Below, one piece after another: positions 1 to 64,000 of a DNA stretch of 64,000 nucleotides (position 1 is the first letter of the stretch; the number at the start of each line of letters is the position of its first letter). The stretch covers positions 1,856,001-1,920,000 of the forward strand of contig CH464491.1 of the NCBI GenBank assembly GCA_000002445.1, in the 5' to 3' direction. The DNA is from Trypanosoma brucei. Taxonomy: Eukaryota. Under the pieces are notes generated by a model, which saw only the letters and a program-made list of their open reading frames with translations, was not told where the DNA came from and made no database searches. Both the position numbers and the translations under genes were made by a program.

Positions 1-2489
1 CGCGCTGTTGAGGCGGCGGGCCTTTCCTTTGACACCTTCGCCCTCTTCGTCGGTACGGCCCCGTCTTCTTCGCTGCCCCCTTCTCGTTTTCTCTTTCGAC
101 CCTCAGCAGTTTCTCCCGCGTGCACTGGGGGTTCGTTGTTGGGTGCAGGCCGCTTATCCGCAGACGAAGGATCAGACGCGAACAGTTGTCGCCGTTCTTT
201 CCGAACTTCCGCGAGGCAGCTGCTCAGCATCTGCCCGTCCTCTGGTTTTGCCGCTCCCAACGACACAATATCTTCCGATTCAATGGCAAGTCCTTGCGCG
301 TGACCCCGAGCACCTGCAACACCTCTTGAGTTTGTTTGACCGCCGCACTTAACCTGAATTCTGCCAAGTCGGTCAACGCCCTGCACCACTATGTCATCTA
401 AAAAGCTTCCCGCACAAACCGCATCAATGTCGACGTCATGTACGAGCACATCGTCGTGAAGACCAACATCCACAAAGGCACCGAACGTTGTGACACAACG
501 CACCACCCCCGCAAGTTTGTCCCCACATTTAATGTCTGCCGCTCTTGGGGCGCGACGGAAATGGCCGGCAAAAGGCAGTTCGGAGCGGGGATCTAAGGCC
601 GGTGTTGCCAGTTCATGGGCCAACAGTTCAAGCGTTGCCTTACCACATCCCAGGCGCTCCGTCAGTTCCTTCAATTCATTTTCCTTCATGTCAAGAAGTT
701 TACGCCCAATGTCGATCCGCTGTTGTCCCTTGAACAACTCGATCAGCCTCTGCACAATGGGATAGGACTCGGGGTGAATGTTAGAGCCGTCCAGTGGGTT
801 GGTGGAATTAGGAAACCGAAAGAAACCTGCAATTTGCTTGTAAACAGTTTCAGTCATCCCTGGAACGCGACGAAGGTCTTCCCGACTCATGAGCTTTTTG
901 GCGTGACGCGCGAGAACAATTTGGTCTACCATGCGCTTTGTCACACCCGGTATTTTTTCCATCACGTAGCGGTTTGCAACCATTGCGTTAACACCAACTG
1001 ATGCTACGCACGACTCCACCACTCGATTCAATGAGCGCGTCAGTTCGACCTCACTGATGTCATGTTGGTACATACCAATGCCCATTGATCGAACCGGAAC
1101 CTTTACCAGCTCACTCAACGGATCGATGACACGCCTGCCAATGCTCACCGCTCCGCGGTACATTGGGTCGAGGGTGGGAAACTCTTCCTTCGCGACATCG
1201 GAAACAGAGTAAACACTGGCGCCTGCTTCACTGACAATAGCATACTCGACGCTCAGGTTCTTCTCCTTGATGGTGGCGGCGACAACATCGGCCACGTCCC
1301 CCGAGGCAGTCCCGTTTCCGATAACAATTTTGTTAAGATTCATTTTCCCGACCGACCCACCGATATATTCTTTCATCTCATCCTTCTTCGACAAGGTGCA
1401 GCAAAAGCACGCAATAACACCGCCGTTTTCGTCTAGTGCAACACATTTAACACCCATTTTGAAGCCCGGGTCCATCGCAAGTATTCTCGCATCCCGCATT
1501 GGGCGCTGGAGGAGGATATGGCGAAGGTTGTGTGCAAAGACAGCCAGAGACTCTTTTATTGCACTCTTTTTGAGATCGCGCCGGACCGTCGCGTGCGTTC
1601 GCCGCACCACTTGTTTGCATGCCTCCTCAAGGCACTTCTGCAGAAGCTCCCCAGCTACTGAAGAAGTAGGTCTCCGCGCTCCATAAAATTTCCGACGAGC
1701 CCACGCAAAGAAAACATCCTTGTCCCTATTGCTTTCGGCCATTTTAACTTTCAACACACCCTCACTTTCGCCACGTTGCAGTGCCAGGAAATGGTGTGCA
1801 CTAATCCGTTGCACCGGCCACACCTTGCCACCATACCACTCAAAATGCTTCTTATTCTTTTCAAAAGAATCGGAATTCGCTGACTTTCCCCCAGGCTCCC
1901 CAGCAAGTGCACAACTAATGGTGCCGCTCCGCCTGCACTCCGTTAGCATGATCTGCCGTACCTCATCGCAACGCTGCACCTCCTCCACCACAATTGCCCT
2001 TAGCAACTTTTCACCGTCGTCCACGCAGCGCAGACGCTGCTGCACATCGTCGATGGGATCCGTCGTATACAACAATTTTTTCGCGAGAGGTTCCAGTCCC
2101 GCCTCACGCCCCCTATGTGCCAGACCCGTCTTCTTTTCTTTAAACGGCTCCCACGCATCCTCTAGCTGGTTCAAATGAACTAGCTTCTCAAAGGTCTCTT
2201 GAAGTTCCCTCGTAAGGAGGTTACGTTTCTCCAAACTTTTTAACATGAATTCGCGGCGTCGTTGCACTTCCCGTAGCTCCTCCGCCATATCAAGCAGCTG
2301 CCGGATTGTTGTCTCGTCGAGGTAACCTGTTTCGTCACGCCGATACCGCGCAAGAAAGGGCACAGTTGAACCTTTCTTAGTCTGCTCCACAACATAACAT
2401 GCAGAGCCTTGGGGTATGTTTAGCCGCTGTGAAATAATGCGGTACAAGTGTGTTTCGCTGTTGCCCGCCTTCTGTGCCTTGGTGGACAT
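1..2489 (-). CDS. Tex-like / SRBD1-family transcription accessory protein (HTH, YqgF RNase-H-like and HhH regions), C-terminal part lost at the window edge
   Basis: Translated by hand from the minus strand. The N-terminal HTH is present: MSTKAQKAGNSETHLYRIISQRLNIPQGSACYVVEQTKKGSTVPFLARYRRDETGYLDETTIRQL (the Tex TVPFIARYRKExTG motif). Further motifs: LEDAWEPFKEKKTGLAHRGREAGLEPLAKKLL, a YqgF-like core ILAMDPGFKMGVKCVALDENGGV, and SIGRRVIDPLSELVKVPVRSMGIGMYQHD near 1020-1100. The frame stays open to position 1, which explains its absence from the ORF track. An in-frame stop lies at about 2598-2600. Candidate starts are ATG at 2489..2487 or 2564..2562. Confidence 0.8.
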   Translation of the reverse strand, partial: MSTKAQKAGNSETHLYRIISQRLNIPQGSACYVVEQTKKGSTVPFLARYRRDETGYLDETTIRQLLDMAEELREVQRRREFMLKSLEKRNLLTRELQETFEKLVHLNQLEDAWEPFKEKKTGLAHRGREAGLEPLAKKLLYTTDPIDDVQQRLRCVDDGEKLLRAIVVEEVQRCDEVRQIMLTECRRSGTISCALAGEPGGKSANSDSFEKNKKHFEWYGGKVWPVQRISAHHFLALQRGESEGVLKVKMAESNRDKDVFFAWARRKFYGARRPTSSVAGELLQKCLEEACKQVVRRTHATVRRDLKKSAIKESLAVFAHNLRHILLQRPMRDARILAMDPGFKMGVKCVALDENGGVIACFCCTLSKKDEMKEYIGGSVGKMNLNKIVIGNGTASGDVADVVAATIKEKNLSVEYAIVSEAGASVYSVSDVAKEEFPTLDPMYRGAVSIGRRVIDPLSELVKVPVRSMGIGMYQHDISEVELTRSLNRVVESCVASVGVNAMVANRYVMEKIPGVTKRMVDQIVLARHAKKLMSREDLRRVPGMTETVYKQIAGFFRFPNSTNPLDGSNIHPESYPIVQRLIELFKGQQRIDIGRKLLDMKENELKELTERLGCGKATLELLAHELATPALDPRSELPFAGHFRRAPRAADIKCGDKLAGVVRCVTTFGAFVDVGLHDDVLVHDVDIDAVCAGSFLDDIVVQGVDRLGRIQVKCGGQTNSRGVAGARGHAQGLAIESEDIVSLGAAKPEDGQMLSSCLAEVRKERRQLFASDPSSADKRPAPNNEPPVHAGETAEGRKRKREGGSEEDGAVPTKRAKVSKERPAASTA

Positions 2490-3460
2490 CGCGCGCAACG
2501 AAAAGGTAACCGCTAGTACTGACCTTGGGTGCGCTGGTACAATTCTTTTAACGTACCGCAGCATAATCGAGGAGGAAAGGACGTTACACGGCGGGGAGCA
2601 GATCGATCAAACAAATGACACAGGGTGCTTTCCCTCAGCCGAAGGGATACGCACAAAATACAAATGTGTGCGTGGTCGACAGCCTTAAAACTATTAATAT
2701 GATCTTCCCCTGGTGTTACTTATCCGTCCTGTGGAGGCGTCCACGCCAGCCTACCCTTCAACAAACAGAGTTCACCTGCCAGGGAGGAAACGAAATAGAA
2801 ACAAGAACTCCAGTGTTTGATTCCTTTGGTTTGATTTGTTTGCACGAGGATAGAACAGGGGTTAAAAGTAGCAATGAGCGCACGCAGAAACATTAGTCTT
2901 ACTTCGTACAAACGGTCACCCCCCCCTCACACACCAGCTACATTGAGGGTTACATCGGAAAAAGTACAGCTGCGGTGCCACCAGGACACCCGGAAACCGA
3001 TGGCGCGGTAGCATCTTGAGGGGAAGAGGAGGCACAGTGTTAAAAAACGCACCACAAAAAGGGGAATAATGTGCCAGTAGGATCCGGTCGCAACGTGAAA
3101 CTGAAGGCGACGCCCTCCACTTCACGCCCCAGCACCTCCCTCCCCCAAATAAAAAACGTTCGGTAGGCTTGCTACACGAGGTAGGCAATCTTTAATCGCT
3201 TCGGAAATTGCAAACACACCCACACTCTCGTGGGGACCGACGGCGGAGAGTTTACACACTGCGATAACCTGCAGGTGATGGTTAAATTGAATGATGTTCA
3301 GCAGGGAATGGGGGCAGTGATGAAGTCCGGTACCGCAGTAGATATAGAGAACGTCATCGCTTTGAGAGATTTTAGGTTGTTTCCCAACTGGATCCCCTTA
3401 TCCACAAGCATATTACAATTCCCCACCATTAAAGAAATGCAGAACCCACCCAATTCTGCC

Positions 3461-5275
3461 CTACAGACCATCTGCCGTCATGCCCAGCACGTCCAGTTGG
3501 ATGATGTCTGTTCTACCATTCAGCAGCTGACCTAAATGTGGAACGGTCCTTCCCATATCCCCATGAACAAACTCCTTCACATAGGTGCCAGCCTGAGTCT
3601 CTAAGTCCATCAGGAACCAGTGAGCATTTAACGGCACCAATTGAATACGGTGAATAACTCGGTTACGTGACTGCAACGATCGCCTATGTAGTACACGCAC
3701 GGGGGTGCGTTGTTCGACAACTAGGTCACACACAGCGTTCGTTGCCTGAAAATGTCTATCTTTCTCCGGCTCAGGTATTGATCTGCTGCACCACACAACA
3801 CAACGGTACCTCTTCACCTTGCTCTGCGAGTGATGAGCCATGCGGAGAAGTATACCAGCATCTGTTATGCGTAATTCTGATATTTCCACGCTTCCCTCCT
3901 CGCTGGTATTAACCACAGCTTCCAGAGATGCCAAATCCTCCGGTGACGCGCGTTCCCTGCTGGGCGATATGACTTCGAGAACGAAGGGCCGCCCACTTCC
4001 GAGCATACGTACATCCACATCTTCCCGCCCAGCGCTATGAAACTTGTACCGTCCGTAGCCGAAGACGCGTTCGGATGCCGTGCGGTGCGGATTCAGCTTT
4101 TCCACTCCGGGATGTTGTTGGTCAGCTTCCAACACCTCACGCCGGGGACGCTTCACGCTTTGGCATGCGGCATCTTTCATTGGCCCTTCCCACGGTAGGG
4201 ACGTTACACCTTCGGGGAAAAAGAAGGGCAACACCGGATCGGCAATCGCTTCCTGTAGAGAGTACGAGCCAACACGTTTTCCATTAACAAACCAAGGGGA
4301 CTGTGAGAGATCCCGCCTCGTTTTGCGGTAGTTTCCGATCAACATGATATTGGAGTGCTGCAGGGAACAAGCCAGTGTTGCTGGTTCACAGATCAAAAAA
4401 TTGCCACTCCGTCCCACATCAGCAGCATCTCCGGTCCAACATCCAGTAGCATTCAAGTAAGGAAACACGTAGTCATATATAACACTGTACGTCAGCACCC
4501 CTTCGCTCCGGTTGCTACAGTACTGCAGTGGTACCGCAGTCCCGTTGGTAAGGTTCTTTAGTTGGTGATGCTCAGCGGCTATGTCCGCAACGAGGCCCTC
4601 GTTATCGGGGCTGTATACAAACGCCTGTTGTACCTGGGGTTCAGTTACACCGCCGTCACTTCCGGCACGACGAGTGATCTCCTGCATGTAGGCCTTATAC
4701 CCAACAAGCGTCTTCACTTTGGATAACTCAGAGTGCTCACGCACAAGGTACTGCAGAACCCGCGCCCGCAGGTCACTCATGTAGAAATCCTTGAAGTTGG
4801 CGTGCTCTTCTGGCACCAACGCTGTGGGATTTGGTTTCTCATTCTCCCTTCCACTTACACCGTGAAAGATTGCAGCCACTGCCAACCACAAAAATGATAC
4901 GCTCCGGTGAACACTCACATTCACGGAAAGGCGGCTCGAGTCGATGAACCTACTTGTGCGAATTGTCGCGGCCACAACTGGGGCGTGGACGGCATCCAAA
5001 AACTGGTAAAGTCCCAAGCACGCACAGCAGAGACTGTGCCTCTCATCGGCCGCCGTAGTGCTCTCTCCGTTATCTTTTGCCTTTCGAAAGTACCGCAGAG
5101 CACTCTCCGCCGTTTCGTAAACAATTGAAAAGCGTGGGTGATACGTTTCGTCGAGGAGCCTACCGTTCCCACAGTGGTCAGAGCGCGTCTGTACTGGGGG
5201 CTGCGGTGGAGGTACCTGATGCATGATCGACATCCGAAGGGCACATGAGTGACACAGCACATTTTTTTGTGTCAT
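3461..5275 (-). CDS. PUS10: tRNA pseudouridine synthase Pus10 (THUMP plus catalytic domain)
   Basis: 604-aa ORF. Motifs typical of the Pus10 catalytic core: FGYGRYKFHSAGREDVDVRMLGSGRPFVLEVISP, PVRVLHRRSLQSRNRVIHRI, QAGTYVKEFVHGDMGRTVP. Confidence 0.7.
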   Translation of the reverse strand: MTQKNVLCHSCALRMSIMHQVPPPQPPVQTRSDHCGNGRLLDETYHPRFSIVYETAESALRYFRKAKDNGESTTAADERHSLCCACLGLYQFLDAVHAPVVAATIRTSRFIDSSRLSVNVSVHRSVSFLWLAVAAIFHGVSGRENEKPNPTALVPEEHANFKDFYMSDLRARVLQYLVREHSELSKVKTLVGYKAYMQEITRRAGSDGGVTEPQVQQAFVYSPDNEGLVADIAAEHHQLKNLTNGTAVPLQYCSNRSEGVLTYSVIYDYVFPYLNATGCWTGDAADVGRSGNFLICEPATLACSLQHSNIMLIGNYRKTRRDLSQSPWFVNGKRVGSYSLQEAIADPVLPFFFPEGVTSLPWEGPMKDAACQSVKRPRREVLEADQQHPGVEKLNPHRTASERVFGYGRYKFHSAGREDVDVRMLGSGRPFVLEVISPSRERASPEDLASLEAVVNTSEEGSVEISELRITDAGILLRMAHHSQSKVKRYRCVVWCSRSIPEPEKDRHFQATNAVCDLVVEQRTPVRVLHRRSLQSRNRVIHRIQLVPLNAHWFLMDLETQAGTYVKEFVHGDMGRTVPHLGQLLNGRTDIIQLDVLGMTADGL

Positions 5276-6450
5276 ATGGGTGTCAGAAACCTCAGCGCTA
5301 CGGGTAGTTTTGGGTGTTGATAGCCAGTAAAAAAAAAAAAAGCAATATCACCCCATAGTGATGGTGAAGTGGAAATATAAAAAAATAATGAAAAGAGAAC
5401 AGGGTATATCCGAGCGGAATAGCCACCATGGAAAGCAAGTGTTACTAAGTGATCTGTCAAAGGGCTTTTCACCTGAACAGAAATATTTAAAAAAAATACG
5501 AACATATACTACTCACCGTATGCTTGGACTAAATCGCGGTACAAGCCACCCAAAAAAATAGTCAGCTACCTCCTCGGTAGGCGGTGAGCGAAGCGCTCAC
5601 ATGCTGTCAGAGTGATAGAATGGTAAAAATAAAAAAGTAAAAGATGGAGTAGTTGATTGACGTTTTTCCCTTTTCTTTTTTTCTAATTCGCACTCGTGCG
5701 TCTGCTTCGCCTTTCGATCCTTGTTCCTTTAAGAATGGATCAGGTCGATTGGGAGAAATGTTAAATTTAGTAGTAATCAGAAAGGTGGGAGACACTAAAA
5801 TTAAAAGCTAATAAAAGAAAAAAAATAAGAATGATAGCAGGAACGGTAACTATTGTAATGACGAGCCCGACTCAGGTGGTTCCCACCACCCTTGGGTTAG
5901 GCACCCGTTTTCGTGCTCGTGTTTGTTCGTGCCACAATAACGCACGACAGAATCCATCCACTACAGCATACGGCTCAAATGTTTTGTGGACACGTTTGTG
6001 TGCACATTTACTACCATCTCCCCTTTTTTCGATAGGTCCCTATTATCTACGTGTGTGTCATGGTTGCCTTTGTTGGTGTCGTTGAGGTAAATGAGCGCAG
6101 GCTTGCCGTGGTAAAACAAAAACACCGTTCCCCCTCCTCCCTCCACCAGCCTCCCATCACACAGTCATATGTACTGAAGGCGAGCTCAAAGCCTTCCTTG
6201 ATTCACTCTGAAGTCCTTCCACTCAGTAGTAAGTGGGAAATAGTGCGCTCCGGCGTTGCTTAGTCCCAGTTGCGCCGGTTGTTTGTCTGTTTTTTTCGCC
6301 GCGGAGACGTGTGCCTTCAGGGCATTCGACTCAGGAAAGGAAGGTTAACGGTCGGTCAACACAGCCGTGTGTCTCAGTGGTTATTCTCTTCCTATGTGTA
6401 CGCCCCCCTCCGTATCTAACAATGGTATGAGATCCTCGATATGCCTAACA

Positions 6451-7974
6451 CTACTGTTTTTCATCCTCGCTCAGAGTGCCTGTTACTATTCTCCCGTAAA
6501 AGTCCTCTTTCCGCACCAGTTGGCAATAGACAAGCGAAATGACCATTACAACCCCAAGTACTGAGAGGTTTACGATAACCGACTGCGTACTTTCCACCAT
6601 ACCCAGGACGATGAGTCCAGCGAAAAGTATCATTGGAATAATAAGCAAGTACAGTAGCTTCCCCTCAAAAGGAGCTCTGAACGGCCGCTTGAGATGCGGA
6701 TGGCGGTGGCGTATGACCAGGAAGGCAATAAAGATCATAAGCACCCTCAACCCGTAGAGCACTTGATCAACCTTCACGAGCGGTCCAAATTCGAGGAAGA
6801 CGCCGAACAATGCGCTTAATACTGCATTTAGGGTTAGGGTCCAATGATAAGTGCCGAAACGCTTGTTCCGTTTATACAAGACCCGATTAATCGGCCCGGG
6901 AAATGCTTCCGTGTAGGCAACACCTGCGATGATTTGTGTTGTTGTGCAGAAAGAAGAGAGCAGTAAGGCATGTGCAGACAGCGCGCTAGCAACAACCATA
7001 AATACCCTTAGTGGCACACCTCCCACACTGAAGGCGACGTCCGACCAGAAACCTGTTACCCACTGTGACAAATCAGGTAGGCCTTCTCGTATGCTTGCTC
7101 CAGTGAGTATTGGGGGAATGTACGTAAGGTAGGCAAGTCCCAGAAGAGGCGCAAGCGCGCGGATGAAGGTTCGTCGAGGTGCCTTGGTCTGTTCAATAAC
7201 CGTGGCGGCTTGCTCCAACCCACAAAGGTTCCACGAGGTAGTTGTTATGAATGTCGCCCAATCAATAGATGGGGGAATGTAGCTTATCGCCGGCCAGTTG
7301 AGGTAAAAATTGCTCTTGATCATATGCATCGAAAATAACGTCAAAAACGGTGCGACCGTCACAATAGAGAGTGCGATACTCAATTTTCCAACAGCCTGAA
7401 CTCCCACCATGTTCAACGTGTACGTCACCAGCACCATGCCCAACCGAAGCAGTTTACTGATCGTGTCAGAACAAGGGACTGCAGTGCACACGTACTCAGA
7501 TATGAGCACGGTATAAAGTGCATTGTCGATGAAAATGAGCAGGAAAGTCAGTAATACCATCGCGAAGTAAACAACACGATGGAATGAAACGTTGTACCAC
7601 ATTAAGAAGGCAGCGTTCGACGGTATGGCTGTTGCCAATTCCGCAACGACGATAGTCGTTGGCGCTGCCATGAGTAGGGGAACCAGAACAATAGAAATGA
7701 TACCAAGCAGTGGCCCTCCCCCGAGGACAGTTTCTTCAATAGCGTAAGCCCCAGAAGTAGTATACGCGTACATCAACCCCATGAGCATTGGTACTGAAAG
7801 ACTCCTCTTTGGAGCCCCTTTATCCAGGATGAATTGTTGCTCTCCGTCATTTGTCTGTCCTTCGACATCGGCCGAGGACTCAATTGGAGAGGCAGTTTCT
7901 TGTCGTTGACGAAAGATGTGGTAACGAGGGTGTTCGAAGTATTGATGTTCGTCCACGAATCCATCCCCAGCCAT
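6451..7974 (-). CDS. APC-superfamily amino acid/polyamine permease (multi-pass membrane transporter)
   Basis: 507-aa ORF with about 12 hydrophobic segments. N-terminal signature GGGPLLGIISIVLVPLLMAAPTTIVVAELATAIPSNAAF is typical of APC/AAAP transporters. Confidence 0.7.
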   Translation of the reverse strand: MAGDGFVDEHQYFEHPRYHIFRQRQETASPIESSADVEGQTNDGEQQFILDKGAPKRSLSVPMLMGLMYAYTTSGAYAIEETVLGGGPLLGIISIVLVPLLMAAPTTIVVAELATAIPSNAAFLMWYNVSFHRVVYFAMVLLTFLLIFIDNALYTVLISEYVCTAVPCSDTISKLLRLGMVLVTYTLNMVGVQAVGKLSIALSIVTVAPFLTLFSMHMIKSNFYLNWPAISYIPPSIDWATFITTTSWNLCGLEQAATVIEQTKAPRRTFIRALAPLLGLAYLTYIPPILTGASIREGLPDLSQWVTGFWSDVAFSVGGVPLRVFMVVASALSAHALLLSSFCTTTQIIAGVAYTEAFPGPINRVLYKRNKRFGTYHWTLTLNAVLSALFGVFLEFGPLVKVDQVLYGLRVLMIFIAFLVIRHRHPHLKRPFRAPFEGKLLYLLIIPMILFAGLIVLGMVESTQSVIVNLSVLGVVMVISLVYCQLVRKEDFYGRIVTGTLSEDEKQ

Positions 7975-8216
7975 TTACCCTCTTACTCTTGGACGAAATC
8001 AAACCTTAACCCTTGGTTTCAGTTGTGTTCAGGACCTTTCTTCTACGGGGGAAAAAGAGCATGATACGAACAATGGAGCACCTACAGCAAGCAAGCTTTT
8101 CAGAGATAACCACAAACTAGTTGCTTTGTGCTTTTGATATCGGGTGACAATCAACAGATAACTTAGGTACCGAAGTATCGCCCCTCCGGACAGTGTTCCC
8201 ACTGACCCGGGAACGC

Positions 8217-8254
8217 AGACACACACACGCACAAATACACACAAACACAAACAC
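8217..8254. repeat. Imperfect (CA)n microsatellite
   Basis: acacacacgcacaaatacacacaaacacaaacac. Confidence 0.85.
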
Positions 8255-8476
8255 GTTAAACAGCGCCGTGTGCCGACATGTGTCCCACGTGAAAGTGCTT
8301 CCGAACTATTTTGCATGGCGAATCGGCGGTTATGTGTACCGTCTAGTCCCGCTGTAACGACGTCGCATTGGAAGAGATGCCAGTGCACATCACAGAACTT
8401 CTCATTCCATTAGATCGTACACTTTCCTGCGGGCTCAGTGGTGCGCACCCTCTGCTTCTGCAGTGAAACGCTGCCG

Positions 8477-8494
8477 GTGTGTGTGTGTGTGTGT
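8477..8494. repeat. (GT)n microsatellite
   Basis: gtgtgtgtgtgtgtgtgt. Confidence 0.85.
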
Positions 8495-8996
8495 TTGGGG
8501 AAGAGGTGAGTGAGAAAGAAGAGGGAACAGGAGTCATTTGATCCACGTCACGGCCTTTTGCCTTTGCTCAACCACGCCTCAGTGAAGAGAAATCAAATAC
8601 AAAGTTCCACCCTCTCGATTCTAGCAAGGACAGCAAGCAGAGGGGCGGGAGTTGCAACCACACCGGCTGCCAGCAGTTAAACTCCACGTGGCAGCTGACA
8701 ATACCCCATTATTTTCCATTTGTGAAGGGGAAGCTGGACGGCCGAGAGCACCACGTTCCACCCATGTAGAAAAATGTGCAATAGCTCGTTTGAAGCACAA
8801 AAAGTGACCCCCAGAATGAGCGCACCCTCAGATTCTTCGGGCGTTCACATACATAGAAGCGTTCCCACAACTTTTGTTCGCATACAGTGCGCTTTGCACC
8901 TGCGGAAACCATCGGCCAAACACGTCGGTTTAGCACGCTGACAGCAGACACACCTTGTGATCACACGCGATTTCAGAAAAACACGACCGCTGATCC

Positions 8997-10220
8997 CTAA
9001 GCATTCGCTCCTGATAGAAAGGGATGTTGAAGTAATTCAGCAGCCGTCGGTCTTTCAGTAGAATTCTTCAGAAGACACAAGGTAACAAAATCCTTCAGTT
9101 TGTCAGAATAGCTCTGCCCAGAGCCCTGGTCAAATTCGTCCAACACGGGACCGAAAGAGTTGGACGAGGATTGCCGATAGCCGTGCAATATCATTGACGG
9201 GATCTGCAACTCCAGAGGAGTCCACGGCAACCTCCCGGTTGATAGCTGGTACGTCAGCACGCCCACAGACCAGATGTCATTGGTGTATAGAAAGGGAATA
9301 CCCCGGCAACTTTCAGGGGACATGTAAGGTGCCGTACCATATATACCTTCCCGTCTGCCCACCCCTTCTTTCTTGACCGTTTTCCATTCTTCCAAGCCAC
9401 TCCCTTCCAAACAGCGTAGGCAAGGGCACATACAATCCACGTCCGACAACTTGTATCGCACCTCCCCGGCGCCCGCGCCCCCAAACAGGAGTATATTCTG
9501 GGGTTTAACGTCATTGTGTACTGCGCCAACAACGTCATGCATGTATTGCAGCGTACGGAGAACATCTAGGAGAACTGTCCGAACAACGCTGTCATTCAGC
9601 CTCTCCCTGCGCTTCAGGAGGGCATCCAAGGTCCCGCCGGAAGCGAGCTCCAACGCGGCGTACATGTCGATTCTTCCATCCTTCGTGCCATTTGCTGGAA
9701 AAAGCCCGGTGTAATAGCATCGAACAAATCCGGGGTGTGCGATACTGCGCCACAAACGCACAATGGCTATCAACCTATCAATCTCCTCAGCTCTGGTCAG
9801 TTGCAGCCGAGTTGCCTTCACAGCGACATGGTGTTCCTTCCAGCCATCAGTGGGTCTGGAGATAGTTCCGAGATACACAACTGAATTTGCTCCCTTCCCC
9901 AGAAGCTTAAACTGATGCTTCACAACAACAAGCTGTGACTCATCCCTAAACTCAAATGCCGCTACGGATGTTTCCGGTGTCTCGGAGGGTGTGGTGACCT
10001 TTACTTCTTCCACTTTGAACAGCGGGAAGAGGGACTCCTCCTCATCCTGTGCGCCTTCCTCTGCTCCCGTGGGGTGCGCGTCCACTCGTTCTTGCGGCAG
10101 TTCACACACCCCTTCGGGAGGTTCGGCACATGCTTGGGGAAGCTCTAGGAGCCGGGCTTTCACCTCCTGTAGCCGGCGCTCTAGTTCAACAAATCCCGTC
10201 GCACCATCGTCTCGTTCCAT
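8997..10220 (-). CDS. Ser/Thr protein kinase (kinase domain in the C-terminal two thirds)
   Basis: VAVK (subdomain II Lys), HNDVKPQNILL (catalytic loop), GTAPYMSPE (activation segment/APE), DIWSVGVLTYQLSTGRLPW (subdomain IX). Confidence 0.85.
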   Translation of the reverse strand: MERDDGATGFVELERRLQEVKARLLELPQACAEPPEGVCELPQERVDAHPTGAEEGAQDEEESLFPLFKVEEVKVTTPSETPETSVAAFEFRDESQLVVVKHQFKLLGKGANSVVYLGTISRPTDGWKEHHVAVKATRLQLTRAEEIDRLIAIVRLWRSIAHPGFVRCYYTGLFPANGTKDGRIDMYAALELASGGTLDALLKRRERLNDSVVRTVLLDVLRTLQYMHDVVGAVHNDVKPQNILLFGGAGAGEVRYKLSDVDCMCPCLRCLEGSGLEEWKTVKKEGVGRREGIYGTAPYMSPESCRGIPFLYTNDIWSVGVLTYQLSTGRLPWTPLELQIPSMILHGYRQSSSNSFGPVLDEFDQGSGQSYSDKLKDFVTLCLLKNSTERPTAAELLQHPFLSGANA

Positions 10221-11646
10221 TTTTTAGTCATTCCACTATGATTACGCGTGAAGAAAGGAAAAGGCAGCGTACATGCACATTCCAATACTTATATTCGGAC
10301 GATATGACTTCGAGGTTGCGGTGCAGCCTTAACTTATTTGTAACCCCTTAGCACAGAAGCATTTGTGTGTGCCCTCAGCTCGTTCGTTTGAGAATAAAGG
10401 TGGAAACTGGACTGAAAAAAAAAATCCACATTACAATACAGGCCAGTCAGCTGGCCCACCATCTTCTTCAGCGCAACCGAACGTTACGACATATGGTCGC
10501 TTGCCTCTGCGAATAGAAAGCCATCTGTTTCGGGCCCGCCTTTCCAATGAAGAGCGGCCTGCACTCAACAGCCAGCCATGTCGCACTGCATCCCGATGGG
10601 CACGCCCGAAGTGGGTATCTGGAAACTACAGCGTTGATACGGACGCCAGTGTAGGACAAAGAGAGTGTTTACCGCCCTGTACAGTCAGTTGGGGCTGCGG
10701 CCCGTGATTTTTCAGCGTTCGAGCCAAATGACCTGCGTCGACCGGTTAGGTCACATCCTAAGCAATACTGTCGCATAAGTGGGACGGATTCGCACCACAC
10801 ATCACCGTTATAAACGTATAGCTCCCCCTCACCGTTGACGAGATGTTACCCTCGGCACAGAGAAAGAGCTGGGGTTGTGCGCAGCACCCTAATACTCAAC
10901 AACAAATTATCCTTCACGACGAAAGCACAGGCAGCTAGACAGCGGTCGAAACTATCACATCCAAGCCTATACAAATCATCGCACCACCGCTTCGCACAAC
11001 ACACTTACGCGGACATATTGTGTTAACGCACTCAGGGACGACCTCCATCGTGTACCGTCCGGGAGACGGCGCTATGTCGCACCCGTAATGCTGTGGGAAA
11101 TATCGCAAAAAGCTCGACCTAAAACAGTTAAGTTCGATGTACACGGAAGGAGGTGCCTGATAACTGACTCCCAACCCTTCATGTCCCTCCGCTCCAGTAG
11201 CTAGAAACCACGAGAATCGGTGGTAATGATTGCTGGTCGGCTCCCTCGCCTCAACGTATGAGTCAAGGAAAATCAAAAAGTACAGGCTTTGTTTGACAGG
11301 TGCAGGTGAGAGATTAGACAGTGAACATCGCAAACAAAGTGCCAACGGTGAATGTGAAACCCCACAGGGGCTGCGAGCGATCTGATTATGTGGCACACGC
11401 GCAACCACAGGGAAAGTTGTTTTGTACTCGGTACTGATTACCACAAGAATAACGATATTTGTAACACTCCGTAATTTCCTATAAAACAGAAGCAAGGGGG
11501 AATGGGGAAGTGAGAAGAAATGCTTTTTTTCTTTTTTAAAACCACGCAACCAGCACACTACTTTGCGGAAACTAGCGTAGGAGAGGGGACCCTCACGACA
11601 GCCCCTTCCTGGAAGAAAATTTATTCTTTTCCCAGCGGAAATATTT

Positions 11647-11662
11647 CCCTAACCCTAACCCC
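11647..11662. repeat. Short interstitial telomere-like repeat (CCCTAA)2.5
   Basis: ccctaaccctaacccc, the complement of the TTAGGG telomeric hexamer, lying just downstream of the small ORF 11703-12101. Confidence 0.6.
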
Positions 11663-11702
11663 ACCACATTAAGCATATCCTTATCTCGGTACCCCTTCGC
11701 GA

Positions 11703-12101
11703 TCAGTCAACCCATCGCCGCGCGCCAGACATGTTTGGTACCTTCCATCCTTCCTGATGCTGCCAAAAGTGATGTGGTGTTCCACCCGAGTTGTTGTAGA
11801 AGAAATGCTTTGGGGTGCCAGGAGGTACCTCCTTCATCAACGGAAGGGGAATCCCAAAGAAGAGATCATACACGACACACGCCACAAAGGTAAAAATTGG
11901 TGCTCGGTAGAAAAGCCACTCAAAAGGAATTTGAAAAGGCCATCCAAGGGCATGCTTAGTCAGGTAAAACCCACCGGCAGTGGGTGCAGTAGAAATCTGT
12001 TTGGGTGCCTCCCGATAGGGAAACGTTCGCTTTGGAACGCCATGAGGATATAGTGCCTTCACATCAAATCCGCTAAATCTCAACCCCGAACGACTGACCA
12101 T
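11703..12101 (-). CDS. Small hypothetical protein with one predicted TM helix (possible organellar/respiratory accessory subunit)
   Basis: 132-aa ORF co-oriented with the gene array and sitting in an otherwise 2.1 kb gene gap. Protein-like composition and a hydrophobic segment YRAPIFTFVACVVYDLFFGIPLPL. The overlapping plus-strand ORF is less protein-like. Confidence 0.35.
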   Translation of the reverse strand: MVSRSGLRFSGFDVKALYPHGVPKRTFPYREAPKQISTAPTAGGFYLTKHALGWPFQIPFEWLFYRAPIFTFVACVVYDLFFGIPLPLMKEVPPGTPKHFFYNNSGGTPHHFWQHQEGWKVPNMSGARRWVD

Positions 12102-12370
12102 GGTTAATCTACAGCACGAAGTGTTGTAGCCTAACTAAGCGGGAAACCTAGTGCATGTATAAGAAAACGTTAACAAGATAAACAATGGCATTAACTTAGG
12201 AATTGTGCAAAGTTCGAAGAGCCACAAGGTTAGCCACACGTGGCCGCCGCACAAGCGGAAAAACATAGCGCTTCGTCTCTGTGATCCTATACATGGTACG
12301 ACCCCCGCAAGCTGTTACAAAGCTCTCCATAGGCATTTTCGTGCAACAAGAAATCCCTCTGCAGCACCTG

Positions 12371-13594
12371 TTAATGCCTATCTGCAAGGAAGCGTCGGCC
12401 CCTAATAGCTTTCAATACCTCCACTCTGAGATTCAGTACGGCCTGCAGGGACTCTGCGCACTGAATTGGTTCTGCTTCACCACACGCAACAAGTTGCGGC
12501 CTGGCGTTAATGATTTCTGAAGTTAACCTGAACTCTTCTTCAGCTCTGTTTATGTCTTTCTGCAGAAGAAAACAGCTTCCCAAATTCAGGGGCAGCCATG
12601 GGTCGTATTTGAGCTTGTCGGTGCCCTCCGCCATCAAACTCTGAAAATCCACAATAGCAGCCTTAAGGAGTTCCTCTTCGTATGCCCGTTGGTCCACTGC
12701 TGCTAGTTCACCAAGCACCTCCGACTTCACATCATCCAAAGATTTCAGAGCTGGCAGAACAACAGAGGCGCCGTCACAACGTTTTGTGGCAGCAGGCTGG
12801 GAACTTTCCTCATCGTCATACTTCCAACTAGACTCAACAATACGCAGTGCAAGACATGCCCGACGCAGCTGAGCATAGTGGTACTCCTCCTTCACCCTCA
12901 GAGCGGATGAGTACGCTTGCAATGCCTCCTTTAATAGGCCTTGCTCTTCATATGCCCTTCCTAGGTTAGCCCACGCGTAGTAATTGGCTTCGTTCAATCG
13001 TATCGCCGTTTTAAAGTCATTAACGCACTGATTGAACTCCGAAGAAAGGAGACGAAGACCAGGTACACGTGTGCTCAAGATACATAAGCCTCTGTGATTA
13101 TATGCGTGGTCATTGTCAGGCTCTACATTGATAATTGAACTGTAATCTACGAAGGCGGAAGACCAATTTGATGAAGCCACGTAGCTTGCTGCACGTGCCT
13201 CCATAGCTCTAATATTTAGTGGATCTTTCTCCAGGCACTGGGAATAACGCTCGATTGCTTTTTCATATTCCTCTTGACCACGAAGGCACTCCCCGAGTAG
13301 GAAATAAGCAACTGTGTTTTCCTCGTATATCTCTATCGCTGCCTCCAAAGCTACCATTGCCTTTACATAATTCGGTTGTGCGTTCCTACCTGTCGGTTCC
13401 AGCAATGAGAGGCCTTCGTCGCACTTTTCGTGAGAAGATTTTATCCGAGCTTCTAACAGCTTTCTCTCCTTGCGCCTGGCTCTCCGCTCCTTACTCGACT
13501 TCGAGCGCTTTGCCATTGTATAATTTCTGGTGAGGTGGGAGAGACATCCAAAATAAAAGGGGGACATTGGCTCAAAACACACAGAGACGTACAC
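12371..13594 (-). CDS. TPR-repeat protein (probable true start MAKRSK... near 13516)
   Basis: Several 34-aa TPR units: AYFLLGECLRGQEEYEKAIERYSQCLEKDP, AYNHRGLCILS, AWANLGRAYEEQGLLKEALQAYSSALRV. Only about 220 bp separate it from the capping-enzyme gene. Confidence 0.7.
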   Translation of the reverse strand: MYVSVCFEPMSPFYFGCLSHLTRNYTMAKRSKSSKERRARRKERKLLEARIKSSHEKCDEGLSLLEPTGRNAQPNYVKAMVALEAAIEIYEENTVAYFLLGECLRGQEEYEKAIERYSQCLEKDPLNIRAMEARAASYVASSNWSSAFVDYSSIINVEPDNDHAYNHRGLCILSTRVPGLRLLSSEFNQCVNDFKTAIRLNEANYYAWANLGRAYEEQGLLKEALQAYSSALRVKEEYHYAQLRRACLALRIVESSWKYDDEESSQPAATKRCDGASVVLPALKSLDDVKSEVLGELAAVDQRAYEEELLKAAIVDFQSLMAEGTDKLKYDPWLPLNLGSCFLLQKDINRAEEEFRLTSEIINARPQLVACGEAEPIQCAESLQAVLNLRVEVLKAIRGRRFLADRH

Positions 13595-13815
13595 ATTTTC
13601 ATATACAATAATTCAGTGCGGAATATGTCCGTTAGAGTGGGTTTTTGCGATCCCCTAAGGAAAAGCCACCACGAGTTTGCACTCATGCGCTTACGTAACG
13701 AAAGTTAATGTGCTAAAACGAAAGGGGAAAAATCTACAAAACTTTAGCGAAACCTTTAGATGTTAAAGCACACAGATGCATGTAAAAAAAAAAATAATAA
13801 CGCTAATTAGAATTA

Positions 13816-16800
13816 TTAATCCCTGTTAAGGTCAACGTTTTGTGTCGGAACTATACCCGCTTGTGCGTTACCCTCTTTGCGAAATGCAATCGCCCTCATT
13901 GCAAGCAGGTAGTCTTTCTCGCCGGACGAAATTGTTTTATTGAAGCCACGGTCATTATCCAAAATCCCTTGGAATGTTGAGCAAGCCTTGGGAACAACAA
14001 CAAGTCCACACTCCCGCCCTACAGCAACGAGAAAATCAACCGGAACGACGTTGACTTTTTTGAAATGACCCTTCTGCACCGAAAGCAGAAAGTGATTTCC
14101 CACCCTTGGTAAGAAATCTGCGGCCCACTCAATCGCAAAAACACCGTTACCAAAACTGCCTTTAGCAAATAATGGCTCAACATCGAAGAAGCAACCTATA
14201 AATACCCCACCGGGAATTAGGGCATTGGCCACGCTTTCGATAAGCCGCATCGCGGTGTACTCTGTTCCGAATGCATGATGAAATCCGGCAAACGCAGTTA
14301 TGACATGAAATTGTCTTGGGTGGATCTTCGTCAAGTGGTGACTCCAAAAGTTTGCAGAGAACACATCGGCACAGATAACGTCATAAAATGACATCTCTGT
14401 CATTTCATGGCGTAATGAAGAAATGAGCTCGCTCGCAGCATCCACGACACTCGACTTCAAATCGAAACCAATGTACCGAGCCGTTTTGTTCCTTATCCAT
14501 TTTCTTAAAAGGTATCCCCCACAGCAAATCTCAAGCACGTCATTCGTGGCCACCTTAGGAGTTATTATATCTATGAGTAAAGATGCGCACCGGGTTAAGA
14601 CATGGGTTGCAAACGATGCATTTTCCGGTGGGGGGGCCAAATATCCAATTTCTGCTTTCAAGTTAGTAGCAGAAAATGTGCCCCAACAGTTATCACAATA
14701 GAAGTGTTGGTTTAGGGTGTCATTCTTTCCCATAACACAGAACCGACCACAGTATAGACAATCCCCATGGCCTGTTTCGCTCCAGCACTTTTTGCACCAA
14801 TACGCCATGTGCTTCACGTTCATTCTTCCTACGTCACTTACGTTATGACACCTTCCACACCTGTATTTGGCAGCGTCAAGTAGCCACAGCATTTCCTTAT
14901 GCGTCAATCCAGGCACATGAACAAGTCTCTCAACGATGTCGAACGTATCTGGCTGGTACCCCATATCCGGACCACGGCCCCGAAGCAACTCCCACCAATG
15001 AGAACCATCGTCACTTCGCTTTAGGACGCATTCGATGACGGAGCCGCTCCTAAGCTCGGGGGCAGAGTCCCATATATAGTCAACATATTCATTGTTATAA
15101 GACATGGTATTCTTACCGCTGTCAGCCACAAGAAGCCACGCCCGTTTTACATCTCCACTCTCTGGATGGACATTTTCAACGTCACCAACAATAAACACCG
15201 CAGTTGTCGAGGATGTAGGGATCCAGCTATAAACCGAGGTATCTTTCTCTTTGCAGTTGGTAACGTGAGGCACAAAAACTAAGCCCAATGTTGGATGTCC
15301 TGCCGGTGGGTTTCTAAGTAAGCGCTCAGCTTGAGTTGAAACGGTATATATTGTCCGGACAATGGCAACCCGATTGGGGCTCGTGTGTGGACGGCTTGCG
15401 TAATTGTCAAGCAAACACTTTTCCACGTAAAACCACCGCTCTGGAAAGGGTAGCTCTCGCACGTCAGCTTCTTCAAAAGATAGAATATCCTCCACTATTA
15501 TGACATAATCCAGGTAACTTCGGTAGGAAGAAGCAACGACAGCAGAAAAAACGCTATTTTTCGCCCTTCCACCCAGCCCCCGAAAGTAATCTGGAAGTGC
15601 AGAAATGCTTCCCGTCTTAACGTCTACACAAAAAACATCCCCCTCGCTATTTGTAATCAGTAGTACATTTGCTCCCACGGTCTTACTCCGTACATAGTAC
15701 GGGTATTTGGAAAATTCTTCTGCTGCCGCAGCAAACGTCATTCTGTTGAGTGGGACTGGGACACAATTAACAGGAAGCCACTTCTCCGCTATTTTGTGAG
15801 CGTATTCGTATTGAGCAAACGTAATGGACCTTCTGAAGTGCTGGGGAACATAACCAAAGCAAGTGCTCGACATGTCGAATGACCGACCCGCAGCCAGCAC
15901 ATAGTTTAGCGTCGCATTCAAAAACCAACCGTCTGCTTCCGTGCACAGCGTCACACCAAATTCCTTTCGCAACGTTGTATCGCTCACACAAACACCCGAA
16001 ACGCTGGCTGCCGTATCATCACACAGATCCCCAACGAATGCCAGCATATCAAACACTGGACAAACTAACGTCCCTACGTGGTGAGAATAATCGATATTAA
16101 TGTTAACATGAACAACAGTTGGCTTCGGCCAGTCATTTTGTTCCTTCAGAAGTGACAAAAAATGTGTTTCGTATTCTTTTAAACTGGATAATGTACGTGA
16201 AACATCACATGGATACAAAGAAACAAAAAATGACCGATCAGGCTTGCCATCTGATAGCAACTTCTTGCTTGCATCATCCCCTATCGAGACAACCACGGTG
16301 AGAGGAACTTGCATGCTACAAGCAAATGATGCTACGGCATTTACCTCTGTAATACGGAGGGGATGAAAGTTAATTCCCAATAGAGCCGTCTGGAAAAAGT
16401 GAACATCTTCCGGTTGCGGGATGATTATCGACACAAAAAAGTAGTGGCGGTGGGTGCCAGCGTATCGCCTACTTGATGATGTTCCACAGAAAGATCCCAC
16501 GTAACCCACCGCCAAAACCCGAGGATCCTCTCGAAGTGTCCAGAAGTAGTCGTCCCAAGCAGCTTTCAGCTGAGGTGCAACCTCAGCACCGCACTCCTTA
16601 GGAACCTCAACACGAACCAGAAAACCAGGTGCCGCGCTAATGGCACATATGTCGGACACAGTGCCTGTAAGTGACAAAATGGAGCGGGATAGTAGAATTC
16701 CAGTTGGTGCCTCGGTGCCAGAACAATATCCAGCATTCTTCACATTACTGAAGAATGTGGTAGTAAATACCTGTAAAGCATCATCGCCTGGGCCTCCGTG

Positions 16801-16989
16801 GGAATAACTACAGAGTAACCTCTTCGTTAAGAGTTGAAATAATCCACTTGTTTCTTCGGATTCTTTCGTAGCATCATATTTTCTGATGGTTGGTAACATT
16901 AAAAGATACCGGTAAAAATTGCTCCTGTGCGGTGCTCCGTGATCTCCAGCGGCTTGGGGGACGAAGGACCTGGCATTTGCGTTCAACAT
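13816..16989 (-). CDS. CGM1: Bifunctional mRNA/SL-RNA capping enzyme: N-terminal guanylyltransferase-like domain plus C-terminal cap guanine-N7 methyltransferase (TbCgm1-like)
   Basis: 1057 aa. C-terminal cap-N7 MTase motifs: ICCGGYLLRKW, YIGFDLKSSVVDAASE, FHVITAFAGFHHAFGTEY, LIPGGVFIGCFFD, FGNGVFAIEW. N-terminal nucleotidyltransferase-like motifs: YYVRSKTVGANVLLIT (motif I-like) and SHWWELLRGRGPD (motif VI-like). The two domains are separated by a Cys-rich CxxC cluster. Size and architecture match the kinetoplastid-specific Cgm1 described for T. brucei. Confidence 0.8.
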   Translation of the reverse strand: MLNANARSFVPQAAGDHGAPHRSNFYRYLLMLPTIRKYDATKESEETSGLFQLLTKRLLCSYSHGGPGDDALQVFTTTFFSNVKNAGYCSGTEAPTGILLSRSILSLTGTVSDICAISAAPGFLVRVEVPKECGAEVAPQLKAAWDDYFWTLREDPRVLAVGYVGSFCGTSSSRRYAGTHRHYFFVSIIIPQPEDVHFFQTALLGINFHPLRITEVNAVASFACSMQVPLTVVVSIGDDASKKLLSDGKPDRSFFVSLYPCDVSRTLSSLKEYETHFLSLLKEQNDWPKPTVVHVNINIDYSHHVGTLVCPVFDMLAFVGDLCDDTAASVSGVCVSDTTLRKEFGVTLCTEADGWFLNATLNYVLAAGRSFDMSSTCFGYVPQHFRRSITFAQYEYAHKIAEKWLPVNCVPVPLNRMTFAAAAEEFSKYPYYVRSKTVGANVLLITNSEGDVFCVDVKTGSISALPDYFRGLGGRAKNSVFSAVVASSYRSYLDYVIIVEDILSFEEADVRELPFPERWFYVEKCLLDNYASRPHTSPNRVAIVRTIYTVSTQAERLLRNPPAGHPTLGLVFVPHVTNCKEKDTSVYSWIPTSSTTAVFIVGDVENVHPESGDVKRAWLLVADSGKNTMSYNNEYVDYIWDSAPELRSGSVIECVLKRSDDGSHWWELLRGRGPDMGYQPDTFDIVERLVHVPGLTHKEMLWLLDAAKYRCGRCHNVSDVGRMNVKHMAYWCKKCWSETGHGDCLYCGRFCVMGKNDTLNQHFYCDNCWGTFSATNLKAEIGYLAPPPENASFATHVLTRCASLLIDIITPKVATNDVLEICCGGYLLRKWIRNKTARYIGFDLKSSVVDAASELISSLRHEMTEMSFYDVICADVFSANFWSHHLTKIHPRQFHVITAFAGFHHAFGTEYTAMRLIESVANALIPGGVFIGCFFDVEPLFAKGSFGNGVFAIEWAADFLPRVGNHFLLSVQKGHFKKVNVVPVDFLVAVGRECGLVVVPKACSTFQGILDNDRGFNKTISSGEKDYLLAMRAIAFRKEGNAQAGIVPTQNVDLNRD

Positions 16990-17749
16990 TGCTACCGCTT
17001 ACTTACTTTCCCCTTTTAAACTTATCCACTCCGATCTAACCTTTGATTTTTTTTAAAAAAACCGACACCGTTATCGTTTTCCCCTTACTAACAGTATGAA
17101 GGTAAAGAAGGTGGACTGCATAATTTTGAAATAACGTGGCGACGAAAACGAACAAGCTCCCAATATATAATGGATATTCATCACAAGGAGGAGAAATTGT
17201 ACCCAGATGTAAGCAGCGGTCAATGTCCACGAGCGCAAGGGCAGCAACTACCTGTCCTTTAAATAATGAGGATCTGCGTGTACTCTTCGGCGGCAAGGGA
17301 GCAAGCACAGCTCCGACACACCAAGGGAATAGCTCGCATAACCGGTTACGTGCGCTAGTGTACTGCCTAAGGTAGACAGAGTTTTCCACACAGAAAAAAA
17401 GAGTATGGGCTTAGAATAACCTCACCGTGGGGTGACTTAGGGAAATCAGGAGGCACCACAAACACCGACAAAACTTCGCGTATTTACTCGGCCGCAAGGC
17501 GCACAAGACCACCACTAGCCCAACCGTTGAAGTGGATCAAGCCAACTCAAGAGTCTTGAATAGCGAAACAAGCAACGTAGCCATAACACGGGCAGTTTCC
17601 TTCGCCGCCGCTCCGGGAGAAGGGTATAAAGTAGCCGCAGTAAAAACCCGACACTGGCAAAACCAGAGACGCATCCCCGGCTTCTGCAAACCTTAAAGGG
17701 AGACCGAAGGGTGCGGGGCGTAGAAATCCAGCACATACATATACGACCA

Positions 17750-18000
17750 CCCACCTGTACCCCGACTCACAAGCGGTCCAAAACATCACAACGTCGCGCT
17801 CTGCTGTCCTGAACACTCGGTAACACACACTTCCCCGCCAACGAATACCCACCCCGCGCGAGTCAACCACCGCACCAACTCACACAATGAAGCAGCAGCA
17901 ACACGCTTCCAGGTCAGCCAATCGGTGGGCACGCGGACCCTCAGAACACACCCATCACCCCAAATACGCTGGCCACACGGAGCTGCACCACTCGGACGCT
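17750..18000 (-). promoter_or_regulatory. GT-rich (sense-strand) tract: candidate Pol II transcription start region for the downstream minus-strand gene array
   Basis: The plus strand is strongly CA/C-rich here (cacacacttccccgccaacgaatacccaccccgcgcgagtcaaccaccgcaccaactcacaca...), so the transcribed minus strand is GT-rich. GT-rich elements have been described at T. brucei Pol II start regions. The tract lies between the tRNA and the first gene of the downstream array. Confidence 0.3.
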
Positions 18001-18461
18001 CACTCAGCACCGAAACGGCCGCACCAAGAATGCGTAGATTTTTGTTTGTTACTGCGCGTGTTTTGGAAGTGCGCACAGGGGGTCCGTCTCTCGAGTCAGT
18101 ATCTCAGTAAAGAATCGGCTGTACGGGCTTCGGGGAGTTGAAACCACCGCCCTTCCACCTCAACACAAGCCTGGTGGTGAAGCAAGCTGCTGGCGCTCGA
18201 CTTTCCCCTTCTATCGCAGGTTAGTGAACTCAGGCAGCGGCACCAAGGATGGAAAAGAAGCAACATCTTCCCCCTTTCTTCAAAATGTATTCCTTCAAGG
18301 ATCGACAACTTGCCACGCTGCAGATCCTGCGGGTCAAACGGACGGTGAATAAAGGAAAGTGGGATATACTTCCCTAACGGACTTTGTTGCCTGGCCCCTT
18401 TTTCGCCCATCTTTTTCGATTTTTTTTTTTGGAAGCAAAAACGGATGCAAAAAAAAAAAAA

Positions 18462-18530
18462 CAGGTTGGAACTCGCGGGCACCGAGACATTCGAAAAGGG
18501 GAAAGATGTTTTGCCAGCAGATACCGAAAA
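18462..18530 (-). ncRNA. Candidate divergent Pol III small RNA gene upstream of tRNA-Gly (identity unknown)
   Basis: On the minus strand a T13 run (A13 on plus, 18449-18461) lies about 150 nt upstream of the tRNA 5' end. A second oligo-T run on the plus strand (T11, 18420-18430) faces it. Trypanosomatid snRNA/7SL genes characteristically sit about 95-100 bp upstream of, and divergent from, a tRNA whose A/B boxes act as their promoter. The predicted transcript, GGCAAAACAUCUUUCCCCUUUUCGAAUGUCUCGGUGCCCGCGAGUUCCAACCUG-Un, contains a hairpin ACAU...AUGU. No known snRNA could be matched from memory. Confidence 0.2.
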
Positions 18531-18611
18531 TATCCTCAGAGGTCGAAATCCGCTACTGAGCACTTTCCTCCAAATATAATGACGAGAATTATCTTCGCTG
18601 CTGCGCCTGCC

Positions 18612-18682
18612 GCGCCGTTGGTCTAGTGGCATGATGGTACCCTCCCAAGGTATTGACCCGGGTTCGATTCCCGGACGGCGCA
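18612..18682 (+). tRNA. tRNA-Gly (anticodon CCC)
   Basis: 71-nt cloverleaf folded by hand. Acceptor stem GCGCCGT/ACGGCGC. Anticodon stem GTACC/GGTAT with loop CTCCCAA (anticodon CCC). T arm CCGGG-TTCGATT-CCCGG. The B box GGTTCGATTCC and the A-box-like TGGTCTAGTGG are present. It is antisense to the surrounding minus-strand gene arrays. Confidence 0.9.
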
Positions 18683-18684
18683 TC

Positions 18685-18689
18685 TTTTT
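18685..18689 (+). terminator. Pol III oligo-T terminator of tRNA-Gly
   Basis: A TTTTT run begins 3 nt after the discriminator base. Confidence 0.6.
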
Positions 18690-20151
18690 CGCGTCACTCC
18701 TCTTTTCGAGCCTTCAACCGGATTGTGCGGCTTTTCTATCCACACCTCGAAAATGTATGGCGAACGCTGTCGCCACCATCTTCCCAAACGTATGAACGGG
18801 AAAAACAACCAAACAACCAACATATGAGAGTCGCTTCCTCCACTCCACAATTACGGCCCCTTCCGCACATTTCGCTTGCGGAATCGCCAAACAGCACACC
18901 ACCAGCGTCTATCCCAGACCTTTCCAGCCCATCGTTTTCTCATTCAAGGTATATCGGCATTGTTCCCATACTCTGCCTGTGGCACCCTGCTTGGTGCCAT
19001 GTTCCTTAGCGTACTCGCAAGCCGCTATCTCTATCTTGTAGCAACCACCAGTGCATTCAGCTTTTCGGGCAGTTTAAAATTTTCAATTGCCATCTTCCGC
19101 CGAGCCACGCGTTCCGCGCGACGAATACTCTTTCTTGGGCACAGGAGGGTGTGGAAAAAGAGAGTTCCAATGGGGAGGCAGTGAATTCCGAAGAATGCAA
19201 AGCCAATGGCATGGTTGTGTAGGCGCGAACACCGTCTTTATCGATGGAGATGGCATTGCAACCATTTCCCCCTTACGTGAAGATGGAATAGCGGGGAGGC
19301 CCCTACAGACACCATATTAACGCCAAGGTGGCGCCTATAGCCTCGTCATTGTGCTTGGCTCTTGCGCTCTTTCAAGGGTGAGGCCAAGCGCCGGGGTGCT
19401 TCCTAAATATTTGCATTTGAAGCGTGCAGGTGCTCAACAGCCACTAGGCAAGTGGAAAGAAACGATGGCATCGGCTCTCGGGAGAGAGTGCGGTTGCCTT
19501 TCAGCCATGCTGAGCTTATGGGCCTGCTTCTTCAGGTGCCTGTCCGCTGCTGTTATTATTTAGGGCGAAAGTCAGGCGGAGCTTAGGTTCGATTCTCAGT
19601 GGATAGCAATGGAATGCCTCTTGCCCCTTTCAGAAGAAAGACCGAGCTCTGGCAAGGCACCTGCTGCGATGCCGGGGCTGTTTTTTGCACTTTTTGTGAA
19701 GCGTATTTGGTCCTGAAGAAGGAAAGACACGTTAGCAGCAAGACCAAAAAATATCAGAACAACCAAAGGCCTTCAAAAGAAGGGGACGTGTCCGCACCCT
19801 TTTTTTTAAAAAAAAGAGAAAAAGGATAAATGCCTCAAAGCCTGCAACAAATTGGAGGGTGCAAAAGAACATCTGCTAAATCAATGCTTGGCCGGGGGGG
19901 GGGTAGAAGGGCACGCCCGTCCAAGCCTATTTTCAAAAACCAGTTGCCGTTGCGAAACCAACGCTGGTTACCATGTTCCACGCAAGGCCCGATGACAACG
20001 GGCGCGGATGCAAAGACAGTGGGCTATGATATCTATTCAAAAGCCCAAAGCTGCGCCGCTGACTCCGTTGTGAAACGGCGCTTGGAATGGGAAACATGAC
20101 TCGCTAACGAATGGGTAGGCGACAAGAAAGTCGCCACACTGTAAACCATAC

Positions 20152-20191
20152 CCGGCGCCGAGCGTGAAAAAATATAAAAGTGAGGCGCCGG
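20152..20191. repeat. Perfect 8-bp GC inverted repeat (hairpin) with A-rich 24-nt loop
   Basis: ccggcgcc-gagcgtgaaaaaatataaaagtga-ggcgccgg. Confidence 0.7.
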
Positions 20192-22140
20192 TCTGGAGTT
20201 CGAAACCGAACCGAAGTAGTAACCGCCGTTAAATAAAGCTCGAAGCAAGCATCCGTAGGGACAGCTATTGAGTCCGTTTGTGCCGTCATAGACGTCTACT
20301 ATTCGCATGGAATAGCACCGATTGGGCAACTCGGCGGCAAATATGCGTCTAGGAAGTTCATCCACGGTTTTTAATATTACCGTAGGATGACGGATGGGAT
20401 GGGCAACGCAATTTCCCCCTCAATCCGCATGGAATCAATGAAAGCAACTGGCGAAGGAAATGAGTTGGTGCCATCTTTCTGGATTCAAGAAATGCCGGAT
20501 ATGGAAGCAGATGCTGAAAATTGTGCGAATTGCAGGAAAAAGGGAACAAAAATTTGCAAAGCTAAAACAAGTGCTGAAGGAGGTGGCCGCAGAACAATGG
20601 AGGAGGTAAGGGCTAGAAACAGAATTCAAAAAATAAATCAAGGGACCGGAACCTGATAAACTCGCTGCTTGTTCTGAGGTTGTTGAGCACGCCCATTGTA
20701 GTGACTAATGGTCTGAGGTTATCAAAGAATCAGCGGGCGATTGAGCTCTGGGATACATGGAAGGGAAACCGAGAGAATACGATACGAATGGCATCACGGG
20801 CGTTATTGCTTGGAGCAGCGGGGAGGTTTTAGGTCCATACCATTTGCCATGGTAGAGTTCAAACTAGTGTTTGGTGAATTCCCCACCGGCATCGCTTCTG
20901 GTTGGAAAAAAAAACAAACAAACATAAGGAGGGATTGTAGAAACTTGGCAACAACACGGGCACTCGCAGCAGTGATCTATAACTTGTGCTGGAAACAAAA
21001 CCTGATACCGCAGCTGCTGCGCAGAAGAGCATCATTTCTTTTTCATTGAATCCAAACAAACCAAAAAGAAAGGGGTGATGCCCCTCCGTTTTCCAACCGC
21101 AGCAGGTAAGGATCCGCAGACTGAAGGATAGAGAAATTTCAAGCATGTCGAGATTACCCTCTTCAGACAAGGCCAGCGAGCTTCAGACGTGGACTCTCAG
21201 CATTAGACGTCAGAGCGTGACCACCTGCTTTAATAAACAGAGGGGGGGGGGAGGAACGAGAGAAAGCGGTTACTGTGTTTATTGATTATCCCCGATGGGT
21301 TGGCACAGTGTAACGTGACTGCGTCATCGCGGCACTAAATCGCTACAAAGTGGTTCCGTTCCTGACGGAATGGAAGAGACGGTTCCTCCCCAATTCTGAG
21401 GTCAACATGGGGGCGAACAACACGCAGTCAAAAACTAGGCCATTTTAACATGCGGCGGTGCTGCGGGGATCTGCCCTGCGGTGAGCGCCGTCTCTCGTCG
21501 CGATGAAATCCCTACGCAAACGGTTGAATAAAGCTTACGAAACTAGTCATGATTTCCTTTCGAACGGCTTCATCACCTTTGGCACACACACAGATTTTAA
21601 AAAAGAAATGTCGAGGACACCCCTGAGCAGGGAGTTGGCCGTCACCCCCAGTGGTCTAGAGAGCACCATGCTCAGTTGCCTGAGAAAACGGAATATGCAT
21701 ACTTTGGGGCCAGGCATCTTTGCACCCTCAACTTCCACATAAATAACAAAACAAATAATGAAAAGGAAAGGCCCCAAATTACCGGGGATTCCATGCAGCT
21801 GGAAGGGGGGATGTGACCCCACACGCCCAAACTGCGGGAGATAAAATCGACAAAGTTGACCCCGCGTTTTAGGCATCCCTATTGGAGCCCCTCGTGGGCG
21901 GAGAAAAATTCGACCACTCGCTTCTAGCGCAAAAGGTTGATGCGCCACAACAATATTTGTACGAATGGCTCCGATCCCCCACGCCTCACACGTCTACTCT
22001 ATGAAATTACCTTTGTTTTGTCGGAATTCATCATTGCGGCGCGGCCGAACGCACGACGCAACAGCCGTTGTTGGACAAGTTGCACCGGGTGAGTGGCTAC
22101 GAAACGCGCAAACGACCAAACAACCCTCTTGGGCCTTTTT

Positions 22141-22186
22141 GTTATTATTATTACTATTATTATTATTATTATTACTATTTTTTTGG
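22141..22186. repeat. (TTA/TAT)n trinucleotide microsatellite followed by T/G homopolymers
   Basis: gttattattattactattattattattattattactatttttttgggggg. Confidence 0.9.
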
Positions 22187-23459
22187 GGGGTCGACCTCAA
22201 CGTGTCACTGGGGACGGAACAGAATTTTGGGACGTTTTAGGATCAAACATCCGCCCATGCGGCACCCATTCCATAATTTCAAGACACACTCGGTTTTGTT
22301 TGAGAGCTCTTGAGTGTGTGGATAAAAAATTTCCCACTGCCGTTTTCCCGAACTCGTCACAGCTGAGGCCTTAGAGATCTTTACGATCAGTCGCTACACC
22401 TCTGCTATCGAGTGCGTTCGGTGTGGTTGCCGGCTCCGCCTTGAGAGTCCACATTCCACGTCCTCGACCAATCAAAAAGTATTGGTGACTCCTTGTGGAA
22501 CCGGTGCATCTTTTTTTTTTTCTTCAGCAGAAGTAAAAGCTTTTGTCCACCATACAACCTGTTGCCCCAATGAAACATTTACCAGATCATCGCCCAATTT
22601 CTTTAATGACCCGCGGGGCCGCAGGTGGCGTAAGCAAGCCGTCGCTTTTCTGAACGTTTAAACTCTCTGTTTCGACCGGAAAGTTGTAACTCATTGGTGG
22701 ATTGACCAACGACCCACACGACGCATCAGCCGCTGGCGGTGATATATGTGTATATATATATATATATTTCCCTCATCCATAAAAAATCCACATGAAGGAT
22801 TGATGTAAAAAAAAAAGCAAAGCAAGGGATGACCTTTTCCTTGCATGCGGCTTCCTTAGGGGAATTCACCTTTACAACCCCTCTTTGCCTATGCCTGGAG
22901 TGGCTAACTTGTCCTTCGTCAAAGTCCGTAGCCGCGCAGAATGTTATTTTTAGTACCAACGGTGCGGTTAACAGTGATGAAAGGTTTCCGCAAAACAGAT
23001 GTTGCTTAAGCTGCTGGCGCTAGGGGAAATAAAGTTTAAGCACTTCCTCAGTTTCCACAGCGCTAACATCTCCGTCGCTTTTCTCATTTGCTCAGTGTGC
23101 CTATCATAGGTGGTGATGTACTGAAGCGGCACCAAGCAGTTTCACTACCCGCGCTTGCTTCAGACCGTAAGTACGGCGTCTAAAAAAAAAAAAAAGTAGC
23201 TATAGCAAATAGATCATCGGAAAGAATGGTCAACATAAGCGATATTTTTAGCAGCACTCTTGGTGGGTCAACAAATGGGACTCCGTCGCACCTTGTCGCG
23301 TTCCGCCCTCTCGCGTTGAACGGCTTTTAGCGTTCTGTTACCGTGCATGCTTATCCTTAAAAACCCTTTCTTTCCCTCAGACCTTCGGTAATTCATATCC
23401 TTACGTTAATCGCTTCCTCCTTCCCACCTCTTTCTTGCGTCTACCCTTCACGGGGCGCT

Positions 23460-25670
23460 TCATGTGGATTCACTTATCTGCACAACGAACTTTCCATAAA
23501 AATTTTGTGCGAGGTTGTTTCGAAGCCGCGGGTCCTGCTTCAGTTTCTCTCTCACTTTTTGCAGCAGCAAGTCATCCATCTGCAGGAGCTTTTGTAAGAC
23601 AATGGAGCTGCTCTGCTGCGTCGCCATTTGAGCCAGACCAGAAAGCACAAGTTCCACCACACGACCCTTGCCTTGCTGATCCAAACTGGCCATTAGCGTA
23701 CACAAGACATGCTGAGAGCCTTTTTCACATGCAAGCGAGACGAAGTTACGAAGCAACACATCGCAGATGTCGCGACTAGCGGGGATGGCCTTCTCCACTA
23801 CAAATCGTCCATTGTTGTGCCTAGTGAGTGTCACGACGTGTGCCCGGAGAGCGTTGCAAAGAGCCGTGTGCGTGGAGGCTCCCACATGGTCAAACAGACA
23901 CACCACAACATGGGAGGCGTAGACATGCTGGCACATACGTAGCAGCTCATCGGCCTTAATTAGGCTACGGGCAATTTTCTCCGCCCCAAACACTTTAATA
24001 TATTCTTGAACCATCACATTTCCAATGGAGTCATACATCAAGGCTGTGATGTCGCGTTCGATGGCACTGACGAGTAATTCTCCTACTTTAGACTCCTTAA
24101 CTTTGCATAGTGGTAGAAGCTTCCGCACGACCAAACTTCCTCGTGCATCACTTAACAAGTCCCCCACATTACTTCGTTTGACGAGCATCGCTGCAACCTC
24201 CTCAACTATAGCCTTGTTGGGTAGTGAATTGGCCGTCACGACGACGCAAACAACTACGTGCACAGAAATGGGATGGTCCACCAATGAGGATAACTGTGGG
24301 CCCAACAATTGCAGAAGGTGTTTAAAATTTGTCACCGCTTCCTTTTGTCCGGTGTGTGGGATAAGGGAAATAGCGGCCTGAACCACGAAGTTGGCATCAC
24401 CCGAGCTGCACATTTCCACAATGTTTGCTTCACAAGCCGATAACACAACATTAAATATCTCCGCAGCCTCGTTAGACGCGAGCTCTGTCAAGTCATGCGA
24501 TAGAATCTCCTGCAGAAACTTGCACCCTCGTTTGCTACCAAGCAGCGCCGCAACGTCAATGCCTCTTAGGACGGCGGCGCGGCTGGGACAATGAAGGATG
24601 AAAGTTCGCATGACTGGTGAAGCTACGGGGTCATTGGCAAGGTAAAGCAGCACATCCTGTTTCCCATCCTTATGCTCATTCGTCTTCCCCTGCTTCTTTT
24701 TCCCACCCCCGCCGCTGGTTTCGACGAGGCCCAAGGCATCCTTAAGCCAACTTACCGTTTCGGTTGGAAAGCGCTCGATGAGCCGACGGATGGTAACGGC
24801 TGTGTGGCGGTTGCGGAGTTTCACTTGTATCAAGTCTAGTGTCTCGGCCCCTTGGCACAAAACGTGCAAAGCCCTTCGCTGAATTTCGTGGTCTCCATTC
24901 AGCACCAACGAACTCATCACCTTGCATGCAACGTAATGCTCGTGGAGGGCCTCATTTTCTTCGAACAGACGCATCACAACATCAAGTACCATCAACTTCC
25001 TCTTTTCATCGCAGCTTGGAGCGCCCAACGCGTTCAACAGAGCACACACCACACGACCACCGCACTCGTCTTGTACAAGATCCTCAAGAAGTGTGAGCGG
25101 TTCTTCACCTTCATCCTCGTCTGTTGTAGCCGCCTGGCGATCAAGGGAAATAAACACATCTAAAATGTGGCTCAAGGTTTCTTCGTCGAGTTTCCCGTCA
25201 TCTCGCGGTCGCTTGCGCGATACTCCGGCCTGCTCTTCTCCCGCGCTGGTCTCGCAGAGTAAAAGTGAGCAAAGATCATCGCATGCAGCAGGAAGCCTAC
25301 AAGCCTGAGCGAATTGGGCAATGAGCAGCGCCTTCTTTTCCTCCGACACGGCAGCCCTTTGCGGTGTTGTGCGTTTCACAAGTCGTTCGGTGGTGGCGGC
25401 AAAGTCGCCCCGCCGCACGGCTTTCGCAACTATTGACTTTCGCTCGCGATTCTCACGTGTGTGACGCACCTGCCGCTGCTGTGAGCGCTGTAGCGTTCCC
25501 TTCTTGCCCATCGCGATTTCACCTTCGATATTTGTGCATGTTTGTATAGAGGGGATGGGGAGAAGTGCGTGAAGCCATGAAGGGGAAGTAAAGAAACAAT
25601 GCAACGAACGGATTGCAACCCAAAAGGGGAAAATAGACGGAGGTGGATCGGCGGGTTGGGGAATCACCAA
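23460..25670 (-). CDS. PUF/Pumilio-repeat RNA-binding protein (Nop9/Puf-A-like; probable true start MGKKGTLQ... near 25512)
   Basis: Repeated PUF-like helices with a characteristic aromatic/basic tripartite core: NNGRFVVEKAI, QHVYASHVVVCLFDHV, DSIGNVMVQEYIKVF, EKGSQHVLCTLMASL, QQSSSIVLQKLLQ, QNFYGKFVVQ, GDANFVVQAAISL. The first 53 listed residues start at a TTG and look like UTR. Confidence 0.65.
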   Translation of the reverse strand: MVIPQPADPPPSIFPFWVAIRSLHCFFTSPSWLHALLPIPSIQTCTNIEGEIAMGKKGTLQRSQQRQVRHTRENRERKSIVAKAVRRGDFAATTERLVKRTTPQRAAVSEEKKALLIAQFAQACRLPAACDDLCSLLLCETSAGEEQAGVSRKRPRDDGKLDEETLSHILDVFISLDRQAATTDEDEGEEPLTLLEDLVQDECGGRVVCALLNALGAPSCDEKRKLMVLDVVMRLFEENEALHEHYVACKVMSSLVLNGDHEIQRRALHVLCQGAETLDLIQVKLRNRHTAVTIRRLIERFPTETVSWLKDALGLVETSGGGGKKKQGKTNEHKDGKQDVLLYLANDPVASPVMRTFILHCPSRAAVLRGIDVAALLGSKRGCKFLQEILSHDLTELASNEAAEIFNVVLSACEANIVEMCSSGDANFVVQAAISLIPHTGQKEAVTNFKHLLQLLGPQLSSLVDHPISVHVVVCVVVTANSLPNKAIVEEVAAMLVKRSNVGDLLSDARGSLVVRKLLPLCKVKESKVGELLVSAIERDITALMYDSIGNVMVQEYIKVFGAEKIARSLIKADELLRMCQHVYASHVVVCLFDHVGASTHTALCNALRAHVVTLTRHNNGRFVVEKAIPASRDICDVLLRNFVSLACEKGSQHVLCTLMASLDQQGKGRVVELVLSGLAQMATQQSSSIVLQKLLQMDDLLLQKVREKLKQDPRLRNNLAQNFYGKFVVQISEST

Positions 25671-26059
25671 ATCAGTGTTGATGGTAAATGGTACAAATGC
25701 TCACTGTGCCAGGTTTAAAAATAAAAGAGGATATGCGGGGTCCAACCGCAGTCGCCTCGGATAAGGCACTTTAATATTAAACGCAAACATCGAAAAGGAA
25801 GGGGTACATGAAGTAACGCCCAGACCCAACAAAGGGAAGAGTAAAAGCGTCGCTGAAACGCAAACTAGTGCTTACTTCCATATTACATTCTCCCTCAGAA
25901 AATAGTTTGGTCCTCTACAGACCATGTATTCCAGAAGGGGAGCCGATCGTGCGTGGCACCACCGAAGAATGAAGACAGAAGCCATAGAATAATCTATGAA
26001 ACAAACACCTTTATTTAAACACGTACACGTGTGCATGTGCGCATGAGCGCGCTAAACCA

Positions 26060-27787
26060 TCACACGAACCACCCCTTGCCACCCCGTATTCCCTTCACCT
26101 GGCCAAACCGTGGAACGCCGTACTCTGTAAGCGACTGGTATTTTACAGTCGCGTACAAACCTGTCAACGACCGTTTATTAGTACGCCCCGATGCCGGAGT
26201 TCCGCCACCCTTGCGGCCGCCAGTAACATCCAGCAGATGTCGCAAGAGAGCTTGCTGGTTCTCAGCATTCATTTTTGGCAGGGAAACATTGAATACACGT
26301 CCCGTGTCGCTAAGGCACTGAACCCCATAGAAGATGACAGTGTCGCTGTTGTTACCCTTCATTGCAGCCCTCCCCTGCGGGGTTCTCGGCGCCGAAACGC
26401 CAAGGCTTTCATGAAGTGAGGAGACGGGTATACGCAAAAAACTCCGCGACCGTGCGTCTGCTGTGGGGGGTTTGAGAAGGGGCCTCAAGATGGCGTACTC
26501 CTTGTCCGCAAACGGAAGGAGTTTTGCTGCAGTTGGACTGCGGCGGCCATTCGTTTTGGCTCGCCGAAGCACCTTCTCCACAATTTCCCTGTGATCAGCA
26601 GCTTCATCGCTCCCGGCTCCATTTTTATTTCCATCGGAAGTGTCGGTTTCAGTTGCACCCGGAGCGTCGCAGGTGACCACGCACTCGCCTTCGGAGTGCA
26701 CGCGAAGGAGCCGTGTGCCCCCCGTGACACGCGCTCCATTCCGCCTCGACTCATTCCTACTATGTAGAGCAAACAGGGAAGGTTTCAAGGAAGTAATCAA
26801 GGGATCCAGCAGGCCTTGAAGTACCTTCTTTTCCTTCTCCCTGATTTCATACACGTTTGATGCACTACGAACCACAGCACCCTCGTAGCCAGTTGAGAGG
26901 TATTTGTCAAGATACACAGTTCGGACCTCTTCAAGCGAGGTAATCAGTGTGTAAGGAACGAGCTTCACATACTTGCCGCCGATACCCTGGTAAGCAGGCA
27001 CAGGTTCGCGTACAGGCTCCGCACCACTGCATTCTTCCACTGCGCTAGACATCCGTTCAGGGAAAAGGGTTGAGGAAGCCCGTGCCCGCTCCAGAAGGCT
27101 GGCAAGAAAATGCAGTGCCTTAAGGCGTTGCGAGAAAACGGAGTGATTGGGAATAACACGAACCATTTCCAGGTCGGAGATGTGGTTGGCCTCCATGACC
27201 CCGCGCAAGATAGCCAACCGTTCCTTCTCTATCCGTGGGATTCCCCTACCACTCTTGTCGCCTCCGAGTTTCACCCTCTCGTTGGGTTGAAGCGAAACAA
27301 TATCAAATACACACATGATGGGGAGTGATGCCACATACCTGAGCACTTCATCTTCCGAAGAACAAGCGGACTTTGCGGACCGGAGACGGTGGACCAGAGC
27401 TGAGACCGCAAGGAACCCCGTCTGGGTAGCACCGCTGGACGCAGTGCGCGGGTTGTGTGAGCGGTGGATGTAAAGCTCACCATCGAGGACCAGTCGCGGG
27501 TCACCACTAAGCCACCGAAGAAGCCGCAGTTCTTCTTCAATCCACGTCACCCCATAAATGGGGCGACCAAAGCGCGAGAAGCACGTCGACTTTGTTGACT
27601 CGGCTTGGGGAGGCACGTACGATACAATCCGAACCCCATCATGCTTTGGTGAGACGAAATACGGAGGTCCTTGAGGGCTGCTACCAGACGGCGAGGCTGC
27701 AGTGGCCGCACGCTCGAATACATCAAAGGTTGATAATGCCATGGGCTCGAAGGGCAAACCACGCCGGGGTCTTACAAGACGGAACAT
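26060..27787 (-). CDS. ATP-dependent DNA ligase, small mitochondrial (kinetoplast LIG k-like) type
   Basis: Nucleotidyltransferase motifs: motif I SPKHDGVRIV (KxDGxR), motif III LVLDGELY, motif IV TGYEGAVVRS, motif V GKYVKLVPY. The N-terminus MFRLVRPRRGLPF looks like a mitochondrial presequence. Confidence 0.8.
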   Translation of the reverse strand: MFRLVRPRRGLPFEPMALSTFDVFERAATAASPSGSSPQGPPYFVSPKHDGVRIVSYVPPQAESTKSTCFSRFGRPIYGVTWIEEELRLLRWLSGDPRLVLDGELYIHRSHNPRTASSGATQTGFLAVSALVHRLRSAKSACSSEDEVLRYVASLPIMCVFDIVSLQPNERVKLGGDKSGRGIPRIEKERLAILRGVMEANHISDLEMVRVIPNHSVFSQRLKALHFLASLLERARASSTLFPERMSSAVEECSGAEPVREPVPAYQGIGGKYVKLVPYTLITSLEEVRTVYLDKYLSTGYEGAVVRSASNVYEIREKEKKVLQGLLDPLITSLKPSLFALHSRNESRRNGARVTGGTRLLRVHSEGECVVTCDAPGATETDTSDGNKNGAGSDEAADHREIVEKVLRRAKTNGRRSPTAAKLLPFADKEYAILRPLLKPPTADARSRSFLRIPVSSLHESLGVSAPRTPQGRAAMKGNNSDTVIFYGVQCLSDTGRVFNVSLPKMNAENQQALLRHLLDVTGGRKGGGTPASGRTNKRSLTGLYATVKYQSLTEYGVPRFGQVKGIRGGKGWFV

Positions 27788-28534
27788 TTACCCTGCTGGA
27801 GCCTCTCCTTTTCCCAGAGCCGTTTCCAACTTGCCTGAGTCCTACGCTGGCCTCGCGAATGCAGAGACGGACTATTTGCCCTACTGCTGGAGCTTCTGCC
27901 TCTGCACCCTCTTGGCCGGTGAAGTTTTTAAACAAAGAGCAAAGACGAATGTTATGGACACAACTTAGCGTCTTTCCCAAGGAAAATAAGCGAGTACACG
28001 CCGTATGCTACAAGATGCCGTTTATTGCCTACGTGGCGCCTACTCGCCCAACCCAGTGGAGGAAAACGACCACAAAAATAAAATAAAATAAAGAGCGGAA
28101 GCGCATATCCCTGCTCCCACCAAATTATTTCTCCACCAGCCGATAGTTTCACTCACCGCACTCAAGCCGTTATGATGGACACCCGTTACAATCAGAACCG
28201 GCAACCACACACCCGCACGTATCGTAAGTTGACGACATATTCGCCCTAGCCCCTGCACACCAGCAACATGTGTGTTTTGCATTCAGTGAGTGTGCGTGAT
28301 GAAAAGGAAGTATGGTCACACCACTCCTTCCCCTTGTAGCATGCCGGGACTTACGAGCAGAGAGTTCCCGCCACCGTCACTGAAGGCAAGAAAGGCAAAA
28401 AAAACAACAACGACCGAACACCAACTCGCAGCAGCTGCTTGTGGCATTGCTACATCCTTTTCGCTCCTTCTGTACGCGGAGGGAGTGGAGAGAGACAAAA
28501 GACCATATTATATAGAATATCGCCCACCGCTTCA

Positions 28535-30169
28535 TCAGTTTTCGAAATCCGCGTCGCCGGACGCGGATACATTCATGCTTTTCGTCAGGCAAGATGCATC
28601 ACTTGCAAATGGAGACTGTGTACTTGAGTAGCAGTGCGAGCTGTTGTTGATGCTTTTATTATTATTGGTACTACGATCAACAACACTGCAATGTTGTGAT
28701 GGGCCGGTGCCTGCTTTCGGTTGAGGAACAACAGCCATCAGAAGCTTAGCCAGTGAGCGGGCACCCTGGCGCGTCTCCGCCTTCTTTGTGGAGGCTACTC
28801 CAACAGCTGTTTTTCCACTTCGGCTAGGACTGCCATTAAGTTTGGCATGCGCTACAGCATCTCGCGTAGCTCCTGCCCTCTCATTGAATATGCCAGATGT
28901 ATGCTCATGCGAGGAAAGAGATGGCACGGTGCCGTGCTCACCCACACCTCTTGTGCCATCAAAGGTTCCTGCAAAATTGTTCCGCCCCGGCGGCGGAGAT
29001 AAGACACAATCGAGGGTGCGTTGCATCTTCTGCAGCCTTTCCAAAAGTGCTGCGTTCTCATCAGCTAGTTTCCCGTTTGTGTGCTCCAGAGCTTGAACAC
29101 GTCGATGAAGTTCGCCATTCGCCTTCTCGTATGACTCACATGTCATCTGGCAGCAACGGAGCTCTGACTGCAAGTGCCTCAACACATATTCCATTGGGTC
29201 CTCTTCGTAACACTCTGCGACAGATTGAGTGGGGTCCGAGTGGATAGGCTGCGGTGAGGTGCGGCCATCGCTAGTGTCCTGTGAAACATCAACACTGGTG
29301 TAAGCAGTTCTGCATCCCAAGTTATTAACTTCCTCAAGTGCACTCTGCGTGTGCATAGTATATGCCAACACCTCCTTACTGCATTCCCATCCTTCTTCCT
29401 TATGGCTGGAAACGCGTTTTTCCCTATTCCCCTCCTCTGATACTTCGGTTTCTGCTGTGGAGGAAGATGAGCTTTTGAAAGCCGTAGCATCATGGGCGTC
29501 TGTGGAATGCCCTGGGAGATGTGTTGCATCCCTCAGAGGTGGCGTATCCGAGTGAGATGTAGAAACCAATACTGCCGCCGTTGACGGAAAGTCGATGGTC
29601 GCTATACTCGGTGGCAAAACCGCTTGAACAGCCAAGAAGTGGCGGCGGCTGCTTGCAACGGGGTTTCCTGCTAAGGCCAACGTCTTCAGTGAGCGAAGCC
29701 CCCTAAGAGAAACGAGGCCCTCTGCCGATCGAACGACATTATGCCGAGCCTGTACCTCCCTCAAATTAGTACATTTTTCCACGCCCGTAAAGGAGCTTAG
29801 CATATTAGCGGACACATCCAGAGTAAGCAACGTAGGTGGTAACCCCAGGAGGCTGGTCACGTGATTGTTTGTGACGACGAGCACCTCTAGCCGTGGGAGC
29901 TGCGCCACTCCGTCGAGATCGCGAAGCGCGTTAAATGATGCGTCCAGTTGTCGCAGTGTTGTCGGCACTGGCCGCAACGACATTAGGTTGTTGTGCGAAA
30001 CATCCAACACCGTTAGGGCTGTAAGTGAGTGGAGACTACCAAGGGACGGAATGTTGTTGTGGGATAGGTCCAGTTGTTCAATAGAGCAAAGAATTTCTTT
30101 CTCATCCTCGGAACAGAATGCCGATGAATCGAACTTATTTATATTCCGGTGAGAGAGGTCGATCTTCAT
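28535..30169 (-). CDS. Leucine-rich-repeat protein with C-terminal coiled-coil/Ser-rich tail
   Basis: Tandem LRRs: LDLSHNNIPSLGSL, LTVLDVSHNNLMSL, LRQLDASFNALRDL, LEVLVVTNNHVTSL, LLTLDVSANMLSSF, LKTLALAGNPV. Confidence 0.7.
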   Translation of the reverse strand: MKIDLSHRNINKFDSSAFCSEDEKEILCSIEQLDLSHNNIPSLGSLHSLTALTVLDVSHNNLMSLRPVPTTLRQLDASFNALRDLDGVAQLPRLEVLVVTNNHVTSLLGLPPTLLTLDVSANMLSSFTGVEKCTNLREVQARHNVVRSAEGLVSLRGLRSLKTLALAGNPVASSRRHFLAVQAVLPPSIATIDFPSTAAVLVSTSHSDTPPLRDATHLPGHSTDAHDATAFKSSSSSTAETEVSEEGNREKRVSSHKEEGWECSKEVLAYTMHTQSALEEVNNLGCRTAYTSVDVSQDTSDGRTSPQPIHSDPTQSVAECYEEDPMEYVLRHLQSELRCCQMTCESYEKANGELHRRVQALEHTNGKLADENAALLERLQKMQRTLDCVLSPPPGRNNFAGTFDGTRGVGEHGTVPSLSSHEHTSGIFNERAGATRDAVAHAKLNGSPSRSGKTAVGVASTKKAETRQGARSLAKLLMAVVPQPKAGTGPSQHCSVVDRSTNNNKSINNSSHCYSSTQSPFASDASCLTKSMNVSASGDADFEN

Positions 30170-30659
30170 GCGGGGTACGTCTCTGGTCTTCCTTTCTTCT
30201 ATGGCGTTATCAGTGCGGCGTTTTCCCGCTTACACTCAAGTGTTTCGGAATTAGAGTTTTGGGGGTCAAATTTATTCGATACCACCCTTGCTCCCTTATT
30301 GGAAGAACAGCTCCTTATGTTGAGGGACTCTTCAACCTCTTTAGTCGGCTCGTCTCTAGAGTTAACCACGGGCGCTCTGATAATGGAAACGAGAAAAGAC
30401 ATGGGGGAAGCATGGGCTACAGTGAGGGCCTACCACATATTTATTCAAACTTTAGTCAAGTGGACGATACGAGTGTACCGTAGAGAAAGAGAATGGACCA
30501 CTGGAGGGAAAACGGTCCTACGCCACTCCGAATTTATACTGTTTACTCGGCACGTATATGCAAACGACAGTGACGGCACTGTGCAGGTACCAATTACAGT
30601 GCGCATCCACATCCACATCTACACACAAGCACAAACACAAACGCACACGACACTACACC

Positions 30660-32684
30660 CTAGTCGTCTTCGTCTCCATCCTCCTCCTCATCGCCCAAAA
30701 CAGTGTCATCGCAGCTGTTATATTGCTTTTTGGTCGCGTCGAAATCAGAACCAGGCAATTCCACAAGGTGAACCATTGCCATGCTCCTCACGTTACCCGT
30801 GGTGGCGGGAAGCACAACATTGAAGTAGCGCGGGAAACTCTGTACAAGGTAAAATAATCCACCATATCTCTTCCGCACCGCTTCTTGGGCTCCGCGAGGA
30901 AGATGCAGGATTATGTTTGAGCATGCCTTCGGGCCACGCTGTTGCAGGTATTCTGCTATAAGACGCACCAAGTCTTCTTCGGAGAAGTCCTGGCGGATGA
31001 CACCCCGAGGAAGCGGTTGCCCTGGGCGGCTCACGCACCACTGCCCCGCAATCTGGTATTCAAAGTGCTGGAAATATTGTGGATAGTTATTGAAGAAGCT
31101 CCAAAACCTCCGCGGCAGGTAATTTAGTAGTTCCTCGGGGACACTCTTCTTTAAAAACGTTTTGAGTGGAACGTGACCCTTCTTGGGCAGGTAGCGGTGG
31201 AGCTCACGCGCTAGGTTGTCGGGGTCATGAAAGGGATTAGCTGGGTCATTTCGAAATGCGATACGACGCCTCAGGGAACGAATCTTCTTTTTATTCCTTT
31301 CCTGTATAGCGATTTCGAGCTGCTCCTCCAGTGACAAATGCTCCTTGTCGAGGCGGTCTTTGAAGCGCCGCCGCATCACCACATCACCGTTCGCGCTAAG
31401 AGAAAACACAGCGGCGTGGAAACTAAAGAACTTCATGAGTGAACCATAGTAGAGCTCTACCTCTTCCCTGACAGAAGCAGGTATAGACTTCTCAATGTGG
31501 CTGATATCTACCTGTCCTTCCTGCGGCACAAGACGTAGAATATAGTTGCAGCTTTTGGGAGTTGGCGTTGTTTCGCACTCAAGGGAATCGTACCCTGGTG
31601 GGCGTAACAGCACCGAACCGCCATCGCGATCGACGGCAAATGCAAACACATGTTGCATCTGCGCAAAATAAATGATGGCAGCTGGCCCCTTGAAGGGTAG
31701 TAAAGACACCACTTCATACCCAGTGCGCTCGAGGAGGATGCGGAGTGGCATCCACCGCCCCGTAACCCCACCGAAGGCGGTAATGAACGGCTGCAGAAAC
31801 TTTGGATCTGGTTTGTATGCGGCAAACCGCTCCTCCGCCACTTCACATCCATCAAGTGGGAACTTAGCGTACCCTCCGTAAAGCCTGATATACTTGCGCC
31901 CATGTACAGACACCACCTCGGAGGCACGGTGCTTGAAGTACATCTCAATGTGCTCTTCCGTGTAGCCTGGCATTTGCCCAAGCACGTCGTCCAGTGGAAC
32001 AAAGAATGGAGGAATATGAGTGACGAAGCTGCTTAAGGCAAGAACCGCCCCACTTCCCGTTGCCTTCGGGACAGGCAGTGTAGACGTCGTCACATTGAAG
32101 TCCGGGGGTGGTGGTGGGTACTTCCTTAGGCCAACGTCATAATAAAAGTCCACAGGCTGGATTTCGTTCACCCCCTCCACCACCAACCGGCCTGCTGGTT
32201 GCACGAAATAACCTCCTTCGATATCTGGAGGGGGAACCTTGCTGCTGTTGCTTTTTACCTCTTCCTCTTTCCTTTCTGGCGTTTCAGTTTCCTGTGGCGG
32301 AGTGCCTTTGTAAAACCGGAGACCACTTCTATCCAGGCAAATACCAAGTCCTTTTGCCTTTGATAGTGCGGCTGCCAGTGTCTTGTGGGGACGCACGTGC
32401 TGACGACGGCTCTCGAGAGACAAGTCGTTGTACAGAGACCCGACGGACATCCACGTCCCGTCTGGTATGCGGTCCAAAATCTCTTGTAACTCACACACGA
32501 GTGCGGGATGAACTGTGTCAATCGTGGAGGAGTTGTCAGTATTGCTGCACCACCGCCTTTCCACCGGGGTACGGAAGGGCGGCACCGCAAGACCAGCTCT
32601 GAGGCATCTGATGGACTGTGCAAAGAAGTGGCACAGCATTTCAACCGAGATGTGCTTTTTCGTGTGTGTGATAAAGTGAGTCAA
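30660..32684 (-). CDS. Conserved hypothetical protein (proline-rich; no confident family assignment)
   Basis: 674-aa uninterrupted ORF with protein-like composition and PPPP tracts (KYPPPPPDF). C-terminus is an acidic tail DEEEDGDEDD. Co-oriented in the gene array. Confidence 0.55.
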   Translation of the reverse strand: MTHFITHTKKHISVEMLCHFFAQSIRCLRAGLAVPPFRTPVERRWCSNTDNSSTIDTVHPALVCELQEILDRIPDGTWMSVGSLYNDLSLESRRQHVRPHKTLAAALSKAKGLGICLDRSGLRFYKGTPPQETETPERKEEEVKSNSSKVPPPDIEGGYFVQPAGRLVVEGVNEIQPVDFYYDVGLRKYPPPPPDFNVTTSTLPVPKATGSGAVLALSSFVTHIPPFFVPLDDVLGQMPGYTEEHIEMYFKHRASEVVSVHGRKYIRLYGGYAKFPLDGCEVAEERFAAYKPDPKFLQPFITAFGGVTGRWMPLRILLERTGYEVVSLLPFKGPAAIIYFAQMQHVFAFAVDRDGGSVLLRPPGYDSLECETTPTPKSCNYILRLVPQEGQVDISHIEKSIPASVREEVELYYGSLMKFFSFHAAVFSLSANGDVVMRRRFKDRLDKEHLSLEEQLEIAIQERNKKKIRSLRRRIAFRNDPANPFHDPDNLARELHRYLPKKGHVPLKTFLKKSVPEELLNYLPRRFWSFFNNYPQYFQHFEYQIAGQWCVSRPGQPLPRGVIRQDFSEEDLVRLIAEYLQQRGPKACSNIILHLPRGAQEAVRKRYGGLFYLVQSFPRYFNVVLPATTGNVRSMAMVHLVELPGSDFDATKKQYNSCDDTVLGDEEEDGDEDD

Positions 32685-33134
32685 GGGCTCAGTGGTGTAA
32701 CTTATCGTCAGTTCCGGGAGTGCGATCGTGATCTATGTATTTTAGCAGCCGCAACTCATGTGGTAGTTTGCAACGCTTACCCTTGTGCTCAAAAACGCGA
32801 ACTCACTTCCTCGAAGAGTTGGAGGACCCCTACTCACGTTCCCACAACACTGATCCGCCGCTGCTAACCAGGGGTAAACTAAATAGTTCGTGGTGAGGAA
32901 AACAAAGTATCCCTCGCCCCTTTCACCCCTCATGTTGTTGCAAACGATAGAAAACAGATGAACAAAAGCGGTAAGTGGAAGCAAGAAAAGATGGGTGCAG
33001 GGAAGGGACATGGTAAGCTACGCTTCTTTTCTGTAGTGGGACAAGGTGAGTCCAAACCGATAACCCGAGATATTTTTCGCCGCGTTAAACACTCACAGGT
33101 ATATGTATTATGCTTTCTTAGGCCTCTTGCAACT

Positions 33135-34931
33135 CTAACAAAGTGTTGCGGGGTCGACATTTTTCCACTTCCGCCACGGCCCGTTGGCAAACGTGTTAAC
33201 GATAAAGGAGCTAACCTCCAAAACAAAGAGAGAATGCCTCACCCCACAAAGGGTGTCATTAACTCGCTCAACTTTCCACCTGACCGTTAGGTCCACACCG
33301 GAAACTCCGGCAGGGCACATCAGCACGCTCCCGGTGCGGAGGATGACGGTGGGAAGAATTAAGGAATCTTTCGTCTTCCCTGCACCTAGCTGGCCATGCA
33401 TGTTATCACCGAACCCAACTACCGTAGTATTGTCCAGTTGAATGAGAAAATGCTCCCGCCCCACAATATTATGAACACAGTTCACAGGTTCGGCATCCGA
33501 TGGTAATGGTAGTGGCACCCATGTTTTTGAAAATGAGTCTTCCTCACCCAAACCAATCAAACCACTACCCATAACTTCGATCTCCGTTAGCAGTTGCGGA
33601 GCTTTATGGTAGCGGAACATTATCTCGTTCCCTGCGTGAAGGGTGACGGCTTCAGCCTCCTCACGTGGAACTGATGAGGCGTCATCCTCCACCTCGTTGC
33701 AGTAGTAGCAACCCCAATGAAAGGTCCGAACGTGGTCTGTGTCACAACTGCCATCTCCCGGTGCGGACTTGCACCTCACGGTTACGGCGGAATGCAGATG
33801 CATTGCTTGGAGATCAACCACCTCGAGGGAGCCTGTGCCCGCTTGGGTGCTCAAACATTCAAGTAAGACCGGAAGTCCAACAGGTTGGAACCTCTCTGAC
33901 GAAAACGCAGCCCGCCTCTGCTTCTTTGGTTTCCACTGCCTTTCCTTATCATCAATACAAGCAGATGCTTCTGTTTCCATAGGATCCACCCCCTGGGTTT
34001 TGCGCGCCGCATTTTGCAAAGCAGATTGCATCGTCTTGGCTTTTGCCTGCAAAATGGACCACATATCACCATCATAGCCAAGCTCACCAAAATCCCCCTT
34101 TCCAGCGGCCAGAACAAGCAAGGGGTGGCTACGATGCTGTGCAACACTATCATCAGCTTCGCCAGTTGCCAGCGTTGCGTCGCGCAGGGCCAGCAGCGTG
34201 TGGTGAGTGCCACAGCTAACGTGAGTTAGCTGACCCCTTTTTAATAAATCATAAGCACCAGCAGCATCCTCACGACCGCCGCATTGGTCAGCGGTGTTGC
34301 TGGCATCACCATTCACCTGAAGGGCAGATAACACGAGGGTAAAAGAAAAAAGGCCATCATCACATGGCAAACCCAGCTGGCCATCCTCATTTTTGCCGCA
34401 GGCATACAAACCATCTTCCGTCCATGCAAAAGTGTGATATGCGCCACAAACGATATCCTTTGTATTCTTTCCATCGAAGAAGGGGATGCGTGTGGGGACT
34501 GACACGCACGCCGGCGAGCCGCGGCCCATGCCAAGCTGTCCATTCTCGTTGAGACCCCAGCCGTACACTCCCTCAGTCGTGATGACAAAATTGTGATAAC
34601 CACCGACACGTACCGTTCGGATGTTTCCCAATGGTCGACCATCGCTGTCAGCACTTCCCAGGAAAAAAGGAATTAGAACGACCTTGTACTGCGTATCGCT
34701 GATGCCAATGCCCAACCTTCCGTCGTTACCGCATCCGCAGACGGCAATGACAGTACTGGTTGCTGCTTCGGTGGGTTCCGGTGTATTTTCTGTGACACAA
34801 GAAACGCGTTCTTCCATTCTTTTATATATGTGTTGATTTGTTAATGCAGAGGCCTGAGGTAAACTAGTGTGTGTGTGCAGTGGGGGAAGTAGATGATGAA
34901 CAGTATATCGTGATGCGAATGAATATAACAA
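33135..34931 (-). CDS. RCC1-repeat (regulator of chromosome condensation-like) protein (probable true start MEERVSC... near 34817)
   Basis: RCC1 blades: CGCGNDGRLGIG, GGYHNFVITTEGVYGWGLNENGQLGMG, CGAYHTFAWTEDGLYACGKNEDGQLGLP, CGTHHTLLAL. Confidence 0.75.
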   Translation of the reverse strand: MLYSFASRYTVHHLLPPLHTHTSLPQASALTNQHIYKRMEERVSCVTENTPEPTEAATSTVIAVCGCGNDGRLGIGISDTQYKVVLIPFFLGSADSDGRPLGNIRTVRVGGYHNFVITTEGVYGWGLNENGQLGMGRGSPACVSVPTRIPFFDGKNTKDIVCGAYHTFAWTEDGLYACGKNEDGQLGLPCDDGLFSFTLVLSALQVNGDASNTADQCGGREDAAGAYDLLKRGQLTHVSCGTHHTLLALRDATLATGEADDSVAQHRSHPLLVLAAGKGDFGELGYDGDMWSILQAKAKTMQSALQNAARKTQGVDPMETEASACIDDKERQWKPKKQRRAAFSSERFQPVGLPVLLECLSTQAGTGSLEVVDLQAMHLHSAVTVRCKSAPGDGSCDTDHVRTFHWGCYYCNEVEDDASSVPREEAEAVTLHAGNEIMFRYHKAPQLLTEIEVMGSGLIGLGEEDSFSKTWVPLPLPSDAEPVNCVHNIVGREHFLIQLDNTTVVGFGDNMHGQLGAGKTKDSLILPTVILRTGSVLMCPAGVSGVDLTVRWKVERVNDTLCGVRHSLFVLEVSSFIVNTFANGPWRKWKNVDPATLC

Positions 34932-35341
34932 TACTGATTGCGATTGTGCAAACTCTACCGTTCATCCGCATAATGAACTGTTACCCAGAGGTACGAGCAC
35001 AGAATTTACGTTTATTCGCGATATGCATACCGACATGCATTTTCTTGTTACCTTTTTTTAAAAAAAATAAGATAGGCGCGTGCGCGTGCATGACATCCGG
35101 ATGCAGGTTGCACAAGGACATATCCCTCGACGTCCCGCTTCGAGAGGACCCTTCTGCACTGGTGGTGCCTCGTATCCTTCATCACGCGTACCAGTTAATT
35201 AACGTGAGCTTCATTTGGTCACTATTTGATTATTCAGCCGGCCTCCAACTATACTGCGACTTTTATACTCCTCCGCCGTGAGAGCTATGAACCCCTATAT
35301 TCCCCCCTCATATTCGTCCAATCACTGATGCTTCATACAGT

Positions 35342-37693
35342 TTATTCCGTCCATGCTGATACAACACCATCTTCGGTTGAGGTGAATATCCATGGAAGCG
35401 TTGGATGCCAGGCGACGGAGTAGACAGCCCTGCGATGCTTCAGAATCTTTACCGGAACCAGAAGTGCGTTCTTATTGTAATCATCGTATACCATGCCGTG
35501 GAACACATGCACCTGCCCATCTGCCGCACCCGATGCAAACAACGGATAGGCATTTGTATTCGTGTGGAAAGCCACTGCGTTGACGACGCCCTTGTGCGAT
35601 CGCATGCGCTTGTAAGGCTTGTCCGAGAAGTCGCAATCATACCATTGCGTGTGGCTCGTCGTATCGCCAACTAAGAAGTTATCACCTTCAGTGTGGATAG
35701 AAAGGCACGTAGTGATGCCTCCCGGCGCCTTGTATCTGCGTTGCAATTTGTGCGCGAGAAGATTGTACATTCGCACAGAGTTTGTTGTCGAAAGGAAGAA
35801 GAGCGGCTCACGTGGATGGAACTTGCAGTCTGTAACCACCTCAGAGAACTTGCGAAATGGGCAGAAAACCTTTCGTTTAGATAATTGTAGCATCACAGTT
35901 TGACGGTACTTGACGTGGTCCTTCGGACACAGGGCACAGAGGTAGTCACCACGGGCGTGGAAGGTAAAGCGCTTCACCTTCGCATGCAGGGCAATCTTCA
36001 AAACAATGCCAGCGCGGCGTTCCTTTGCTGAGGCGTCGAAAAATTCGGCACGTTTGTCTCGTTCCTCCACATCGTGCAGGTCTTGTAGGATAGAATGGGC
36101 CGTCTCATCCTTGTCAAGTGCTGCCTGAGTGATGCCACCACCCCCAAGAGACACTTCACCACCAACAACTTGTTCAACCTCGGTATTGTTAACCGCGGTG
36201 CCAGGGGCCCGAAGGTGTCGTAGTGTATTCTCATTTACCAGTTCGTGTGCAGCAAACCTCGGTACAATAAACACGAGACTGTATTCCACTGCCACTGCCA
36301 ATATATTTAGTGTCTTTACGGGACAGAACTCTACTTGCTGCACAGGTGCACCCATATCGTATCGCTTCATCAGTCGCCCAGTCATTACCTCATAGACACG
36401 CACTAAATGGTCATCGCAGGCAGTTGCCAGATATTGGCCGTTAGGGTTGACTGCAACGCTGCGCACCGTCGCGGTATGGCCTTTATACTGGAAGGACAAC
36501 CTCTCGGGATATGGCCGAAGATCCCTTGGGTCTGGAAGCTCAGGCAGTAACTTGGAGGGATCCACCACAAGTCGAGTACGTTGCGCTCGCGGAAAGAACG
36601 CAAGATCGAGACATCGCTGGTACCGATCTTGTATAGTGTGATTATAAAAGGGCACATGCCGTAGGGCATCAAAGGCGCGCGGAAGGAAGTGCTCTTTCTT
36701 GTCAATTGCGCGCAGCCGGGCAAAGCGTTCCTTCGCCCTCTCACTTGGGAGGTACTCAGGCGGCGGCCGGTAACTTTCATATGTACCAGGTGGTGCGGCT
36801 TTGGGTTTCGGAACGCGGTTATGATATTTGAAGTGAGTGTGCGTGTCCATAACCACTTTCCCATCATCCCAAAGTATTGTTGTTTCACTTTCTGTTTCAT
36901 CTTTGGGTTTGTTCTCCTTCTCTTTGTCTTCCTTCATCATGCGACGTACCATCTTGGCAATAGTTTTCATATCACGATCGGACGGAAGGAACTTCCTCTT
37001 CGACGGTCCGGCGCTTCGAGCCAGTGGGTGGTTGAGTGGATCAAATTCAACCGTGTCGACCGCAACGTCCTCGTACATGTTGTAGTTCGGATTGGGCGTA
37101 CGATTCCGTTGGAGGTTAAATATCATTTGTAGGTCTGCGTTGCTCAGTACCTTTTTCTCATCGTGCAGGGCGTCGTAAATGGTGCGCATAGCGTTCGGGT
37201 CATCTGTTGCTTCCAACAAACGTTCCAACGCCGACCGTTCACTCTTCATCAACTTGCGACCTTCAACGTCATACCCGTAGTGGGCTTCGTCTTTATACCA
37301 CTCAAGAGGAATGTCGCCTACACGATTGAGTGTGGCTTCATCTTCGCTACTATCCGACTCATCCAACTTCTGAGTTGCGCCGATGCGAATAACATCACAG
37401 TCGGGACCCCCTTGTGGTTCAACCAACTCCTGGGCGTCAGGAAAGAGAAACACTTCATCATCGCTCTCCCTATCGCTCCATATCAACTCATCCCGCAGAT
37501 CCGTGGCGTTTGTCTGAGAGCTTGTCAACACTTCATCGCCGTTGCCTCCCTCCCCAGGAGACGGTGGCGGCGTGGTGGACAGGTCTGGCTTTTGTTTACC
37601 TGAATCATCGACGGCTCTGGGTGATGGTGAGGGCGTCTTGTGTACTCTGCTCGTGACCCGCGACGTGGGCTCACGCTTCTTGACCATCGACAC
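35342..37693 (-). CDS. BOP1: Ribosome biogenesis protein BOP1/Erb1 (BOP1NT domain plus WD40 repeats)
   Basis: BOP1 N-terminal domain: IPLEWYKDEAHYGYDVEGRKLMKSERSALERLLEATDDPNAMRTIYDALHDEKKVLSNADLQMIFNLQRNRTPNPNYNMYEDVAVDTVEFDPLNHPL. WD40 repeats follow: GHTATVRSVAVNPNGQYLATACDDHLVRVYEV, AVYSVAWHPTLPWIFTSTEDGVVSAW. Confidence 0.8.
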   Translation of the reverse strand: MSMVKKREPTSRVTSRVHKTPSPSPRAVDDSGKQKPDLSTTPPPSPGEGGNGDEVLTSSQTNATDLRDELIWSDRESDDEVFLFPDAQELVEPQGGPDCDVIRIGATQKLDESDSSEDEATLNRVGDIPLEWYKDEAHYGYDVEGRKLMKSERSALERLLEATDDPNAMRTIYDALHDEKKVLSNADLQMIFNLQRNRTPNPNYNMYEDVAVDTVEFDPLNHPLARSAGPSKRKFLPSDRDMKTIAKMVRRMMKEDKEKENKPKDETESETTILWDDGKVVMDTHTHFKYHNRVPKPKAAPPGTYESYRPPPEYLPSERAKERFARLRAIDKKEHFLPRAFDALRHVPFYNHTIQDRYQRCLDLAFFPRAQRTRLVVDPSKLLPELPDPRDLRPYPERLSFQYKGHTATVRSVAVNPNGQYLATACDDHLVRVYEVMTGRLMKRYDMGAPVQQVEFCPVKTLNILAVAVEYSLVFIVPRFAAHELVNENTLRHLRAPGTAVNNTEVEQVVGGEVSLGGGGITQAALDKDETAHSILQDLHDVEERDKRAEFFDASAKERRAGIVLKIALHAKVKRFTFHARGDYLCALCPKDHVKYRQTVMLQLSKRKVFCPFRKFSEVVTDCKFHPREPLFFLSTTNSVRMYNLLAHKLQRRYKAPGGITTCLSIHTEGDNFLVGDTTSHTQWYDCDFSDKPYKRMRSHKGVVNAVAFHTNTNAYPLFASGAADGQVHVFHGMVYDDYNKNALLVPVKILKHRRAVYSVAWHPTLPWIFTSTEDGVVSAWTE

Positions 37694-38055
37694 TAGCTGT
37701 TGAAGAGTACAAAATGATAGCGGAAGAATTAAAGAACAGTTATTTGGATGGACTCGGGAAGGGATTCACGCGCTCATTTACACACAACGTTCGCAACATG
37801 AAAGGAATGATAACTTTAGATGTGTGATCAAGAACGACTTTCCGCATGTCATTCGCAAGCAAACAGTTAATAAGCGGCTTTAATTTCAAGACTTCTTCTA
37901 TCTTCCAATATAAAAAGGCGCATACTAATGCACACACATAGACGTTGTTTAAAGCAATCAGACATTTACGCAGATCCAGTTTTCTATAATAAGTTGTACA
38001 CCTGCTTCCATCGCACAAGTGGGGAAAAAGAAAGGGTAGTCTAAGAAACGTACTT

Positions 38056-39222
38056 TCATGATCCGCGTGAAGTTGAACTCGATTGTCCACGGGTTCGCAT
38101 GCCCTCCTGGGGGCACTCCTGCATCCTAATCTTGAGTTGCTCGGACTCGGAAAGGAATCGTCGAAAGGGCCCACGAAGGAACGCCATTGCCATTTCGTGC
38201 ACTTCTTCTGTACAAGACCTGGTTTCACACCTTCCGTTACTATCGTGCCCCCCTTTGCTCGACAGGGCAAGTTGCCGACGAAGCGCATCATTCTCTTCTC
38301 TGAGAGAGCGATTGAGGGCCTTTTGAGTTCTCAGTTGCTCTTCCATTCTCGCGAGTCCGGACACGGCACTTCTCACGGCACTTTTTACCTCCGAAACTGA
38401 AAGCCCATCCAGTGCTTCCGCTACGCCCCTCCCGGACGCCCTCTCTAAAACCTCACCAACTGCCTCAGACCGTCCGTTAGAAACCAACCACCGTTGACCA
38501 CCACTACGTTTCGAGTGTGAAGAAGCCGTAATAACGCCAGCAACGCTTGAGGTCATCTCTGCTTGCACGAGGCTGTGTGTCAGTTCATCAATACGGTGCT
38601 TCTGCAACGAGATTACCCCGTGGAGTCGTTTTATCTCCTCTTCAGCAATAGCTACCTCCCTTTCACGCATCTCAGCCCGACACCGAAATTCTCGCACTTC
38701 CTTTTCTCTATCCAAAAGGCAGCGTTGTAGCCTTCGAGCCCAATCACGTTTAGCGGTCGACTCACTACTGGTGATGCCACTTCCATTGCTAAATGCGCTA
38801 ACCGTCAACCGCTTGCCGTTACGGTTCTCCTTCGGTGTAAACCTAATTGCATCAACGGATGTGGATCGCGAGGGAGTTGCTCCCGCACCCGGATTTTCCC
38901 TTGCGTCGGGCGATGACGATCCATGCCAAAAATCGACACCCTCTGGGGGTGAAGTTGAGCTCGAACCCAGAACGTGAAGTACGTGCGCGTTATGCAGGCG
39001 ACTCTCTCCACTTGTTGGTGTGCGTGTCTTTTCCCTTACCGGCGGCGAAGTGGTGTCTAATTTCTGTGGTTTCACAGTTCGATACGACTGCTGCCTTTGC
39101 CCGCTGCATGGTCGTGACCCCGTAGTGGAGAGGGAAGAGGCGAGCAGTGTTGAAACGGAGGGGTCTTCCGGGAGTTGACGGTTCATTGCAGCGCCGTTAG
39201 GCGAAGTGGCAACGGCCATCAC
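38056..39222 (-). CDS. Coiled-coil hypothetical protein
   Basis: 388-aa ORF. Heptad-rich central region: EKEVREFRCRAEMREREVAIAEEEIKRLHGVISLQKHRIDELTHSLVQAEM ... EEQLRTQKALNRSLREENDALRRQLAL. The overlapping 37740..38291 ORF in another frame is considered spurious. Confidence 0.55.
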   Translation of the reverse strand: MMAVATSPNGAAMNRQLPEDPSVSTLLASSLSTTGSRPCSGQRQQSYRTVKPQKLDTTSPPVREKTRTPTSGESRLHNAHVLHVLGSSSTSPPEGVDFWHGSSSPDARENPGAGATPSRSTSVDAIRFTPKENRNGKRLTVSAFSNGSGITSSESTAKRDWARRLQRCLLDREKEVREFRCRAEMREREVAIAEEEIKRLHGVISLQKHRIDELTHSLVQAEMTSSVAGVITASSHSKRSGGQRWLVSNGRSEAVGEVLERASGRGVAEALDGLSVSEVKSAVRSAVSGLARMEEQLRTQKALNRSLREENDALRRQLALSSKGGHDSNGRCETRSCTEEVHEMAMAFLRGPFRRFLSESEQLKIRMQECPQEGMRTRGQSSSTSRGS

Positions 39223-40629
39223 TAATGCCTAAACGCGTAGGCGCGAAAAGGCAAGAAAAGTAACTAAGAACTTCAATGTGAACAAAAAATACATATACGT
39301 GTATGCAAGAGAGTGAATGGACGTATGTGAGAGCGAGTATGTAGATGGACGTTCCATGCCAAGCAGACAGTGACTCCGCAAGGCGGTATTGGTAATTAAA
39401 CAGAGCAAGTCACAGGTGTCAAAACTCTTTTTTATCATCAGGCCGCGTGACAAGGCGACAGCGGCAGCACCGTTATCGGCAGAGAGAAAAGACCGAGGAC
39501 GCAAAGTAAAACGGAGGAAAGGCGTAGGCAGTGAGGGAAATGGGGTACAAAGCACTGGAGAAATGATTCAGTAGAACCAGCAGCACTTACAAAACCAAAT
39601 GTGACTCCTTCCCCTTGGTGTATTACTTATCGTTTGGGTGAGCTGGAATAAGAAAGAACCCTCTTTGGGTAGTTAAAACTCCCCCTTAGTCAGCAGCCCC
39701 CTCCTCCTCTCCCTGTGTGTGTGTGTGTTTGTGGGGGATGAGAAACAACAAACTATCATAACTGTCCAGTAATTACAGGGTACACAACGGCCAAACAAAA
39801 AAAAACATCTATCAACGACCCACTTCCTTCCCCACTGCTGCGCTTACTGCTAATGCTATAGTAAGCATATTTCAGACAGGTGTTCTTTACACTTCATCGT
39901 GTCGGTTATTTAAGTATAAGAGTATACAGATACAACTACTCACGTGTGTGGAGGGCAAACACGCAAATAAATGTGTGCTTCTTAGTGAAGAAACAACAAC
40001 AACAAAAACAAAAACAGCAACCTCACCTTCGACTGCGGGAAAGCTTTCTTGGTTCCCACAAGGAGCGCTGCCCAGCCATCCTCCTTTTTAAAAGGAAGAA
40101 AAACCTACTTTCTTTTCCTTATTTGTTTCAGTTTGTCGATTTGTATTCCCTTCCCCCCTCCCCCCTTCCCATGACGGTTACATTACATATATTACACATC
40201 TTTCTCTGTATTCACCTTCCTTCTCCTTTTTCATCGTTTCCCCTTAACTCCTGCTCTCTCTCTCTCTATATATATATCCCTCTCTTCTCATCCCCTGGCC
40301 CGTGCATACTTTTGCATGGCTGGGAGAATTTCCCCTTTCGTAGTCGGTGTCCCTCGCCCAATTCGCCATCCTTACTTCCTCACCCATAGTTATTACCATC
40401 TCCGCTATTTCCCTATTCACATAGGTAAGGCACTTTCCCCTGACTACGGACGCTTACAGGTAAGACAAAAAAAACCAAAGTCAAAGTGTGGTGTGCGTAT
40501 AAACAAAAAAAAATAATAATAATAATTGGGAAACGAGCGGTTAAGCTCCACGAGACGAAATGTAGCAGAAGTGGCACTGTGTAAACGCACAGATACACGT
40601 GTAGAAGAGCAACAAAAGCACTATGGCTC

Positions 40630-43600
40630 CTACTCATCCAAATGGAATGAATCTTCTCTTTCCGCATTCTCTTGTGTGGTCGATATCTCGCATTCCGCCT
40701 CCTGATCGAGGCGTTTCTGTAAGCTTCGTAGGGCCTCTATACGATCCGCTGTCGGCGACTCAGGCGGGGAAGTGGTTATTAGTCCTGGTGACGCCTTTCC
40801 TACAGGCGAGAGAATCCTTGCAGACACGACGTGTGTTTTCCGCAGTCCAACTCCCAGATCCGCGGTAGCACCCCTACCGTGTCCATCGGATTCCCTTCCT
40901 GTTGTCACTGTCACCACCTTCTCGGCAAGTGTGCTGTCAGGCAAGCAAACACGATTCATGAGAGTTGGCCGACGCTCCTTCTGATGCACCACAACGTTTG
41001 CAAGCTCCATTGATGGAGGCAGTTGAGGTGGTCGCAGCAGTGGTGCCTGTGGCACCGTAGTCCCCTGGTTTAGTTCGAGTGGCGTTTTTTGTACTTGGGC
41101 GCCGGGTGTCGGTGTGGGTGTTGTTGTGCCTGTCACACGACGAGTCTTCCTGTAGCTTGGGGAAGCCTCCTGAGGCCTCTGCCTTTGCCCTAGACGCAAA
41201 ACACCAGCAGCGCTTTGTACGGACCCTTCTCCAATGGCCTCAGGTGCCCCACCTCGACCGCTACGTTCCGCTGTGGATCCTCCTGACTGGGAAGGCTGCA
41301 AGCTGCCGGCCACTGATGTGGTGTCCACCCGCCGCAATCGGTCGTCGGCCCCTGGGACGAGGGGACCCGAGCAGAGAGCACGTGCCTGCGCCAGAATCAT
41401 GTCATAGAGTGCCTGCCAGTCGCTATTGTCTGAAGGATAAATGCGGCGGAAGTTGCGCAACCGAGAGTCTTCAGCAGCGCGGCGGCCCTCAACTGTTTTC
41501 TCCCACTCAGTCATCCCATCCTGAGTGCTGGAACTCCCTGCTCCCGTTGCGTTGCTTGCTTGATTTGCATTCGAGGAGGAGCCATTTGTGGCGACACCAT
41601 TTGCTGTATCACCGGAATTCTGTCGCTTCTGCGCCGTCGTTGTGTGTGTATTGGCGGTGTTCACCGGTGGTCGCATCATTCGCTGGATAAACTCATCACG
41701 CTCTTTCCGCTCGTCGCGCTTCCTGTCCGTCACCTTCACGTCGAGAATATCCCATACCTCACTAATAAGTGCATGTTTCACCTCGTAGTCCAGAGGTGTA
41801 TCGGTAACGAGCGACGGTGTGTGGTTTACCTCCATTAGCCATGGCTTCATTTTGTTATCCACCAAAATATCAAAACCAAGCACCTCAAAACAGCTATACC
41901 CACTATTGTGTCTTGGGAAGCAAGAGTTGTACACATTTGCAATCTGTGGCTGCGCAACCAGGATAGTTTTGCAGATGACGTGCGCCACGCGAGCCCAAAA
42001 CTGTTCTACGGACTTGCCACAGCTTTCCAGCCATTCGTTGAAAAACTTGAAGTTACGCTTGTTGCCCACATTGCAATTAGCCGGATCATCGTTGAATACA
42101 TACTCGGGATTATGTTTGTTGACGGCGTAGTTTGTCAGATGCTTACACGTGTTCTTTACATTCGCATCTGTGGGCCGTTCATAAAGTTCTGCGCACTGCC
42201 GGACAAGCCCATCATTGAAAAGAAATATCGAGGGCGCTCTGATGGACGTTAGCAGCACGTAAACGCGCAGATCAAACTTCCGTCCTTCAAGAAGCAGTGG
42301 ACGGGTAATGTACTCCTGCACAATGTAATTATCAAGATCTTCTACGGCGTTGAGAGGATCACGCGTTATCATAATTCCTCGGCCCTGGCAGCCAGAATTC
42401 GGTTTCATAATGAAAAACTTCGACAATTTCTTGCTGCGTAGGGCCATCAGAAAACGAGCAAACTGGTGCCTCTCGCTCCTAAGCGACCACGTGCGTGGAT
42501 AAAAAATGTAATGTGATGGCATTACTTTCCTCATGCGACCAAGTGTGATGCCTAAGTGCCCTTTCCGACACAACAAATACATTGAGGGGAAGTGATTTGT
42601 CCGCTGCCAGTTGGCCAGCCGGACAAGCCGCGTCAGCGGTAGCACTGTGTCTGACCACACAATATTGAAATTGTTCCTCTCTAGATCGTCCTCCAACTCC
42701 TGAATCTTAAATCCGTTTTCCTGCGCAATGATACGGAGAAGGGGATACTTGCAGAGGGCAAGGTTCACTATTTTGTACTGTGGTCGCGCCCGCCTGGAAC
42801 CCGGCGTTTTGGTGAGGCTATTCAATGGTGTACTTCTCGTACCGGGGCGCTCGAGGTCAGTGAGTCGGAGCGAAGAAAGGGGCGAAAATGGCCCAAAGGC
42901 GCCGATCGCACCTCGTGATACCGTAGAGTTTTTACTACTGTTAGGAGTGGAAACATTTGACTCCAACCTGCTCATGGCGGAACCTGCACTCCTCCGATGA
43001 ACGGGACTTCTCGACGCACTCGAGTCCCGTTCTCTCGTTGTCTCACATGGCGTTCTTTCACCAACTTTACCTGCAGAACCTGCGGAATGCCATCCACGTC
43101 TAATGGGTGAGATGGGTTTCGGCGAAACATTAATCTTCTTGGGTGTCGATATCGACCCGCCTCGCATGTCAATGCCCACCGGCTTCCGAATGGTGCTATG
43201 CTGAATGATGACCGTTTTGTCTTGTTTCTCTACAACTTCCTCTTTGACACTCGTTCCACTCATATCAATCAGCTCCCGTATGGTTTTTTTGGTTGATTTA
43301 GCGAACGGGGAGCCGAGTGTACCAGCATCTAGCCGCGGCCTCGCCATGCTTCCGCTACAACGCCTTCGCGAAGGATTTACTGAGAGGGGAGCGTCCGCAC
43401 GCAGTACACCAACTTTCGACCCCCCATCTTCGGAGATGTGCCCGGTGCCGGCCGCGCCCCCCATTGATTCCTCTCGGACATGCAAGGTTGACGACAGCGT
43501 CTCCGATATTAGGACTGCGGTGGCAACCTGCTTTCGCGGTCTAGCTATTACTGGCTCCATCATGTTCCTCATCCTTTTCTTTTGGCTTGTTTGTGGAACA

Positions 43601-43632
43601 CAAGCAGAGGATATGCAAGGGGAGAATAACAC
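40630..43632 (-). CDS. Tubulin-tyrosine-ligase-like (TTLL) family protein (tubulin polyglutamylase/glycylase-like); true start probably an internal Met
   Basis: TTL-domain motifs: WQRTNHFPSMYLLCRKGHL, FIMKPNSGCQGRGIMI, YIVQEYITRPLLLEGRKFDLRVYVLLTS, IFLFNDGLVRQCAELY, KHLTNYAVNKHN, CFEVLGFDILVDNKMKPWLMEVNHTPSL. Confidence 0.8.
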   Translation of the reverse strand: MLFSPCISSACVPQTSQKKRMRNMMEPVIARPRKQVATAVLISETLSSTLHVREESMGGAAGTGHISEDGGSKVGVLRADAPLSVNPSRRRCSGSMARPRLDAGTLGSPFAKSTKKTIRELIDMSGTSVKEEVVEKQDKTVIIQHSTIRKPVGIDMRGGSISTPKKINVSPKPISPIRRGWHSAGSAGKVGERTPCETTRERDSSASRSPVHRRSAGSAMSRLESNVSTPNSSKNSTVSRGAIGAFGPFSPLSSLRLTDLERPGTRSTPLNSLTKTPGSRRARPQYKIVNLALCKYPLLRIIAQENGFKIQELEDDLERNNFNIVWSDTVLPLTRLVRLANWQRTNHFPSMYLLCRKGHLGITLGRMRKVMPSHYIFYPRTWSLRSERHQFARFLMALRSKKLSKFFIMKPNSGCQGRGIMITRDPLNAVEDLDNYIVQEYITRPLLLEGRKFDLRVYVLLTSIRAPSIFLFNDGLVRQCAELYERPTDANVKNTCKHLTNYAVNKHNPEYVFNDDPANCNVGNKRNFKFFNEWLESCGKSVEQFWARVAHVICKTILVAQPQIANVYNSCFPRHNSGYSCFEVLGFDILVDNKMKPWLMEVNHTPSLVTDTPLDYEVKHALISEVWDILDVKVTDRKRDERKERDEFIQRMMRPPVNTANTHTTTAQKRQNSGDTANGVATNGSSSNANQASNATGAGSSSTQDGMTEWEKTVEGRRAAEDSRLRNFRRIYPSDNSDWQALYDMILAQARALCSGPLVPGADDRLRRVDTTSVAGSLQPSQSGGSTAERSGRGGAPEAIGEGSVQSAAGVLRLGQRQRPQEASPSYRKTRRVTGTTTPTPTPGAQVQKTPLELNQGTTVPQAPLLRPPQLPPSMELANVVVHQKERRPTLMNRVCLPDSTLAEKVVTVTTGRESDGHGRGATADLGVGLRKTHVVSARILSPVGKASPGLITTSPPESPTADRIEALRSLQKRLDQEAECEISTTQENAEREDSFHLDE

Positions 43633-43888
43633 AAGGGAAACACCGAATGAAGCACTAAAGAAAAGCTCTTAATTTGTAACGAGACAAACCCTCTAGCGGA
43701 ACAAGTTTAGGCAGCAGAACACATGCGCCATAAGGTAGTCAAAGACACAAAAGACCCAAGGTGAAAGGTACACCCAGCCACATAGGAAAGTTGTAGACGA
43801 TTCAACATGTAGCTGCATTTGTGTGAGGCTAGTTTGATTAACCACTGCCCCACGCACACCCGTTGAATGTGCTCTGTACATTGGTTTC

Positions 43889-45310
43889 TCATAGAATTGA
43901 CGTCTCCTTACTCGGATCGGGTGTGGGCTCTGTCCGACTCACGAGAGTCGCCGGCTCGGGTGTTGGGACGACCAAAACATGTTGCTTTGTCATCCCGAGA
44001 AGGGCAAGCTGCAATTCCTCAACTACGGTGGAGGCTATCACAATCACATCTGTCTTGCGCTGCTGTAAGAACTTCACAACTTGAATCGGGACACGCGTTG
44101 CTGTGGGTTCAGTTACCTGTTTGGTTGCGTGGAGTTGGCATACCGAAACCTTTGGCCATTCATCCTCCTGATGAGCGTCTTGCTCTTGGGTGACAGCAGG
44201 GCCCTCCGTCGCGGTGGTGGGGTTGGCATCGGCAGCACCCTCCGTTGTGCTCGGAACCATGCTCTCTGCCATGGGCTGTGCCTCTTGATTTTGCGGCTGC
44301 TCTTCATTTCCCTTCGGTGCTTGCTGCTCCTGTTTTGGAGAGATGAGAGACTCCGCGTTAATACTGCCTTCTTGGCCCTGAAGCAGGCGCTCAAGGGTCT
44401 GAGTGTAAAGTTCTATTTCTTCAGGTGGTGTACATCCCTCGGCTATTACCACAGCACAAACCACATCACCGCTACCCTCACGACAACGCCCCAATGCATA
44501 CTGGACAACGCTACAATCCCGTATGAGCGCGCCCTCCTCACCTGGGCGTGGTAGCAGCACAACAACATGACGTAACGCCGTAGTATTGAGCCTCAACGTG
44601 GTGCCGTTACCCTTAATGAACCACAACGGGTACGTTTGACGTATTTTGCTGAGAACTGCCCTACTCACATGTCCAACACTAATATATTTGTTTTCCGTGG
44701 TGTTACCAGCCCCGAGAAGAAGTGCACCGGCATTGTGATGCTTCAGGCGGTCTTCTGCGTACTGTGCAATAATGCCAGCACGTCTCCTTTCCACCTCCTC
44801 CGCCAACTCGCGTGCGGCCGCTTCTAATTCTTCCGTTGTCTGTTCCGGTGCAGCCTGTTGGTGATGTTCTGCATCTCTTTTCCCTGACATTCCCCCCCTT
44901 GTGGAGAGTCGTTGCCGCGAACCAGGGCGAGGTGGATCCGCCCCGTGGGATATTTCCATTGATGCCCTTATCGACCTCGGTGTGTTAAGTGGTGTTTCTT
45001 GGAGTGCCATGGTCTCTAGTTTATAGTTGAGAGTATCGCGTGTGGCCTTGCTTCCCATGATGGTTTCCAATGTCTTGTGAATTGCTATAGAAGGCGGAAG
45101 TCTCTTCGCAGTTCCTGCCTCTTCTGGGGGTTGTGGTACACTCTCAGGGCTATCAAACTGAAGCGGTGATGGCAAGCCACATCTTTCCCATATGTGCAGC
45201 AAAATGAGCTGCTCTCCTTCGTGTTGCCGCATCATGTAACCAGGAACAGAAGCCCAGCTCACTGCCTTGAGGGACGCCGGGCCGCCGTCACACATAACAA
45301 CAAAAGTCAT
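43889..45310 (-). CDS. Hypothetical protein with USP-like (adenine-nucleotide alpha-hydrolase fold) segments
   Basis: 473-aa ORF. N-terminal MTFVVMCDGGPASLKAVSWA...GEQLILLHIWE and C-terminal DVIVIASTVVEELQLALLGMTKQHVLVVPTP both resemble UspA-type motifs. The central region is Gln/Glu-rich. Confidence 0.45.
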   Translation of the reverse strand: MTFVVMCDGGPASLKAVSWASVPGYMMRQHEGEQLILLHIWERCGLPSPLQFDSPESVPQPPEEAGTAKRLPPSIAIHKTLETIMGSKATRDTLNYKLETMALQETPLNTPRSIRASMEISHGADPPRPGSRQRLSTRGGMSGKRDAEHHQQAAPEQTTEELEAAARELAEEVERRRAGIIAQYAEDRLKHHNAGALLLGAGNTTENKYISVGHVSRAVLSKIRQTYPLWFIKGNGTTLRLNTTALRHVVVLLPRPGEEGALIRDCSVVQYALGRCREGSGDVVCAVVIAEGCTPPEEIELYTQTLERLLQGQEGSINAESLISPKQEQQAPKGNEEQPQNQEAQPMAESMVPSTTEGAADANPTTATEGPAVTQEQDAHQEDEWPKVSVCQLHATKQVTEPTATRVPIQVVKFLQQRKTDVIVIASTVVEELQLALLGMTKQHVLVVPTPEPATLVSRTEPTPDPSKETSIL

Positions 45311-46114
45311 CTCGTACGTATGCGTAAACCTCCTCCCGCAGAATGCTCTAGTACCCTTCTACTTATCCCTCGCGATGTCCCTCTATTTTTTTTTTTTGCC
45401 ACGTTGCAACAGCGCTTGTTTCGTTATTTCTCTTCTCGTATATGAGTACAAATATATTTCTCGACTGATTTGTCCTCTCCTCTCCTTTTAATTCAAAACT
45501 TAACATACAGGGTGGAGGCAGTGCGTACCGTGCCTGCGATATTGTGCGCTAGAGTGCCCGAGGGGGTGAAGGAAATGAAATGGCAACACGAACCAGCAGT
45601 TAGACAAATGACGAATCTCGAAGCGTAAATAGACCCTCAGGTAACAGAGAGATGGAAGAGGGAGAGAGAAATGTGCACACAAAGCGATGCAGAGGCACGT
45701 GGTACGGAGAAAATAAAACAAGATGCACAGTTTGCATATGCCCCTCCACGTTGAAGGCAGTGATGACCGACCAACACCTTCTTCCGCCACTCCTACAAGA
45801 CCTGTTGCGAGACGCCGCTTCTGGGATGCTTTAGTGTTGGTTGCAACACAAGGCAAAGAAAAACATACACGGGGAAAAGAAGAAAGGGATGGTGAGCACT
45901 TTCCTCCTTACCTCCATTACTTCCGTCCCTGTACCCTATATGCACTCGCGAGCCCTTCCCCTTTTTCGCACATCTGCCTCTCTTTTTTTTTTTTAATGAA
46001 TATCTCCTGCACCGTCACCGCTTTTGAGGACGTTAGTAGTTTGAGTTACTTTCCCCTCCCCACACGGAAGCGACGCTGTCGTCCAGAGTTGCTCGCGGCT
46101 TCACATCGGATCGA

Positions 46115-49100
46115 TCATAGCCGGTATTCGCGCGGGAGCGGGTCTGTCATTACCCAACCACCCTTGTCGGGCTTCAGTCCCTTCGCAGATTCCTTCTCTA
46201 GCCACACTTGACGCATAATCTCGTACAACGCCTTCGTGTCCAGAGAGCAGTACTCAAGTAACTGGATCCGAAGCATGGCCCACGCCTTGTCCCGGACATC
46301 AGGACGGGCGGCTTGCACCATCGTGTCCAATTTGTTCTTGCCCTCGTAAATACCGCGGCGCCGCTCGTCTTGCATGACTGTCTGCTGGAGGTCTCTTAAT
46401 GAGCCTCCACCTTCGTGGTGATACCACAAGCGGTACACACCCATGGCATTTTCGCCCTTCTGCTCGTCCTGCCGCCCACCACCACCACTACCTTCTCCCT
46501 CACCTGCATCAACCACGTCACCAGCCGCATCCCCACCAAAAACACCATACTTGAAATCAGGACACAAGCCCGGAAGAACCTTTTTCAGTGAATTAGAGCC
46601 ATGCGCGTTGGGGTGAACAAACCCTCGTTTAAACAAGTCAAGTGTATCAAGGAAATAGAACTGTTTGATTTCCTCCTTGTACTCATCCACCAACTGCCCC
46701 AATTTCTCCAAGCAAGATTTTTCAAAGCTGGCAAAGTGGGCAATGAAGCACCCATCGTAGAAGTTGACGGGTTCGTGTAGTGGATTATTTTTAGTAATAT
46801 TGGGTCCCCGAGCCTTGGTTGCGCGACGACCTCGCCGCGCGTTGGTGACTGCTGCAAACTCCTCTTCTTCCAGCTGCTTTTTTAGCCTCTCTAACCTCGC
46901 TAGTTCTCCAGACGCCGTCATCGCATCCCGTTTTTTCGCCCGCTCCTTCCGCACGATGTGCATTAGTTCCGCAATGCATGCACGCCGCGGGTCTTCATTC
47001 GGAGAGTAGCCCTTACCGAAGTGCAAGAAGTCATAGTGCGTTGGCGTTTCGTTGAGAACATCCTCCTGAAACACATCAAGAGAAAACTGGAATGGTAAAG
47101 GCTGAAATGCAACGACTTTTTCAAACGGGGGTAACGCGAATTGCGTTGCCTCAAAGTCGATTAAAAAAGCCGGATAGCGGATGCGCGAGAAGAAATCTTC
47201 AATTTCCTTGGGGTTGACAAATACTTTACCCGCTGTTATAGCCTTCACGTATCGTAACTGTGGTGCAGTAAGGTTAACAGCACCCTTTTTGTATTGGTAC
47301 AAAACGTCCTGGACCGTACGGAGGCCCTGTAACCACCATGTAGTCTTTCTCGAAACAGCGGTAGACGGAACGGTAAAAAGGTGATTATCACGCTGTCGAA
47401 TCGGTTCATCAAACTTGTTAGGTAAGCAAAGACCCTCAGCAAAAAAGGGACATACATCTCCCCGCGAGCAGTGGGCACCAATAAACTCCGAGTAAGTCGG
47501 AACGCATGGTATCTGAGTAGCACAGTGTCTACCTCCACCTTTACCTGTTGCCGTCGGCCCCTGCTTTGCCTTGGCAGCTTTGCCTTTCTTGCCTTTGTCC
47601 TCCTGGTCGTCCACTAACATCCCACTCTCGCCCTCATCAACAAATGTTGCCTTCAATACAGCGTCGGTATCACTGGCAAAAGCACGCCACTTCTGCGCAT
47701 TCGCAGGCTCTCGTCCCATTTCGACAAGCCGCAAAGTGCGAGTACTAATCAGTGCTTCCACCAGTTTCTGTTGCTTTGCGAATAATTTCCGCAGCTCCAC
47801 CTCCCTCTTCTTCGCGGTTCGGTTGGAGGTGCTGCCAGCCCATTGCTGGCGACCGTGACCACGTTCCTGCATGGCTTCCACCTCGGCCTGTAATTTAGTT
47901 ATGTCCTGCTCATCACTGGATGGAAACTCACCCGTGCCGAATGCGCTGCCCGATCGCTGGCTGTTATTTATGTCCGCGTCAATCATATCCTCGAGGGACA
48001 GCCGTTGTACATATTTCACAAGCCGAGTCGGATCGCAGTCCATCAACGTAACGGGTCCGGGAAAGAATTGCCGAATGTGCAGTAACCCACTGCGTTTTAA
48101 GTCCAAAGGCACCGCGACCTCTGCAGCAGTTTCCAGTCGATGACCCTTGAGATTCTTTTCAGTGACGGTGTCAAGGTCAATATCCAGGAATCTCTTTCGT
48201 ATACCTATTGGGATGTGTGGTTGCGTTATCCAGTAGCGAAAGGCAACTGTCGTGAAGTGCAACCTTTGCAGGTACTGTGCAAGTCGTACCGGGTTGCCTG
48301 CTGGGTCAAGTGCGGAGGCGGTTTCCAAGATAACCCACTGGTTGTCTTTGGGTCGGAACCGCAGCACCGCTGGTCTCGCCCGCAGTATAATGTCAGCCGC
48401 TCCCTTCTTTCCTCCTTGCTGAACCTTTTGTTGCTCCTGTGAGCCCCTACTCTGACCCCCAAATGGCGTCGCGAACGCGGGCCGATGGATTGTTAAAGCG
48501 GGAGCTTGGTCACCCAGTTGGGCGTATACAGTCTGGAAGTATTTCAACAGAATTTCCTCCGAGCGGCGAACTGCATCTTCAAAGTTCTGCTCCTGCACTA
48601 CAACAGCACGACTCCCAAACTGCAGCCGATCCCACCGCCGCGCAAGCTCGTTGAATGCTGCGCCGTCGTCGAGGTGTACCGCATCCGCTATAGAGATATC
48701 ACTAGTTAGGTCTGTATGGTTTTGCAGCAGGTGAAATTTCTTTGGACATGTAAGGGAAGCGGCAAAGCCCTTGTACGTGAGAATAGCCGGTGACCTCGCC
48801 GCCGACGATGTGGCCCGCTGTGTCGTCCCTTCGGATGATTTCTCTTTATTGTCGCTTCCATCCCGCCCCTCCAGGCATTCGTCCAAGTCTGACATCGGCT
48901 CTGATGCTTCCCTGTAACTACGCAACACGTGCCGGAGGGGTTCATCCGCGTCGTTCACCTTCTTCACGGCATCCACCACGGATGAAACGAGCGTCGAGTG
49001 GGCCTTCTTACGGAACATAACCCACACACGCAAGGTTGTACTTGAGTTATATTTGCGTGTGAATACACACGTATGAGAATTATTGTGTCCAGAGAAGAAA

Positions 49101-49123
49101 GGGAAGAGCAAGTGTACGAACAA
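46115..49123 (-). CDS. Large hypothetical protein carrying a DUF2779-like domain (bacterial-type, PD-(D/E)XK-nuclease-associated) preceded by a Cys-cluster region
   Basis: Matches to conserved DUF2779 blocks: YPAFLIDFEATQFALPPFEKVVAFQPLPFQFSLDV (cf. Y-LDFET...PYQQIPFQ-SLH), THYDFLHFGKGYSPNEDPRRACIAELM (cf. H-EFL...DPR), CFIAHFASFEKSCLEKLGQL (cf. IVAYNASFEK), HGSNSLKKVLPGLCPDFKYG (cf. GSYSIKKVLPAL...Y). An upstream Cys cluster, CSRGDVCPFFAEGLC, is present. Confidence 0.6.
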   Translation of the reverse strand: MFVHLLFPFFSGHNNSHTCVFTRKYNSSTTLRVWVMFRKKAHSTLVSSVVDAVKKVNDADEPLRHVLRSYREASEPMSDLDECLEGRDGSDNKEKSSEGTTQRATSSAARSPAILTYKGFAASLTCPKKFHLLQNHTDLTSDISIADAVHLDDGAAFNELARRWDRLQFGSRAVVVQEQNFEDAVRRSEEILLKYFQTVYAQLGDQAPALTIHRPAFATPFGGQSRGSQEQQKVQQGGKKGAADIILRARPAVLRFRPKDNQWVILETASALDPAGNPVRLAQYLQRLHFTTVAFRYWITQPHIPIGIRKRFLDIDLDTVTEKNLKGHRLETAAEVAVPLDLKRSGLLHIRQFFPGPVTLMDCDPTRLVKYVQRLSLEDMIDADINNSQRSGSAFGTGEFPSSDEQDITKLQAEVEAMQERGHGRQQWAGSTSNRTAKKREVELRKLFAKQQKLVEALISTRTLRLVEMGREPANAQKWRAFASDTDAVLKATFVDEGESGMLVDDQEDKGKKGKAAKAKQGPTATGKGGGRHCATQIPCVPTYSEFIGAHCSRGDVCPFFAEGLCLPNKFDEPIRQRDNHLFTVPSTAVSRKTTWWLQGLRTVQDVLYQYKKGAVNLTAPQLRYVKAITAGKVFVNPKEIEDFFSRIRYPAFLIDFEATQFALPPFEKVVAFQPLPFQFSLDVFQEDVLNETPTHYDFLHFGKGYSPNEDPRRACIAELMHIVRKERAKKRDAMTASGELARLERLKKQLEEEEFAAVTNARRGRRATKARGPNITKNNPLHEPVNFYDGCFIAHFASFEKSCLEKLGQLVDEYKEEIKQFYFLDTLDLFKRGFVHPNAHGSNSLKKVLPGLCPDFKYGVFGGDAAGDVVDAGEGEGSGGGGRQDEQKGENAMGVYRLWYHHEGGGSLRDLQQTVMQDERRRGIYEGKNKLDTMVQAARPDVRDKAWAMLRIQLLEYCSLDTKALYEIMRQVWLEKESAKGLKPDKGGWVMTDPLPREYRL

Positions 49124-49662
49124 GGCGTTTGAACACGAACAAAGAAAAACGACACCAAATAGAAATACCGTTAAGGAAATGCTTCATAAGGATTCGGGGG
49201 AGGGGGAAATATATTACACCGGAAGACCAAACTGCGACAACAGTAACAGTGGTGTACCAGCTGCTACATCACCACTGTTGCCAATGTGAAGATGACGCTG
49301 GGCAAAAGCAGCTAGGAGGGAGACATCGAGGGCTCGACGCCACTAACAGATACAGTTCAACCAACGCCCACTTGCGTAGTCCCCGCCAGATGCACAGAAT
49401 ACACGGGCAAGCACTGGGGGTGGGGTGGGGAGAAGAGAAATGAAGCTCCGAAAGATTCTGCTACGGGGAACCTTTTACGCGTGTGCGTAGGCTAGTATTG
49501 CCAGTGTGATGCGGGTAGGCACTGGCGAACTGCAGATCGAACATTTAACGGCGGCACCGCTGGATCACTTGCTAGTCGCGCCGGCTGTTGGGAAACCAAC
49601 GAATATCAACAGAAGCATCACCGCAAAGAAGCTAGCAAAAAGTGACCTCCCTTCCCACGGTG

Positions 49663-51327
49663 TCACAACGAAAACGACCTAACGACAAATATTATGAGCA
49701 ATAAGGCAACGCAAAAGGCAAACAGCAGCATGCATTGGGGCAATCTGCAGCGGGAAAGTTCAAAGGCACACCTTGACAGTCTGCCGCTAACACTTGAGTG
49801 CTGATTCCACATCAATTGCATCCGGCGCAGAGGGGAAGCTGAGCGTGATCCCTTTCTTTCCTCTCCATAGCGAGAATCACCCATCCTACTACCCCGGTTA
49901 CCACTGTTGTGGTGTTCGAGGATGGTGCTCGCTTGCGAGGCCATCGACCGCTTCAGTTCTTCCAACCTGAGCTCCATTGCTCGAAGTAACTTTGCTTTTG
50001 TTTGCAAGCGCAAGTTCTCCTCTTCAAGGGCCTTTTCACGCTGCGCCAACTCACGAAACTTGCGTTCATCCCCGTCGTTTCCGTCACAAGGGTAACCTAT
50101 TGGCACAGCACACGTCGACTTGGTTTGTTGCACAGCCTCTTCATATTTACGAGCCCACGCCTCTGCATCGTCGCGGCTCTTTTGCAGTGCCTCCTGCAAG
50201 CCCATGACCAGAGCACGATTTTCTTCAGAAAGAAGAAGGGTTTGGAAAGCCTCCTCGCGCATGTTAGCCTCCTCCTCCAAACTCCTCACAAGTCCCTCCT
50301 GTCTACCCAACTCGCGCTGCAGGGAGTTTACCTCAGCCGCAAGCTGCTGTGCATATTCCATGCGACTTGCAAGCTCCCTACTAAGTCCTGCTACGCGCTC
50401 GGTCAGCTGTTGTTCCATCTGCTCTCTCTCCAGTCTCACATTTGAAATTCTCCGCTGTGCGGCTTCTGCCTCGTGTTGTGCCTGATGAAGAAGGGTCTGA
50501 AGAGTGGCAAGCTGTTCCTCCCGCTGATACACTTCATTCATGCATCGTTGCTGTTCCAACTCATGCGCACGCTGCATCTCACGTAACTTGGCTGCATGTC
50601 TTTCTTCCAAGTTGCTCATTTCTGATCGCACTGTCTCCAACTGCTGCTGGTGAGCCGCGTCACTAGCTTTCAGCGCGTTTTCAAGCACCTTCTCCTTATT
50701 TGCTGCGTCCCCACCGCTCTCCAGCTGAGTTGTGTTTTGAGTCATAAGGGCCGAAAGCTCTCTATATTGTTCAGCTAGGCGCTCAAGGCGGGTCTTCATG
50801 ACACAAACTTCGTGCTCGGACAGTGCTAATTCTTTTTCCTTGAGCTCCATAGCATCCCTGAGTTTGTGCAGCTCTGCCTCATGTTGTTGCGTCTCCGCAT
50901 CAGTGCGCATGGTGTGCTCCACCGCGCACGTCTCCCGCACACGGGCGATAGCCTGCTCAAGATCCCGCTCGTGTTGCTCAACCATGCTGCGCTTCTCCTT
51001 TCGAAGTTCCATTAGTTGCGTCTGCACATTTTGCAGCTCTTCATCCTTCAGGCTGGTTCGCTCGCGGAACTCCTTCTCTAACTGCACCCGCAGGGCCCCC
51101 ATTTCGGAGCCATGGTTTGCATTAACTTGCTTTAGTTCGTCTCTTAGCTGCTTGTTCTTTTTTGTCGCCTCACTCAGTTGCTGGGCAACGGATTGCTTCC
51201 ATAAATTTGTTTTCTCCTGAAGGTCTCGCAGCTGTTCCTCGGCGGAGGGACGACGCGAGCCGTTAGCTTTGTCAGTTGCCTCCTCAGATGTGTCCATTGC
51301 ACCGTCTCGCCCCTGGAGGTTACGCAA
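49663..51327 (-). CDS. Long coiled-coil protein with C-terminal transmembrane anchor (tail-anchored)
   Basis: 554 aa, dominated by E/Q/L/R/A heptads. It ends in the hydrophobic segment CMLLFAFCVALLLIIFVVRSFSL just before the stop. Confidence 0.6.
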   Translation of the reverse strand: MRNLQGRDGAMDTSEEATDKANGSRRPSAEEQLRDLQEKTNLWKQSVAQQLSEATKKNKQLRDELKQVNANHGSEMGALRVQLEKEFRERTSLKDEELQNVQTQLMELRKEKRSMVEQHERDLEQAIARVRETCAVEHTMRTDAETQQHEAELHKLRDAMELKEKELALSEHEVCVMKTRLERLAEQYRELSALMTQNTTQLESGGDAANKEKVLENALKASDAAHQQQLETVRSEMSNLEERHAAKLREMQRAHELEQQRCMNEVYQREEQLATLQTLLHQAQHEAEAAQRRISNVRLEREQMEQQLTERVAGLSRELASRMEYAQQLAAEVNSLQRELGRQEGLVRSLEEEANMREEAFQTLLLSEENRALVMGLQEALQKSRDDAEAWARKYEEAVQQTKSTCAVPIGYPCDGNDGDERKFRELAQREKALEEENLRLQTKAKLLRAMELRLEELKRSMASQASTILEHHNSGNRGSRMGDSRYGEERKGSRSASPLRRMQLMWNQHSSVSGRLSRCAFELSRCRLPQCMLLFAFCVALLLIIFVVRSFSL

Positions 51328-51727
51328 GATCGGAAAACGGAAACAAGGTTAACACCAGATGAGGACTCAAATCAGATAATAGAGAAGAATTAATATATAT
51401 ATATATATATATGCATAGATCTCAGCGTGCAAAGAACACATCGATAAAGCACGAGGGCGCTTCATAATGCGGCAGGGCTGCTTTAGCTGATCCAACAAAT
51501 CTCATGAGGGGTCAGTGAGACAGGAAGGAGAGCAAGGTACATCCTTGCCTCCCTATGTATGAGGTTATACACAGCTTTCACTTGCACACTTCCAATAGTT
51601 CCACCAGCAGGTAAGTTTCGCCCCTTCCCCGGTAGTGATCCGAGAAACAAAAGGGAATAATGTGTGAGAAACACGGGAAATGAAAAAGAAAAAAAAAACA
51701 ACAGAACATCCTCCCCTTTTCTAGCGA

Positions 51728-52450
51728 CTATGTTCCAAGTGCCTTTTTTGCAACATCATTAAACTTATGGCAAACCCAACGGAGACCCCGGGGCTCCTCT
51801 ACATGCACCGCAACCTCAAGCGCTGCCAAATCCATGTGTTTGTTGGCCTCAACCAGTTCATTCACCTTTTGTTCCAAGGCGTCAATTCGCTGCAGTAGGC
51901 GTCTTTCCTTCGCCTCAGAGGCCTTTGCGCTCGAGGTAATTTCAGCATACAACACAAACGCAAGAATGAAATACACCAGCAACTCAATGAGGAGCTCAGC
52001 TCCTGCGGCTACAAGGTGTTCCTCCGACAAGGAAGCGGAGTAACCTTCCCTAAAAGTTTGCCACACCGTTCTCATGGGCCGCGATGAAAAGAAAATTCGA
52101 CCGCTACGACTCCTTCCACCTCTGCTCGAAGGTGTGGAACCAAGCAATGACCGCACTCGCGGCGCCACCGTGACCGCTCGGTCCTCTTTTGATTTTCCAA
52201 ATGTCGATGTGGAGCCTTCTCCGGTGGCACTGTCTTGCTTCGACGAGTTGACTGGACTTGGTTTGTGTTTTTCCTCCACATGCCACCTCGCCATGACAGA
52301 GGAAATGGCTGCAGACAAGTGTCCAAGTCGAAGGCAGACTGTTCGTGTGATACTCGCCCCGTGTTGGGCTTTTTTCACGGTACGACTAACCATCGGCTTA
52401 GACATCTGCCTGATGGCCAGCAGGGCGAAGCGGTAAACTGGTGCTGGCAT
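51728..52450 (-). CDS. OPA3-like (optic atrophy 3 family) protein
   Basis: N-terminus MPAPVYRFALLAIRQMSKPMVSRTVKKAQ resembles the OPA3 family N-terminal signature ([20 protein letters not shown]). A C-terminal TM helix LIELLVYFILAFVLYA is followed by coiled coil. Confidence 0.5.
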   Translation of the reverse strand: MPAPVYRFALLAIRQMSKPMVSRTVKKAQHGASITRTVCLRLGHLSAAISSVMARWHVEEKHKPSPVNSSKQDSATGEGSTSTFGKSKEDRAVTVAPRVRSLLGSTPSSRGGRSRSGRIFFSSRPMRTVWQTFREGYSASLSEEHLVAAGAELLIELLVYFILAFVLYAEITSSAKASEAKERRLLQRIDALEQKVNELVEANKHMDLAALEVAVHVEEPRGLRWVCHKFNDVAKKALGT

Positions 52451-54109
52451 TTTTTTTTTTTTTGAAGCAAGCCGGCCTCCAGATGATGGGACGATAGATA
52501 AACCTCAGATGTACTTGCACCTTCTCTCCTTCTTCTTGACTCCCGATACCTTCTTTATGTTATCGCAACACGCTACCGAGAGTATGTGGGTGCGTATAAC
52601 TGAGTGTATGCCTCACTCACTGTGTCTCTGCAAGAGTAAATTTGTACAGGGTATAATAAAAATATGATGATTGAAGACAGTTGGAGAAATAATAGAAGGA
52701 ATTAAATGATGACTTACCGACATGAAGGTGCGGCCGATGCGACCGACGCGGCTGTTACCACCAAATGCGAGGGCACAACAAATTCCTCGTGCATGGAGAG
52801 GGCAAGAAACGAAAGGGAAAAAGAACAGAGGGACATGAGTAAATAATAACAAAAATAATAAAAAAGGGGAAGAAACGAAAGAGCCAAAAAAAAAAAAAAA
52901 AAGAAACAACCACCGCAGTAAATAAAAATGAAAAAAGAAACGAGAAAAAGCACGTGGAAAGATTTGGTGGGTGTGCAGGTTTGCATGCGTGCACGTCCGT
53001 TTGTCTGAGAGGGAGAGGGGGAAAAAAAAAGAAAAAAAAGAAAAGAAGGAAAAACTGTAGAAAAACGAGAGAGACACGAAAAAGGGGCGAGCAAATGTAA
53101 CATACGGGTGGGATTACGGTACCCGCGATACTGCATTGGATCAATGGGTCGATGACGCGTGCATGTGCCTGTATATGCTTATGTATATATTTATATATAT
53201 ATATATATATGTGTGTGTGCGTGTGGGCGCGTGCCTTTGTGTTCGGAAGTAACATAAGGAGGGTGTGGTAAAAGAAAAAAAAATCGGCTATTCCAATCCA
53301 CATTCTTACATCGCCGTCTTGTAATAATAACCAACAGCTCCAGAAGAGAAAAGAAAGAAGAATTGAAATGCGCGCGAGTACGTGAAGAGAGGCCACACGT
53401 TCAACCACTTGCACAGGGAAGGTGTGAGTCCCATCATGCACTTATTTACCCTTTTCCTCAGTGGGGATATTGGAGAAGTATGCGGGAGCTGCAGTTGTTG
53501 TGACGAACTGCGAAATTCTGCCCAACCAAAATTCGCAAAGGCACGTGTGGACAAGAAACAGAAACAGAAAAAGCGTACCTCAATCCCCGATGTAGAAGAC
53601 ATCATTAGGCAAAACAAACAAACAAACAAGCAAACAAACACGTAGAGACACACATTCGTTGAGAAAGAGACGTGTCGCAATGAACAAGAGCGAACAAACA
53701 AACAAAAGAAGGACCCTCACAGTAGATAATCTCCTGACACGACACCTGCACACTTTCACCTGTACGCAAGTACAAAAAAGAAAGAAACAGCATTGAAAAA
53801 AGAAAAAAAAAGGGAAAGTCAGGATTAAAGCAACGAAACGGCACCGCGCGCCTAATCCACAAAATACCCTTCCATTTGTTCGCGTTGGCAATGTATGTAT
53901 TCCCCTTTTACCTTTTCTTTCTTTTCTTTTTTCTAAATATTTGCTGTTCCTCCGACTTTCAGAGACCCATTTTTTTTTTTGAAAGCAAATATGACTGTAA
54001 TCCCACCCTGATATACCTTCTTATTACACTTCACTTCTATTTCCCCTTCCCCCAGAAACACTTTTGGATCGTCCCAATCAATCCCTCTATGTCTCGTTCA
54101 TTCTCCTTT

Positions 54110-54140
<31 letters not shown>

Positions 54141-54336
54141 ATTTTTAATTCGCTCCTACACATTACTTCCGCATCACGTCCCAGACAAACCATTCCCTTT
54201 TCACATCTTTCCATATTCTTCCTTTCCTTGATTCATCACTCAATGCAAATTTGTCACCGTTTAGAGTCCTCAGTCACTAATCATATGTAAAACCAACTAA
54301 TCGAGAGAGTGCATGCAGGTGCCAGCACACATATGT

Positions 54337-54367
<31 letters not shown>

Positions 54368-55219
54368 CTATATGGCCATAATATAGACAGCAGGAACAGT
54401 AATGTGGGAACAACCGCAGTAATTACTACAATATTTACCATTATAAGTTGATGGGTGTGTCCCAACTGCAACGAAAGTGAGGTGGGGGTCGGAAAATATA
54501 AGGAAGAAAAGAAAAGAAAAAAAAAGTGTCCTGTTTCTTTCCTCGTTACTTAGGCCATTCACTAACTTTTATTTCGGAGGAAGTTTGAGGCGAAAAATGC
54601 GCGTTTTGTCCCACTTTAGTCCTTCATTCCTTTTCCCTCCACCTCCCTTACGGAAGTGCGCAACGGCTCAATCAACAGTTCGCAAGTCCACTTTCACATG
54701 GTCATCACATAAACCCCGTGGGTTGATGTCGTGCACACCTCTCCCCCTTCACGCATGTCGACATACATTCACGAATATATGCATAAGTGCAAATGTAAGT
54801 AAATATACATTTAACTTCCTTTCTCATCTTTTCTTTACTTTCGTTCTGGCAACATTGCCTTCAGTCTTTTCGTAATACTCGTCCATTGGGTTCGCTTATT
54901 ACGCTTTGTTCCCCGTGCCTCGTCAGTTTTTTTTCCACATATATATATATATATGTATATATTTATATGGTCCTTCCTCTCCACCTTTATTTCCTTTCAA
55001 ACCTCTCTTTTTTTCATTTACTCCTCCCCTTCATGACCTCAAACCTTCAACCATTTGCTGCAGCTTTGCATTCCGGTGCGGATGAATTGTATACTTTTTT
55101 CTCTATTCCGCCCTTTCCTTTCCTTTCTTCTTACATTATTTACTCCTTTTTTTTTTCCTCTTGTCTCACCCATGCCTTTTCCCCTTTCTTTTAGCCGATC
55201 GGTCGATCTTTCTCTCTAA

Positions 55220-55250
<31 letters not shown>

Positions 55251-55399
55251 TAGATTCACTCACTCACATGTGTCATTTTCTTTCTGTTTTTGCTTTTGTT
55301 TTCCTCTTGGTGTATATAAACAAACATTTATATGTAGATGCAGATATATGTGTATATTTCTTTCTCTTTACGTACTTGCCTTAACCCACAAATTCAGAC

Positions 55400-55470
55400 A
55401 CACGCATACACACACACACACACAAAGACACGTAAAGACACAAACACACACACACACACACACACAAAGA
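55400..55470. repeat. (CA)n-rich microsatellite cluster in the 14-3-3 downstream region. Further (CA)n/(TA)n runs occur at about 53185-53220, 54117-54141, 54340-54365 and 55221-55242.
   Basis: cacgcatacacacacacacacacaaagacacgtaaagacacaaacacacacacacacacacacacaaag. Confidence 0.85.
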
Positions 55471-55572
55471 CATACACGCACGTCTTCTTTCCATCACGGT
55501 GCCGTTAGCCAACCGAGACCAGAAGGCAAGAAAGAAAGAAAGAAAGAAAAAATAGATGGAAATGAAGAAAAC

Positions 55573-56331
55573 TCACTCCAATTCCTCCATCGCAGTTCCG
55601 TCATCCCGTCCTTCCGGATGTGCGTCTTCTGTCCATAAGGCGAGGTTGTCACGCAACAGTTGCATGATGAGTGCCGCTTCTTTGTGTTGTTCCTCATCCA
55701 ACACATCCGGATCGCTCAGCGCCTCCTCAAAGGCCTCGCGTGCCAATTGGCAACCGCGGTCAGGACTCTTCAGGATTTCGTAATAGAAAACGGAGAAGTT
55801 TAATGCGAGTCCGAGGCGAATAGGGCTCGTCGGTTTCAATGAAGCGTTGTATTGCATTGCCTGCGTGTAAGCCTCCAGCGCCTTGTCCTTCTGTTCCTCT
55901 GTATTGGTTTCAATTTCGGCATAGTAACGGTGATAGTCGCCCTTCATCTTGAGGTAATACACTTTCGTCTCATCCGTCTCAGCATTAGGCAGCAGATGCT
56001 TCTCGATAAGTTCCAAAATGTCGATGCAAATGTCACTTAATTCCTTTTCGATTTGGCGCTTGAAGGCCTTAATGAGTGTAACATTCTTTTCTTTCTTCAG
56101 ATCCTCCTTCTGCTCCAGTGCGCTGATGCTTCTCCAACAGGCACGACGGGCTCCAATGACGTTTTTATACGCGACGGAGAGAAGATTGCGCTCCTCCGAC
56201 GACAGGACGGGGTTCAGTTTTACGACCCGTTTCATGCAAACGAGGATCTCGTCATACCGCTCACACTGTTCAGCGATCCGCGCCATGACTGTAAGCTGCT
56301 CGCGCTTTTCAGGTATTTGAAAGCCCGCCAT
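55573..56331 (-). CDS. 14-3-3 protein
   Basis: Full-length 14-3-3 signature blocks: [66 protein letters not shown], and an acidic C-terminus. The ORF track extends the N-terminus through an A-rich leader. The real start is taken as ATG 56331..56329 ([13 protein letters not shown]). Confidence 0.9.
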
Positions 56332-58856
56332 TTTAACCGCTTGTTTTTTCTTTTGTTTTTTTTGTTGTTGTTGATATACGCGTTCTTTGTTCACTTATTT
56401 TCTTCTCTTTTTTTTTTAATATAGATTTTTTTTTGTTTATTCTACGTACTGTTATTTAAAGCAAAAATGGTAATAACAGCAACGCTGGTGTAAAGACCCA
56501 CCTTCACTTGATGCTATTCTCCTCTTTTTTTTTCTTTTTTTTTTCAAAAAAAAATGTTGACTTCACCTATTTTGACGTTCTCTTTCCTTCTCACGTTGCT
56601 CTATCCTTTTTATTATTGTTATTATTCTTTTTTTTCTCGATTGAATCTCTTTAACTACAGCACACGAAAAAAAAAAGAAGGAAACAACAACAACAACACG
56701 AGACGGTTGTGTACAATGATAATAATGAGAGCAACAGAAGGTGACAAAACAAACAAAAGAAAAACAGTAATAAACAAAATTTAAAGTAATAATAAAAATG
56801 ATAAAAAAAAAAAGGAAACATAAATAGAAACCGAAGATACCCATAATATGTAGGAATTTTAAAAAAAACAAAGGGAAAAAAGAAAAAAAAACTTCGAAAA
56901 ACAAAAAACAAAGTAAAGAAAGAAAGAATAATAACAAACAACAAAAACAACAAAAAACAAAAGAAATCGTAAATGGAAAAAAAAACAGCCATGAGAAAAA
57001 TGTGTGAAGGCAAGAAATATATGATGAGAGAGGCGAGAAAACAAAAAGGTGGAGAGGAAAACAAAAAAAAATAATTATAAAAGGGTGTCGTATCATCGTT
57101 ACATTTCACGCAAAAAAATGTATGAATAGAGTAGAGGCCTTATTGCATTTACCATTATAATCATCACCATTATTATTATTATTATTATTCTTATCCCGTT
57201 CTTTTCTATTTGTGTGTGTGTTTTTTTTTTAATTTGATTTCGCAAGGGTTGCTCCATTCTCGGTACCAGCTTTTCTTTTTTTCTTTTTATTTCTTAAAAG
57301 AAATTTAAGTTTTGATATATATATATATATATATATTGTTTAAAAATTAATTGCCCCATTTTCCTTCTTCTTAATTTCTATATTCACTTTTGCCCCTGCT
57401 CCACTTCACCTCCGCACAACAAAACAACAACAGAAAGATACCGTTACAAATATGCAAACATTCCACACAGCCCGAAACCAACCGCGCTCAAACAAATAAA
57501 ATAATAACAATAATAATAATAAAGGAAACAACAAAAATACAACACGATATCATAATAATAAAGAACTCTATGGTATTTTCCCCCTTTCAACAGGTTTCTT
57601 TTAGCCAAAAATATTTTCATTTATAAAAAGGGGTAAAGAAATGACAAAACAAATCACAACAGGTTGGTAATGATGACTGCAGGTGTACGTTAAGTAAAAG
57701 GTTTTGTGGGCTTAAAATATGTTTGCATATGTTTTTCTTTTCTTTTTTTAACCACCTCTCTTTTCCTCCTCCTCCTCCTTTACGTTTGTGTTGTTGTGCG
57801 AAGTAAAGTGTGAAGTGAATTGGGAAGTGATGTGTTGTTATATAAATATATATATTTTTTATTTTTTTTATTTATTCGACTCCCTTCTTTTTTCTTTTTG
57901 TGTTTCCTCTCCGCCAATTGTAGAACCTCACTGATGTATTTTAACTTCTTTTTTTTTTTGCGTCTATGGTGCCACAGCGCTCATCGTATTGAAAAACGGT
58001 TCGCGCCGCGCGGGAGAAAAATTGAAAAAAAAACAATTGAAAGTGTTTGTGTTTATTTATTTATTATTTTTTTTTTGCGATTAAATTGTGTGTGTAAAAG
58101 TGAGTGAGTGAATGAATGAATGTGGATGTATATATATATGTGTATGTGTATGTGTCTATGGGGTCCTTTTACACATCCTCTGGCTGTTCCATTTACCAAT
58201 CTACAAAACAAAATAAAAATAAAGAGGAATCAACTGAATCACGCGCAAACACAAGACCAAAAATAAAAAATTAAAAAAAAGATAAAAATAAAAAAAAATA
58301 AAAAAGATAATTCGGCCGTTTCATGCAGCAGAATATGTAGAGGCTCTATATTTCGGATCCCTGAGGCGTATATATATATATATTTTTTCCTTCCCTCTTC
58401 TTCTTTTGTTCTCTCGTCCTTCTGAAATGTATAATGAACGAAGAAATATACGACCAACGGCTCCGAAGTGGAACATAAAACATAAAATAAAAGAAAACAT
58501 AAAAAAAACGAAGAGGGGAATACTTGTGTTTGCATATTCATATATAAATATATAAATATATATGTGCGTGTGTGATTCGTAAGAGGGGAAGGAAATATAT
58601 GTTGGACTTCCACCAAAGAAACAGTCCGTCATCTAAATTGTAAGGGGAAGGGAAGAAGAGGTGTAGTAAAACAAAAAACAAGAAAGGGTGGGGAAATGTA
58701 CAAAGGGAAGGGAGAAACTTATCCTTTAAAACAAAATAATAATAATAAAAAAACATTAGACAAAACACGATAAAAATACAAGGGTAAGGAAGAACTGTAA
58801 CAAACAATAAATTAAAAAAAAAACAACAACAAAGAAACAAAGTTTTTAATTCGATT

Positions 58857-61646
58857 CTATTCCAACGACTCACCAGAGGAGGCCTTGGTGGTGTCAGTCT
58901 GTTTTGCACCCTCCACCGCCATTTTCTTTTGGCGGCGCTCGTGCATACGTATGGTGCGCTCAGTCTGCTTGATCAGCTTTCGCAACCGTCGTGACACAAC
59001 CATCGAATGTTCTAACGACCCTTTAACAGGACCCGAAAGACCTAACTGCTGTACGGGAACACTTCCACCTTCTTTTGCTGCTCCATTTTGCAAGTACCGG
59101 TCTAAAGAAGTCCCCTGACGCCGTAAATGATAAACCATATCATTACAGCGCTTCCATGAGGACACGGGGTACTCGGCTAACGATGGCAAATTGTCTACGG
59201 TATTAAGTTCACGGTCAAACTTGACACAAGCCTCATTTGCCAGCACCATCTTGGGGTCAAAAGAAGACATACTAAGTTGCTCTGGGTTGCGTACACGACT
59301 CATGGCGACGTATAACAAATGCTCACAGGGCCACATGCGGGACAGTTCGAGATGGACACGACCAACAAGCGTTAGTCCCTGCACCTTATGGACGGTGAAG
59401 GCATATGCTAAACTAAGGGGCAGGGATACGCTGCTTAGACTGTAGTACTGGGTAATGGGATTTCCACCAACCAAAAATTCCCACGGCGGGACAACAATCG
59501 TTTCACCACTATGGAACTTAACTACAGGTAAAAGCGGTACGGGCATGCCGCATTCCATCGTGCAGTAAATACGATACCTATCGACGCAGCGGTTCACACG
59601 TTCGCAACGAAGGGCAACAGGAATATTTTCCATACTACACTCCACGAAGTCCACTACTGTACCAATACTCCCGTTGACTAAACGTGAAGTGAGGTTGGTA
59701 CGCAAAAGGACGCGGCACCCCTTCTTTAGCGTAAGCGGTTGCGCGATGGGGTGCTTTGCCATAAGCCTCTGCAGACATTCCTCGTGCTCTGGCGTGTGCA
59801 GACCGTCTCCGCTGGGTATAATCTCCGTCACAGTGGCTCCTATGTCTAAGTCATTGATCAGGCCTGCAACTTCTAGGAAACGCTCGCGTATCGCGTCACG
59901 CCAAGCAACACTTTCGCTCTGCGGAAGGTAAACGCGTACGGCATGACCATCTTCGTAGATACGGTAGGCAGACACCATGGATGCCCTAGGGATGTCAACT
60001 GTGGCTTGCAGCAATCCACGCAAGTGCTTTGTAAACTCCTCCACTTTGAAATCCTTCGTTGTCCTCATGAGGAGTGTTGCTGTGGTGTCACACCTAAGAG
60101 CTGTTATACCCGTCTCCGGCGTAAGGGTGACAGCATCTCCGGGAAGGCGTTTCAGTTCTTCTTCATTCGCTGTGTTTACTTCCTTGTTGGTTGGAAGAAG
60201 GTTCACGGCTGCCGGTACCATAGTTCCCGGTGGAAGCTGTTCAACAGACGCTGTCAAACTTTCCGGCACAAGTCCTACACGCATTTGTTGCAACGCATCT
60301 GCAAAAAGACTGCTCTTGGCTTGGCGAACCTGAGTTTCCAGGCGGATCTTCACGAATTTCTCCCGGAAAGTAGTGGAATGGATTATCGGGGGCTCATTGA
60401 TCACACCTAGCTGCAGGAAATCACCACAGAGGATGATTTGCACCCCGCCAAAGGGCACGTCCGGCGCACCAGCTTCCTCACGGAGAACCCTATCGAACTC
60501 CTCAAACATTTTCTTAGGCAACATAGACACTTCATCAATGATGATAGCGTCGTAGCTCAATAGGTGGTTCTTTCGCACGAAGTCACCCTGGGCGGAAACT
60601 CCCATGGCGTGGTGGAAGGTTGAACCTCCAATGTGGCAACCAGCAACACCTGTGGTGGCCGTCATTGCAACGCGCAATCCCTCCGCTTGCATCCGTCTAC
60701 ACAAGGCGCGTAGCAAAACCGTCTTTCCTGTACCAGCACTGCCACCAATGTACATCAAGTGGCCTTTCAGGGCCAGGTTAATGACCTTCTCCTGCTCCTC
60801 GTTAAGATCAACCGCAACAAACTCATCGGCCAAGCCACCGTCTAGGATATTCTGCAGGTCCGTATCGCCCACAGCATTGACAACGGCGGCGTAACGGCTG
60901 TGCGTTAGGTTGTTAATCTTCACCTGCATCATCTGCTGAATCGCTTCGGCTGGATCTTCAACTCTGCGGTTGCGTAGGATCACCCCGAGGGCACGGATAA
61001 TTGTTACGGGCCAGTTGGAGGGGAGCGTCGCCGTACCCTTCCTCATTCTCTGCGCGAGGTCCCGGAGGACATCGGGCTTCTCAACGTACAGCTGCCGTTT
61101 GTTGTTGACACCAAACCCTATGCTCTTCAAGCATAAGAAGGATGGTGATGTCTCCGATGTCATACGGCCAGTCAGTGCGTTGTACACCAACGTCGAATGA
61201 AGGGGTAGTTGAGGCTCACCGTCTATTGGCCCCATCGTTTCCTCTTGTGGCTGAATTTGTGGTGGTGTGGCTGCCAGGGGCTCCTCCTTAACTTCAGCGG
61301 CGCGCACCTCCAGAGTGGCAGGGGGTTGGATGGCGTCTGGCATGTTTTCCTGAGGCAGTGCAACGCCTTCCCGCGCCCCCGTCACTGAAGTTTGCGCGTC
61401 TGTGGGTGTTGAGAGGGTCGTCGTTGCTTTGGAACGTCGCTTTGAGCCCCTCTTGGGCTCACGCTTGCGCTCCTTCTCCGTTCCACTGGTGAAGCGCATG
61501 GCACAAAATAGTGCACCGGCGTTGTAGTCAACAGGCATCAGTGCGGTGCGAACGAGTCCGACAGAAGCGCTTTTACGTGGTAGAGTTGAAGCTGATGTAC
61601 CCGACAACGCCACATTGTACGCTGGTTGGAGGAGCCGACGCAACAT
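58857..61646 (-). CDS. PIF1-family 5'-3' DNA helicase with mitochondrial-type presequence
   Basis: Walker A YIGGSAGTGKT, Walker B IIIDEVSMLPKKMF, motif III ILCGDFLQLGVI, and the PIF1 C-terminal block [52 protein letters not shown]-terminus MLRRLLQPAYNVALSG... Confidence 0.85.
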   Translation of the reverse strand: MLRRLLQPAYNVALSGTSASTLPRKSASVGLVRTALMPVDYNAGALFCAMRFTSGTEKERKREPKRGSKRRSKATTTLSTPTDAQTSVTGAREGVALPQENMPDAIQPPATLEVRAAEVKEEPLAATPPQIQPQEETMGPIDGEPQLPLHSTLVYNALTGRMTSETSPSFLCLKSIGFGVNNKRQLYVEKPDVLRDLAQRMRKGTATLPSNWPVTIIRALGVILRNRRVEDPAEAIQQMMQVKINNLTHSRYAAVVNAVGDTDLQNILDGGLADEFVAVDLNEEQEKVINLALKGHLMYIGGSAGTGKTVLLRALCRRMQAEGLRVAMTATTGVAGCHIGGSTFHHAMGVSAQGDFVRKNHLLSYDAIIIDEVSMLPKKMFEEFDRVLREEAGAPDVPFGGVQIILCGDFLQLGVINEPPIIHSTTFREKFVKIRLETQVRQAKSSLFADALQQMRVGLVPESLTASVEQLPPGTMVPAAVNLLPTNKEVNTANEEELKRLPGDAVTLTPETGITALRCDTTATLLMRTTKDFKVEEFTKHLRGLLQATVDIPRASMVSAYRIYEDGHAVRVYLPQSESVAWRDAIRERFLEVAGLINDLDIGATVTEIIPSGDGLHTPEHEECLQRLMAKHPIAQPLTLKKGCRVLLRTNLTSRLVNGSIGTVVDFVECSMENIPVALRCERVNRCVDRYRIYCTMECGMPVPLLPVVKFHSGETIVVPPWEFLVGGNPITQYYSLSSVSLPLSLAYAFTVHKVQGLTLVGRVHLELSRMWPCEHLLYVAMSRVRNPEQLSMSSFDPKMVLANEACVKFDRELNTVDNLPSLAEYPVSSWKRCNDMVYHLRRQGTSLDRYLQNGAAKEGGSVPVQQLGLSGPVKGSLEHSMVVSRRLRKLIKQTERTIRMHERRQKKMAVEGAKQTDTTKASSGESLE
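59275..59433. repeat. Copy 1 of a ~160 bp near-identical tract shared by the two PIF1 paralogs
   Basis: 59275-59433 aligns to 62965-63123 with only about 4-5 mismatches (gttgctctgggttgcgtacacgactcatggcgacgtataacaaatg...), while flanking coding sequence is much more diverged. Confidence 0.85.
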
Positions 61647-62714
61647 AACGTATGCACGAGTAAAAGGCTCTTTAACTCGATTTCCTCGGTGGATGTCGTT
61701 GGAATAGTATCAGTTGCTGCTGCTGGATCGTTGTAAAAAGGACAACAGCAACCGGAAAAAAGGGGGAAGAGAGGGAATTAAAAATAAAATAAAAAAAGAA
61801 AAGAAAATAAGTGCTTTTATAGACGCTTAGAGGTAGCTCGTATATATACCTCTTTGTAGCTTGATCTAGTGGGAATGTTTATGGTGTATCTTTTTTGCTT
61901 TTTTTTGGCTTTAAAGATCTTTTCGTTTTCTCTTTTTTTTAAAAAAAACTTGCTGTATGGTTAATCTACTGTTTGTGCGTCTAAGAATAATAACTTTTCG
62001 TATTAGGCATAGGTTGTTACATAAAGAAAAGAGAGATGGAGGTGCAGGTACGAGTGCAAGTGCAAGTGCAAACAAACGGACATACACAAGTACGAAAACG
62101 TATGGAAGGTTAGCATAGTCCATGGTACCAATTTTTAGTCTAAATTACACGCGAACAACAAACGAAACAAAAAAATATATACGAGGGGAGGAATGAAAAG
62201 AAACGCCAAAAATAAACACGAATTATTCCACCACTCCCGTACACAGCACGTGTAGTCACTGCGAATGGATTTACAAATGTTGTTAGAGCTTCTTTGCCAC
62301 TTTTGAGAGAACTTCGCTGGAATGGGAATGGGCAAGAGATAGTAACAACAGTAGTAACGACAAAATCCTTCTCCCTTCCTGTGGCAAGCCATCTTAAGAC
62401 ATACGAAAGGAAGCAAGCGTGGGGAGACTTAGAGAAGGTATTTTTTTTTTTTTTTGTGACGGAGAGGGAGGAAAACGGTGGGAAAAATCAGAAGCACATA
62501 CCCTCCGCAATTTTCAAGGGATCACTGCACCAAATAAAGAATAAGCGGATAAACTGTACAGTTAATGACACAACTATATGGCACCAATAAAATAAAGCAC
62601 ATGAGAGAACCCATGTATTGTCGTCCCTCAACCTTGTGCACGCATCCAGAAGCAGTAAATAGCAGAGCACGCGCATTTTACCCGGTATGTTTGTGTGGCA
62701 ACCCGGCTATGATT

Positions 62715-64000
62715 TTACGGTGTTGCTTCCTTCGCTTGCTTTATCATTGCTTCTTTCAGTTTCGCAGCCTTCTTTTGCTTGGATTGCTTTGCCTGCTCCC
62801 TTTTCCGCTGGAGTGCCGCCTTACGTCTACTGGGTGTGCGCTGCCAGCTTGCCTGGAAGAAGTGTGGCAAAACCCGCACTTGTTCAACCGGAGGCAACGA
62901 GTCATCGAAGAGGAGACATTCAGACGCACATCGCACGAGACTGTTGTGAAACGATGACACCGTCAGTTGCTCTGGGTTGCGTACACGACTCATGGCGACG
63001 TATAACAAATGATCACAGGGCCACATGCGGGACAGTTCGAGATGGACACGACCGGCAAGCGTTAGTCCCTGCACCTTATGAACGGTGAAGGCATATGCTA
63101 AACTAAGGGGCAGGGATACGATGCCTACATGGTAGTGGTTCGTGTTTGACAGCCCTCCAACTGAGAAAAGAACGGGTGGGACAACAATCACGCGCCCCCC
63201 TCCGAAATCTACCTCGGGTGCAAACGCAGTGGTGAAGCCGTGCTCGTACCGTAGGTACTCGGCGTAATTTTCAACTGCGGCTATCCTTCCTGGTGTGTTT
63301 ACAAATCGCGGAAGGTGCTTTGCACTAAGTTCTTTGAACCCGACAACTACACCAAGACTACCATTTACGAGACCTGGGGCGAGGTTTGTACGCAACATCA
63401 CTTTAGCACCCTTCTTGAGGCGTAGCGGAGACGCCATGGGGTGAAGCTCTGCATATCGCGTTAGCGTGTAATCGTCTGCATCGGTATGCAGTCCGTCAGG
63501 TGAGTCAAGGATTTCTCTCAAGAAAACCCCAAGCCCACACGCCGGAAGCCATGTTTCCAAACCACGCAGATGCAGCGCAAGGTCCCGCATGTCCTTCTCA
63601 CTCATGTCTTGTGGTATACGAACTCGAAATGCGAAGGCATCAACAAACAGTTTGTACAGCACAATGTACCGCTGACCTACAACCGGTAGCGTATAATCAC
63701 TGGCATAAGGTGTTTTCTGAAGGAAATCAAGCACATACTGCTCTAGCGCCCTGGTTAACTTATGCGTATCTATCATTTTCGTGTCTTTCACCACAGCCTC
63801 CAGTATATATGTTGCAGTCCACCGTCCAACCAGTGATGGAGCTTGCATTTGTGCGGGATATACGACAAGATCACTGGGAAGCTTGTCCAGCTCTGCTTGA
63901 TTCACCTCATCCACTTCCTTGTTCGTGGGGAGCAACTTCACCGCGCCCTTTCCCTCACCCTCTAACCATTTCGCTGTTTCTGGTGGGGATAGGAATTGAA
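62715..64000 (-). CDS. PIF1-family DNA helicase paralog, N-terminal part beyond the window edge
   Basis: C-terminal PIF1 block [51 protein letters not shown] and upstream helicase 2B-domain similarity to the neighbouring PIF1. The frame stays open to the window end, so the listed Met at 63941 is probably internal. Confidence 0.8.
62965..63123. repeat. Copy 2 of the PIF1 inter-paralog near-identical tract
   Basis: See copy 1 (59275-59433). Confidence 0.85.

Follow-up and report, generated by a model that had tools for sequence, protein, structure and literature searches.

The spliced-leader (SL) RNA of Trypanosoma brucei is capped by TbCgm1 (Tb927.7.2080, 1050 aa), a nuclear bifunctional enzyme for which both guanylyltransferase (GTase) and methyltransferase (MTase) activities have been demonstrated. 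The published GTase motifs of TbCgm1, taken here from a review, include KADGTR (motif I), FVVDAELM (III), DGFIF (IV), WKWP (V) and WSIERLRNDK (VI). A second protein, TbG1-IP (Tb927.11.6720, also Tb117.5; 117.5 kDa), has been referred to in published work as a putative capping enzyme and also as a cap guanine-N7 methyltransferase. Direct binding of TbG1-IP to EIF4G1 was shown by yeast two-hybrid; EIF4E5, EIF4G1 and the RNA-binding protein G1-IP2 co-purify with it, and it is found in starvation stress granules (PMC4105752, PMC6075789 and PMC4652759 as joint sources on interaction and localisation). The protein is cytoplasmic (PMC4105752, PMC6075789) and is enriched with PABP2 (PMC6075789), and it was scored as essential when RNAi was applied genome-wide (a screen cited in PMC4105752). 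Its published domains are a GTase domain at residues 409-701, assigned by Phyre2 at 99.4%, two zinc fingers at 711-780 and an MTase domain at 774-1039 (PMC4105752); a putative PAM2 motif was published later (PMC11754739). The layout of a GTase-like domain, two zinc fingers and a cap-MTase-like domain has been known since 2014 and the N-terminal PAM2 since 2024. Architecture alone therefore adds nothing new, and the value of the analysis presented here lies in a sequence follow-up for trypanosome translation biology.

The window, i.e., the whole 64,000-nt stretch of T. brucei DNA that was analysed, contains a complete ORF with an ATG start on the reverse strand (Table 1), and this ORF is TbG1-IP, an already published protein. 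The translation matches T. brucei XP_828746.1 (UniProt Q384Z7, the TREU927 entry), which lies on a 5.26-Mb contig, with 100% identity and has a predicted mass of 117,563 Da, the locus lies on chromosome 11 as does that of TbG1-IP, and the published layout matches the ORF, with the first CxxC pair at residue 711 and the Pfam MTase match at residues 804-999. Given the agreement in mass, in chromosome and in the published domain limits in addition to the sequence identity, we infer that accession XP_828746.1 corresponds to Tb927.11.6720. A second round of the word-indexed homolog search, performed with alignment, yielded no further orthologs. Two sequences that seem to be without the zinc module and the MTase domain (P0022 and P0024) are located on contigs of ~2.7 kb, are probably truncated models and were left out.

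An earlier note on this DNA, made from the sequence alone, had described the ORF as a bifunctional capping enzyme with the architecture of TbCgm1. The relationship to kinetoplastid capping enzymes was corroborated, but the ORF is neither TbCgm1 nor its ortholog. Both proteins consist of a GTase-like followed by a cap-MTase-like domain, are of similar size (1057 versus 1050 aa) and are confined to kinetoplastids. However, gene, chromosome and length all differ, TbCgm1 and TbG1-IP are explicitly kept apart in the literature, and the six published GTase motifs of TbCgm1 are absent from the ORF as well as from every reading frame of the window. The reading as TbCgm1 or its ortholog, the nuclear SL RNA capping enzyme, has practically no likelihood left and was ruled out on the differences in gene and length and on the absence of the motifs. 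For a protein of Cgm1 architecture with every canonical motif present (P0048), the alignment to G1-IP is limited to the MTase region, with 28.7% identity. In contrast to nuclear TbCgm1 with its six canonical GTase motifs, G1-IP is cytoplasmic and possesses a PAM2 motif, a predicted eIF4E-like domain and a zinc module.

Table 1. Features of the TbG1-IP ORF; positions refer to the window
Feature	Residues	Window positions	Strand	Remark
Complete ORF, T. brucei Tb927.11.6720 (Tb117.5 / TbG1-IP)	1057 aa	13816..16989	(-)	ATG start
PAM2-type peptide MLNANARSFVPQ	1-12	16954..16989	(-)	Predicted ligand of PABP MLLE domain
Predicted eIF4E-fold domain	~25-236	16282..16917	(-)	Limits inferred from order of secondary-structure elements
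Second alpha/beta region	~237-405	15775..16281	(-)	Possibly degenerate P-loop-kinase remnant (tentative)
GTase-like nucleotidyltransferase + OB domain	~409-701	14887..15765	(-)	Degenerate motifs
GTase motif I, KTVG	K436-T437-V438-G439	15673-15684	(-)	
GTase motif IV, LGLVF		15274-15288	(-)	
GTase motif V, SWIP		15217-15228	(-)	
Tandem C4 zinc module	709-770	14680..14865	(-)	CxxC-x17-CxxCW-x7-CxxC-x17-CxxCW
Cap-MTase-homologous domain	~780-1045	13855..14652	(-)	PF03291 E 5e-13
MTase motif I, VLEICCGG-YLLRKW		14497-14538	(-)	
MTase FAGFHHAF		14269-14292	(-)	

The order of a GTase-like domain, a Cys-rich module and a cap-MTase-like domain, as given in the earlier note, is correct and agrees with the published layout. 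The GTase-like domain is not N-terminal as had been stated, but central, and is preceded by ~400 structured residues. A nucleotidyltransferase/OB fold homologous to the PF01331 capping guanylyltransferases was established by profile alignment. The Pfam profile PF01331 itself scored 13.3 bits with the whole protein and 17.5 bits with the domain alone, below the cut-off of 29.6, while hhalign of the domain against relatives bearing KxDG, which match PF01331 above or near threshold, gave 99.0% and an E value of 4.7e-18. The domain is furthermore colinear with the human and mouse capping enzyme Mce1 in the hmmsearch alignment. The register of the GTase motifs was taken from the Mce1 alignment and from the 99%-probability profile alignment to the relatives with KxDG, LDGDLV and DGLV.

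In this register the fold is present, but the guanylyltransferase motif residues are largely missing. Motif I is KTVG, as had been read before, and this is the sole KxxG candidate in the ORF. T. brucei G1-IP itself keeps Lys436; across ~19 relatives the column holds K, R, Q, N, T or S and is other than Lys in most, so that the Lys is not conserved. The Asp column of the same motif is V, I, A, E or Q and never Asp among these relatives. The acidic residues of motif III (DGE) are absent, with FSAVV in G1-IP versus LDGDLV in the closest relatives, and so is the Asp of motif IV, with LGLVF versus DGLV. Of the Lys-x-Lys of motif V both lysines are absent across the ~19 relatives, G1-IP reading SWIP. 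Because the motif I Lys is not conserved and the residues of motifs III, IV and V are missing, a covalent Lys-GMP intermediate would not be possible in most species. The GTase-like domain looks catalytically dead, and the designation as a bifunctional capping enzyme is unlikely to apply.

The C-terminal domain is homologous to the cap guanine-N7 MTases (RNMT, Abd1, Ecm1 and TbCmt1; PF03291) in fold and family, with 49.2 bits for PF03291 (Pfam cut-off 26.6) and an E value of 1.8e-21 in the profile comparison with human RNMT, but, contrary to the earlier description, it is not canonical at its functional positions. In a position-by-position comparison of 13 G1-IP-type sequences with 29 canonical cap MTases, N176, N177, W178, K180, K208, D211, R239, Q284, F285, Y289, F354 and E370 (RNMT numbering), which are near-invariant in the canonical enzymes, were replaced or deleted in all 13. 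Eight of these positions, which we assign to the cap pocket according to the structures of Ecm1 and RNMT (N176, K180, K208, R239, F285, Y289, F354 and E370), are kept in 25-29 of the 29 canonical enzymes (F or Y at F354). In contrast, D203, G207, D227, D261, H288 and F291 are kept in the G1-IP-type sequences, the first four of them in 13/13. By the same structural assignment, the AdoMet-site positions are shared with RNMT, Abd1, Ecm1 and TbCmt1, whereas those of the cap pocket are changed; in G1-IP a deletion removes the conserved Lys of the GCGKGG loop (K208), and the glycine-rich loop is shorter by one residue. The replaced pocket positions hold other residues that are strongly conserved in the G1-IP family (e.g., PPPPNA-F, TR and CCGG), and the whole domain is strongly conserved, with many invariant residues. 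The domain probably still binds AdoMet and is probably not a guanine-N7 cap methyltransferase.

This strong conservation is compatible with a binding module and, equally, with an active enzyme whose substrate has changed. An active MTase with a new substrate (e.g., a base next to the cap, a different RNA position or a protein) that is positioned by the dead GTase, zinc and eIF4E-like modules is unlikely in our judgement, yet well above negligible. The above-threshold PF03291 match, the retained AdoMet-site positions and the conservation of the substituted pocket residues within the family favour it, as does the fact that no enzyme has yet been assigned to two base methylations of cap 4, m6,6A and m3U. 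The deleted lysine and the shortened glycine-rich loop argue against it; moreover, cap-4 base methylation concerns the SL RNA cap and according to reviews involves nucleoplasmic enzymes, whereas G1-IP is cytoplasmic. Still far less credible is the proposal, made at the discovery of the protein, that G1-IP acts in cytoplasmic capping or recapping as a bifunctional enzyme with GTase and guanine-N7 MTase activities. The folds homologous to both enzyme classes, the Lys436 of T. brucei and the association of G1-IP with a cap-binding complex are in line with this proposal. However, most relatives carry Arg, Gln, Asn, Thr or Ser in place of the lysine, the motif I Asp, the motif III DGE and the motif IV Asp are missing, as are both lysines of motif V, the near-invariant cap-MTase positions assigned to the cap pocket are all replaced, and cytoplasmic recapping has already been credited to TbCe1 and TbCmt1.

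The cysteine cluster between the two domains, to which the earlier note had drawn attention, is conserved among relatives. The CxxC pairs start at residues 711, 732, 744 and 765 (span 711-768), with a ninth Cys at 751, and four CxxC pairs within 58 residues were obtained in only 3 of 20,000 shuffles of the G1-IP protein. Eight Cys, two Trp and several Gly are invariant in the alignment of the relatives. The Cys spacing of 17/8/17 was observed in nearly every member of the G1-IP type and varies slightly in the P-loop/GTase relatives, in which the module is present also without an MTase domain. None of the curated zinc-finger families matched the module to threshold; there is a weak resemblance to LIM, double-zinc-ribbon and ZZ domains, with the Pfam matches DZR_2, PHF5, CEBP_ZZ and LIM all under the cut-off and a LIM domain as the best PDB match (E 0.013).

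The residues preceding the GTase-like domain begin with the PAM2-type peptide. Nearly all full-length relatives, distant ones included, carry the pattern LNxNA[KR]xFVP at their very N-terminus, and the T. brucei peptide fits the PAM2 consensus LNxNAxEFxP; the pLDDT of this region is below 50. The Pfam profile PAM2 (PF07145) matched relatives weakly and gave no match for T. brucei G1-IP at E values up to 1. For the following residues an eIF4E fold, with a curved antiparallel sheet and three backing helices, is predicted on the basis of one AlphaFold model built from 15 sequences. An earlier AF2 model from 5 sequences reached a pLDDT of 44.8 and was discarded.

At the sequence level, Pfam IF4E (PF01652) matched none of 15 family N-termini, T. 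brucei included, at E values up to 10, hhalign of the G1-IP N-terminus with human eIF4E gave a probability of ~0.1%, and hhalign, Pfam and BLASTP comparisons of T. brucei G1-IP with eIF4E returned nothing significant. In the homolog from Papus ankaliazontas IF4E was the best match, with an E value of 0.053 that is below threshold and only suggestive. Sequence identity to the eIF4E family (trypanosomatid EIF4E1-6 and 4EHP) is 1-10%, and unlike the members of that family the eIF4E-like domain of G1-IP is fused to capping-enzyme-like domains. With respect to the two cap-stacking Trp and the Glu of human eIF4E (W56, W102 and E103), no conserved aromatic residue was seen in the G1-IP loops that would correspond by topology, and the W102/E103 position is a gap in the alignment of Papus to human eIF4E. 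The alternative, in which the eIF4E-like fold is an artefact of modelling and all 400 N-terminal residues are a diverged P-loop kinase or NTPase domain as in TbCe1 and further relatives of the PAM2-kinase-GTase type, is improbable in our view.

Relatives with more complete motif sets place these losses in an evolutionary context. The N-terminal PAM2 motif of G1-IP is shared with TbCe1, with relatives composed of PAM2, P-loop kinase, GTase and in part zinc finger (P0040, P0064 and P0106) and with the Papus homolog. GTase/OB domains homologous to those of G1-IP (hhalign 99%) and its tandem zinc module recur in this group; we suspect that the P0040-type proteins are the published 142-kDa NTPase/GTase/zinc-finger protein (PMC4105752). 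The homolog from Papus ankaliazontas, a basal kinetoplastid or prokinetoplastid (P0023), comprises a Walker A/ADK kinase, an above-threshold GTase, the zinc module and, like G1-IP, a C-terminal MTase domain, which scores 102.6 bits as a cap MTase; its capping-enzyme OB match is below threshold. In these relatives Walker A, KxDG (KVEG in Papus), LDGDLV and DGLV are still present, whereas G1-IP has lost all of them and contains no detectable P-loop. Because the Papus homolog keeps a Walker A kinase and near-canonical GTase and MTase domains, the comparison suggests that G1-IP descends from a recapping-type enzyme with kinase, GTase and MTase domains.

The m3G-cap-binding domain of snurportin-1 is an example of a dead GTase nucleotidyltransferase fold that is reused as a cap-binding module. 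The corresponding profile, PF21974, matched the Papus homolog weakly (E 3.6e-4) and did not match the G1-IP-type sequences. The literature searched on G1-IP contains no mention of catalytic-residue loss or of an eIF4E-like N-terminal domain, and the GTase catalytic loss and the altered MTase pocket appear not to have been described previously there. No enzymology was found in the same literature, and the inactivity proposed here rests on sequence.

Taken as a whole, it is reasonably likely that G1-IP is a cytoplasmic multi-domain descendant of a capping or recapping enzyme and that its main role today is that of an adaptor, not of a guanylyltransferase. As such, G1-IP would bridge the 5′ complex of cap, EIF4E5 and EIF4G1 to poly(A)-bound PABP2 via its PAM2 motif, and this bridge would provide the EIF4E5 complex with a closed-loop link as EIF4E3 and EIF4E4 do with PAM2 motifs of their own. 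The dead GTase and eIF4E-like modules would act as binding surfaces for EIF4G1 or the RNA 5′ end, and the MTase-like domain would bind AdoMet without guanine-N7 cap methylation. Against the adaptor reading, the retention of Lys436 in T. brucei and the essentiality in the RNAi screen could reflect catalysis. A more specific version, to which we assign slightly less than even chances, is that G1-IP is a pseudo-capping enzyme, the remnant of an ancestral cytoplasmic recapping machine of eIF4E-like, RNA kinase, GTase and MTase modules that is near-intact in Papus. The kinase, GTase and guanine-N7 MTase chemistry would have been lost in trypanosomatids and the protein kept as a seventh, cryptic member among the eIF4E-fold proteins, docked on EIF4G1 and tethering PABP2, and its eIF4E-like and dead GTase modules might read the RNA 5′ end in a non-canonical manner.

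The label of a putative capping enzyme on an eIF4F-like complex had prompted ideas about cytoplasmic capping. An apparently dead GTase, an MTase pocket that is probably not for the cap guanine and a predicted eIF4E fold within the previously unannotated N-terminal third would reframe G1-IP as an adaptor or reader, and the homologs offer a possible evolutionary path to G1-IP that starts from an enzyme with kinase, GTase and MTase all present, as in a basal kinetoplastid.

The 1057-aa ORF, whose coordinates were given correctly in the earlier note, starts with ATG on the minus strand and encodes a product with a predicted mass of 117,563 Da. This product matches T. brucei brucei TREU927 XP_828746.1 / EAN79634.1 / UniProt Q384Z7, annotated on a 5.26-Mb contig as 'hypothetical protein, conserved', at 100% identity. 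Its name and a map of its domains have been published before. Freire et al. 2014 described a 117.5-kDa protein for which Phyre2 gave a guanylyltransferase (GTase) domain at 409-701, two zinc fingers at 711-780 and an m7G methyltransferase (MTase) domain at 774-1039 (PMC4105752). This protein is Tb927.11.6720, later renamed TbG1-IP; the ORF was assigned to it because its mass and the position of its first CxxC, residue 711, agree with this map. The spliced-leader RNA capping enzyme TbCgm1 is the product of another gene (Tb927.7.2080; 1050 aa, GTase in 1-567, MTase in 717-1050), and its six published GTase motifs (KADGTR, FVVDAELM, LIGCFDVFRYVI, DGFIF, WKWP and WSIERLRNDK) are missing from the G1-IP ORF and from every frame of the window, so that identity with TbCgm1 was ruled out. 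Of the Cgm1-like architecture initially proposed only the layout holds, since with these motifs absent and the catalytic residues lost the protein is neither TbCgm1 nor a plausible bifunctional enzyme; the resemblance was called 'superficial' by the authors of the 2014 paper (PMC4105752). A library protein with Cgm1 architecture, P0048, carries KSDGLR, LLDGEY, DGLVF, KWKWP, VRTDK, FNNWVK, CCGKGGD and MFAMHY, and its alignment with G1-IP is confined to the MTase region (28.7% identity, E = 1.3e-14).

The window has 19 ORFs of 250 aa or more, every one of them on the minus strand, and G1-IP is surrounded by unrelated housekeeping genes (among them Pus10, an amino-acid permease, a protein kinase, a TPR protein, a NOP9-like PUF protein, an LRR protein, an RCC1-repeat protein and BOP1). 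This arrangement fits a single polycistronic unit of the trypanosomatid kind. A further member of the covalent nucleotidyltransferase superfamily, the 575-aa ORF, lies ~9 kb away from G1-IP, and the otherwise dense minus-strand gene array is broken by an AT-rich stretch containing A-rich low-complexity repeats and short ORFs only.

Positions of features in the window, with residue numbers where a protein feature is meant
Feature	Position	Strand	Remarks
G1-IP ORF	13816-16989	-	1057 aa
Motif I candidate K436-T-V-G	15673-15684		sole KxxG candidate
PAM2-type peptide MLNANARSFVPQ	residues 1-12		fits PAM2 consensus
ORF-poor gap	16990-23460		~6.4 kb without long ORFs, directly upstream of G1-IP gene
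Mechanical ORF	18096-18683	-	overlaps tRNA-Gly(CCC); almost certainly spurious
tRNA-Gly(CCC), single gene	18612-18682	+	in ORF-poor gap; strand opposite to all protein-coding ORFs
575-aa ORF	26060-27787	-	weak matches to ATP-dependent DNA ligase NTase domain PF01068 (E 6e-6) and ligase OB PF14743 (E 1e-3)
AT-rich stretch	~52000-58800		GC 0.33-0.44; GC skew down to -0.27 at 54-56 kb

In covalent nucleotidyltransferases the motif I lysine forms the Lys-GMP adduct, while nucleotide binding falls to motifs III, IV and V. KTVG was upheld as the motif I of G1-IP, and the capping-enzyme catalytic domain PF01331 matched far under the Pfam cut-off (E = 0.073). A profile of residues 395-705 aligned weakly but colinearly with the human and mouse capping-enzyme GTases (E = 0.055), which fixed the motif register: KADG corresponds to [K/R]xVG, DGLIF to LGLVF and KWKP to SWIP. 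Further orthologs and distant relatives came from a search through 1.84 billion representative proteins; those that could be named include sequences from T. grayi, Strigomonas culicis, T. theileri, T. melophagium, Porcisia hertigi and Papus ankaliazontas. In the comparison of about 19 relatives the motif I substitutions were not conserved, the would-be nucleophile varying between K, R, Q, N, T and S; no sequence has Asp at the motif I Asp position, a hydrophobic residue almost always takes the place of Asp in motif IV, both motif V lysines are missing, and the structural Gly and Trp alone are invariant. Among relatives that keep motif I intact, the closest (P0040, P0064 and P0106; VRRKxDG) matched the G1-IP family with 99.3% probability along the whole length and 99.0% (E = 4.7e-18) across the GTase/OB region, their KxDG, LDGDLV and DGLV standing opposite K/RxVG, FSAVV and LGLV of G1-IP. 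Judged by sequence, the domain is a genuine capping-GTase homolog minus the catalytic set, and from the known roles of the lost motifs we infer that it is catalytically dead. This is for the most part the outcome that the earlier note named as refuting its proposal, a domain devoid of guanylyltransferase motifs. The three relatives (989-1121 aa) combine PAM2, a Walker A P-loop, the GTase and a tandem zinc module without an MTase, and probably represent the 142-kDa NTPase/GTase/zinc-finger protein that has been described and linked to the induction of stumpy forms (PMC4105752).

The homology of the C-terminal domain to cap MTases is secure, as PF03291 matched residues 804-999 over the Pfam cut-off (E = 5e-13) and the G1-IP family profile matched human RNMT (E = 1.8e-21) and Ecm1 (E = 4.8e-13). 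The description of this domain as canonical was not borne out by an alignment of 29 diverse canonical cap MTases, 18 family members and an RNMT fragment. Twelve positions near-invariant in the canonical enzymes (N176, N177, W178, K180, K208, D211, R239, Q284, F285, Y289, F354 and E370; RNMT numbering) are changed in 13/13 G1-IP-type sequences, all being replaced except K208, which is deleted and leaves the Gly-rich loop one residue shorter; D203, G207, D227, D261, H288 and F291 are retained. Judged by the structures of Ecm1 and RNMT, the acidic and glycine positions that are retained presumably belong to the AdoMet site, and most of those lost to the GpppN pocket. Since the new residues are in their turn conserved among family members (e.g., PPPPNA-F...TR and CCGG), the MTase-like domain is, by its pattern of substitution, under selection but without the canonical cap-guanine pocket; it probably binds AdoMet, and its substrate, if any, is probably other than cap guanine N7. 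An active MTase with a new substrate is the main rival reading of G1-IP, though a clearly less likely one. An active bifunctional capping enzyme, as originally envisaged from the domain layout, is now improbable, because the GTase catalytic set is lost and the cap-pocket positions of the MTase are replaced; no enzymology of G1-IP was found in the searchable literature. As a separate case, the library protein P0028 (1064 aa) unites an N-terminal XRN 5'-3' exonuclease domain (PF03159, E 5e-22) with a C-terminal PF03291 MTase (E 1e-74), an unusual fusion of decay-enzyme and capping-enzyme domains.

The Cys cluster was confirmed as four CxxC pairs at residues 711, 732, 744 and 765, and its conservation among orthologs was likewise established: all eight Cys of the pattern CxxC-x17-CxxC(W)-x8-CxxC-x17-CxxC(W) are invariant across the family and the spacing nearly so, whereas a ninth Cys, C751, is not conserved. 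Four CxxC inside 58 residues arose in 3/20,000 shuffles of the protein. The two halves, each CxxC-x17-[FY][YW]CxxCW, look like a tandem duplication, and the module recurs with slightly altered spacing in the P-loop/GTase relatives without MTase. None of the curated zinc-finger families matched it at threshold, the best (LIM, double-zinc-ribbon, ZZ and PHF5) all being sub-threshold; the treble-clef/zinc-ribbon insertion named in the earlier note is a candidate type for the module.

No domain was assigned to the N-terminal 400 residues in 2014 (PMC4105752). The putative PAM2, published as common to G1-IP, G5-IP and CE1 (PMC11754739), stands at the very N-terminal end of almost every full-length relative; therefore, the 146-aa extension preceding the conserved MLNVHAKSFVP start in P0004, an ortholog gene model from a Logan assembly (1200 aa), is probably an over-extended ORF call. 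The combination of PAM2 and a GTase(-like) domain looks like a family trait in kinetoplastids. For residues 26-236 the predicted structure has the element order b1-b2-a1-b3-b4-a2-b5-b6-a3-b7-b8, which we take to be that of eIF4E and from which the boundaries of a predicted eIF4E-fold domain were drawn. Sequence-profile comparison of the T. brucei N-terminus detected no eIF4E relationship. In the equivalent region of the Papus homolog the best Pfam match was IF4E, colinear over profile positions 39-148/158 and sub-threshold (E = 0.053), and a non-significant BLASTP alignment to human eIF4E was colinear through the core motifs W130, G151 and W166 with a gap at the cap-stacking W102/E103; the canonical cap-stacking Trp pair is not evident in the predicted domain.

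Papus ankaliazontas belongs to the Prokinetoplastina, a basal kinetoplastid group. Its homolog (1177 aa) has a PAM2-like start, the IF4E-like stretch, a Walker A GAPGTGKT inside an ADK/AAA_18 kinase domain (residues 244-399), a GTase above threshold (PF01331, 30.2 bits) with KVEG as motif I and DGLLF as motif IV, a sub-threshold match to the capping-enzyme OB domain (17.0 bits vs cut-off 26.5), the same tandem zinc module as G1-IP and an MTase (PF03291, 102.6 bits) retaining R208, D211, R239, Q284, F285 and E370.

G1-IP was found in purified complexes with EIF4E5, EIF4G1 and the RNA-binding protein G1-IP2, and yeast two-hybrid assays showed that it binds EIF4G1 directly; it may take turns with 14-3-3 II on the EIF4E5/EIF4G1 complex and, as given in the same paper, scored essential in a genome-wide RNAi screen (PMC4105752). 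It was one of those most specific to pull-downs of PABP2 (PMC6075789), and published work places it in the cytoplasm and stress granules. These partners and localisations, together with the conservation of PAM2 and of the zinc module, the apparently dead GTase, the changed pocket of the MTase and the eIF4E fold predicted for the N-terminus, argue for G1-IP as an adaptor, the reading we moderately favour. G1-IP would bridge cap-bound EIF4E5-EIF4G1 and poly(A)-bound PABP2, a link also proposed in PMC11754739, and the eIF4E-like module and those derived from a capping enzyme would offer surfaces for binding instead of acting as catalysts, with AdoMet probably bound by the MTase-like domain and any substrate of the latter being other than cap guanine N7. 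The probable pseudoenzyme status of both catalytic domains, the predicted eIF4E-fold N-terminal domain, of which no mention was found in the searchable literature, and the 'complete' ancestor-like form in Papus appear to be unreported, and all three are open to direct testing.

Follow-up and report, generated by a model that had tools for sequence, protein, structure and literature searches.

The gap at positions 16990 to 23459 of the T. brucei window (the whole 64-kb stretch of DNA analyzed here) is very probably a head-to-tail boundary where two co-directional Pol II polycistronic units meet on chromosome 11. That a reader of raw sequence alone can recognize a trypanosome transcription-unit boundary is confirmed. 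The boundary itself was published in 2010, and the tRNA gene within it and the general rule that it follows were likewise known for the reference genome; since the border was already on record and the contents are a known tRNA gene and a dead retrotransposon fragment, the gap is real but ordinary. The presence of tRNA genes at unit borders, GT-rich start regions, and retroposon remnants between units had all been published before. Histone-variant boundaries were also reportedly placed at T. brucei Pol II unit borders by Siegel et al. in 2009. What is added here is the conserved position of tRNA-Gly(CCC) across trypanosomatids and the finding that two African trypanosomes each carry a dead retroposon fragment of their own, on opposite sides of that gene. 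Neither addition alters current understanding, and either could be a test case for tRNA genes as causal boundary elements.

A 6.5-kb gap in a minus-strand gene array

The published coordinates of Tb11_tRNA_Gly_1 (CCC) (1874612..1874682; PMC2695483, Additional file 1) placed the window at Tb927 chromosome 11 positions 1,856,001-1,920,000 and the gap at 1,872,990-1,879,459, and published poly(A) sites of neighboring genes agreed with this placement. The gap measures 6,470 bp and is bounded by a 1,057-amino-acid (aa) ORF (13816-16989, minus strand) and a 736-aa ORF (23460-25670, minus strand). Elsewhere in the window, long minus-strand ORFs are separated by 21 spaces of 168 to 2,131 bp, so that the gap is 3 to 38 times longer. 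Every gene had been read as lying on the minus strand, and this holds for all ORFs of at least 240 aa in the 64-kb window. The claim that the gap is without a credible ORF was also borne out. The sole ORF of at least 150 aa inside it (195 aa; 18096-18683, minus strand) overlaps the tRNA in antisense, has no Pfam match, is not conserved beyond the tRNA itself in either T. congolense or T. melophagium, and is spurious.

The 1,057-aa protein matches a T. brucei TREU927 protein at 100% identity and carries a C-terminal mRNA cap guanine-N7 methyltransferase domain (Pfam PF03291; E = 5e-13). Its gene ID, Tb11.02.4550, was assigned from neighboring poly(A) sites and from Table S14 of Kolev et al.; its identification as CGM1 was rejected, CGM1 being Tb927.7.2080. 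The gene on the other side of the gap is PUF10 (Tb11.02.4570 = Tb927.11.6740; Pfam PUF_NOP9, E = 1.4e-11), with gene IDs taken from PMC2830943 and PMC4545788.

The gap coincides with a published border between Pol II units

Kolev et al. (2010) defined T. brucei Pol II units from 5'-triphosphate RNA-seq and earlier histone-mark maps, and their Table S14 contains a minus-strand unit, 'Tb11.02.5080 -> Tb11.02.4570', and the next, separate minus-strand unit, 'Tb11.02.4550 -> Tb11.02.4500', labelled 'next to tRNA' (PMC2936537). Because PUF10 is the last ORF of one unit in the table and Tb11.02.4550 opens the next, the gap splits the window into separate units; the division proposed by the sequence-only reading is thus listed as an exact border. 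Table S14 gives the first and last ORFs of units without start-site coordinates, and the start of a new unit at the gap, taken from the literature, is supported by this one published table together with sequence features. The 'next to tRNA' border is the same locus as the gap, with co-directional genes, a tRNA between them, and a long spacer; the anatomy of the spacer is not part of Table S14, to which the RT remnant and the conservation of the tRNA among species, both described below, are additions.

Borders of co-directional units had also been claimed to coincide often with tRNA genes. According to Kolev et al., 5'-triphosphate reads are enriched where a unit begins close to a tRNA gene, and such genes stop Pol II strongly (PMC2936537); Pol II termination is often tied to a tRNA gene, and H3.V, H4.V, and base J have a general association with the termination side (PMC5359979). 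Coordinates for the boundary locus were not found in the supplements of Staneva 2021. A partial likeness is offered by Leishmania major chromosome 3, where, as cited in PMC2695483, a tRNA gene lies where Pol II units end. As described there, however, that locus is a convergent strand-switch region, whereas the T. brucei gap is head-to-tail, with putative re-initiation directly downstream.

An intact antisense tRNA-Gly(CCC) gene is conserved in position

The plus-strand tRNA-Gly(CCC) that had been read at 18612-18682, antisense to the flanking Pol II genes, was recovered by both ARAGORN and Rfam RF00005 (62.3 bits, with a gathering score of 29, over the full length 1-71). The ARAGORN call gave a cloverleaf fold with a valid Gly(CCC) anticodon loop, and the A box and B box, judged by their generally known consensus forms for tRNA genes, are both present (TGGTCTAGTGG and GGTTCGATTCC). 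A run of five T residues (18686-18690, plus strand), read from the sequence 3 nt after the gene, is its Pol III terminator; T runs of 4 to 10 follow all T. brucei tRNA genes, and tRNA-Gly(CCC) is single-copy and the sole CCC isoacceptor gene of the genome (PMC2695483). A placement of the window on chromosome 9, prompted by the remark 'tRNA-Gly overlaps an unlikely ORF' for locus chr09-I, was rejected, the CCC gene being Tb11_tRNA_Gly_1. The tRNA is identical in 71 of 71 positions in T. congolense and T. melophagium and in 69 of 71 in Porcisia, which differs by a compensatory acceptor-stem change. From these features the gene appears to be an intact nuclear gene under purifying selection and is predicted to be expressed.

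Synteny of the gap in related species had been proposed as a check, and the position of the tRNA proved to be kept where the remainder of the gap was not. The orthologous methyltransferase-domain gene has an antisense tRNA-Gly(CCC) 1.1 to 6.2 kb upstream of it in T. congolense, T. melophagium, and Porcisia hertigi (1.9 kb in P. hertigi), and comparison with the intervals of these species by blastn and tblastx showed conservation to be confined to the tRNA and the flanking gene ends. The syntenic interval of T. theileri is mostly Ns and is uninformative on the tRNA. Since the equivalent interval in T. melophagium is only 2.4 kb, the length of the T. brucei gap is mostly lineage-specific. The same single-copy tRNA-Gly(CCC) also occurs in the L. 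major tRNA cluster chr11-I (5S, Leu-AAG, Ala-CGC, Gly-CCC ... Ala, Leu, 5S). At the Leishmaniinae locus several Pol III genes form a cluster that includes an inverted duplication, whereas T. brucei keeps the Gly gene only, and PUF10, which flanks the gap in T. brucei, is absent within 10 kb of the Leishmaniinae locus. The syntenic tRNA clusters listed by Padilla-Mejia et al. (2009) do not include the tRNA-Gly(CCC) locus.

The coding strand is GT-rich between the tRNA and the downstream unit

The transcribed strand had been described as GT-rich at 17750-18000, and the minus strand of 17750-17999 is indeed 69% G+T, with the 250-nt windows starting at 17726-17776 ranking among the top 0.7% across the 64 kb. 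Minus-strand G+T reaches 67-70% in the 250-nt windows starting at 17626-17776 (~375 nt), which gives a GT-rich stretch on the coding strand at 17626-18000, lying between the tRNA and Tb11.02.4550. Directional initiation by Pol II in T. brucei is driven by GT-rich elements of the coding strand (Wedel et al. 2017, PMC5579346), and by analogy 17626-18000 is likely the core of a transcription start region. The stretch is like the promoters of that study in its GT-rich coding strand just upstream of the first gene of a unit; it differs from them in being known from its composition, and stretches at 53.5-57.4 kb, which are not listed as a start site, have a GT skew equal to or greater than that of 17750-17999.

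A dead retroposon fragment occupies part of the gap

Ten trypanosome ingi/RT proteins, retrieved with a lure sequence, were used as tblastn queries against the window. The only significant matches in the 64 kb fell at 21146-21900 on the plus strand, a degenerate ingi-clade (DIRE-like) RT remnant antisense to the Pol II units. The best match was to a T. vivax protein (P0020; E = 7e-20), with further matches to P0018 (E = 2e-10 to 3e-9), a T. theileri protein (P0016; E = 3e-10), and a T. b. gambiense protein (P0008; E = 1e-6). Four in-frame stops interrupt the first 160 aligned codons of the remnant, the frame changes near 21610, and the FADD motif of RT is lost, with LSNG in its place in the alignment. 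It was detectable because real ingi-clade proteins served as queries; Pfam detected nothing RT-like on three plus-strand frames of 18700-22100, and the stitched RT pseudo-protein had no match in Pfam, PDB, or a large protein database.

When the gap was compared by tblastx with the T. vivax ingi-type loci L005 and L006, the latter of which has a called zinc-finger ORF, RT alone was matched. Neither a poly(A) tail nor a 12-bp target-site duplication was identified around the remnant, and blastn with the published TbSIDER1, TvSIDER1, and LmSIDER2 sequences gave no match in the gap. The 76- to 79-bp Pr77 hallmark of the 5' end was not found there by blastn with L1Tc Pr77: the best match, an 11-mer at 22194, had an E value of 1.7 and was bettered by a chance match inside a gene at 44591. 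A candidate Pr77 hallmark or SIDER at 22187-22760, in which 'ACCTCAACGTG' resembles Pr77 by eye, was rejected on these results. The remnant is like the degenerate ingi/L1Tc-related elements (DIREs) of trypanosomatids described by Bringaud and colleagues (PMC3820030, PMC1874656) in its ingi-clade similarity, its stops and frameshift, and its location between transcription units. In contrast to DIREs of ~5 kb with endonuclease, RNase H, and zinc-finger parts, however, detectable RT at 21146-21900 amounts to ~0.75 kb, and the Pr77/79-bp hallmark, endonuclease domain, poly(A) tail, and target-site duplication were not found in it.

A retroelement filling the gap had been named as a finding that would count against a boundary; a dead element is present, but it fills only part of the gap. 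Degenerate ingi/L1Tc elements are reported to accumulate at inter-unit regions (PMC4748587), and the remnant does not refute the boundary. It was also considered that the gap could be an oversized spacer and 3' untranslated region within one continuous Pol II unit, inflated by a retroposon insertion, with an incidental tRNA and neither termination nor re-initiation. The RT remnant itself, the 2.4-kb T. melophagium interval with its implication that most of the T. brucei length is lineage-specific, and the tRNA as the only conserved sequence in the gap would all fit such a unit. Nevertheless, Table S14 of Kolev et al. separates two units and has the second begin 'next to tRNA', there is a strong GT bias on the coding strand downstream of the tRNA, and the detectable remnant explains only ~0.75 of the 6.5 kb, and a single continuous unit is therefore considered very unlikely.

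Searches for an additional gene in the gap

Small-RNA genes of trypanosomes are often paired with divergent tRNA genes, and a minus-strand run of 13 T residues (A13 at 18449-18461 on the plus strand) precedes the tRNA start by ~150 nt. Moreover, T. melophagium and T. theileri share a sense ORF of ~97 aa in the equivalent interval, with a pN/pS of ~0.4. These observations would suit an unannotated functional gene in the gap, whether for a small protein, an snRNA-type companion of the tRNA, or another noncoding RNA. Against this, tblastx and blastn with the T. congolense, T. melophagium, and Porcisia intervals returned the tRNA only, the ~97-aa Megatrypanum ORF has no match in the window, and Pfam was empty for the plus-strand frames of 18700-22100, the stitched RT segment, and the 195-aa ORF. 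Rfam gave the tRNA alone even at E <= 5, and the complete Tables S2 and S7 of Kolev et al. hold no chromosome 11 ORF or novel transcript in 1,873,000-1,878,999. An additional gene is thus extremely unlikely. An snRNA- or 7SL-type companion divergent from the tRNA was specifically rejected, as Rfam found only the tRNA at both the gathering threshold and E <= 5 and the upstream flank is not conserved.

Proposed mechanism

For the boundary between two units, we propose that minus-strand transcription would begin at the divergent start upstream (Tb11.02.5080) and end after PUF10, with Pol II terminating somewhere in the 4.8 kb that separate PUF10 from the tRNA. The tRNA-Gly(CCC), taken as an active Pol III gene in opposite orientation, may act as the block to Pol II. 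Re-initiation would then occur in the 1.6 kb leading from the tRNA to the methyltransferase-domain gene, with its strongly GT-rich coding strand, and the outcome would be a short unit, Tb11.02.4550 to Tb11.02.4500, with about six or seven genes. The length of the gap comes mostly from nonconserved lineage-specific DNA, including the dead ingi-type fragment lying antisense in the putative termination zone.

The T. congolense interval also contains a degenerate ingi-clade RT remnant, separate from that of T. brucei and on the opposite side of tRNA-Gly(CCC). A broader proposal, which we put forward tentatively and regard as rather doubtful, is that the antisense tRNA-Gly(CCC) is a selected, position-fixed boundary element that has stood directly upstream of the methyltransferase-domain gene since before the Trypanosoma/Leishmaniinae split. 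It would have been kept there because its Pol III complex terminates upstream Pol II transcription and helps to seed the downstream start, and the spacer would be a tolerated landing zone in which ingi-type retroposons were captured independently in T. brucei and T. congolense.

Composition and minor sequence features of the gap

Replication origins of T. brucei map to unit boundaries, and the main role of the gap could accordingly be something other than transcription, such as an origin, with the boundary features secondary. However, the GC content of the gap is ~50%, the same as that of its surroundings, and Tandem Repeats Finder found short microsatellites only, with no repeat arrays or AT-rich satellite; an origin would, moreover, coexist with the boundary and not replace it. 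A main role of this kind is exceedingly improbable, and the gap is best read as a transcription-unit boundary.

The GC hairpin at 20152-20191 (8-bp GC stem, 24-nt loop) had been described as strong. It exists but is weak (-10.6 kcal/mol; z = -2.6; equally good folding in 3 of 200 shuffles), was not conserved in the other species compared, and is probably incidental. The (TTA)n microsatellite that had been noted lies at 22142-22179 (12.7 copies; Tandem Repeats Finder score of 62), and an (AT)n microsatellite lies at 22742-22767. The two G10 homopolymers that had been reported are likewise present, at 19894-19903 (plus strand, read from the sequence) and, inside the RT remnant, at 21242-21251, and are the sole G or C runs of at least 10 in the 64 kb. 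Tracts of G on the sense strand have been described at start sites. Since both G10 runs are on the noncoding strand relative to the downstream unit, they do not fit this pattern.

Placement of the locus and correspondence of the gap with a published Pol II unit border

The 1057-amino-acid ORF at window positions 13816-16989 (minus strand) matched a protein of Trypanosoma brucei brucei TREU927 with 100% identity. The gene Tb11_tRNA_Gly_1 (anticodon CCC) is listed on chromosome 11 at 1874612..1874682, plus strand (Padilla-Mejia et al. 2009, PMC2695483, Additional file 1), and since these coordinates are those of the 71-nt gene at window 18612-18682, the window represents chromosome 11 positions 1,856,001-1,920,000. 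This placement agreed with the poly(A) sites of neighboring genes in Kolev et al. (2010; PMC2936537): the ORF at 12371-13594 is followed 97 nt downstream by the Tb11.02.4540 site (1,868,274), and the Tb11.02.4600 site (1,886,536) closely follows the ORF at 30660-32684. Counting gene numbers from these poly(A)-anchored neighbors, Tb11.02.4550 was assigned to 13816-16989 and Tb11.02.4570 to 23460-25670. Pfam placed an mRNA cap guanine-N7 methyltransferase domain in the 1057-amino-acid protein and a PUF/NOP9 domain in the product of Tb11.02.4570, which is PUF10 (current identifier Tb927.11.6740; PMC2830943, PMC4545788). The 1057-amino-acid protein was ruled out as CGM1, which is Tb927.7.2080.

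Between these two genes lies the gap (16990-23459), which a sequence-only reading had proposed to be a boundary at which Pol II terminates and re-initiates. Putative Pol II units were defined by Kolev et al. (PMC2936537) from 5'-triphosphate-enriched RNA-seq and earlier histone-mark maps, and Table S14 of that study contains three consecutive chromosome 11 minus-strand units around the window: Tb11.02.5080 to Tb11.02.4570 (type "Divergent"), Tb11.02.4550 to Tb11.02.4500 (type "next to tRNA"), and Tb11.02.4485 to Tb11.02.4200 (type "Internal"). Because of these units, and because that part of chromosome 11 has no tRNA gene besides Tb11_tRNA_Gly_1 (the next ones are at 3.45 Mb; PMC2695483), the gap corresponds to a published head-to-tail border. 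PUF10 is the last gene of the upstream unit, and the methyltransferase-domain gene is the first of the approximately 6 to 7 genes of the next. The proposed boundary is supported by Table S14 and is not new, and we hold with considerable confidence that the gap is a head-to-tail boundary of Pol II units.

Kolev et al. (PMC2936537) describe tRNA genes as strong Pol II stops and report enrichment of primary transcripts at units that start beside them. Pol II would terminate in the 4.8-kb interval that separates PUF10 from the tRNA gene, probably with a contribution from the Pol III complex assembled on that gene. The analysis itself establishes the identity of the locus, the makeup of the gap, the RT remnant described below, and the conserved tRNA position; the start of a new unit at the gap is taken from the literature. 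Coding-strand GT-rich elements lead to directional initiation and H2A.Z deposition (Wedel et al. 2017, PMC5579346), a description that fits the skewed interval separating the tRNA from the first gene in T. brucei; the GT richness noted previously was borne out, with the minus strand at 17750-17999 having 69% G+T (top 0.7% of 250-nt windows). The GT-rich stretch at 17626-18000 probably forms the core of the start region.

Gap sequence features and a retroposon remnant

All of the features that the sequence-only reading had listed for the gap were recovered, at matching coordinates. The gap is 6,470 bp long, far beyond the 168 to 2,131 bp of the 21 other spaces between long minus-strand ORFs. 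An inflated spacer within one continuous unit would be one alternative explanation, against which stands the published border. The plus-strand tRNA-Gly(CCC) gene (71 nt, 18612-18682) was called by ARAGORN and Rfam, has recognizable A and B boxes, and is followed by a T5 terminator 3 nt downstream. The absence of any credible ORF was likewise upheld: the sole ORF of at least 150 amino acids, an ATG-initiated ORF of 195 amino acids at 18096-18683 (minus strand), runs antisense through the tRNA gene and has neither a Pfam match nor conservation. Padilla-Mejia et al. (PMC2695483) record a similar artefact for another tRNA-Gly, that of locus chr09-I, where the overlapping annotation reads "hypothetical protein, unlikely."

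The two plus-strand G10 runs (19894-19903 and 21242-21251) were the sole G or C homopolymers of at least 10 nt in a homopolymer count across the 64 kb. Seen from the coding strand of the units on either side, both are runs of C, an orientation ill-suited to the unit downstream; slippage in DNA free of constraint may have produced them. The (TTA)n microsatellite has 12.7 copies, and a simple-repeat scan listed an (AT)n tract at 22742-22767. The hairpin at 20152-20191 (8-bp GC stem, 24-nt loop, z = -2.6) is real yet unremarkable and is not conserved.

In a plus-strand frame near 21.2-21.6 kb, a likeness to non-LTR reverse transcriptase (RT) was seen by eye; a stitched pseudo-protein query of this stretch detected nothing in Pfam, PDB, or a large protein database. 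Real ingi-clade RT proteins of T. brucei subspecies, T. grayi, T. theileri, and T. vivax were retrieved with a lure sequence and compared with the whole 64-kb window by tblastn. Significant matches fell only within 21146-21900 on the plus strand (ten queries, 13 HSPs). The best was a T. vivax protein (P0020; E = 7e-20; 31% over 160 amino acids and 29% over 98 amino acids), and matches were also obtained with retrieved protein P0018 (E = 2e-10 to 3e-9), T. theileri P0016 (E = 3e-10), and T. b. gambiense P0008 (E = 1e-6). The RT motifs GFRPG.STLD, VFIDY..AFD, and GVPQGSVLGP occur in order in the alignment, and the second G10 run lies between two RT motifs. The remnant has four in-frame stops and a frameshift near 21610 and has lost the FADD catalytic motif. 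Judged by its sequence, 21146-21900 is a dead ingi-type RT fragment that lies antisense to the Pol II units; we call it DIRE-like because some of the features that define a DIRE were not detected. It could not be extended: Pfam on the three plus-strand frames of 18700-22100 and tblastx against two T. vivax ingi-type loci revealed no similarity to endonuclease, RNase H, or zinc-finger sequences, and neither a Pr77 hallmark nor a SIDER was found in the gap. An 11-mer at 22194 resembling Pr77 was rejected (E = 1.7). [quoted passage not shown] The remnant is typical of a boundary and is no argument against one.

Conserved position of the tRNA gene among trypanosomatids

In T. brucei, where the PUF10-methyltransferase gap is 6.5 kb, the antisense Gly(CCC) gene lies 1.6 kb upstream of the methyltransferase-domain gene, and the RT remnant is on the PUF10 side of the tRNA. 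The gap of T. congolense (7.8 kb) has an antisense Gly(CCC) gene 1.6 kb after PUF10, and that of T. melophagium (2.4 kb) has antisense Leu(AAG) and Gly(CCC) genes. In Porcisia hertigi, PUF10 is not within 10 kb; an antisense Gly(CCC) gene, with Ala(CGC) adjacent, precedes the methyltransferase-domain gene by 1.9 kb, and more tRNA genes lie approximately 7 kb beyond it in the upstream direction. The T. theileri gap is mostly Ns and uninformative for tRNA genes. The tRNA-Gly(CCC) sequence is identical at 71/71 positions among T. brucei, T. congolense, and T. melophagium and at 69/71 in Porcisia, with a compensatory change in the acceptor stem. That the gene is a selected, position-fixed boundary element is a tentative suggestion that we consider rather doubtful.

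The Porcisia locus shows the Leishmaniinae form, a multi-tRNA cluster with Leu-AAG and Ala-CGC at one end and Gly-CCC and Ala-CGC at the other (locus positions 872-1102 and 8002-8202, approximately 7 kb apart), mirroring L. major cluster chr11-I with its inverted duplication (PMC2695483). The opposite strand there carries a called 541-amino-acid ORF (1688-3313), possibly spurious, in which Pfam found no domain.

No RT remnant was found in the T. melophagium, Porcisia, or T. theileri loci. The T. congolense locus has a degenerate ingi-clade remnant (7027-8028, locus minus strand; best E = 5e-11), antisense to the genes and located between the tRNA and the methyltransferase-domain gene, i.e., on the opposite side of the tRNA from that of T. 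brucei. The two remnants did not match each other, and two independent insertions are the simplest reading.

Among the species compared, conservation in the gap at the DNA or protein level was limited to the tRNA and the terminal parts of the flanking genes, which argues against a hidden gene or a structured RNA. Consistent with this, the complete Tables S2 and S7 of Kolev et al. (PMC2936537) contain no ORF or novel transcript within chromosome 11 positions 1,873,000-1,878,999. A hidden gene, an inflated spacer, and a primary role outside transcription, e.g., in replication, are even jointly improbable next to a Pol II unit boundary. Earlier publications already cover the boundary itself, the tRNA gene, and the rules that govern such borders; the minor additions here are the RT remnant, its independent T. 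congolense counterpart, and the finding that the position of tRNA-Gly(CCC) is deeply conserved, at a locus absent from the syntenic tRNA clusters listed by Padilla-Mejia et al. (PMC2695483).

A sense-strand ORF of approximately 97 amino acids was observed between PUF10 and the tRNAs in T. melophagium (locus positions 8190-8486) and T. theileri (locus positions 7636-7929), with 67% amino acid and 70% nucleotide identity between these two Megatrypanum species and a crude pN/pS of ~0.4. It may be a small lineage-specific gene; the intervals of T. brucei, T. congolense, and Porcisia have no counterpart.

Two further intervals of the window

The interval 53400-58900 is AT-rich (GC, 0.31-0.44) with marked strand skew, minus-strand G+T reaching 0.77 at 56651-57000, above the gap value. 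It has many A/T homopolymers of at least 10 nt and ORF-free stretches at 53442-55572 and 57097-58856, and the list of Kolev et al. (PMC2936537) places no unit border in it.

At the left edge, window 1-3460 is a second stretch without a long minus-strand ORF. It lies between Tb11.02.4500 (3461-5275) and Tb11.02.4485, which is outside the window, and its minus strand is G-rich (GC skew, -0.12 to -0.22). The stretch corresponds to the next start, typed "Internal," in Table S14 (PMC2936537). Therefore, the earlier claim that the gap splits the window into separate units stands, but the count of two units does not, because the window touches three.

Follow-up and report, generated by a model that had tools for sequence, protein, structure and literature searches.

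Majorek et al. described in 2014 the RNase H-like family F.17, which is DUF2779 (PF11074) (Majorek et al., 2014), and DUF2779 proteins are already classified as DEDD-type 3′-5′ exonucleases fused to a Cas4-like module. By far the greater part of the family is prokaryotic, with matches in at least 564 species genomes. Its bacterial members exceed the Pfam thresholds for both Cas_Cas4 and RNase_H_2 and match the PADLOC Cas4 profiles almost end to end, the match to Cas4 profiles running through a cluster of cysteines; the domain had been identified correctly in the initial annotation of the gene described here as prokaryotic and usually preceded by a Cas4/RecB-like module. In MMSYN1_0389, a DUF2779 protein, the Cas4-type catalytic residues are D186/E210/K212 (PMC13621843). 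The sole genetic datum for the family is the quasi-essentiality of this protein in the minimal cell JCVI-syn3.0 (PMC13621843). Gene neighbourhoods in bacteria are variable (a tandem-AAA ATPase neighbour is common to only 10 of 80 loci) and therefore give no strong guilt by association. A literature search returned no enzymatic, microscopy-localisation or knock-down results for any DUF2779 family member or for the Trypanosoma brucei gene Tb927.11.6830, which bears out its earlier description as experimentally uncharacterised.

The gene and its place in the DUF2779 family

The gene lies on the minus strand of a 64,000-nucleotide stretch of T. brucei DNA (the window), in an open reading frame without interruption at positions 46115-49123; all features of the protein given below are on this strand. 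The frame had been reported as a 1002-aa trypanosomatid protein. It is real, but that length is the product of a bacterial-code TTG start. Because no ATG precedes 49018 in frame, the true product has 967 aa (49018-46118; stop 46115-46117; complete CDS 46115..49018), and over its full length it is 100% identical to the annotated protein D0A7K6 of T. brucei gambiense DAL972. The gene identifier Tb927.11.6830 (orthologue; UniProt D0A7K6/Q384Y7) was taken from supplementary tables. The feature had not gone unnoticed, since "DUF2779 domain-containing" is already the name of the protein and its orthologues in TriTrypDB and UniProt.

The Pfam search placed the DUF2779 match in the C-terminal half, as had been claimed (PF11074, 99.5 bits, E 2.1e-28, gathering cut-off 23.3, profile positions 2-126 of 126), at residues 654-845 of the ORF rather than at the guessed residues ~430-780; in the 967-aa numbering used from here on these are residues 619-810 (46589..47164). 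An HMM built from 95 bacterial-size relatives and no others scored 213.4 bits against the real protein (E 3.4e-64, bias 0.7) in four collinear segments, and at most 2.4 bits against 500 global and 500 local shuffles of it. The similarity is therefore not compositional, the possibility that had been named as a refutation. Neither Pfam PF01930 nor the PADLOC Cas4 profiles match the T. brucei protein directly, only its bacterial relatives; hhalign aligned the N-terminal halves of the trypanosomatid and bacterial proteins (98%, E 2.4e-13). An NCBIfam scan of the protein gave nothing, PDB sequence searches with the single protein and with a trypanosomatid profile gave no matches, and a 141-sequence profile found among PDB sequences only a weak match to Cas4 (E 0.22).

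The domain is not simply embedded in a foreign protein. The whole bacterial architecture of Cas4-like module and DEDDy exonuclease is present, in the same order as in prokaryotic DUF2779 proteins (N-terminal Cys motif, Cas4-like core, three-Cys cluster, helical linker, DEDDy exonuclease) and sharing with them the full set of DEDDy residues, the four cysteines and the GSxSxK motif, but enlarged by lineage-specific insertions. Three of these make the protein twice as long as its prokaryotic relatives (967 versus ~490 aa), with which it shares ~25% identity. It further differs from them in being eukaryotic, nuclear-encoded and imported into the mitochondrion, and in having lost the catalytic Asp and Lys of the Cas4-like module.

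The prokaryotic character of the family and the low identity to its bacterial members could suggest that the gene was transferred horizontally not long ago, is an assembly contaminant or encodes a decaying, functionless pseudo-enzyme. This reading is refuted by synteny, conservation and proteomic detection, and we give it practically no weight. The gene is part of a conserved polycistronic array inside a 4.5-Mb chromosome; orthologues occur in all genera of Trypanosomatidae sampled and in Trypanoplasma borreli; ~130 columns are invariant across 25 species; and the protein has been detected by 21 peptides in mitochondrial import proteomics (PMC5436138). Metagenomic relatives at ~30% identity keep the gene order DUF2779 - ORF - TTL - ORF - BOP1, and because of these syntenic orthologues the gene must be ancient in kinetoplastids. 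From orthologue distribution and synteny it is under purifying selection. Homologue searches found no named eukaryote outside the kinetoplastids, and further searches with the alignment and with the conserved block as query yielded essentially nothing new.

The window contains, as had been noted, two genes of the PIF1 family, TbPIF1 (58857-61646) and TbPIF2 (62715-63941, truncated at the window end). In trypanosomatids a polycistronic array is not a functional operon, and the PIF1/PIF2 neighbourhood therefore carries little weight; we rejected it as functional evidence, the conserved synteny partners being TTL and BOP1, neither of which has to do with DNA metabolism. As for the kinetoplast-type DNA ligase placed in the same array, the "ligase" nearest to the DUF2779 gene (40630-43632) is a tubulin-tyrosine-ligase-family protein (TTL), but ~20 kb away, at 26060-27787, there is a divergent ATP-dependent DNA-ligase-like ORF (PF01068, 26.4 bits). 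The known kinetoplast ligases are encoded on chromosome 7, and this ORF is none of them.

The Cas4-like module

The N-terminal module has the PD-(D/E)XK fold. Its Cas4-like core of RecB type (residues 77-345; 47984..48790) contains a CPKKF motif (48734..48748), in which C91, the first of four putative Fe-S ligands, aligns with the C.K.LW motif of the bacterial family. Column counts were made on an alignment of 151 proteins that includes 107 bacterial-size relatives and 33 trypanosomatid sequences; C91 is invariant in the latter (33/33) and kept in 94 of the former. The other three putative ligands form the cluster C517-x5-C523-x7-C531 (CSRGDVCPFFAEGLC, residues 517-531; 47426..47470) and are kept in 99, 103 and 96, respectively, of the 107 bacterial-size relatives and throughout the eukaryote-like ones. 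The initial annotation had found this cluster reminiscent of the Fe-S/Zn cysteines of Cas4-like nucleases, and the three residues do align with those of Cas4 8d3l and are positionally homologous to them, although the spacing in Cas4 is C-x2-C-x5-C. Judged from the sequence, C91 and C517/C523/C531 constitute a putative iron-sulfur cluster site.

The nuclease motifs II-III between them are degenerate (LRARPAVLRFRPKDNQWVILETASA, residues 212-236; 48311..48385). In T. brucei A217 stands for the catalytic Asp and A234 for the catalytic Lys. The Asp is present in 104/107 and the Lys in 98/107 bacterial-size relatives, and both are absent from every trypanosomatid sequence (0/33 each). The second Asp of Cas4 is likewise missing in 33/33 trypanosomatids. 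The Glu of ExK, found in 97 of the 107 bacterial-size relatives, is Glu or Asp in 26 of the 33 trypanosomatid sequences and Leu or His in the remaining seven. Syntenic deep-branching orthologues also are without the catalytic Asp and Lys, and the register of motifs II-III came out identical by two independent methods (the 151-protein alignment and hhalign). Since both residues are lost in every trypanosomatid orthologue, RecB-like nuclease activity is not expected; the Cas4-like half is predicted to be catalytically dead with its Fe-S cysteines kept.

One might still suppose an active Cas4/RecB-like Fe-S nuclease followed by DUF2779, a dual nuclease like the bacterial relatives, since the fold, all four cysteines and, in most trypanosomatids, an acidic residue at the ExK position are retained. 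PD-(D/E)XK enzymes also sometimes relocate catalytic residues. We consider this very unlikely in view of the concordant loss of Asp and Lys, deep-branching orthologues included, the Leu or His in place of the remaining Glu in seven sequences, and the agreement of the two alignment methods.

The T. brucei protein differs from Cas4 (PF01930) and the related Fe-S RecB-type nucleases AddB, Dna2 and Exo5 in that the catalytic D...ExK is not conserved, and it is also set apart by the lack of a CRISPR context. Yeast Exo5, a mitochondrial Fe-S nuclease of the same fold, retains catalytic activity and lacks a DEDD domain. The human mitochondrial genome maintenance exonuclease 1 (MGME1) has neither a DEDD domain nor the Fe-S cysteines, and its active site is the PD-(D/E)XK site, whereas in the T. 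brucei protein the polarity of the expected activity would come from the DEDDy domain.

Between the core and the Cys cluster, in a gap between HMM segments, lies a lineage-specific insertion within the Cas4-like domain (residues 346-505; 47504..47983), which is absent from bacterial-size relatives and which is modelled as a long helical hairpin (368-436) followed by a stretch, disordered to judge from pLDDT, that includes a Lys/Gly-rich segment.

The linker and the DEDDy exonuclease module

A helical linker domain (residues 536-612; 47183..47413), conserved with the bacterial relatives, leads from the Cys cluster to the exonuclease. It falls within the top-scoring HMM segment (109 bits; hmm 206-364 aligned with residues 513-692), has a pLDDT of 93-98 in the AF2 model and possibly binds DNA. 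The model was computed from a 141-sequence alignment; with 25 trypanosomatid sequences as input the pLDDT was 56 and the exonuclease domain was not modelled.

The C-terminal module (residues 613-945; 46184..47182) has the RNase H-like exonuclease fold and carries the ExoI DxE (IDFEA), the ExoII acidic residue (HFASFEK) and the ExoIII Yx3D (YCSLD). ExoI, LIDFEAT (47144..47164), lies on the strand 617-625 of the model, and its D621 and E623 each occur without exception in the bacterial-size relatives (107/107) and in those trypanosomatid sequences that cover the column. The ExoII-like motif HFASFEK (46718..46738) contributes E766 (Glu in 106 of the 107 relatives, Asp in one, Glu in all trypanosomatids). 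A further conserved acidic residue, D791 in FLDTL (46640..46654), is found in 107/107 relatives and all trypanosomatids. It is followed by the family-wide signature GSNSLK (46583..46600) with G807, S808, S810 and K812, for which the counts in bacterial-size relatives are 102, 100, 106 and 107 of 107, K812 being invariant also across the 141-sequence alignment. ExoIII, YCSLDT (46235..46252), is on the long C-terminal helix 906-944; Y923 and D927 are each kept in 106/107 relatives and in all trypanosomatids, and the spacing Y923-x3-D927 assigns the domain to the DEDDy subclass. The PF11074 match spans ExoI, ExoII and GSxSxK, with ExoIII outside. Thus all metal-binding and general-base residues of a DEDDy enzyme are invariant, and by its sequence the second half of the protein, which is DnaQ/PolB-proofreading-like, looks like a working 3′-5′ exonuclease.

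Two stretches interrupt the domain, a helical/basic insertion at residues 677-754 and a disordered loop, acidic and Gly-rich, at 826-853. Relative to other DEDDy/DEDDh exonucleases (the proofreading domains of family-B polymerases, ExoI, TREX1, Pol III epsilon and MrfB) it has in ExoII a Glu in place of Asp, as is usual in the DUF2779 family, and in addition the conserved D791, the GSxSxK motif and the helical insertion of ~75 residues. The T. brucei protein is not part of a polymerase. Structurally it is matched best by DNA-polymerase proofreading domains, ExoI and TREX1, and RNase T, PARN, ERI1, REXO2/Orn and RNase D are also among the matches; Foldseek against the PDB gave no match at E <= 0.001.

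Localisation and proposed function

Published proteomics agree with the earlier guess that the protein is organelle-related. It belongs to the Panigrahi/Mach mitochondrial proteome, and its mitochondrial abundance depends on the import channel ATOM40: RNAi of ATOM40 lowered it, with ratios of 0.27 for purified mitochondria, 0.52 for organelle fractions and 0.65 for whole cells, while RNAi of SAM50 left it unchanged (0.90) (PMC5436138). S1 Table of a study of TbPam18 flags Tb927.11.6830 as "Mitochondrial protein" and leaves its column "kDNA replication factors" blank; TbPam18 RNAi, which disturbs maxicircle replication, did not change its level (PMC11349236). The basic N-terminus (residues 1-25, MFRKKAHS...; 48944..49018) is a possible short mitochondrial presequence. 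The start MF(R/K)(R/K)K is conserved among orthologues, and in Leishmaniinae the first 35-53 residues are acid-free and rich in Ala, Ser, Thr and Lys; TargetP and MitoFates did not flag a presequence in the T. brucei protein. The supplements on DNA-damage RIT-seq, TrypTag and structure-based annotation have no entry for the gene.

Tb927.11.6830 was also enriched, along with RPA1-3, FACT and histones, in purifications of YFP-RPA2, 70R-TALE and TelR-TALE (PMC12975129), which points to the nucleus or to binding of single-stranded DNA after lysis. Taken at face value, the enrichment would make the protein mainly a nuclear exonuclease that acts on DNA ends or single-stranded DNA together with RPA at replication and repair intermediates, including telomeric and VSG-associated 70-bp repeats, with the mitochondrial signal due to dual targeting or a minor pool. 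The negative TargetP and MitoFates results fit this, and Lys/Arg-rich stretches in the insertions could serve as nuclear localisation signals. We hold this to be unlikely, because of the strong and specific drop on ATOM40 but not SAM50 knock-down, because of the presence in earlier mitochondrial proteomes, and because a protein that binds single-stranded DNA can be captured after lysis in an affinity purification, ribosomal proteins and RNA helicases being in the same lists (PMC12975129).

Within the mitochondrion the substrate could be RNA instead of DNA, since DEDDy enzymes include RNases such as RNase D and Rrp6, and RNases are among the structural matches. In trypanosome mitochondria 3′ RNA processing is unusually heavy. 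A mitochondrial 3′-5′ exoribonuclease acting on guide RNA, rRNA or mRNA precursors would fit such a setting, but appears to us improbable. The closest folds are proofreading domains and DNA exonucleases, the partner domain goes back to DNA nucleases of Cas4/RecB type, the mitochondrial reference set flags the protein neither under RNA editing nor under MRB1, and it co-purifies with the single-strand-binding complex RPA and with TALEs targeted to DNA repeats (PMC12975129); the folds and the co-purification argue for DNA.

We therefore lean, with some reserve, towards a mitochondrial 3′-5′ DNA exonuclease whose DNA-binding module would be an Fe-S pseudo-nuclease. The protein would be a member of the prokaryote-wide DUF2779 nuclease family that is nuclear-encoded, imported into the mitochondrion and remodelled in kinetoplastids. 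Its predicted Mg2+-dependent 3′-to-5′ exonuclease would act on DNA 3′ ends or single-stranded DNA, which the Fe-S pseudo-nuclease domain and the linker would hold or thread but not cut. In this way 3′ ends might be trimmed or degraded during replication or repair of kinetoplast DNA, for example in the processing of minicircle gaps and flaps, in the clean-up of linear or damaged molecules or in editing in trans for non-proofreading polymerases; a fraction of the protein may also act on RPA-coated nuclear single-stranded DNA.

More speculatively, kinetoplastids would have gained a bacterial Cas4-DEDDy dual nuclease early, disabled the Cas4 blade and retained its iron-sulfur scaffold, and the enzyme would now be the not-yet-found stand-alone 3′-5′ exonuclease of kDNA, perhaps dual-targeted; we regard this combination as doubtful. 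The second target may be RPA-coated single-stranded DNA at telomeres and VSG 70-bp repeats, which, if true, would link the protein to the recombination underlying antigenic variation.

The DUF2779 annotation in TriTrypDB and UniProt and the classification as DEDD exonuclease with Cas4-like module were known. New are the absence of the Cas4 catalytic Asp and Lys with retention of the four Fe-S cysteines in all 33 trypanosomatid proteins, the invariance of the DEDDy residues, and the ancient kinetoplastid origin seen from syntenic orthologues at ~30% identity. The set of polymerases, helicases, ligases and topoisomerases that replicates kinetoplast DNA is unusually large. No nuclease or exonuclease figures in a current review of kDNA maintenance factors (PMC10719067). 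A conserved imported protein with an intact proofreading-type site and a putative Fe-S DNA-binding scaffold is a testable candidate for this gap, and it would be parasite-specific, as the homologue searches brought up no human orthologue by sequence. It would also offer the first functional handle on the very widespread, unstudied DUF2779 family, and it provides a natural example of a Cas4-type nuclease that became a pseudo-enzyme while the putative metal-cluster ligands stayed under selection. The co-purification with RPA2 and 70-bp repeats, if biological, extends the interest to nuclear genome stability.

Two-domain proteins are also encoded by giant viruses, namely E3T4R0 of Cafeteria roenbergensis virus ("YprB RNase H-like"), A0A3G5AGZ9 of Sylvanvirus and A0A5K0U8I2 of Yasminevirus. 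Foldseek aligns them with the T. brucei protein across the whole of both domains (930-1066 columns, E 1e-5 to 1e-4, probability 1.00) at an identity of ~9-10%, and they probably belong to a sister family of PF13482/COG2251 type.

Gene model and domain architecture

The window derives from chromosome 11 of Trypanosoma brucei gambiense DAL972, and its large ORFs all lie on the minus strand, in line with a polycistronic unit. The initial annotation had given the DUF2779 gene as a 1002-aa ORF at 46115-49123 on the minus strand. The ORF is real, the length is not: its TTG start is a bacterial-code artefact of the ORF listing. Upstream of 49018 the ORF has no in-frame ATG, and the 967-aa protein starting there (46115-49018, minus strand; orthologue of Tb927.11.6830, numbering used below) is 100% identical over its full length to the annotated D0A7K6/XP_011779921. 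Public annotation already includes the feature, and for the DUF2779 family as such the fold is published. A literature search on the protein itself yielded no publication and large-scale datasets only, which bears out its description as uncharacterised.

A Pfam search confirmed the suspected DUF2779 domain with 99.5 bits (PF11074, E 2.1e-28, cut-off 23.3 bits) over the complete profile, the match lying at residues 619-810 instead of the ~430-780 first estimated. When the protein was compared with an HMM made from 95 bacterial-size relatives only, it scored 213.4 bits (E 3.4e-64, bias 0.7), and none of its 1000 shuffles (500 global, 500 local) scored above 2.4 bits; the similarity is therefore not driven by composition. 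The HMM matched in four collinear segments (residues 79-165, 513-692, 755-825 and 901-937), which indicates that the whole bacterial protein is represented, broken up by lineage-specific insertions.

Majorek et al. assigned PF11074 to the 3'-5' exonuclease clade of the RNase H-like superfamily and noted its co-occurrence with DUF83, a Cas4-like PD-(D/E)XK family (PMC3985635). According to a 2026 analysis of MMSYN1_0389, the quasi-essential DUF2779-family gene of JCVI-syn3.0, family members join an N-terminal nuclease of Cas4 type to a DEDD(y) exonuclease, MrfB being the best match (PMC13621843). Our scans agree with this description: typical members of ~480 aa exceed the thresholds of three Pfam models, DUF2779, Cas_Cas4 and RNase_H_2, and match the Cas4 profiles of PADLOC almost end to end (E 7e-12). 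The family is very common among prokaryotes: a single motif pattern was enough to find it in at least 564 species-representative genomes, which span many bacterial phyla and include some archaea. At 10 of 80 prokaryotic loci (L004, L005, L009, L012, L029, L030, L034, L038, L044 and L078) the DUF2779 gene has a same-strand neighbour, no more than a few kb away, that encodes a tandem-AAA ATPase of ~690 aa (the representative that was scanned has two PF00004 stretches); the other neighbours are not conserved.

Exhaustive searching by profile recovered 2582 relatives of the trypanosome protein. From an alignment of 141 relatives AlphaFold2 produced a confident model (mean pLDDT 85.3, with 618 residues scoring 90 or more; pTM 0.87), as against a pLDDT of 56 from a trypanosomatid-only alignment. 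Foldseek of the model, not significant alone, indicated the same two classes, and profile-profile comparison of the N-terminal halves only (98.0% probability, E 2.4e-13) established that the trypanosome N-terminal region is homologous to the bacterial Cas4-like module. In BFVD the whole Cas4-like plus RNase H-like exonuclease architecture was matched structurally by three proteins of giant viruses with protist hosts (Sylvanvirus A0A3G5AGZ9, Cafeteria roenbergensis virus E3T4R0 and Yasminevirus A0A5K0U8I2; E 1e-5 to 1e-4).

Active sites and evolutionary depth

Residues were counted in an alignment of 151 proteins, including 107 bacterial-size and 33 trypanosomatid sequences. In the DEDDy domain, at least 106 of the 107 bacterial-size relatives, and all trypanosomatid sequences that cover the sites, share each of D621 and E623 of ExoI (IDFEA), E766 of ExoII (HFASFEK), D791, and Y923-x3-D927 of ExoIII; a GSxSxK motif (807-812) is just as universal. 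Judged by these residues, the exonuclease domain looks fully competent.

The Cas4-like site of the bacterial-size relatives contains Asp in 104, Glu in 97 and Lys in 98 of 107 sequences. In all 33 trypanosomatids the Asp is replaced by A, L, C, Q or V (A217 in T. brucei) and the Lys by Q, A, H, M or F (A234 in T. brucei), and seven of them have Leu or His in place of the Glu; the hhalign register at this site is identical to that of the alignment. Conserved in all groups are C91, C517, C523 and C531, the counterparts of the iron-sulfur ligands of Cas4 in an alignment to 8d3l. The proposal of a Cas4/RecB-like nuclease thus holds for the fold and probably fails for catalysis. An active Cas4-like nuclease, to which fold and cysteines would point, is very improbable with Asp and Lys both gone; we predict a pseudo-nuclease that retains the metal-cluster scaffold.

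All sampled trypanosomatid genera have an orthologue, as does Trypanoplasma (Cryptobia) borreli. Two metagenomic relatives of ~30% identity, P0038 and P0042, are encoded in the gene order of the window (DUF2779, small ORF, TTL-family gene, ORF), with BOP1 next at the P0038 locus, and are therefore orthologues from deep-branching kinetoplastids; both lack the Cas4 Asp and Lys. The more distant long relatives P0187, P0052 and P0053 have kept Asp, Glu and Lys. The contigs of P0187 (L002, ENA ERZ1292630) and P0053 (L001, JGI 3300066132) are dense same-strand arrays, the latter with clearly eukaryotic genes in a euglenozoan-like layout. Should all three prove to be eukaryotic, the family would have entered the eukaryotes before losing the active site. 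A neighbour-joining tree without bootstrap placed all 35 long eukaryote-like sequences within one clade of 37, which is compatible with a single acquisition and a later loss of the Cas4 active site inside the kinetoplastids.

A match in a 'Colponema' transcriptome may be contamination by prey. In P0031, a EukProt gene model of 1253 aa, an OPA3 domain (PF07047) is fused to the DUF2779 protein. It is most likely a merged model, because OPA3 (Tb927.11.6850) lies two genes upstream of the DUF2779 gene in T. brucei, and as such also indicates conserved synteny.

Localisation and proposed function

The DUF2779 protein belongs to the mitochondrial reference set via the Panigrahi/Mach proteomes, and its abundance depends on the import machinery: ATOM40 knock-down brought the ImportOmics ratio in gradient-purified mitochondria down to 0.27 (21 peptides, p 0.004), with milder decreases in organelle-enriched fractions (0.52) and whole cells (0.65), and upon SAM50 knock-down the ratio was 0.90; neither TargetP nor MitoFates flagged a presequence (PMC5436138). 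Tables from the Schneider laboratory flag Tb927.11.6830 as a mitochondrial protein, without the flag for kDNA replication factors, and list its level as unchanged upon TbPam18 RNAi.

In 2026 a study in eLife reported its enrichment with RPA1-3, FACT and histones in purifications of YFP-RPA2, a 70-bp-repeat TALE and a telomere TALE (PMC12975129). This speaks against a purely mitochondrial role and could reflect dual localisation or capture after lysis through ssDNA binding. A mainly nuclear, RPA-linked role, which these purifications favour and the import data do not, is in our view unlikely.

We propose a metal-dependent 3'-5' exonuclease that would act on DNA 3' ends or ssDNA in kinetoplast DNA replication or repair, and in which the putative Fe-S pseudo-Cas4 domain together with a conserved helical linker would serve as DNA-end or ssDNA-binding module. 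Taken as a whole, this reading has in our judgement slightly better than even chances. A mitochondrial RNase would share the compartment and is less likely still than the nuclear role, DNA being favoured over RNA because the fold comes closest to DNA proofreading domains and to DNA exonucleases, because the partner domain descends from DNA nucleases and because the protein co-purifies with RPA. What is new is the reading of a dead Cas4 next to a live DEDDy domain, the deep conservation in kinetoplastids, and mitochondrial import combined with RPA association; together they recommend the protein for experimental study.

Gene neighbourhood

Two PIF1 helicases had been noted in the same array, and they are indeed the mitochondrial helicases TbPIF1 (Tb927.11.6890; 58857-61646, minus strand) and TbPIF2 (Tb927.11.6900; 62715-63941, minus strand, cut by the window end), 10-15 kb upstream of the DUF2779 gene. 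In trypanosomatid arrays gene order carries no functional evidence. The conserved synteny partners of the DUF2779 gene are TTL and BOP1. The gene of the tubulin-tyrosine-ligase (TTL) family (40630-43632, minus strand; 1000 aa; PF03133, E 2.6e-69), syntenic in deep-branching kinetoplastid contigs (L003 and that of P0042), is probably the 'ligase' nearest to the DUF2779 gene.

Of the kinetoplast-type DNA ligase that the initial annotation placed in the array, a divergent ligase-like ORF of 575 aa remains (26060-27787, minus strand). Its signals for an ATP-dependent DNA ligase are weak and consistent: PF01068 passes its cut-off of 26.2 with 26.4 bits, DNA_ligase_OB_2 matches weakly, and the African swine fever virus (ASFV) DNA ligase 6imj matches at E 0.0024. 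LIG k-alpha and k-beta (Tb927.7.610/.600) are ruled out, since the ORF is on chromosome 11; it may encode a highly divergent, unstudied ligase-like protein.

The immediate neighbours, a 473-aa protein with a weak N-terminal universal-stress-protein (Usp) match (43889-45310, minus strand) and a coiled-coil-like 554-aa protein without family match (49663-51327, minus strand), have no obvious tie to nucleic-acid metabolism. Between ~54000 and 58000 the G+C content drops markedly to 0.33-0.42, from ~0.50 elsewhere, in a stretch around the spacer that precedes PIF1 and the 14-3-3-II gene (55573-56394).

Follow-up and report, generated by a model that had tools for sequence, protein, structure and literature searches.

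The window analysed here, a 64-kb stretch of the Trypanosoma brucei genome, ends in a tandem pair of genes for PIF1-family helicases, both on the minus strand. TbPIF1 (Tb927.11.6890; PMC10719067) occupies positions 58857-61646, an open reading frame of 929 amino acids plus stop that encodes a mitochondrial member of the family. Its product differs at 3 amino acids (99.7% identity) from a protein annotated in T. b. equiperdum as "DNA repair and recombination helicase protein PIF1." TbPIF2 (Tb927.11.6900, 115 kDa; PMC10719067) is represented by its 3' part at 62715-64000 (428 codons plus stop), the window end cutting the gene. The full-length protein, 1048 amino acids, is encoded in T. b. equiperdum (L001:5793-8939), and the part in the window differs from it at 6 nt over 1286 nt. 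The intergenic spacer at 61647-62714 is non-repeated. In the other genomes compared, PIF2-named orthologs likewise lie upstream of PIF1.

Both proteins match Pfam PF05970, TbPIF1 at 101.3 bits and full-length PIF2 at 96.3 bits (cut-off, 25.9), and both keep Walker A (GGSAGTGKT) and Walker B (DEVSM). Across 10 sequences, the Walker A/B columns G305, G307, K308, D371, and E372 are invariant, as are the motif V/VI blocks H753-K754-x-Q756-G757 and Y779-V780-A781-x-S783-R784. ATP-dependent helicase activity has been reported for TbPIF2 (PMC10719067, PMC2743194), while TbPIF1 is credited in a review with a part in minicircle replication (PMC10719067). The two enzymes are described as acting on different substrates, PIF1 on minicircles and PIF2 on maxicircles, and their knockdown phenotypes differ (PMC10719067). 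An earlier, sequence-only reading of this DNA spoke of an expanded, largely mitochondrial PIF1 family in kinetoplastids, which is consistent with the literature (PMC2743194, PMC10719067).

The shared tract in T. brucei

The two genes have one short segment in common that is nearly identical. The PIF1 copy lies at 59275-59433 on the minus strand, with a core of 52 codons at 59274-59429 (156 bp). The PIF2 copy, at 62965-63123 on the same strand, aligns to it without gaps at a constant offset, so that the copies stand 3690 nt apart in direct orientation. They mismatch at 5 of 159 positions (59322, 59364, 59365, 59391, and 59431), or 96.9% identity, and the coordinates and the figure of ~97% given by the sequence-only reading are correct. 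Perfect runs of 47, 41, 25, and 39 nt make up the tract; elsewhere the two genes are 30 to 65% identical, and at the same offset identity outside the tract is 16 to 65% per 100 nt. A repeat search recovered the same pair independently (family D5), and a 46-nt tract probe has exactly two hits in the window, with none expected from shuffles. No third copy was found within the 64 kb. In protein terms, the tract aligns to the motif V/motif VI block at the C-terminal end of the Pif1 structures 7oar, 6s3e, 6hph, 5fhd, and 5o6b.

Does the likeness go beyond the encoded protein? Among degenerate codons for the same amino acid, 45/46 are identical between the copies, compared to 50/126 outside the tract (Fisher p = 1.6e-13), and the corresponding counts for 4-fold sites are 27/28 and 22/66. 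Identity therefore does extend to synonymous positions, as was first claimed. Within the core, the PIF1 and PIF2 copies are distinguished by V to A (GTT/GCC), E to D (GAG/GAT), and a synonymous GTC/GTT change, the fifth mismatch falling just outside. These 4 core differences, two of them protein-changing, leave T. brucei with the weakest homogenisation among the ten converting lineages described below. Conversion may have slowed in this species, or its unhomogenised sites may be shielded by selection. A second, independent T. brucei assembly, that of T. b. equiperdum, has a PIF1 gene 17 nt different from that in the window and carries the tract as well. In the PIF2 tract copy, T. b. equiperdum and the strain of the window are unlike at two sites, which may hint at sequence transfer between the copies.

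The same segment in other kinetoplastids

The comparison set comprised the PIF2-PIF1 loci of 11 lineages, T. brucei included, drawn from eight Trypanosoma species, Leptomonas, Leishmania, and Bodo, and the tandem is syntenic in all 10 of the others. In 10 of the 11, the same 52 codons, encoding motifs V-VI, are 94 to 100% identical between the paralogs of a single genome. These lineages are T. brucei, T. vivax, T. cruzi, T. rangeli, T. theileri, T. melophagium, and T. grayi and, beyond Trypanosoma, Leptomonas pyrrhocoris, Leishmania donovani, and Bodo saltans. Scans of PIF1 against PIF2 within each of the ten genomes return a single block of 90 to 100% identity, at a constant place, over a background of 20 to 75%. 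The boundaries agree to within ~20 nt across lineages, and in several species the copies differ at 1 to 4 internal sites. Some amino acid replacements in the tract are lineage specific yet common to both paralogs, namely, SRVC in T. melophagium, LPLC in T. rangeli, and LPLT in T. grayi. Further replacements of this kind are NPDQL (T. vivax and T. rangeli) and SKMWPCD...SRVK (Bodo).

Loci L011 and L014 keep the protein block at a nucleotide identity of 70 to 85% between paralogs and are not homogenised. L014 carries the only tandem among the 13 loci of a metagenome scan for kinetoplastid tandem pairs, the others being distant Pif1 relatives; L013 (P0026) is without an upstream paralog, its contig beginning at the PIF1-like gene. 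T. congolense PIF2 (P0042), for which the protein alone was compared, has the D variant, PCDHLL. Should its PIF1 turn out to have E, the PCEHLL/PCDHLL site would be one that has long resisted conversion. A second similarity block, at the 5' end of the Bodo genes (~60% identity), was rejected as an alignment effect, the sequences being unrelated past the first codons. In T. grayi, identity between the paralogs spans 442 nt and reaches the contig end, 29 nt past the PIF1 stop codon.

How do tract and flanks compare at sites where the protein does not change? Between paralogs within a species, same-amino-acid codons differ at 26/484 (5%) in the tract versus 1313/2267 (58%) in the flanks. Between orthologs of different species, the figures are 59% and 61%, respectively. 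Since paralogs are near-identical within genomes while the between-species synonymous rate is normal, the copies appear to have been reset to each other repeatedly in each lineage. The flanks show 49 to 60% nucleotide difference between paralogs, so this is not the uniform whole-gene identity of a simple recent duplication.

Neighbour-joining trees give opposite topologies for the two regions. In the tract tree, a species' two paralogs group together at bootstrap values of 96 to 100% in nine lineages (43% in T. theileri), whereas the flank tree splits all PIF1 from all PIF2 sequences at 98% and places their duplication before the Bodo-trypanosomatid split. Quartet site patterns divide in the same manner: 9 to 40 tract sites sort by species and 0 to 4 by gene, as opposed to 5 to 82 flank sites by species and 109 to 723 by gene. 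Base composition is also distinctive, GC3 being higher in the tract than at equally invariant flank codons in 9/11 lineages (p = 0.04 to 3e-11). The two least homogenised lineages, T. brucei (0.49 versus 0.53) and L011, have no such excess. The raised GC3 may point to GC-biased conversion, though part of the excess could reflect codon-usage selection instead.

Probable gene conversion and its alternatives

What kind of process would leave such a pattern? The tract is very probably an island of concerted evolution, kept by recurrent interlocus gene conversion between PIF2 and PIF1. As judged from the alignments, conversion recurs in the same segment, with near-constant boundaries, across the Trypanosomatidae and Bodo. 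The sequence-only reading had also proposed conversion, of the conserved C-terminal helicase block, and that part stands; what the orthologous loci do not bear out is a narrow version of it, a one-off, recent event peculiar to T. brucei. Taken alone, the T. brucei pair, with 97% identity across 159 nt and abrupt edges, fits one event without a history. However, nine further lineages have these 52 codons homogenised, each with its own synonymous codons, and sites sorting by species outnumber those sorting by gene even when the closely related T. theileri and T. melophagium are compared. A continuing process is far more likely than ten independent one-offs with equal boundaries, and the single event is a highly improbable account.

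Selection might instead act on the nucleotide sequence, both genes carrying an RNA or DNA element within their coding regions (a structure, a binding site for a protein, or a target of small RNAs), which would predict the synonymous identity seen within genomes. Such an element should hold its sequence between species as well, but the tract's synonymous codons vary from species to species just as the flanks do, and thus the nucleotide sequence is not conserved. No conserved synonymous positions or compensatory base pairs between species were seen in the tract, and its predicted RNA fold is no better than those of shuffles (z = -0.55). The tract is homogenised in T. cruzi and L. donovani too, neither of which is known to have RNA interference. 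An element whose trans-acting partner co-evolves with it in every lineage would be unparsimonious. Selection on the nucleotide sequence is thus even less probable than the single event.

Could the copies have converged without recombination, an invariant protein and biased codon usage leading each to the same optimal codons? The tract is indeed the most conserved block of the protein, and most lineages show elevated GC3 there. A control for protein constraint, restricted to codons for amino acids that never vary among the 20 sequences (90 flank and 40 tract codons), nevertheless found the paralogs differing at 47 to 64 of the 90 flank codons versus 0 to 4 of the 40 in the tract. The T. brucei tract is identical despite mixed codons (GC3, 0.49), codon bias cannot produce paired lineage-specific replacements, and L011 and L014 preserve the protein block without preserving nucleotide identity. 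Convergence thus has very little to recommend it. Least credible of all is an assembly or read-collapse artefact, in which one paralog's sequence is copied into the other: the T. grayi extension to the contig end could be a mis-join, but the tract has matching edges in ten independent assemblies from different projects, each lineage with its own synonymous codons, the two T. brucei assemblies differ elsewhere and agree on it, and collapse would leave none of the 1 to 4 internal differences.

How might recurrent conversion between PIF2 and PIF1 work? The two are direct tandem paralogs whose duplication predates the common ancestor of Bodo and the trypanosomatids. A break or stalled fork at or near one paralog's tract would be repaired by homologous recombination, with the identical 156 bp of the other paralog as template, whether on the same chromatid, the sister, or the homologue. 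A short patch would be copied without crossover. Crossovers would remove one of two essential genes, which may be why none are seen. Spread of the heteroduplex would be blocked by the ~50% diverged flanks, and conversions that overwrite adjacent paralog-specific residues (YYSLSS versus HYHMGI upstream and SMSSF versus TVSSF downstream) would probably be purged by selection. In T. brucei, recombination efficiency increases linearly as homology lengthens from 50 to 200 bp, and mismatches impede it (PMC1904282), a dependence that would make the 156-bp island a workable substrate and the 50%-diverged flanks not.

An island of this sort could sustain itself. Extreme protein constraint on motifs V-VI would slow divergence, the resulting high identity would keep recombination efficient, and recombination would restore identity. 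Where conversion lapses, as may have happened in L011 and L014, identity would decay to 70 to 80%, and escape is probably irreversible. One further speculation, which we consider unlikely, is that homogeneity is itself useful, PIF1 and PIF2 needing an identical motif V-VI module that co-evolves with a common partner or DNA-contact geometry in kDNA replication. On that reading, conversion would carry any change in the module into both enzymes together, which would account for the paired lineage-specific replacements and for boundaries fixed since before the bodonid-trypanosomatid split. Few segments of eukaryotic protein-coding genes would then be known to have been converting for so long without a break.

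Consequences and relation to known systems

The PIF1/PIF2 tract opens no new kind of biology. It is a fresh example of a known process, interlocus gene conversion, and a clean and very old one, in which conversion and functional divergence occur together in one essential gene pair. Its boundaries are sharp and conserved, and the two escaped lineages serve as natural controls. The practical consequences are 3-fold. (i) The most conserved block of the family holds species signal rather than gene signal, so PIF-family trees, orthology assignments, and selection tests that include motifs V-VI can be misled. (ii) RNAi triggers, probes, primers, and guide RNAs placed in the T. brucei tract would target TbPIF1 and TbPIF2 alike, given the perfect runs of 47, 41, and 39 nt; siRNAs are ~24 to 26 nt long. 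(iii) The tract can cause breaks or mis-joins in assemblies built from short reads, as may have happened at the end of the T. grayi contig.

As helicases, TbPIF1 and TbPIF2 have PF05970, the Walker A and B motifs, and motifs V-VI in common with the SF1B enzymes ScPif1, human PIF1, and bacterial Pif1. What sets them apart is a large 2A/2B-region insertion together with long extensions, specific to kinetoplastids, at both the N and the C terminus, a difference in the proteins and not in the conversion.

Other tandem gene arrays of T. brucei have been shown to undergo partial gene conversion and concerted evolution (Jackson 2007, PMC1855330). One of them is the phosphoglycerate kinase array, in which conversion has made the middle copy a chimaera (PMC1855330). 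A "pif1 helicase-like protein" pair is tandem pair no. 125 of Table S3 in that study (PMC1855330), and analysis of the pair beyond this entry was not found in the main text and supplements searched. Nor did the literature searched yield a description of a conversion tract in PIF1/PIF2. Like the PIF pair, those arrays consist of tandem paralogs in one polycistronic unit, with some segments homogenised and other parts keeping orthology, and in both cases homogenisation occurs beside functional differentiation at one locus. The PIF genes differ in being old, functionally distinct paralogs (~40% protein identity) in which one short internal block is homogenised, and in that this block is common to Bodo, Leishmania, and Trypanosoma.

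Ancient duplicates that have evolved in concert over long times are also known from yeast, for example the ribosomal-protein and histone paralogs that date from the whole-genome duplication, and there is a theory of selection against conversion. As in the PIF pair, conversion in such duplicates lasts for very long times in the most constrained parts, and too low an identity leads to escape. Those cases, however, usually concern entire genes that share a function, whereas PIF1 and PIF2 are essential helicases with different substrates that have only the motif V-VI block in common.

Two tandem helicase genes in a conserved locus

The first of the two PIF genes, PIF1, is a 929-aa ORF at 58857-61646 on the minus strand; the PIF2 ORF, on the same strand, ends at 62715 and continues past the end of the window. 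The PIF1 protein is 99.7% identical to a T. brucei equiperdum protein named PIF1, and the gene order in the equiperdum locus (L001) is a 1048-aa PIF-family gene, PIF1, 14-3-3, and OPA3. Both helicases match Pfam PF05970 with scores well over the cut-off and retain the Walker A and Walker B motifs along with the later helicase motifs. A 2022 review (PMC10719067) describes PIF1 (Tb927.11.6890) as acting in minicircle replication at the antipodal sites and PIF2 (Tb927.11.6900), a 115-kDa protein of the kinetoflagellar zone, as acting in maxicircle replication. Both are essential (PMC10719067).

Synteny of the PIF2-PIF1 pair extends to T. vivax, T. cruzi, T. theileri, T. grayi, T. rangeli, T. melophagium, Leptomonas pyrrhocoris, Leishmania donovani, and Bodo saltans, as well as to L011, a kinetoplastid-like metagenomic scaffold. 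T. vivax PIF2 is a complete 1055-codon ORF upstream of PIF1 (L002:5655-8822) that is absent from the assembly's gene calls; it is 60% identical to TbPIF2 over 726 residues (tblastn). A 14-3-3 protein gene (55573-56394, minus strand) adjoins PIF1 downstream. The order PIF2, PIF1, 14-3-3, OPA3 is conserved in the Trypanosoma loci that reach far enough downstream and, with one or two genes inserted, in Leptomonas and Leishmania; in Bodo, 14-3-3 is also downstream of PIF1, but several genes away. All 19 ORFs of at least 250 aa in the window (1-64000) lie on the minus strand, an arrangement that fits a single polycistronic transcription unit. A/T and pyrimidine runs are abundant in the intergenic regions flanking the PIF genes.

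A homogenised tract within diverged genes

The sequence-only reading had singled out 59275-59433 and 62965-63123 as nearly identical, synonymous positions included, and this is borne out. Aligned gap-free, the two stretches keep a constant 3690-nt offset and carry 5 mismatches in 159 positions (96.9% identity), while identity at the same offset away from the tract is 16-65% per 100 nt. Codon alignment places the core of the PIF1 copy at 59274-59429 on the minus strand (52 codons). Degenerate codons for the same amino acid are identical at 45/46 positions within the tract versus 50/126 beyond it (Fisher p = 1.6e-13), and four-fold sites at 27/28 versus 22/66. An independent repeat search of the window recovered the same pair (family D5), and a 46-nt tract probe occurs exactly twice there, against a chance expectation of none. 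Alignment to solved Pif1 helicases matches the tract to their C-terminal block AxTVHKxQG...LYVAxxR, which we take to be SF1 helicase motifs V and VI.

Is the tract peculiar to T. brucei? Within-genome scans of PIF1 against PIF2 give a background of 20-75% and, L011 excepted, a single block of 90-100% at the same codons. Block boundaries agree between species within about 20 nt; the T. vivax block is 14 nt longer on the 3' side, and the start comes 12-21 nt later in T. theileri and T. melophagium. Gene conversion, as originally proposed, stands, but its confinement to a one-off event in T. brucei is contradicted by the homogenised tract in nine other lineages.

Could the tract be an assembly artefact, as the sequence-only reading had allowed? 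Its presence in ten independent assemblies and the single internal differences between copies contradict this, with one possible exception. In T. grayi, PIF1 and PIF2 are the same over the final 413 nt of the CDS plus 29 nt downstream (L005:12213-12654 and L005:9077-9518), and both proteins end in KTVSMSR. This extension reaches the contig end, which falls at exactly that point. Either the assembly was mis-joined at the shared tract, or PIF1 acquired the tail of PIF2 through a much longer conversion.

The T. brucei copies have four differences internal to the tract: two adjacent bases that make up V/A, the E/D site, and a synonymous one. From PIF1 to PIF2, E to D lies at 59322 versus 63012 and V to A at 59364-59365 versus 63054-63055. 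T. congolense PIF2 (P0042), the one paralog of that species compared, has D at the former site and not A at the latter; V and E are the same in both paralogs of the nine other converting lineages (Bodo has D in both copies). The window and T. b. equiperdum share an identical PIF1 tract, which none of the 17 PIF1 strain differences touches. The 3' part of PIF2 (1286 nt) has 6 differences, 2 of them within the 156-nt tract (63076, 63060), each adding or removing one PIF2-PIF1 mismatch.

Conversion versus constraint

Across species, amino acids of the tract are almost invariant while synonymous codons vary freely. Same-amino-acid codons differ between paralogs within a species at 5% in the tract (26/484) versus 58% in the flank; between orthologs the values are 59% and 61%. 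Nucleotide sequence is therefore not conserved across species, and the copies match only inside each genome. In a neighbor-joining tree of the tract the two paralogs of each species pair with 96-100% bootstrap, except in T. theileri (43%), a very close sister of T. melophagium. The tree of the flank separates all PIF1 from all PIF2 (98%). Quartet site patterns agree, with 9-40 tract sites grouping by species versus 0-4 by gene, and the opposite in the flanks. The by-species pattern also holds in the tract for T. theileri versus T. melophagium, which implies conversion since their recent split.

Convergence through codon bias is contradicted by a control for protein constraint, in which paralogs differ at 47-64 of 90 flank codons with invariant amino acids versus 0-4 of 40 in the tract, and by lineage-specific replacements common to both paralogs (SRVC, LPLC, LPLT, NPDQL; SKMWPCD...SRVK in Bodo). 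The way synonymous sites vary freely from one species to another contradicts an RNA or DNA element embedded in the tract, as does the tract's unremarkable fold (z = -0.55).

What does the block look like without ongoing conversion? Natural controls are provided by L011 and a second metagenomic scaffold, L014, with tandem PIF pairs at 6190-9237 and 10001-12991 and at about 5530-7791 and 10001-12115, respectively. Both keep the motif V-VI protein block at DNA identities of only 78-85% (L011) and 70% (L014); in these lineages conversion has been lost or was never present. L011 shares its upstream synteny with trypanosomatids.

A proposed self-sustaining island of identity

Judged from these sequence patterns, the best explanation is recurrent non-crossover interlocus gene conversion between the direct tandem paralogs PIF2 and PIF1. 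Conversion would be limited to a self-sustaining island of identity and presumably proceeds through a break followed by patch repair. Homologous recombination in T. brucei rises linearly with homology over 50-200 bp, shows very low efficiency under 50 bp, and is hindered by mismatches (Barnes and McCulloch, PMC1904282). An island of 156 bp can therefore serve as a substrate, which flanks differing at about half of positions cannot. The edges are probably also sharpened by selection against longer conversions; flanking residues are conserved per paralog (YYSLSS versus HYHMGI; SMSSF versus TVSSF). In 9 of 11 lineages GC3 is higher in the tract than at flank codons of equal invariance, the excess being absent from T. 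brucei and L011, the two least homogenised. This fits GC-biased conversion, though selection on codon usage may account for part of it.

The tract stands out for its age, being older than the Bodo-trypanosomatid split, for boundaries that are both sharp and conserved, and for linking two essential helicases with different substrates. A literature search found no account of it. T. brucei tandem arrays offer well-documented cases of partial conversion and concerted evolution, including a PGK chimaera (PMC1855330); in the accessible parts of that source, the sole mention of the PIF pair is entry 125 in a supplementary table. The kind of process is already known from those arrays, and the PIF1/PIF2 tract is a further case.
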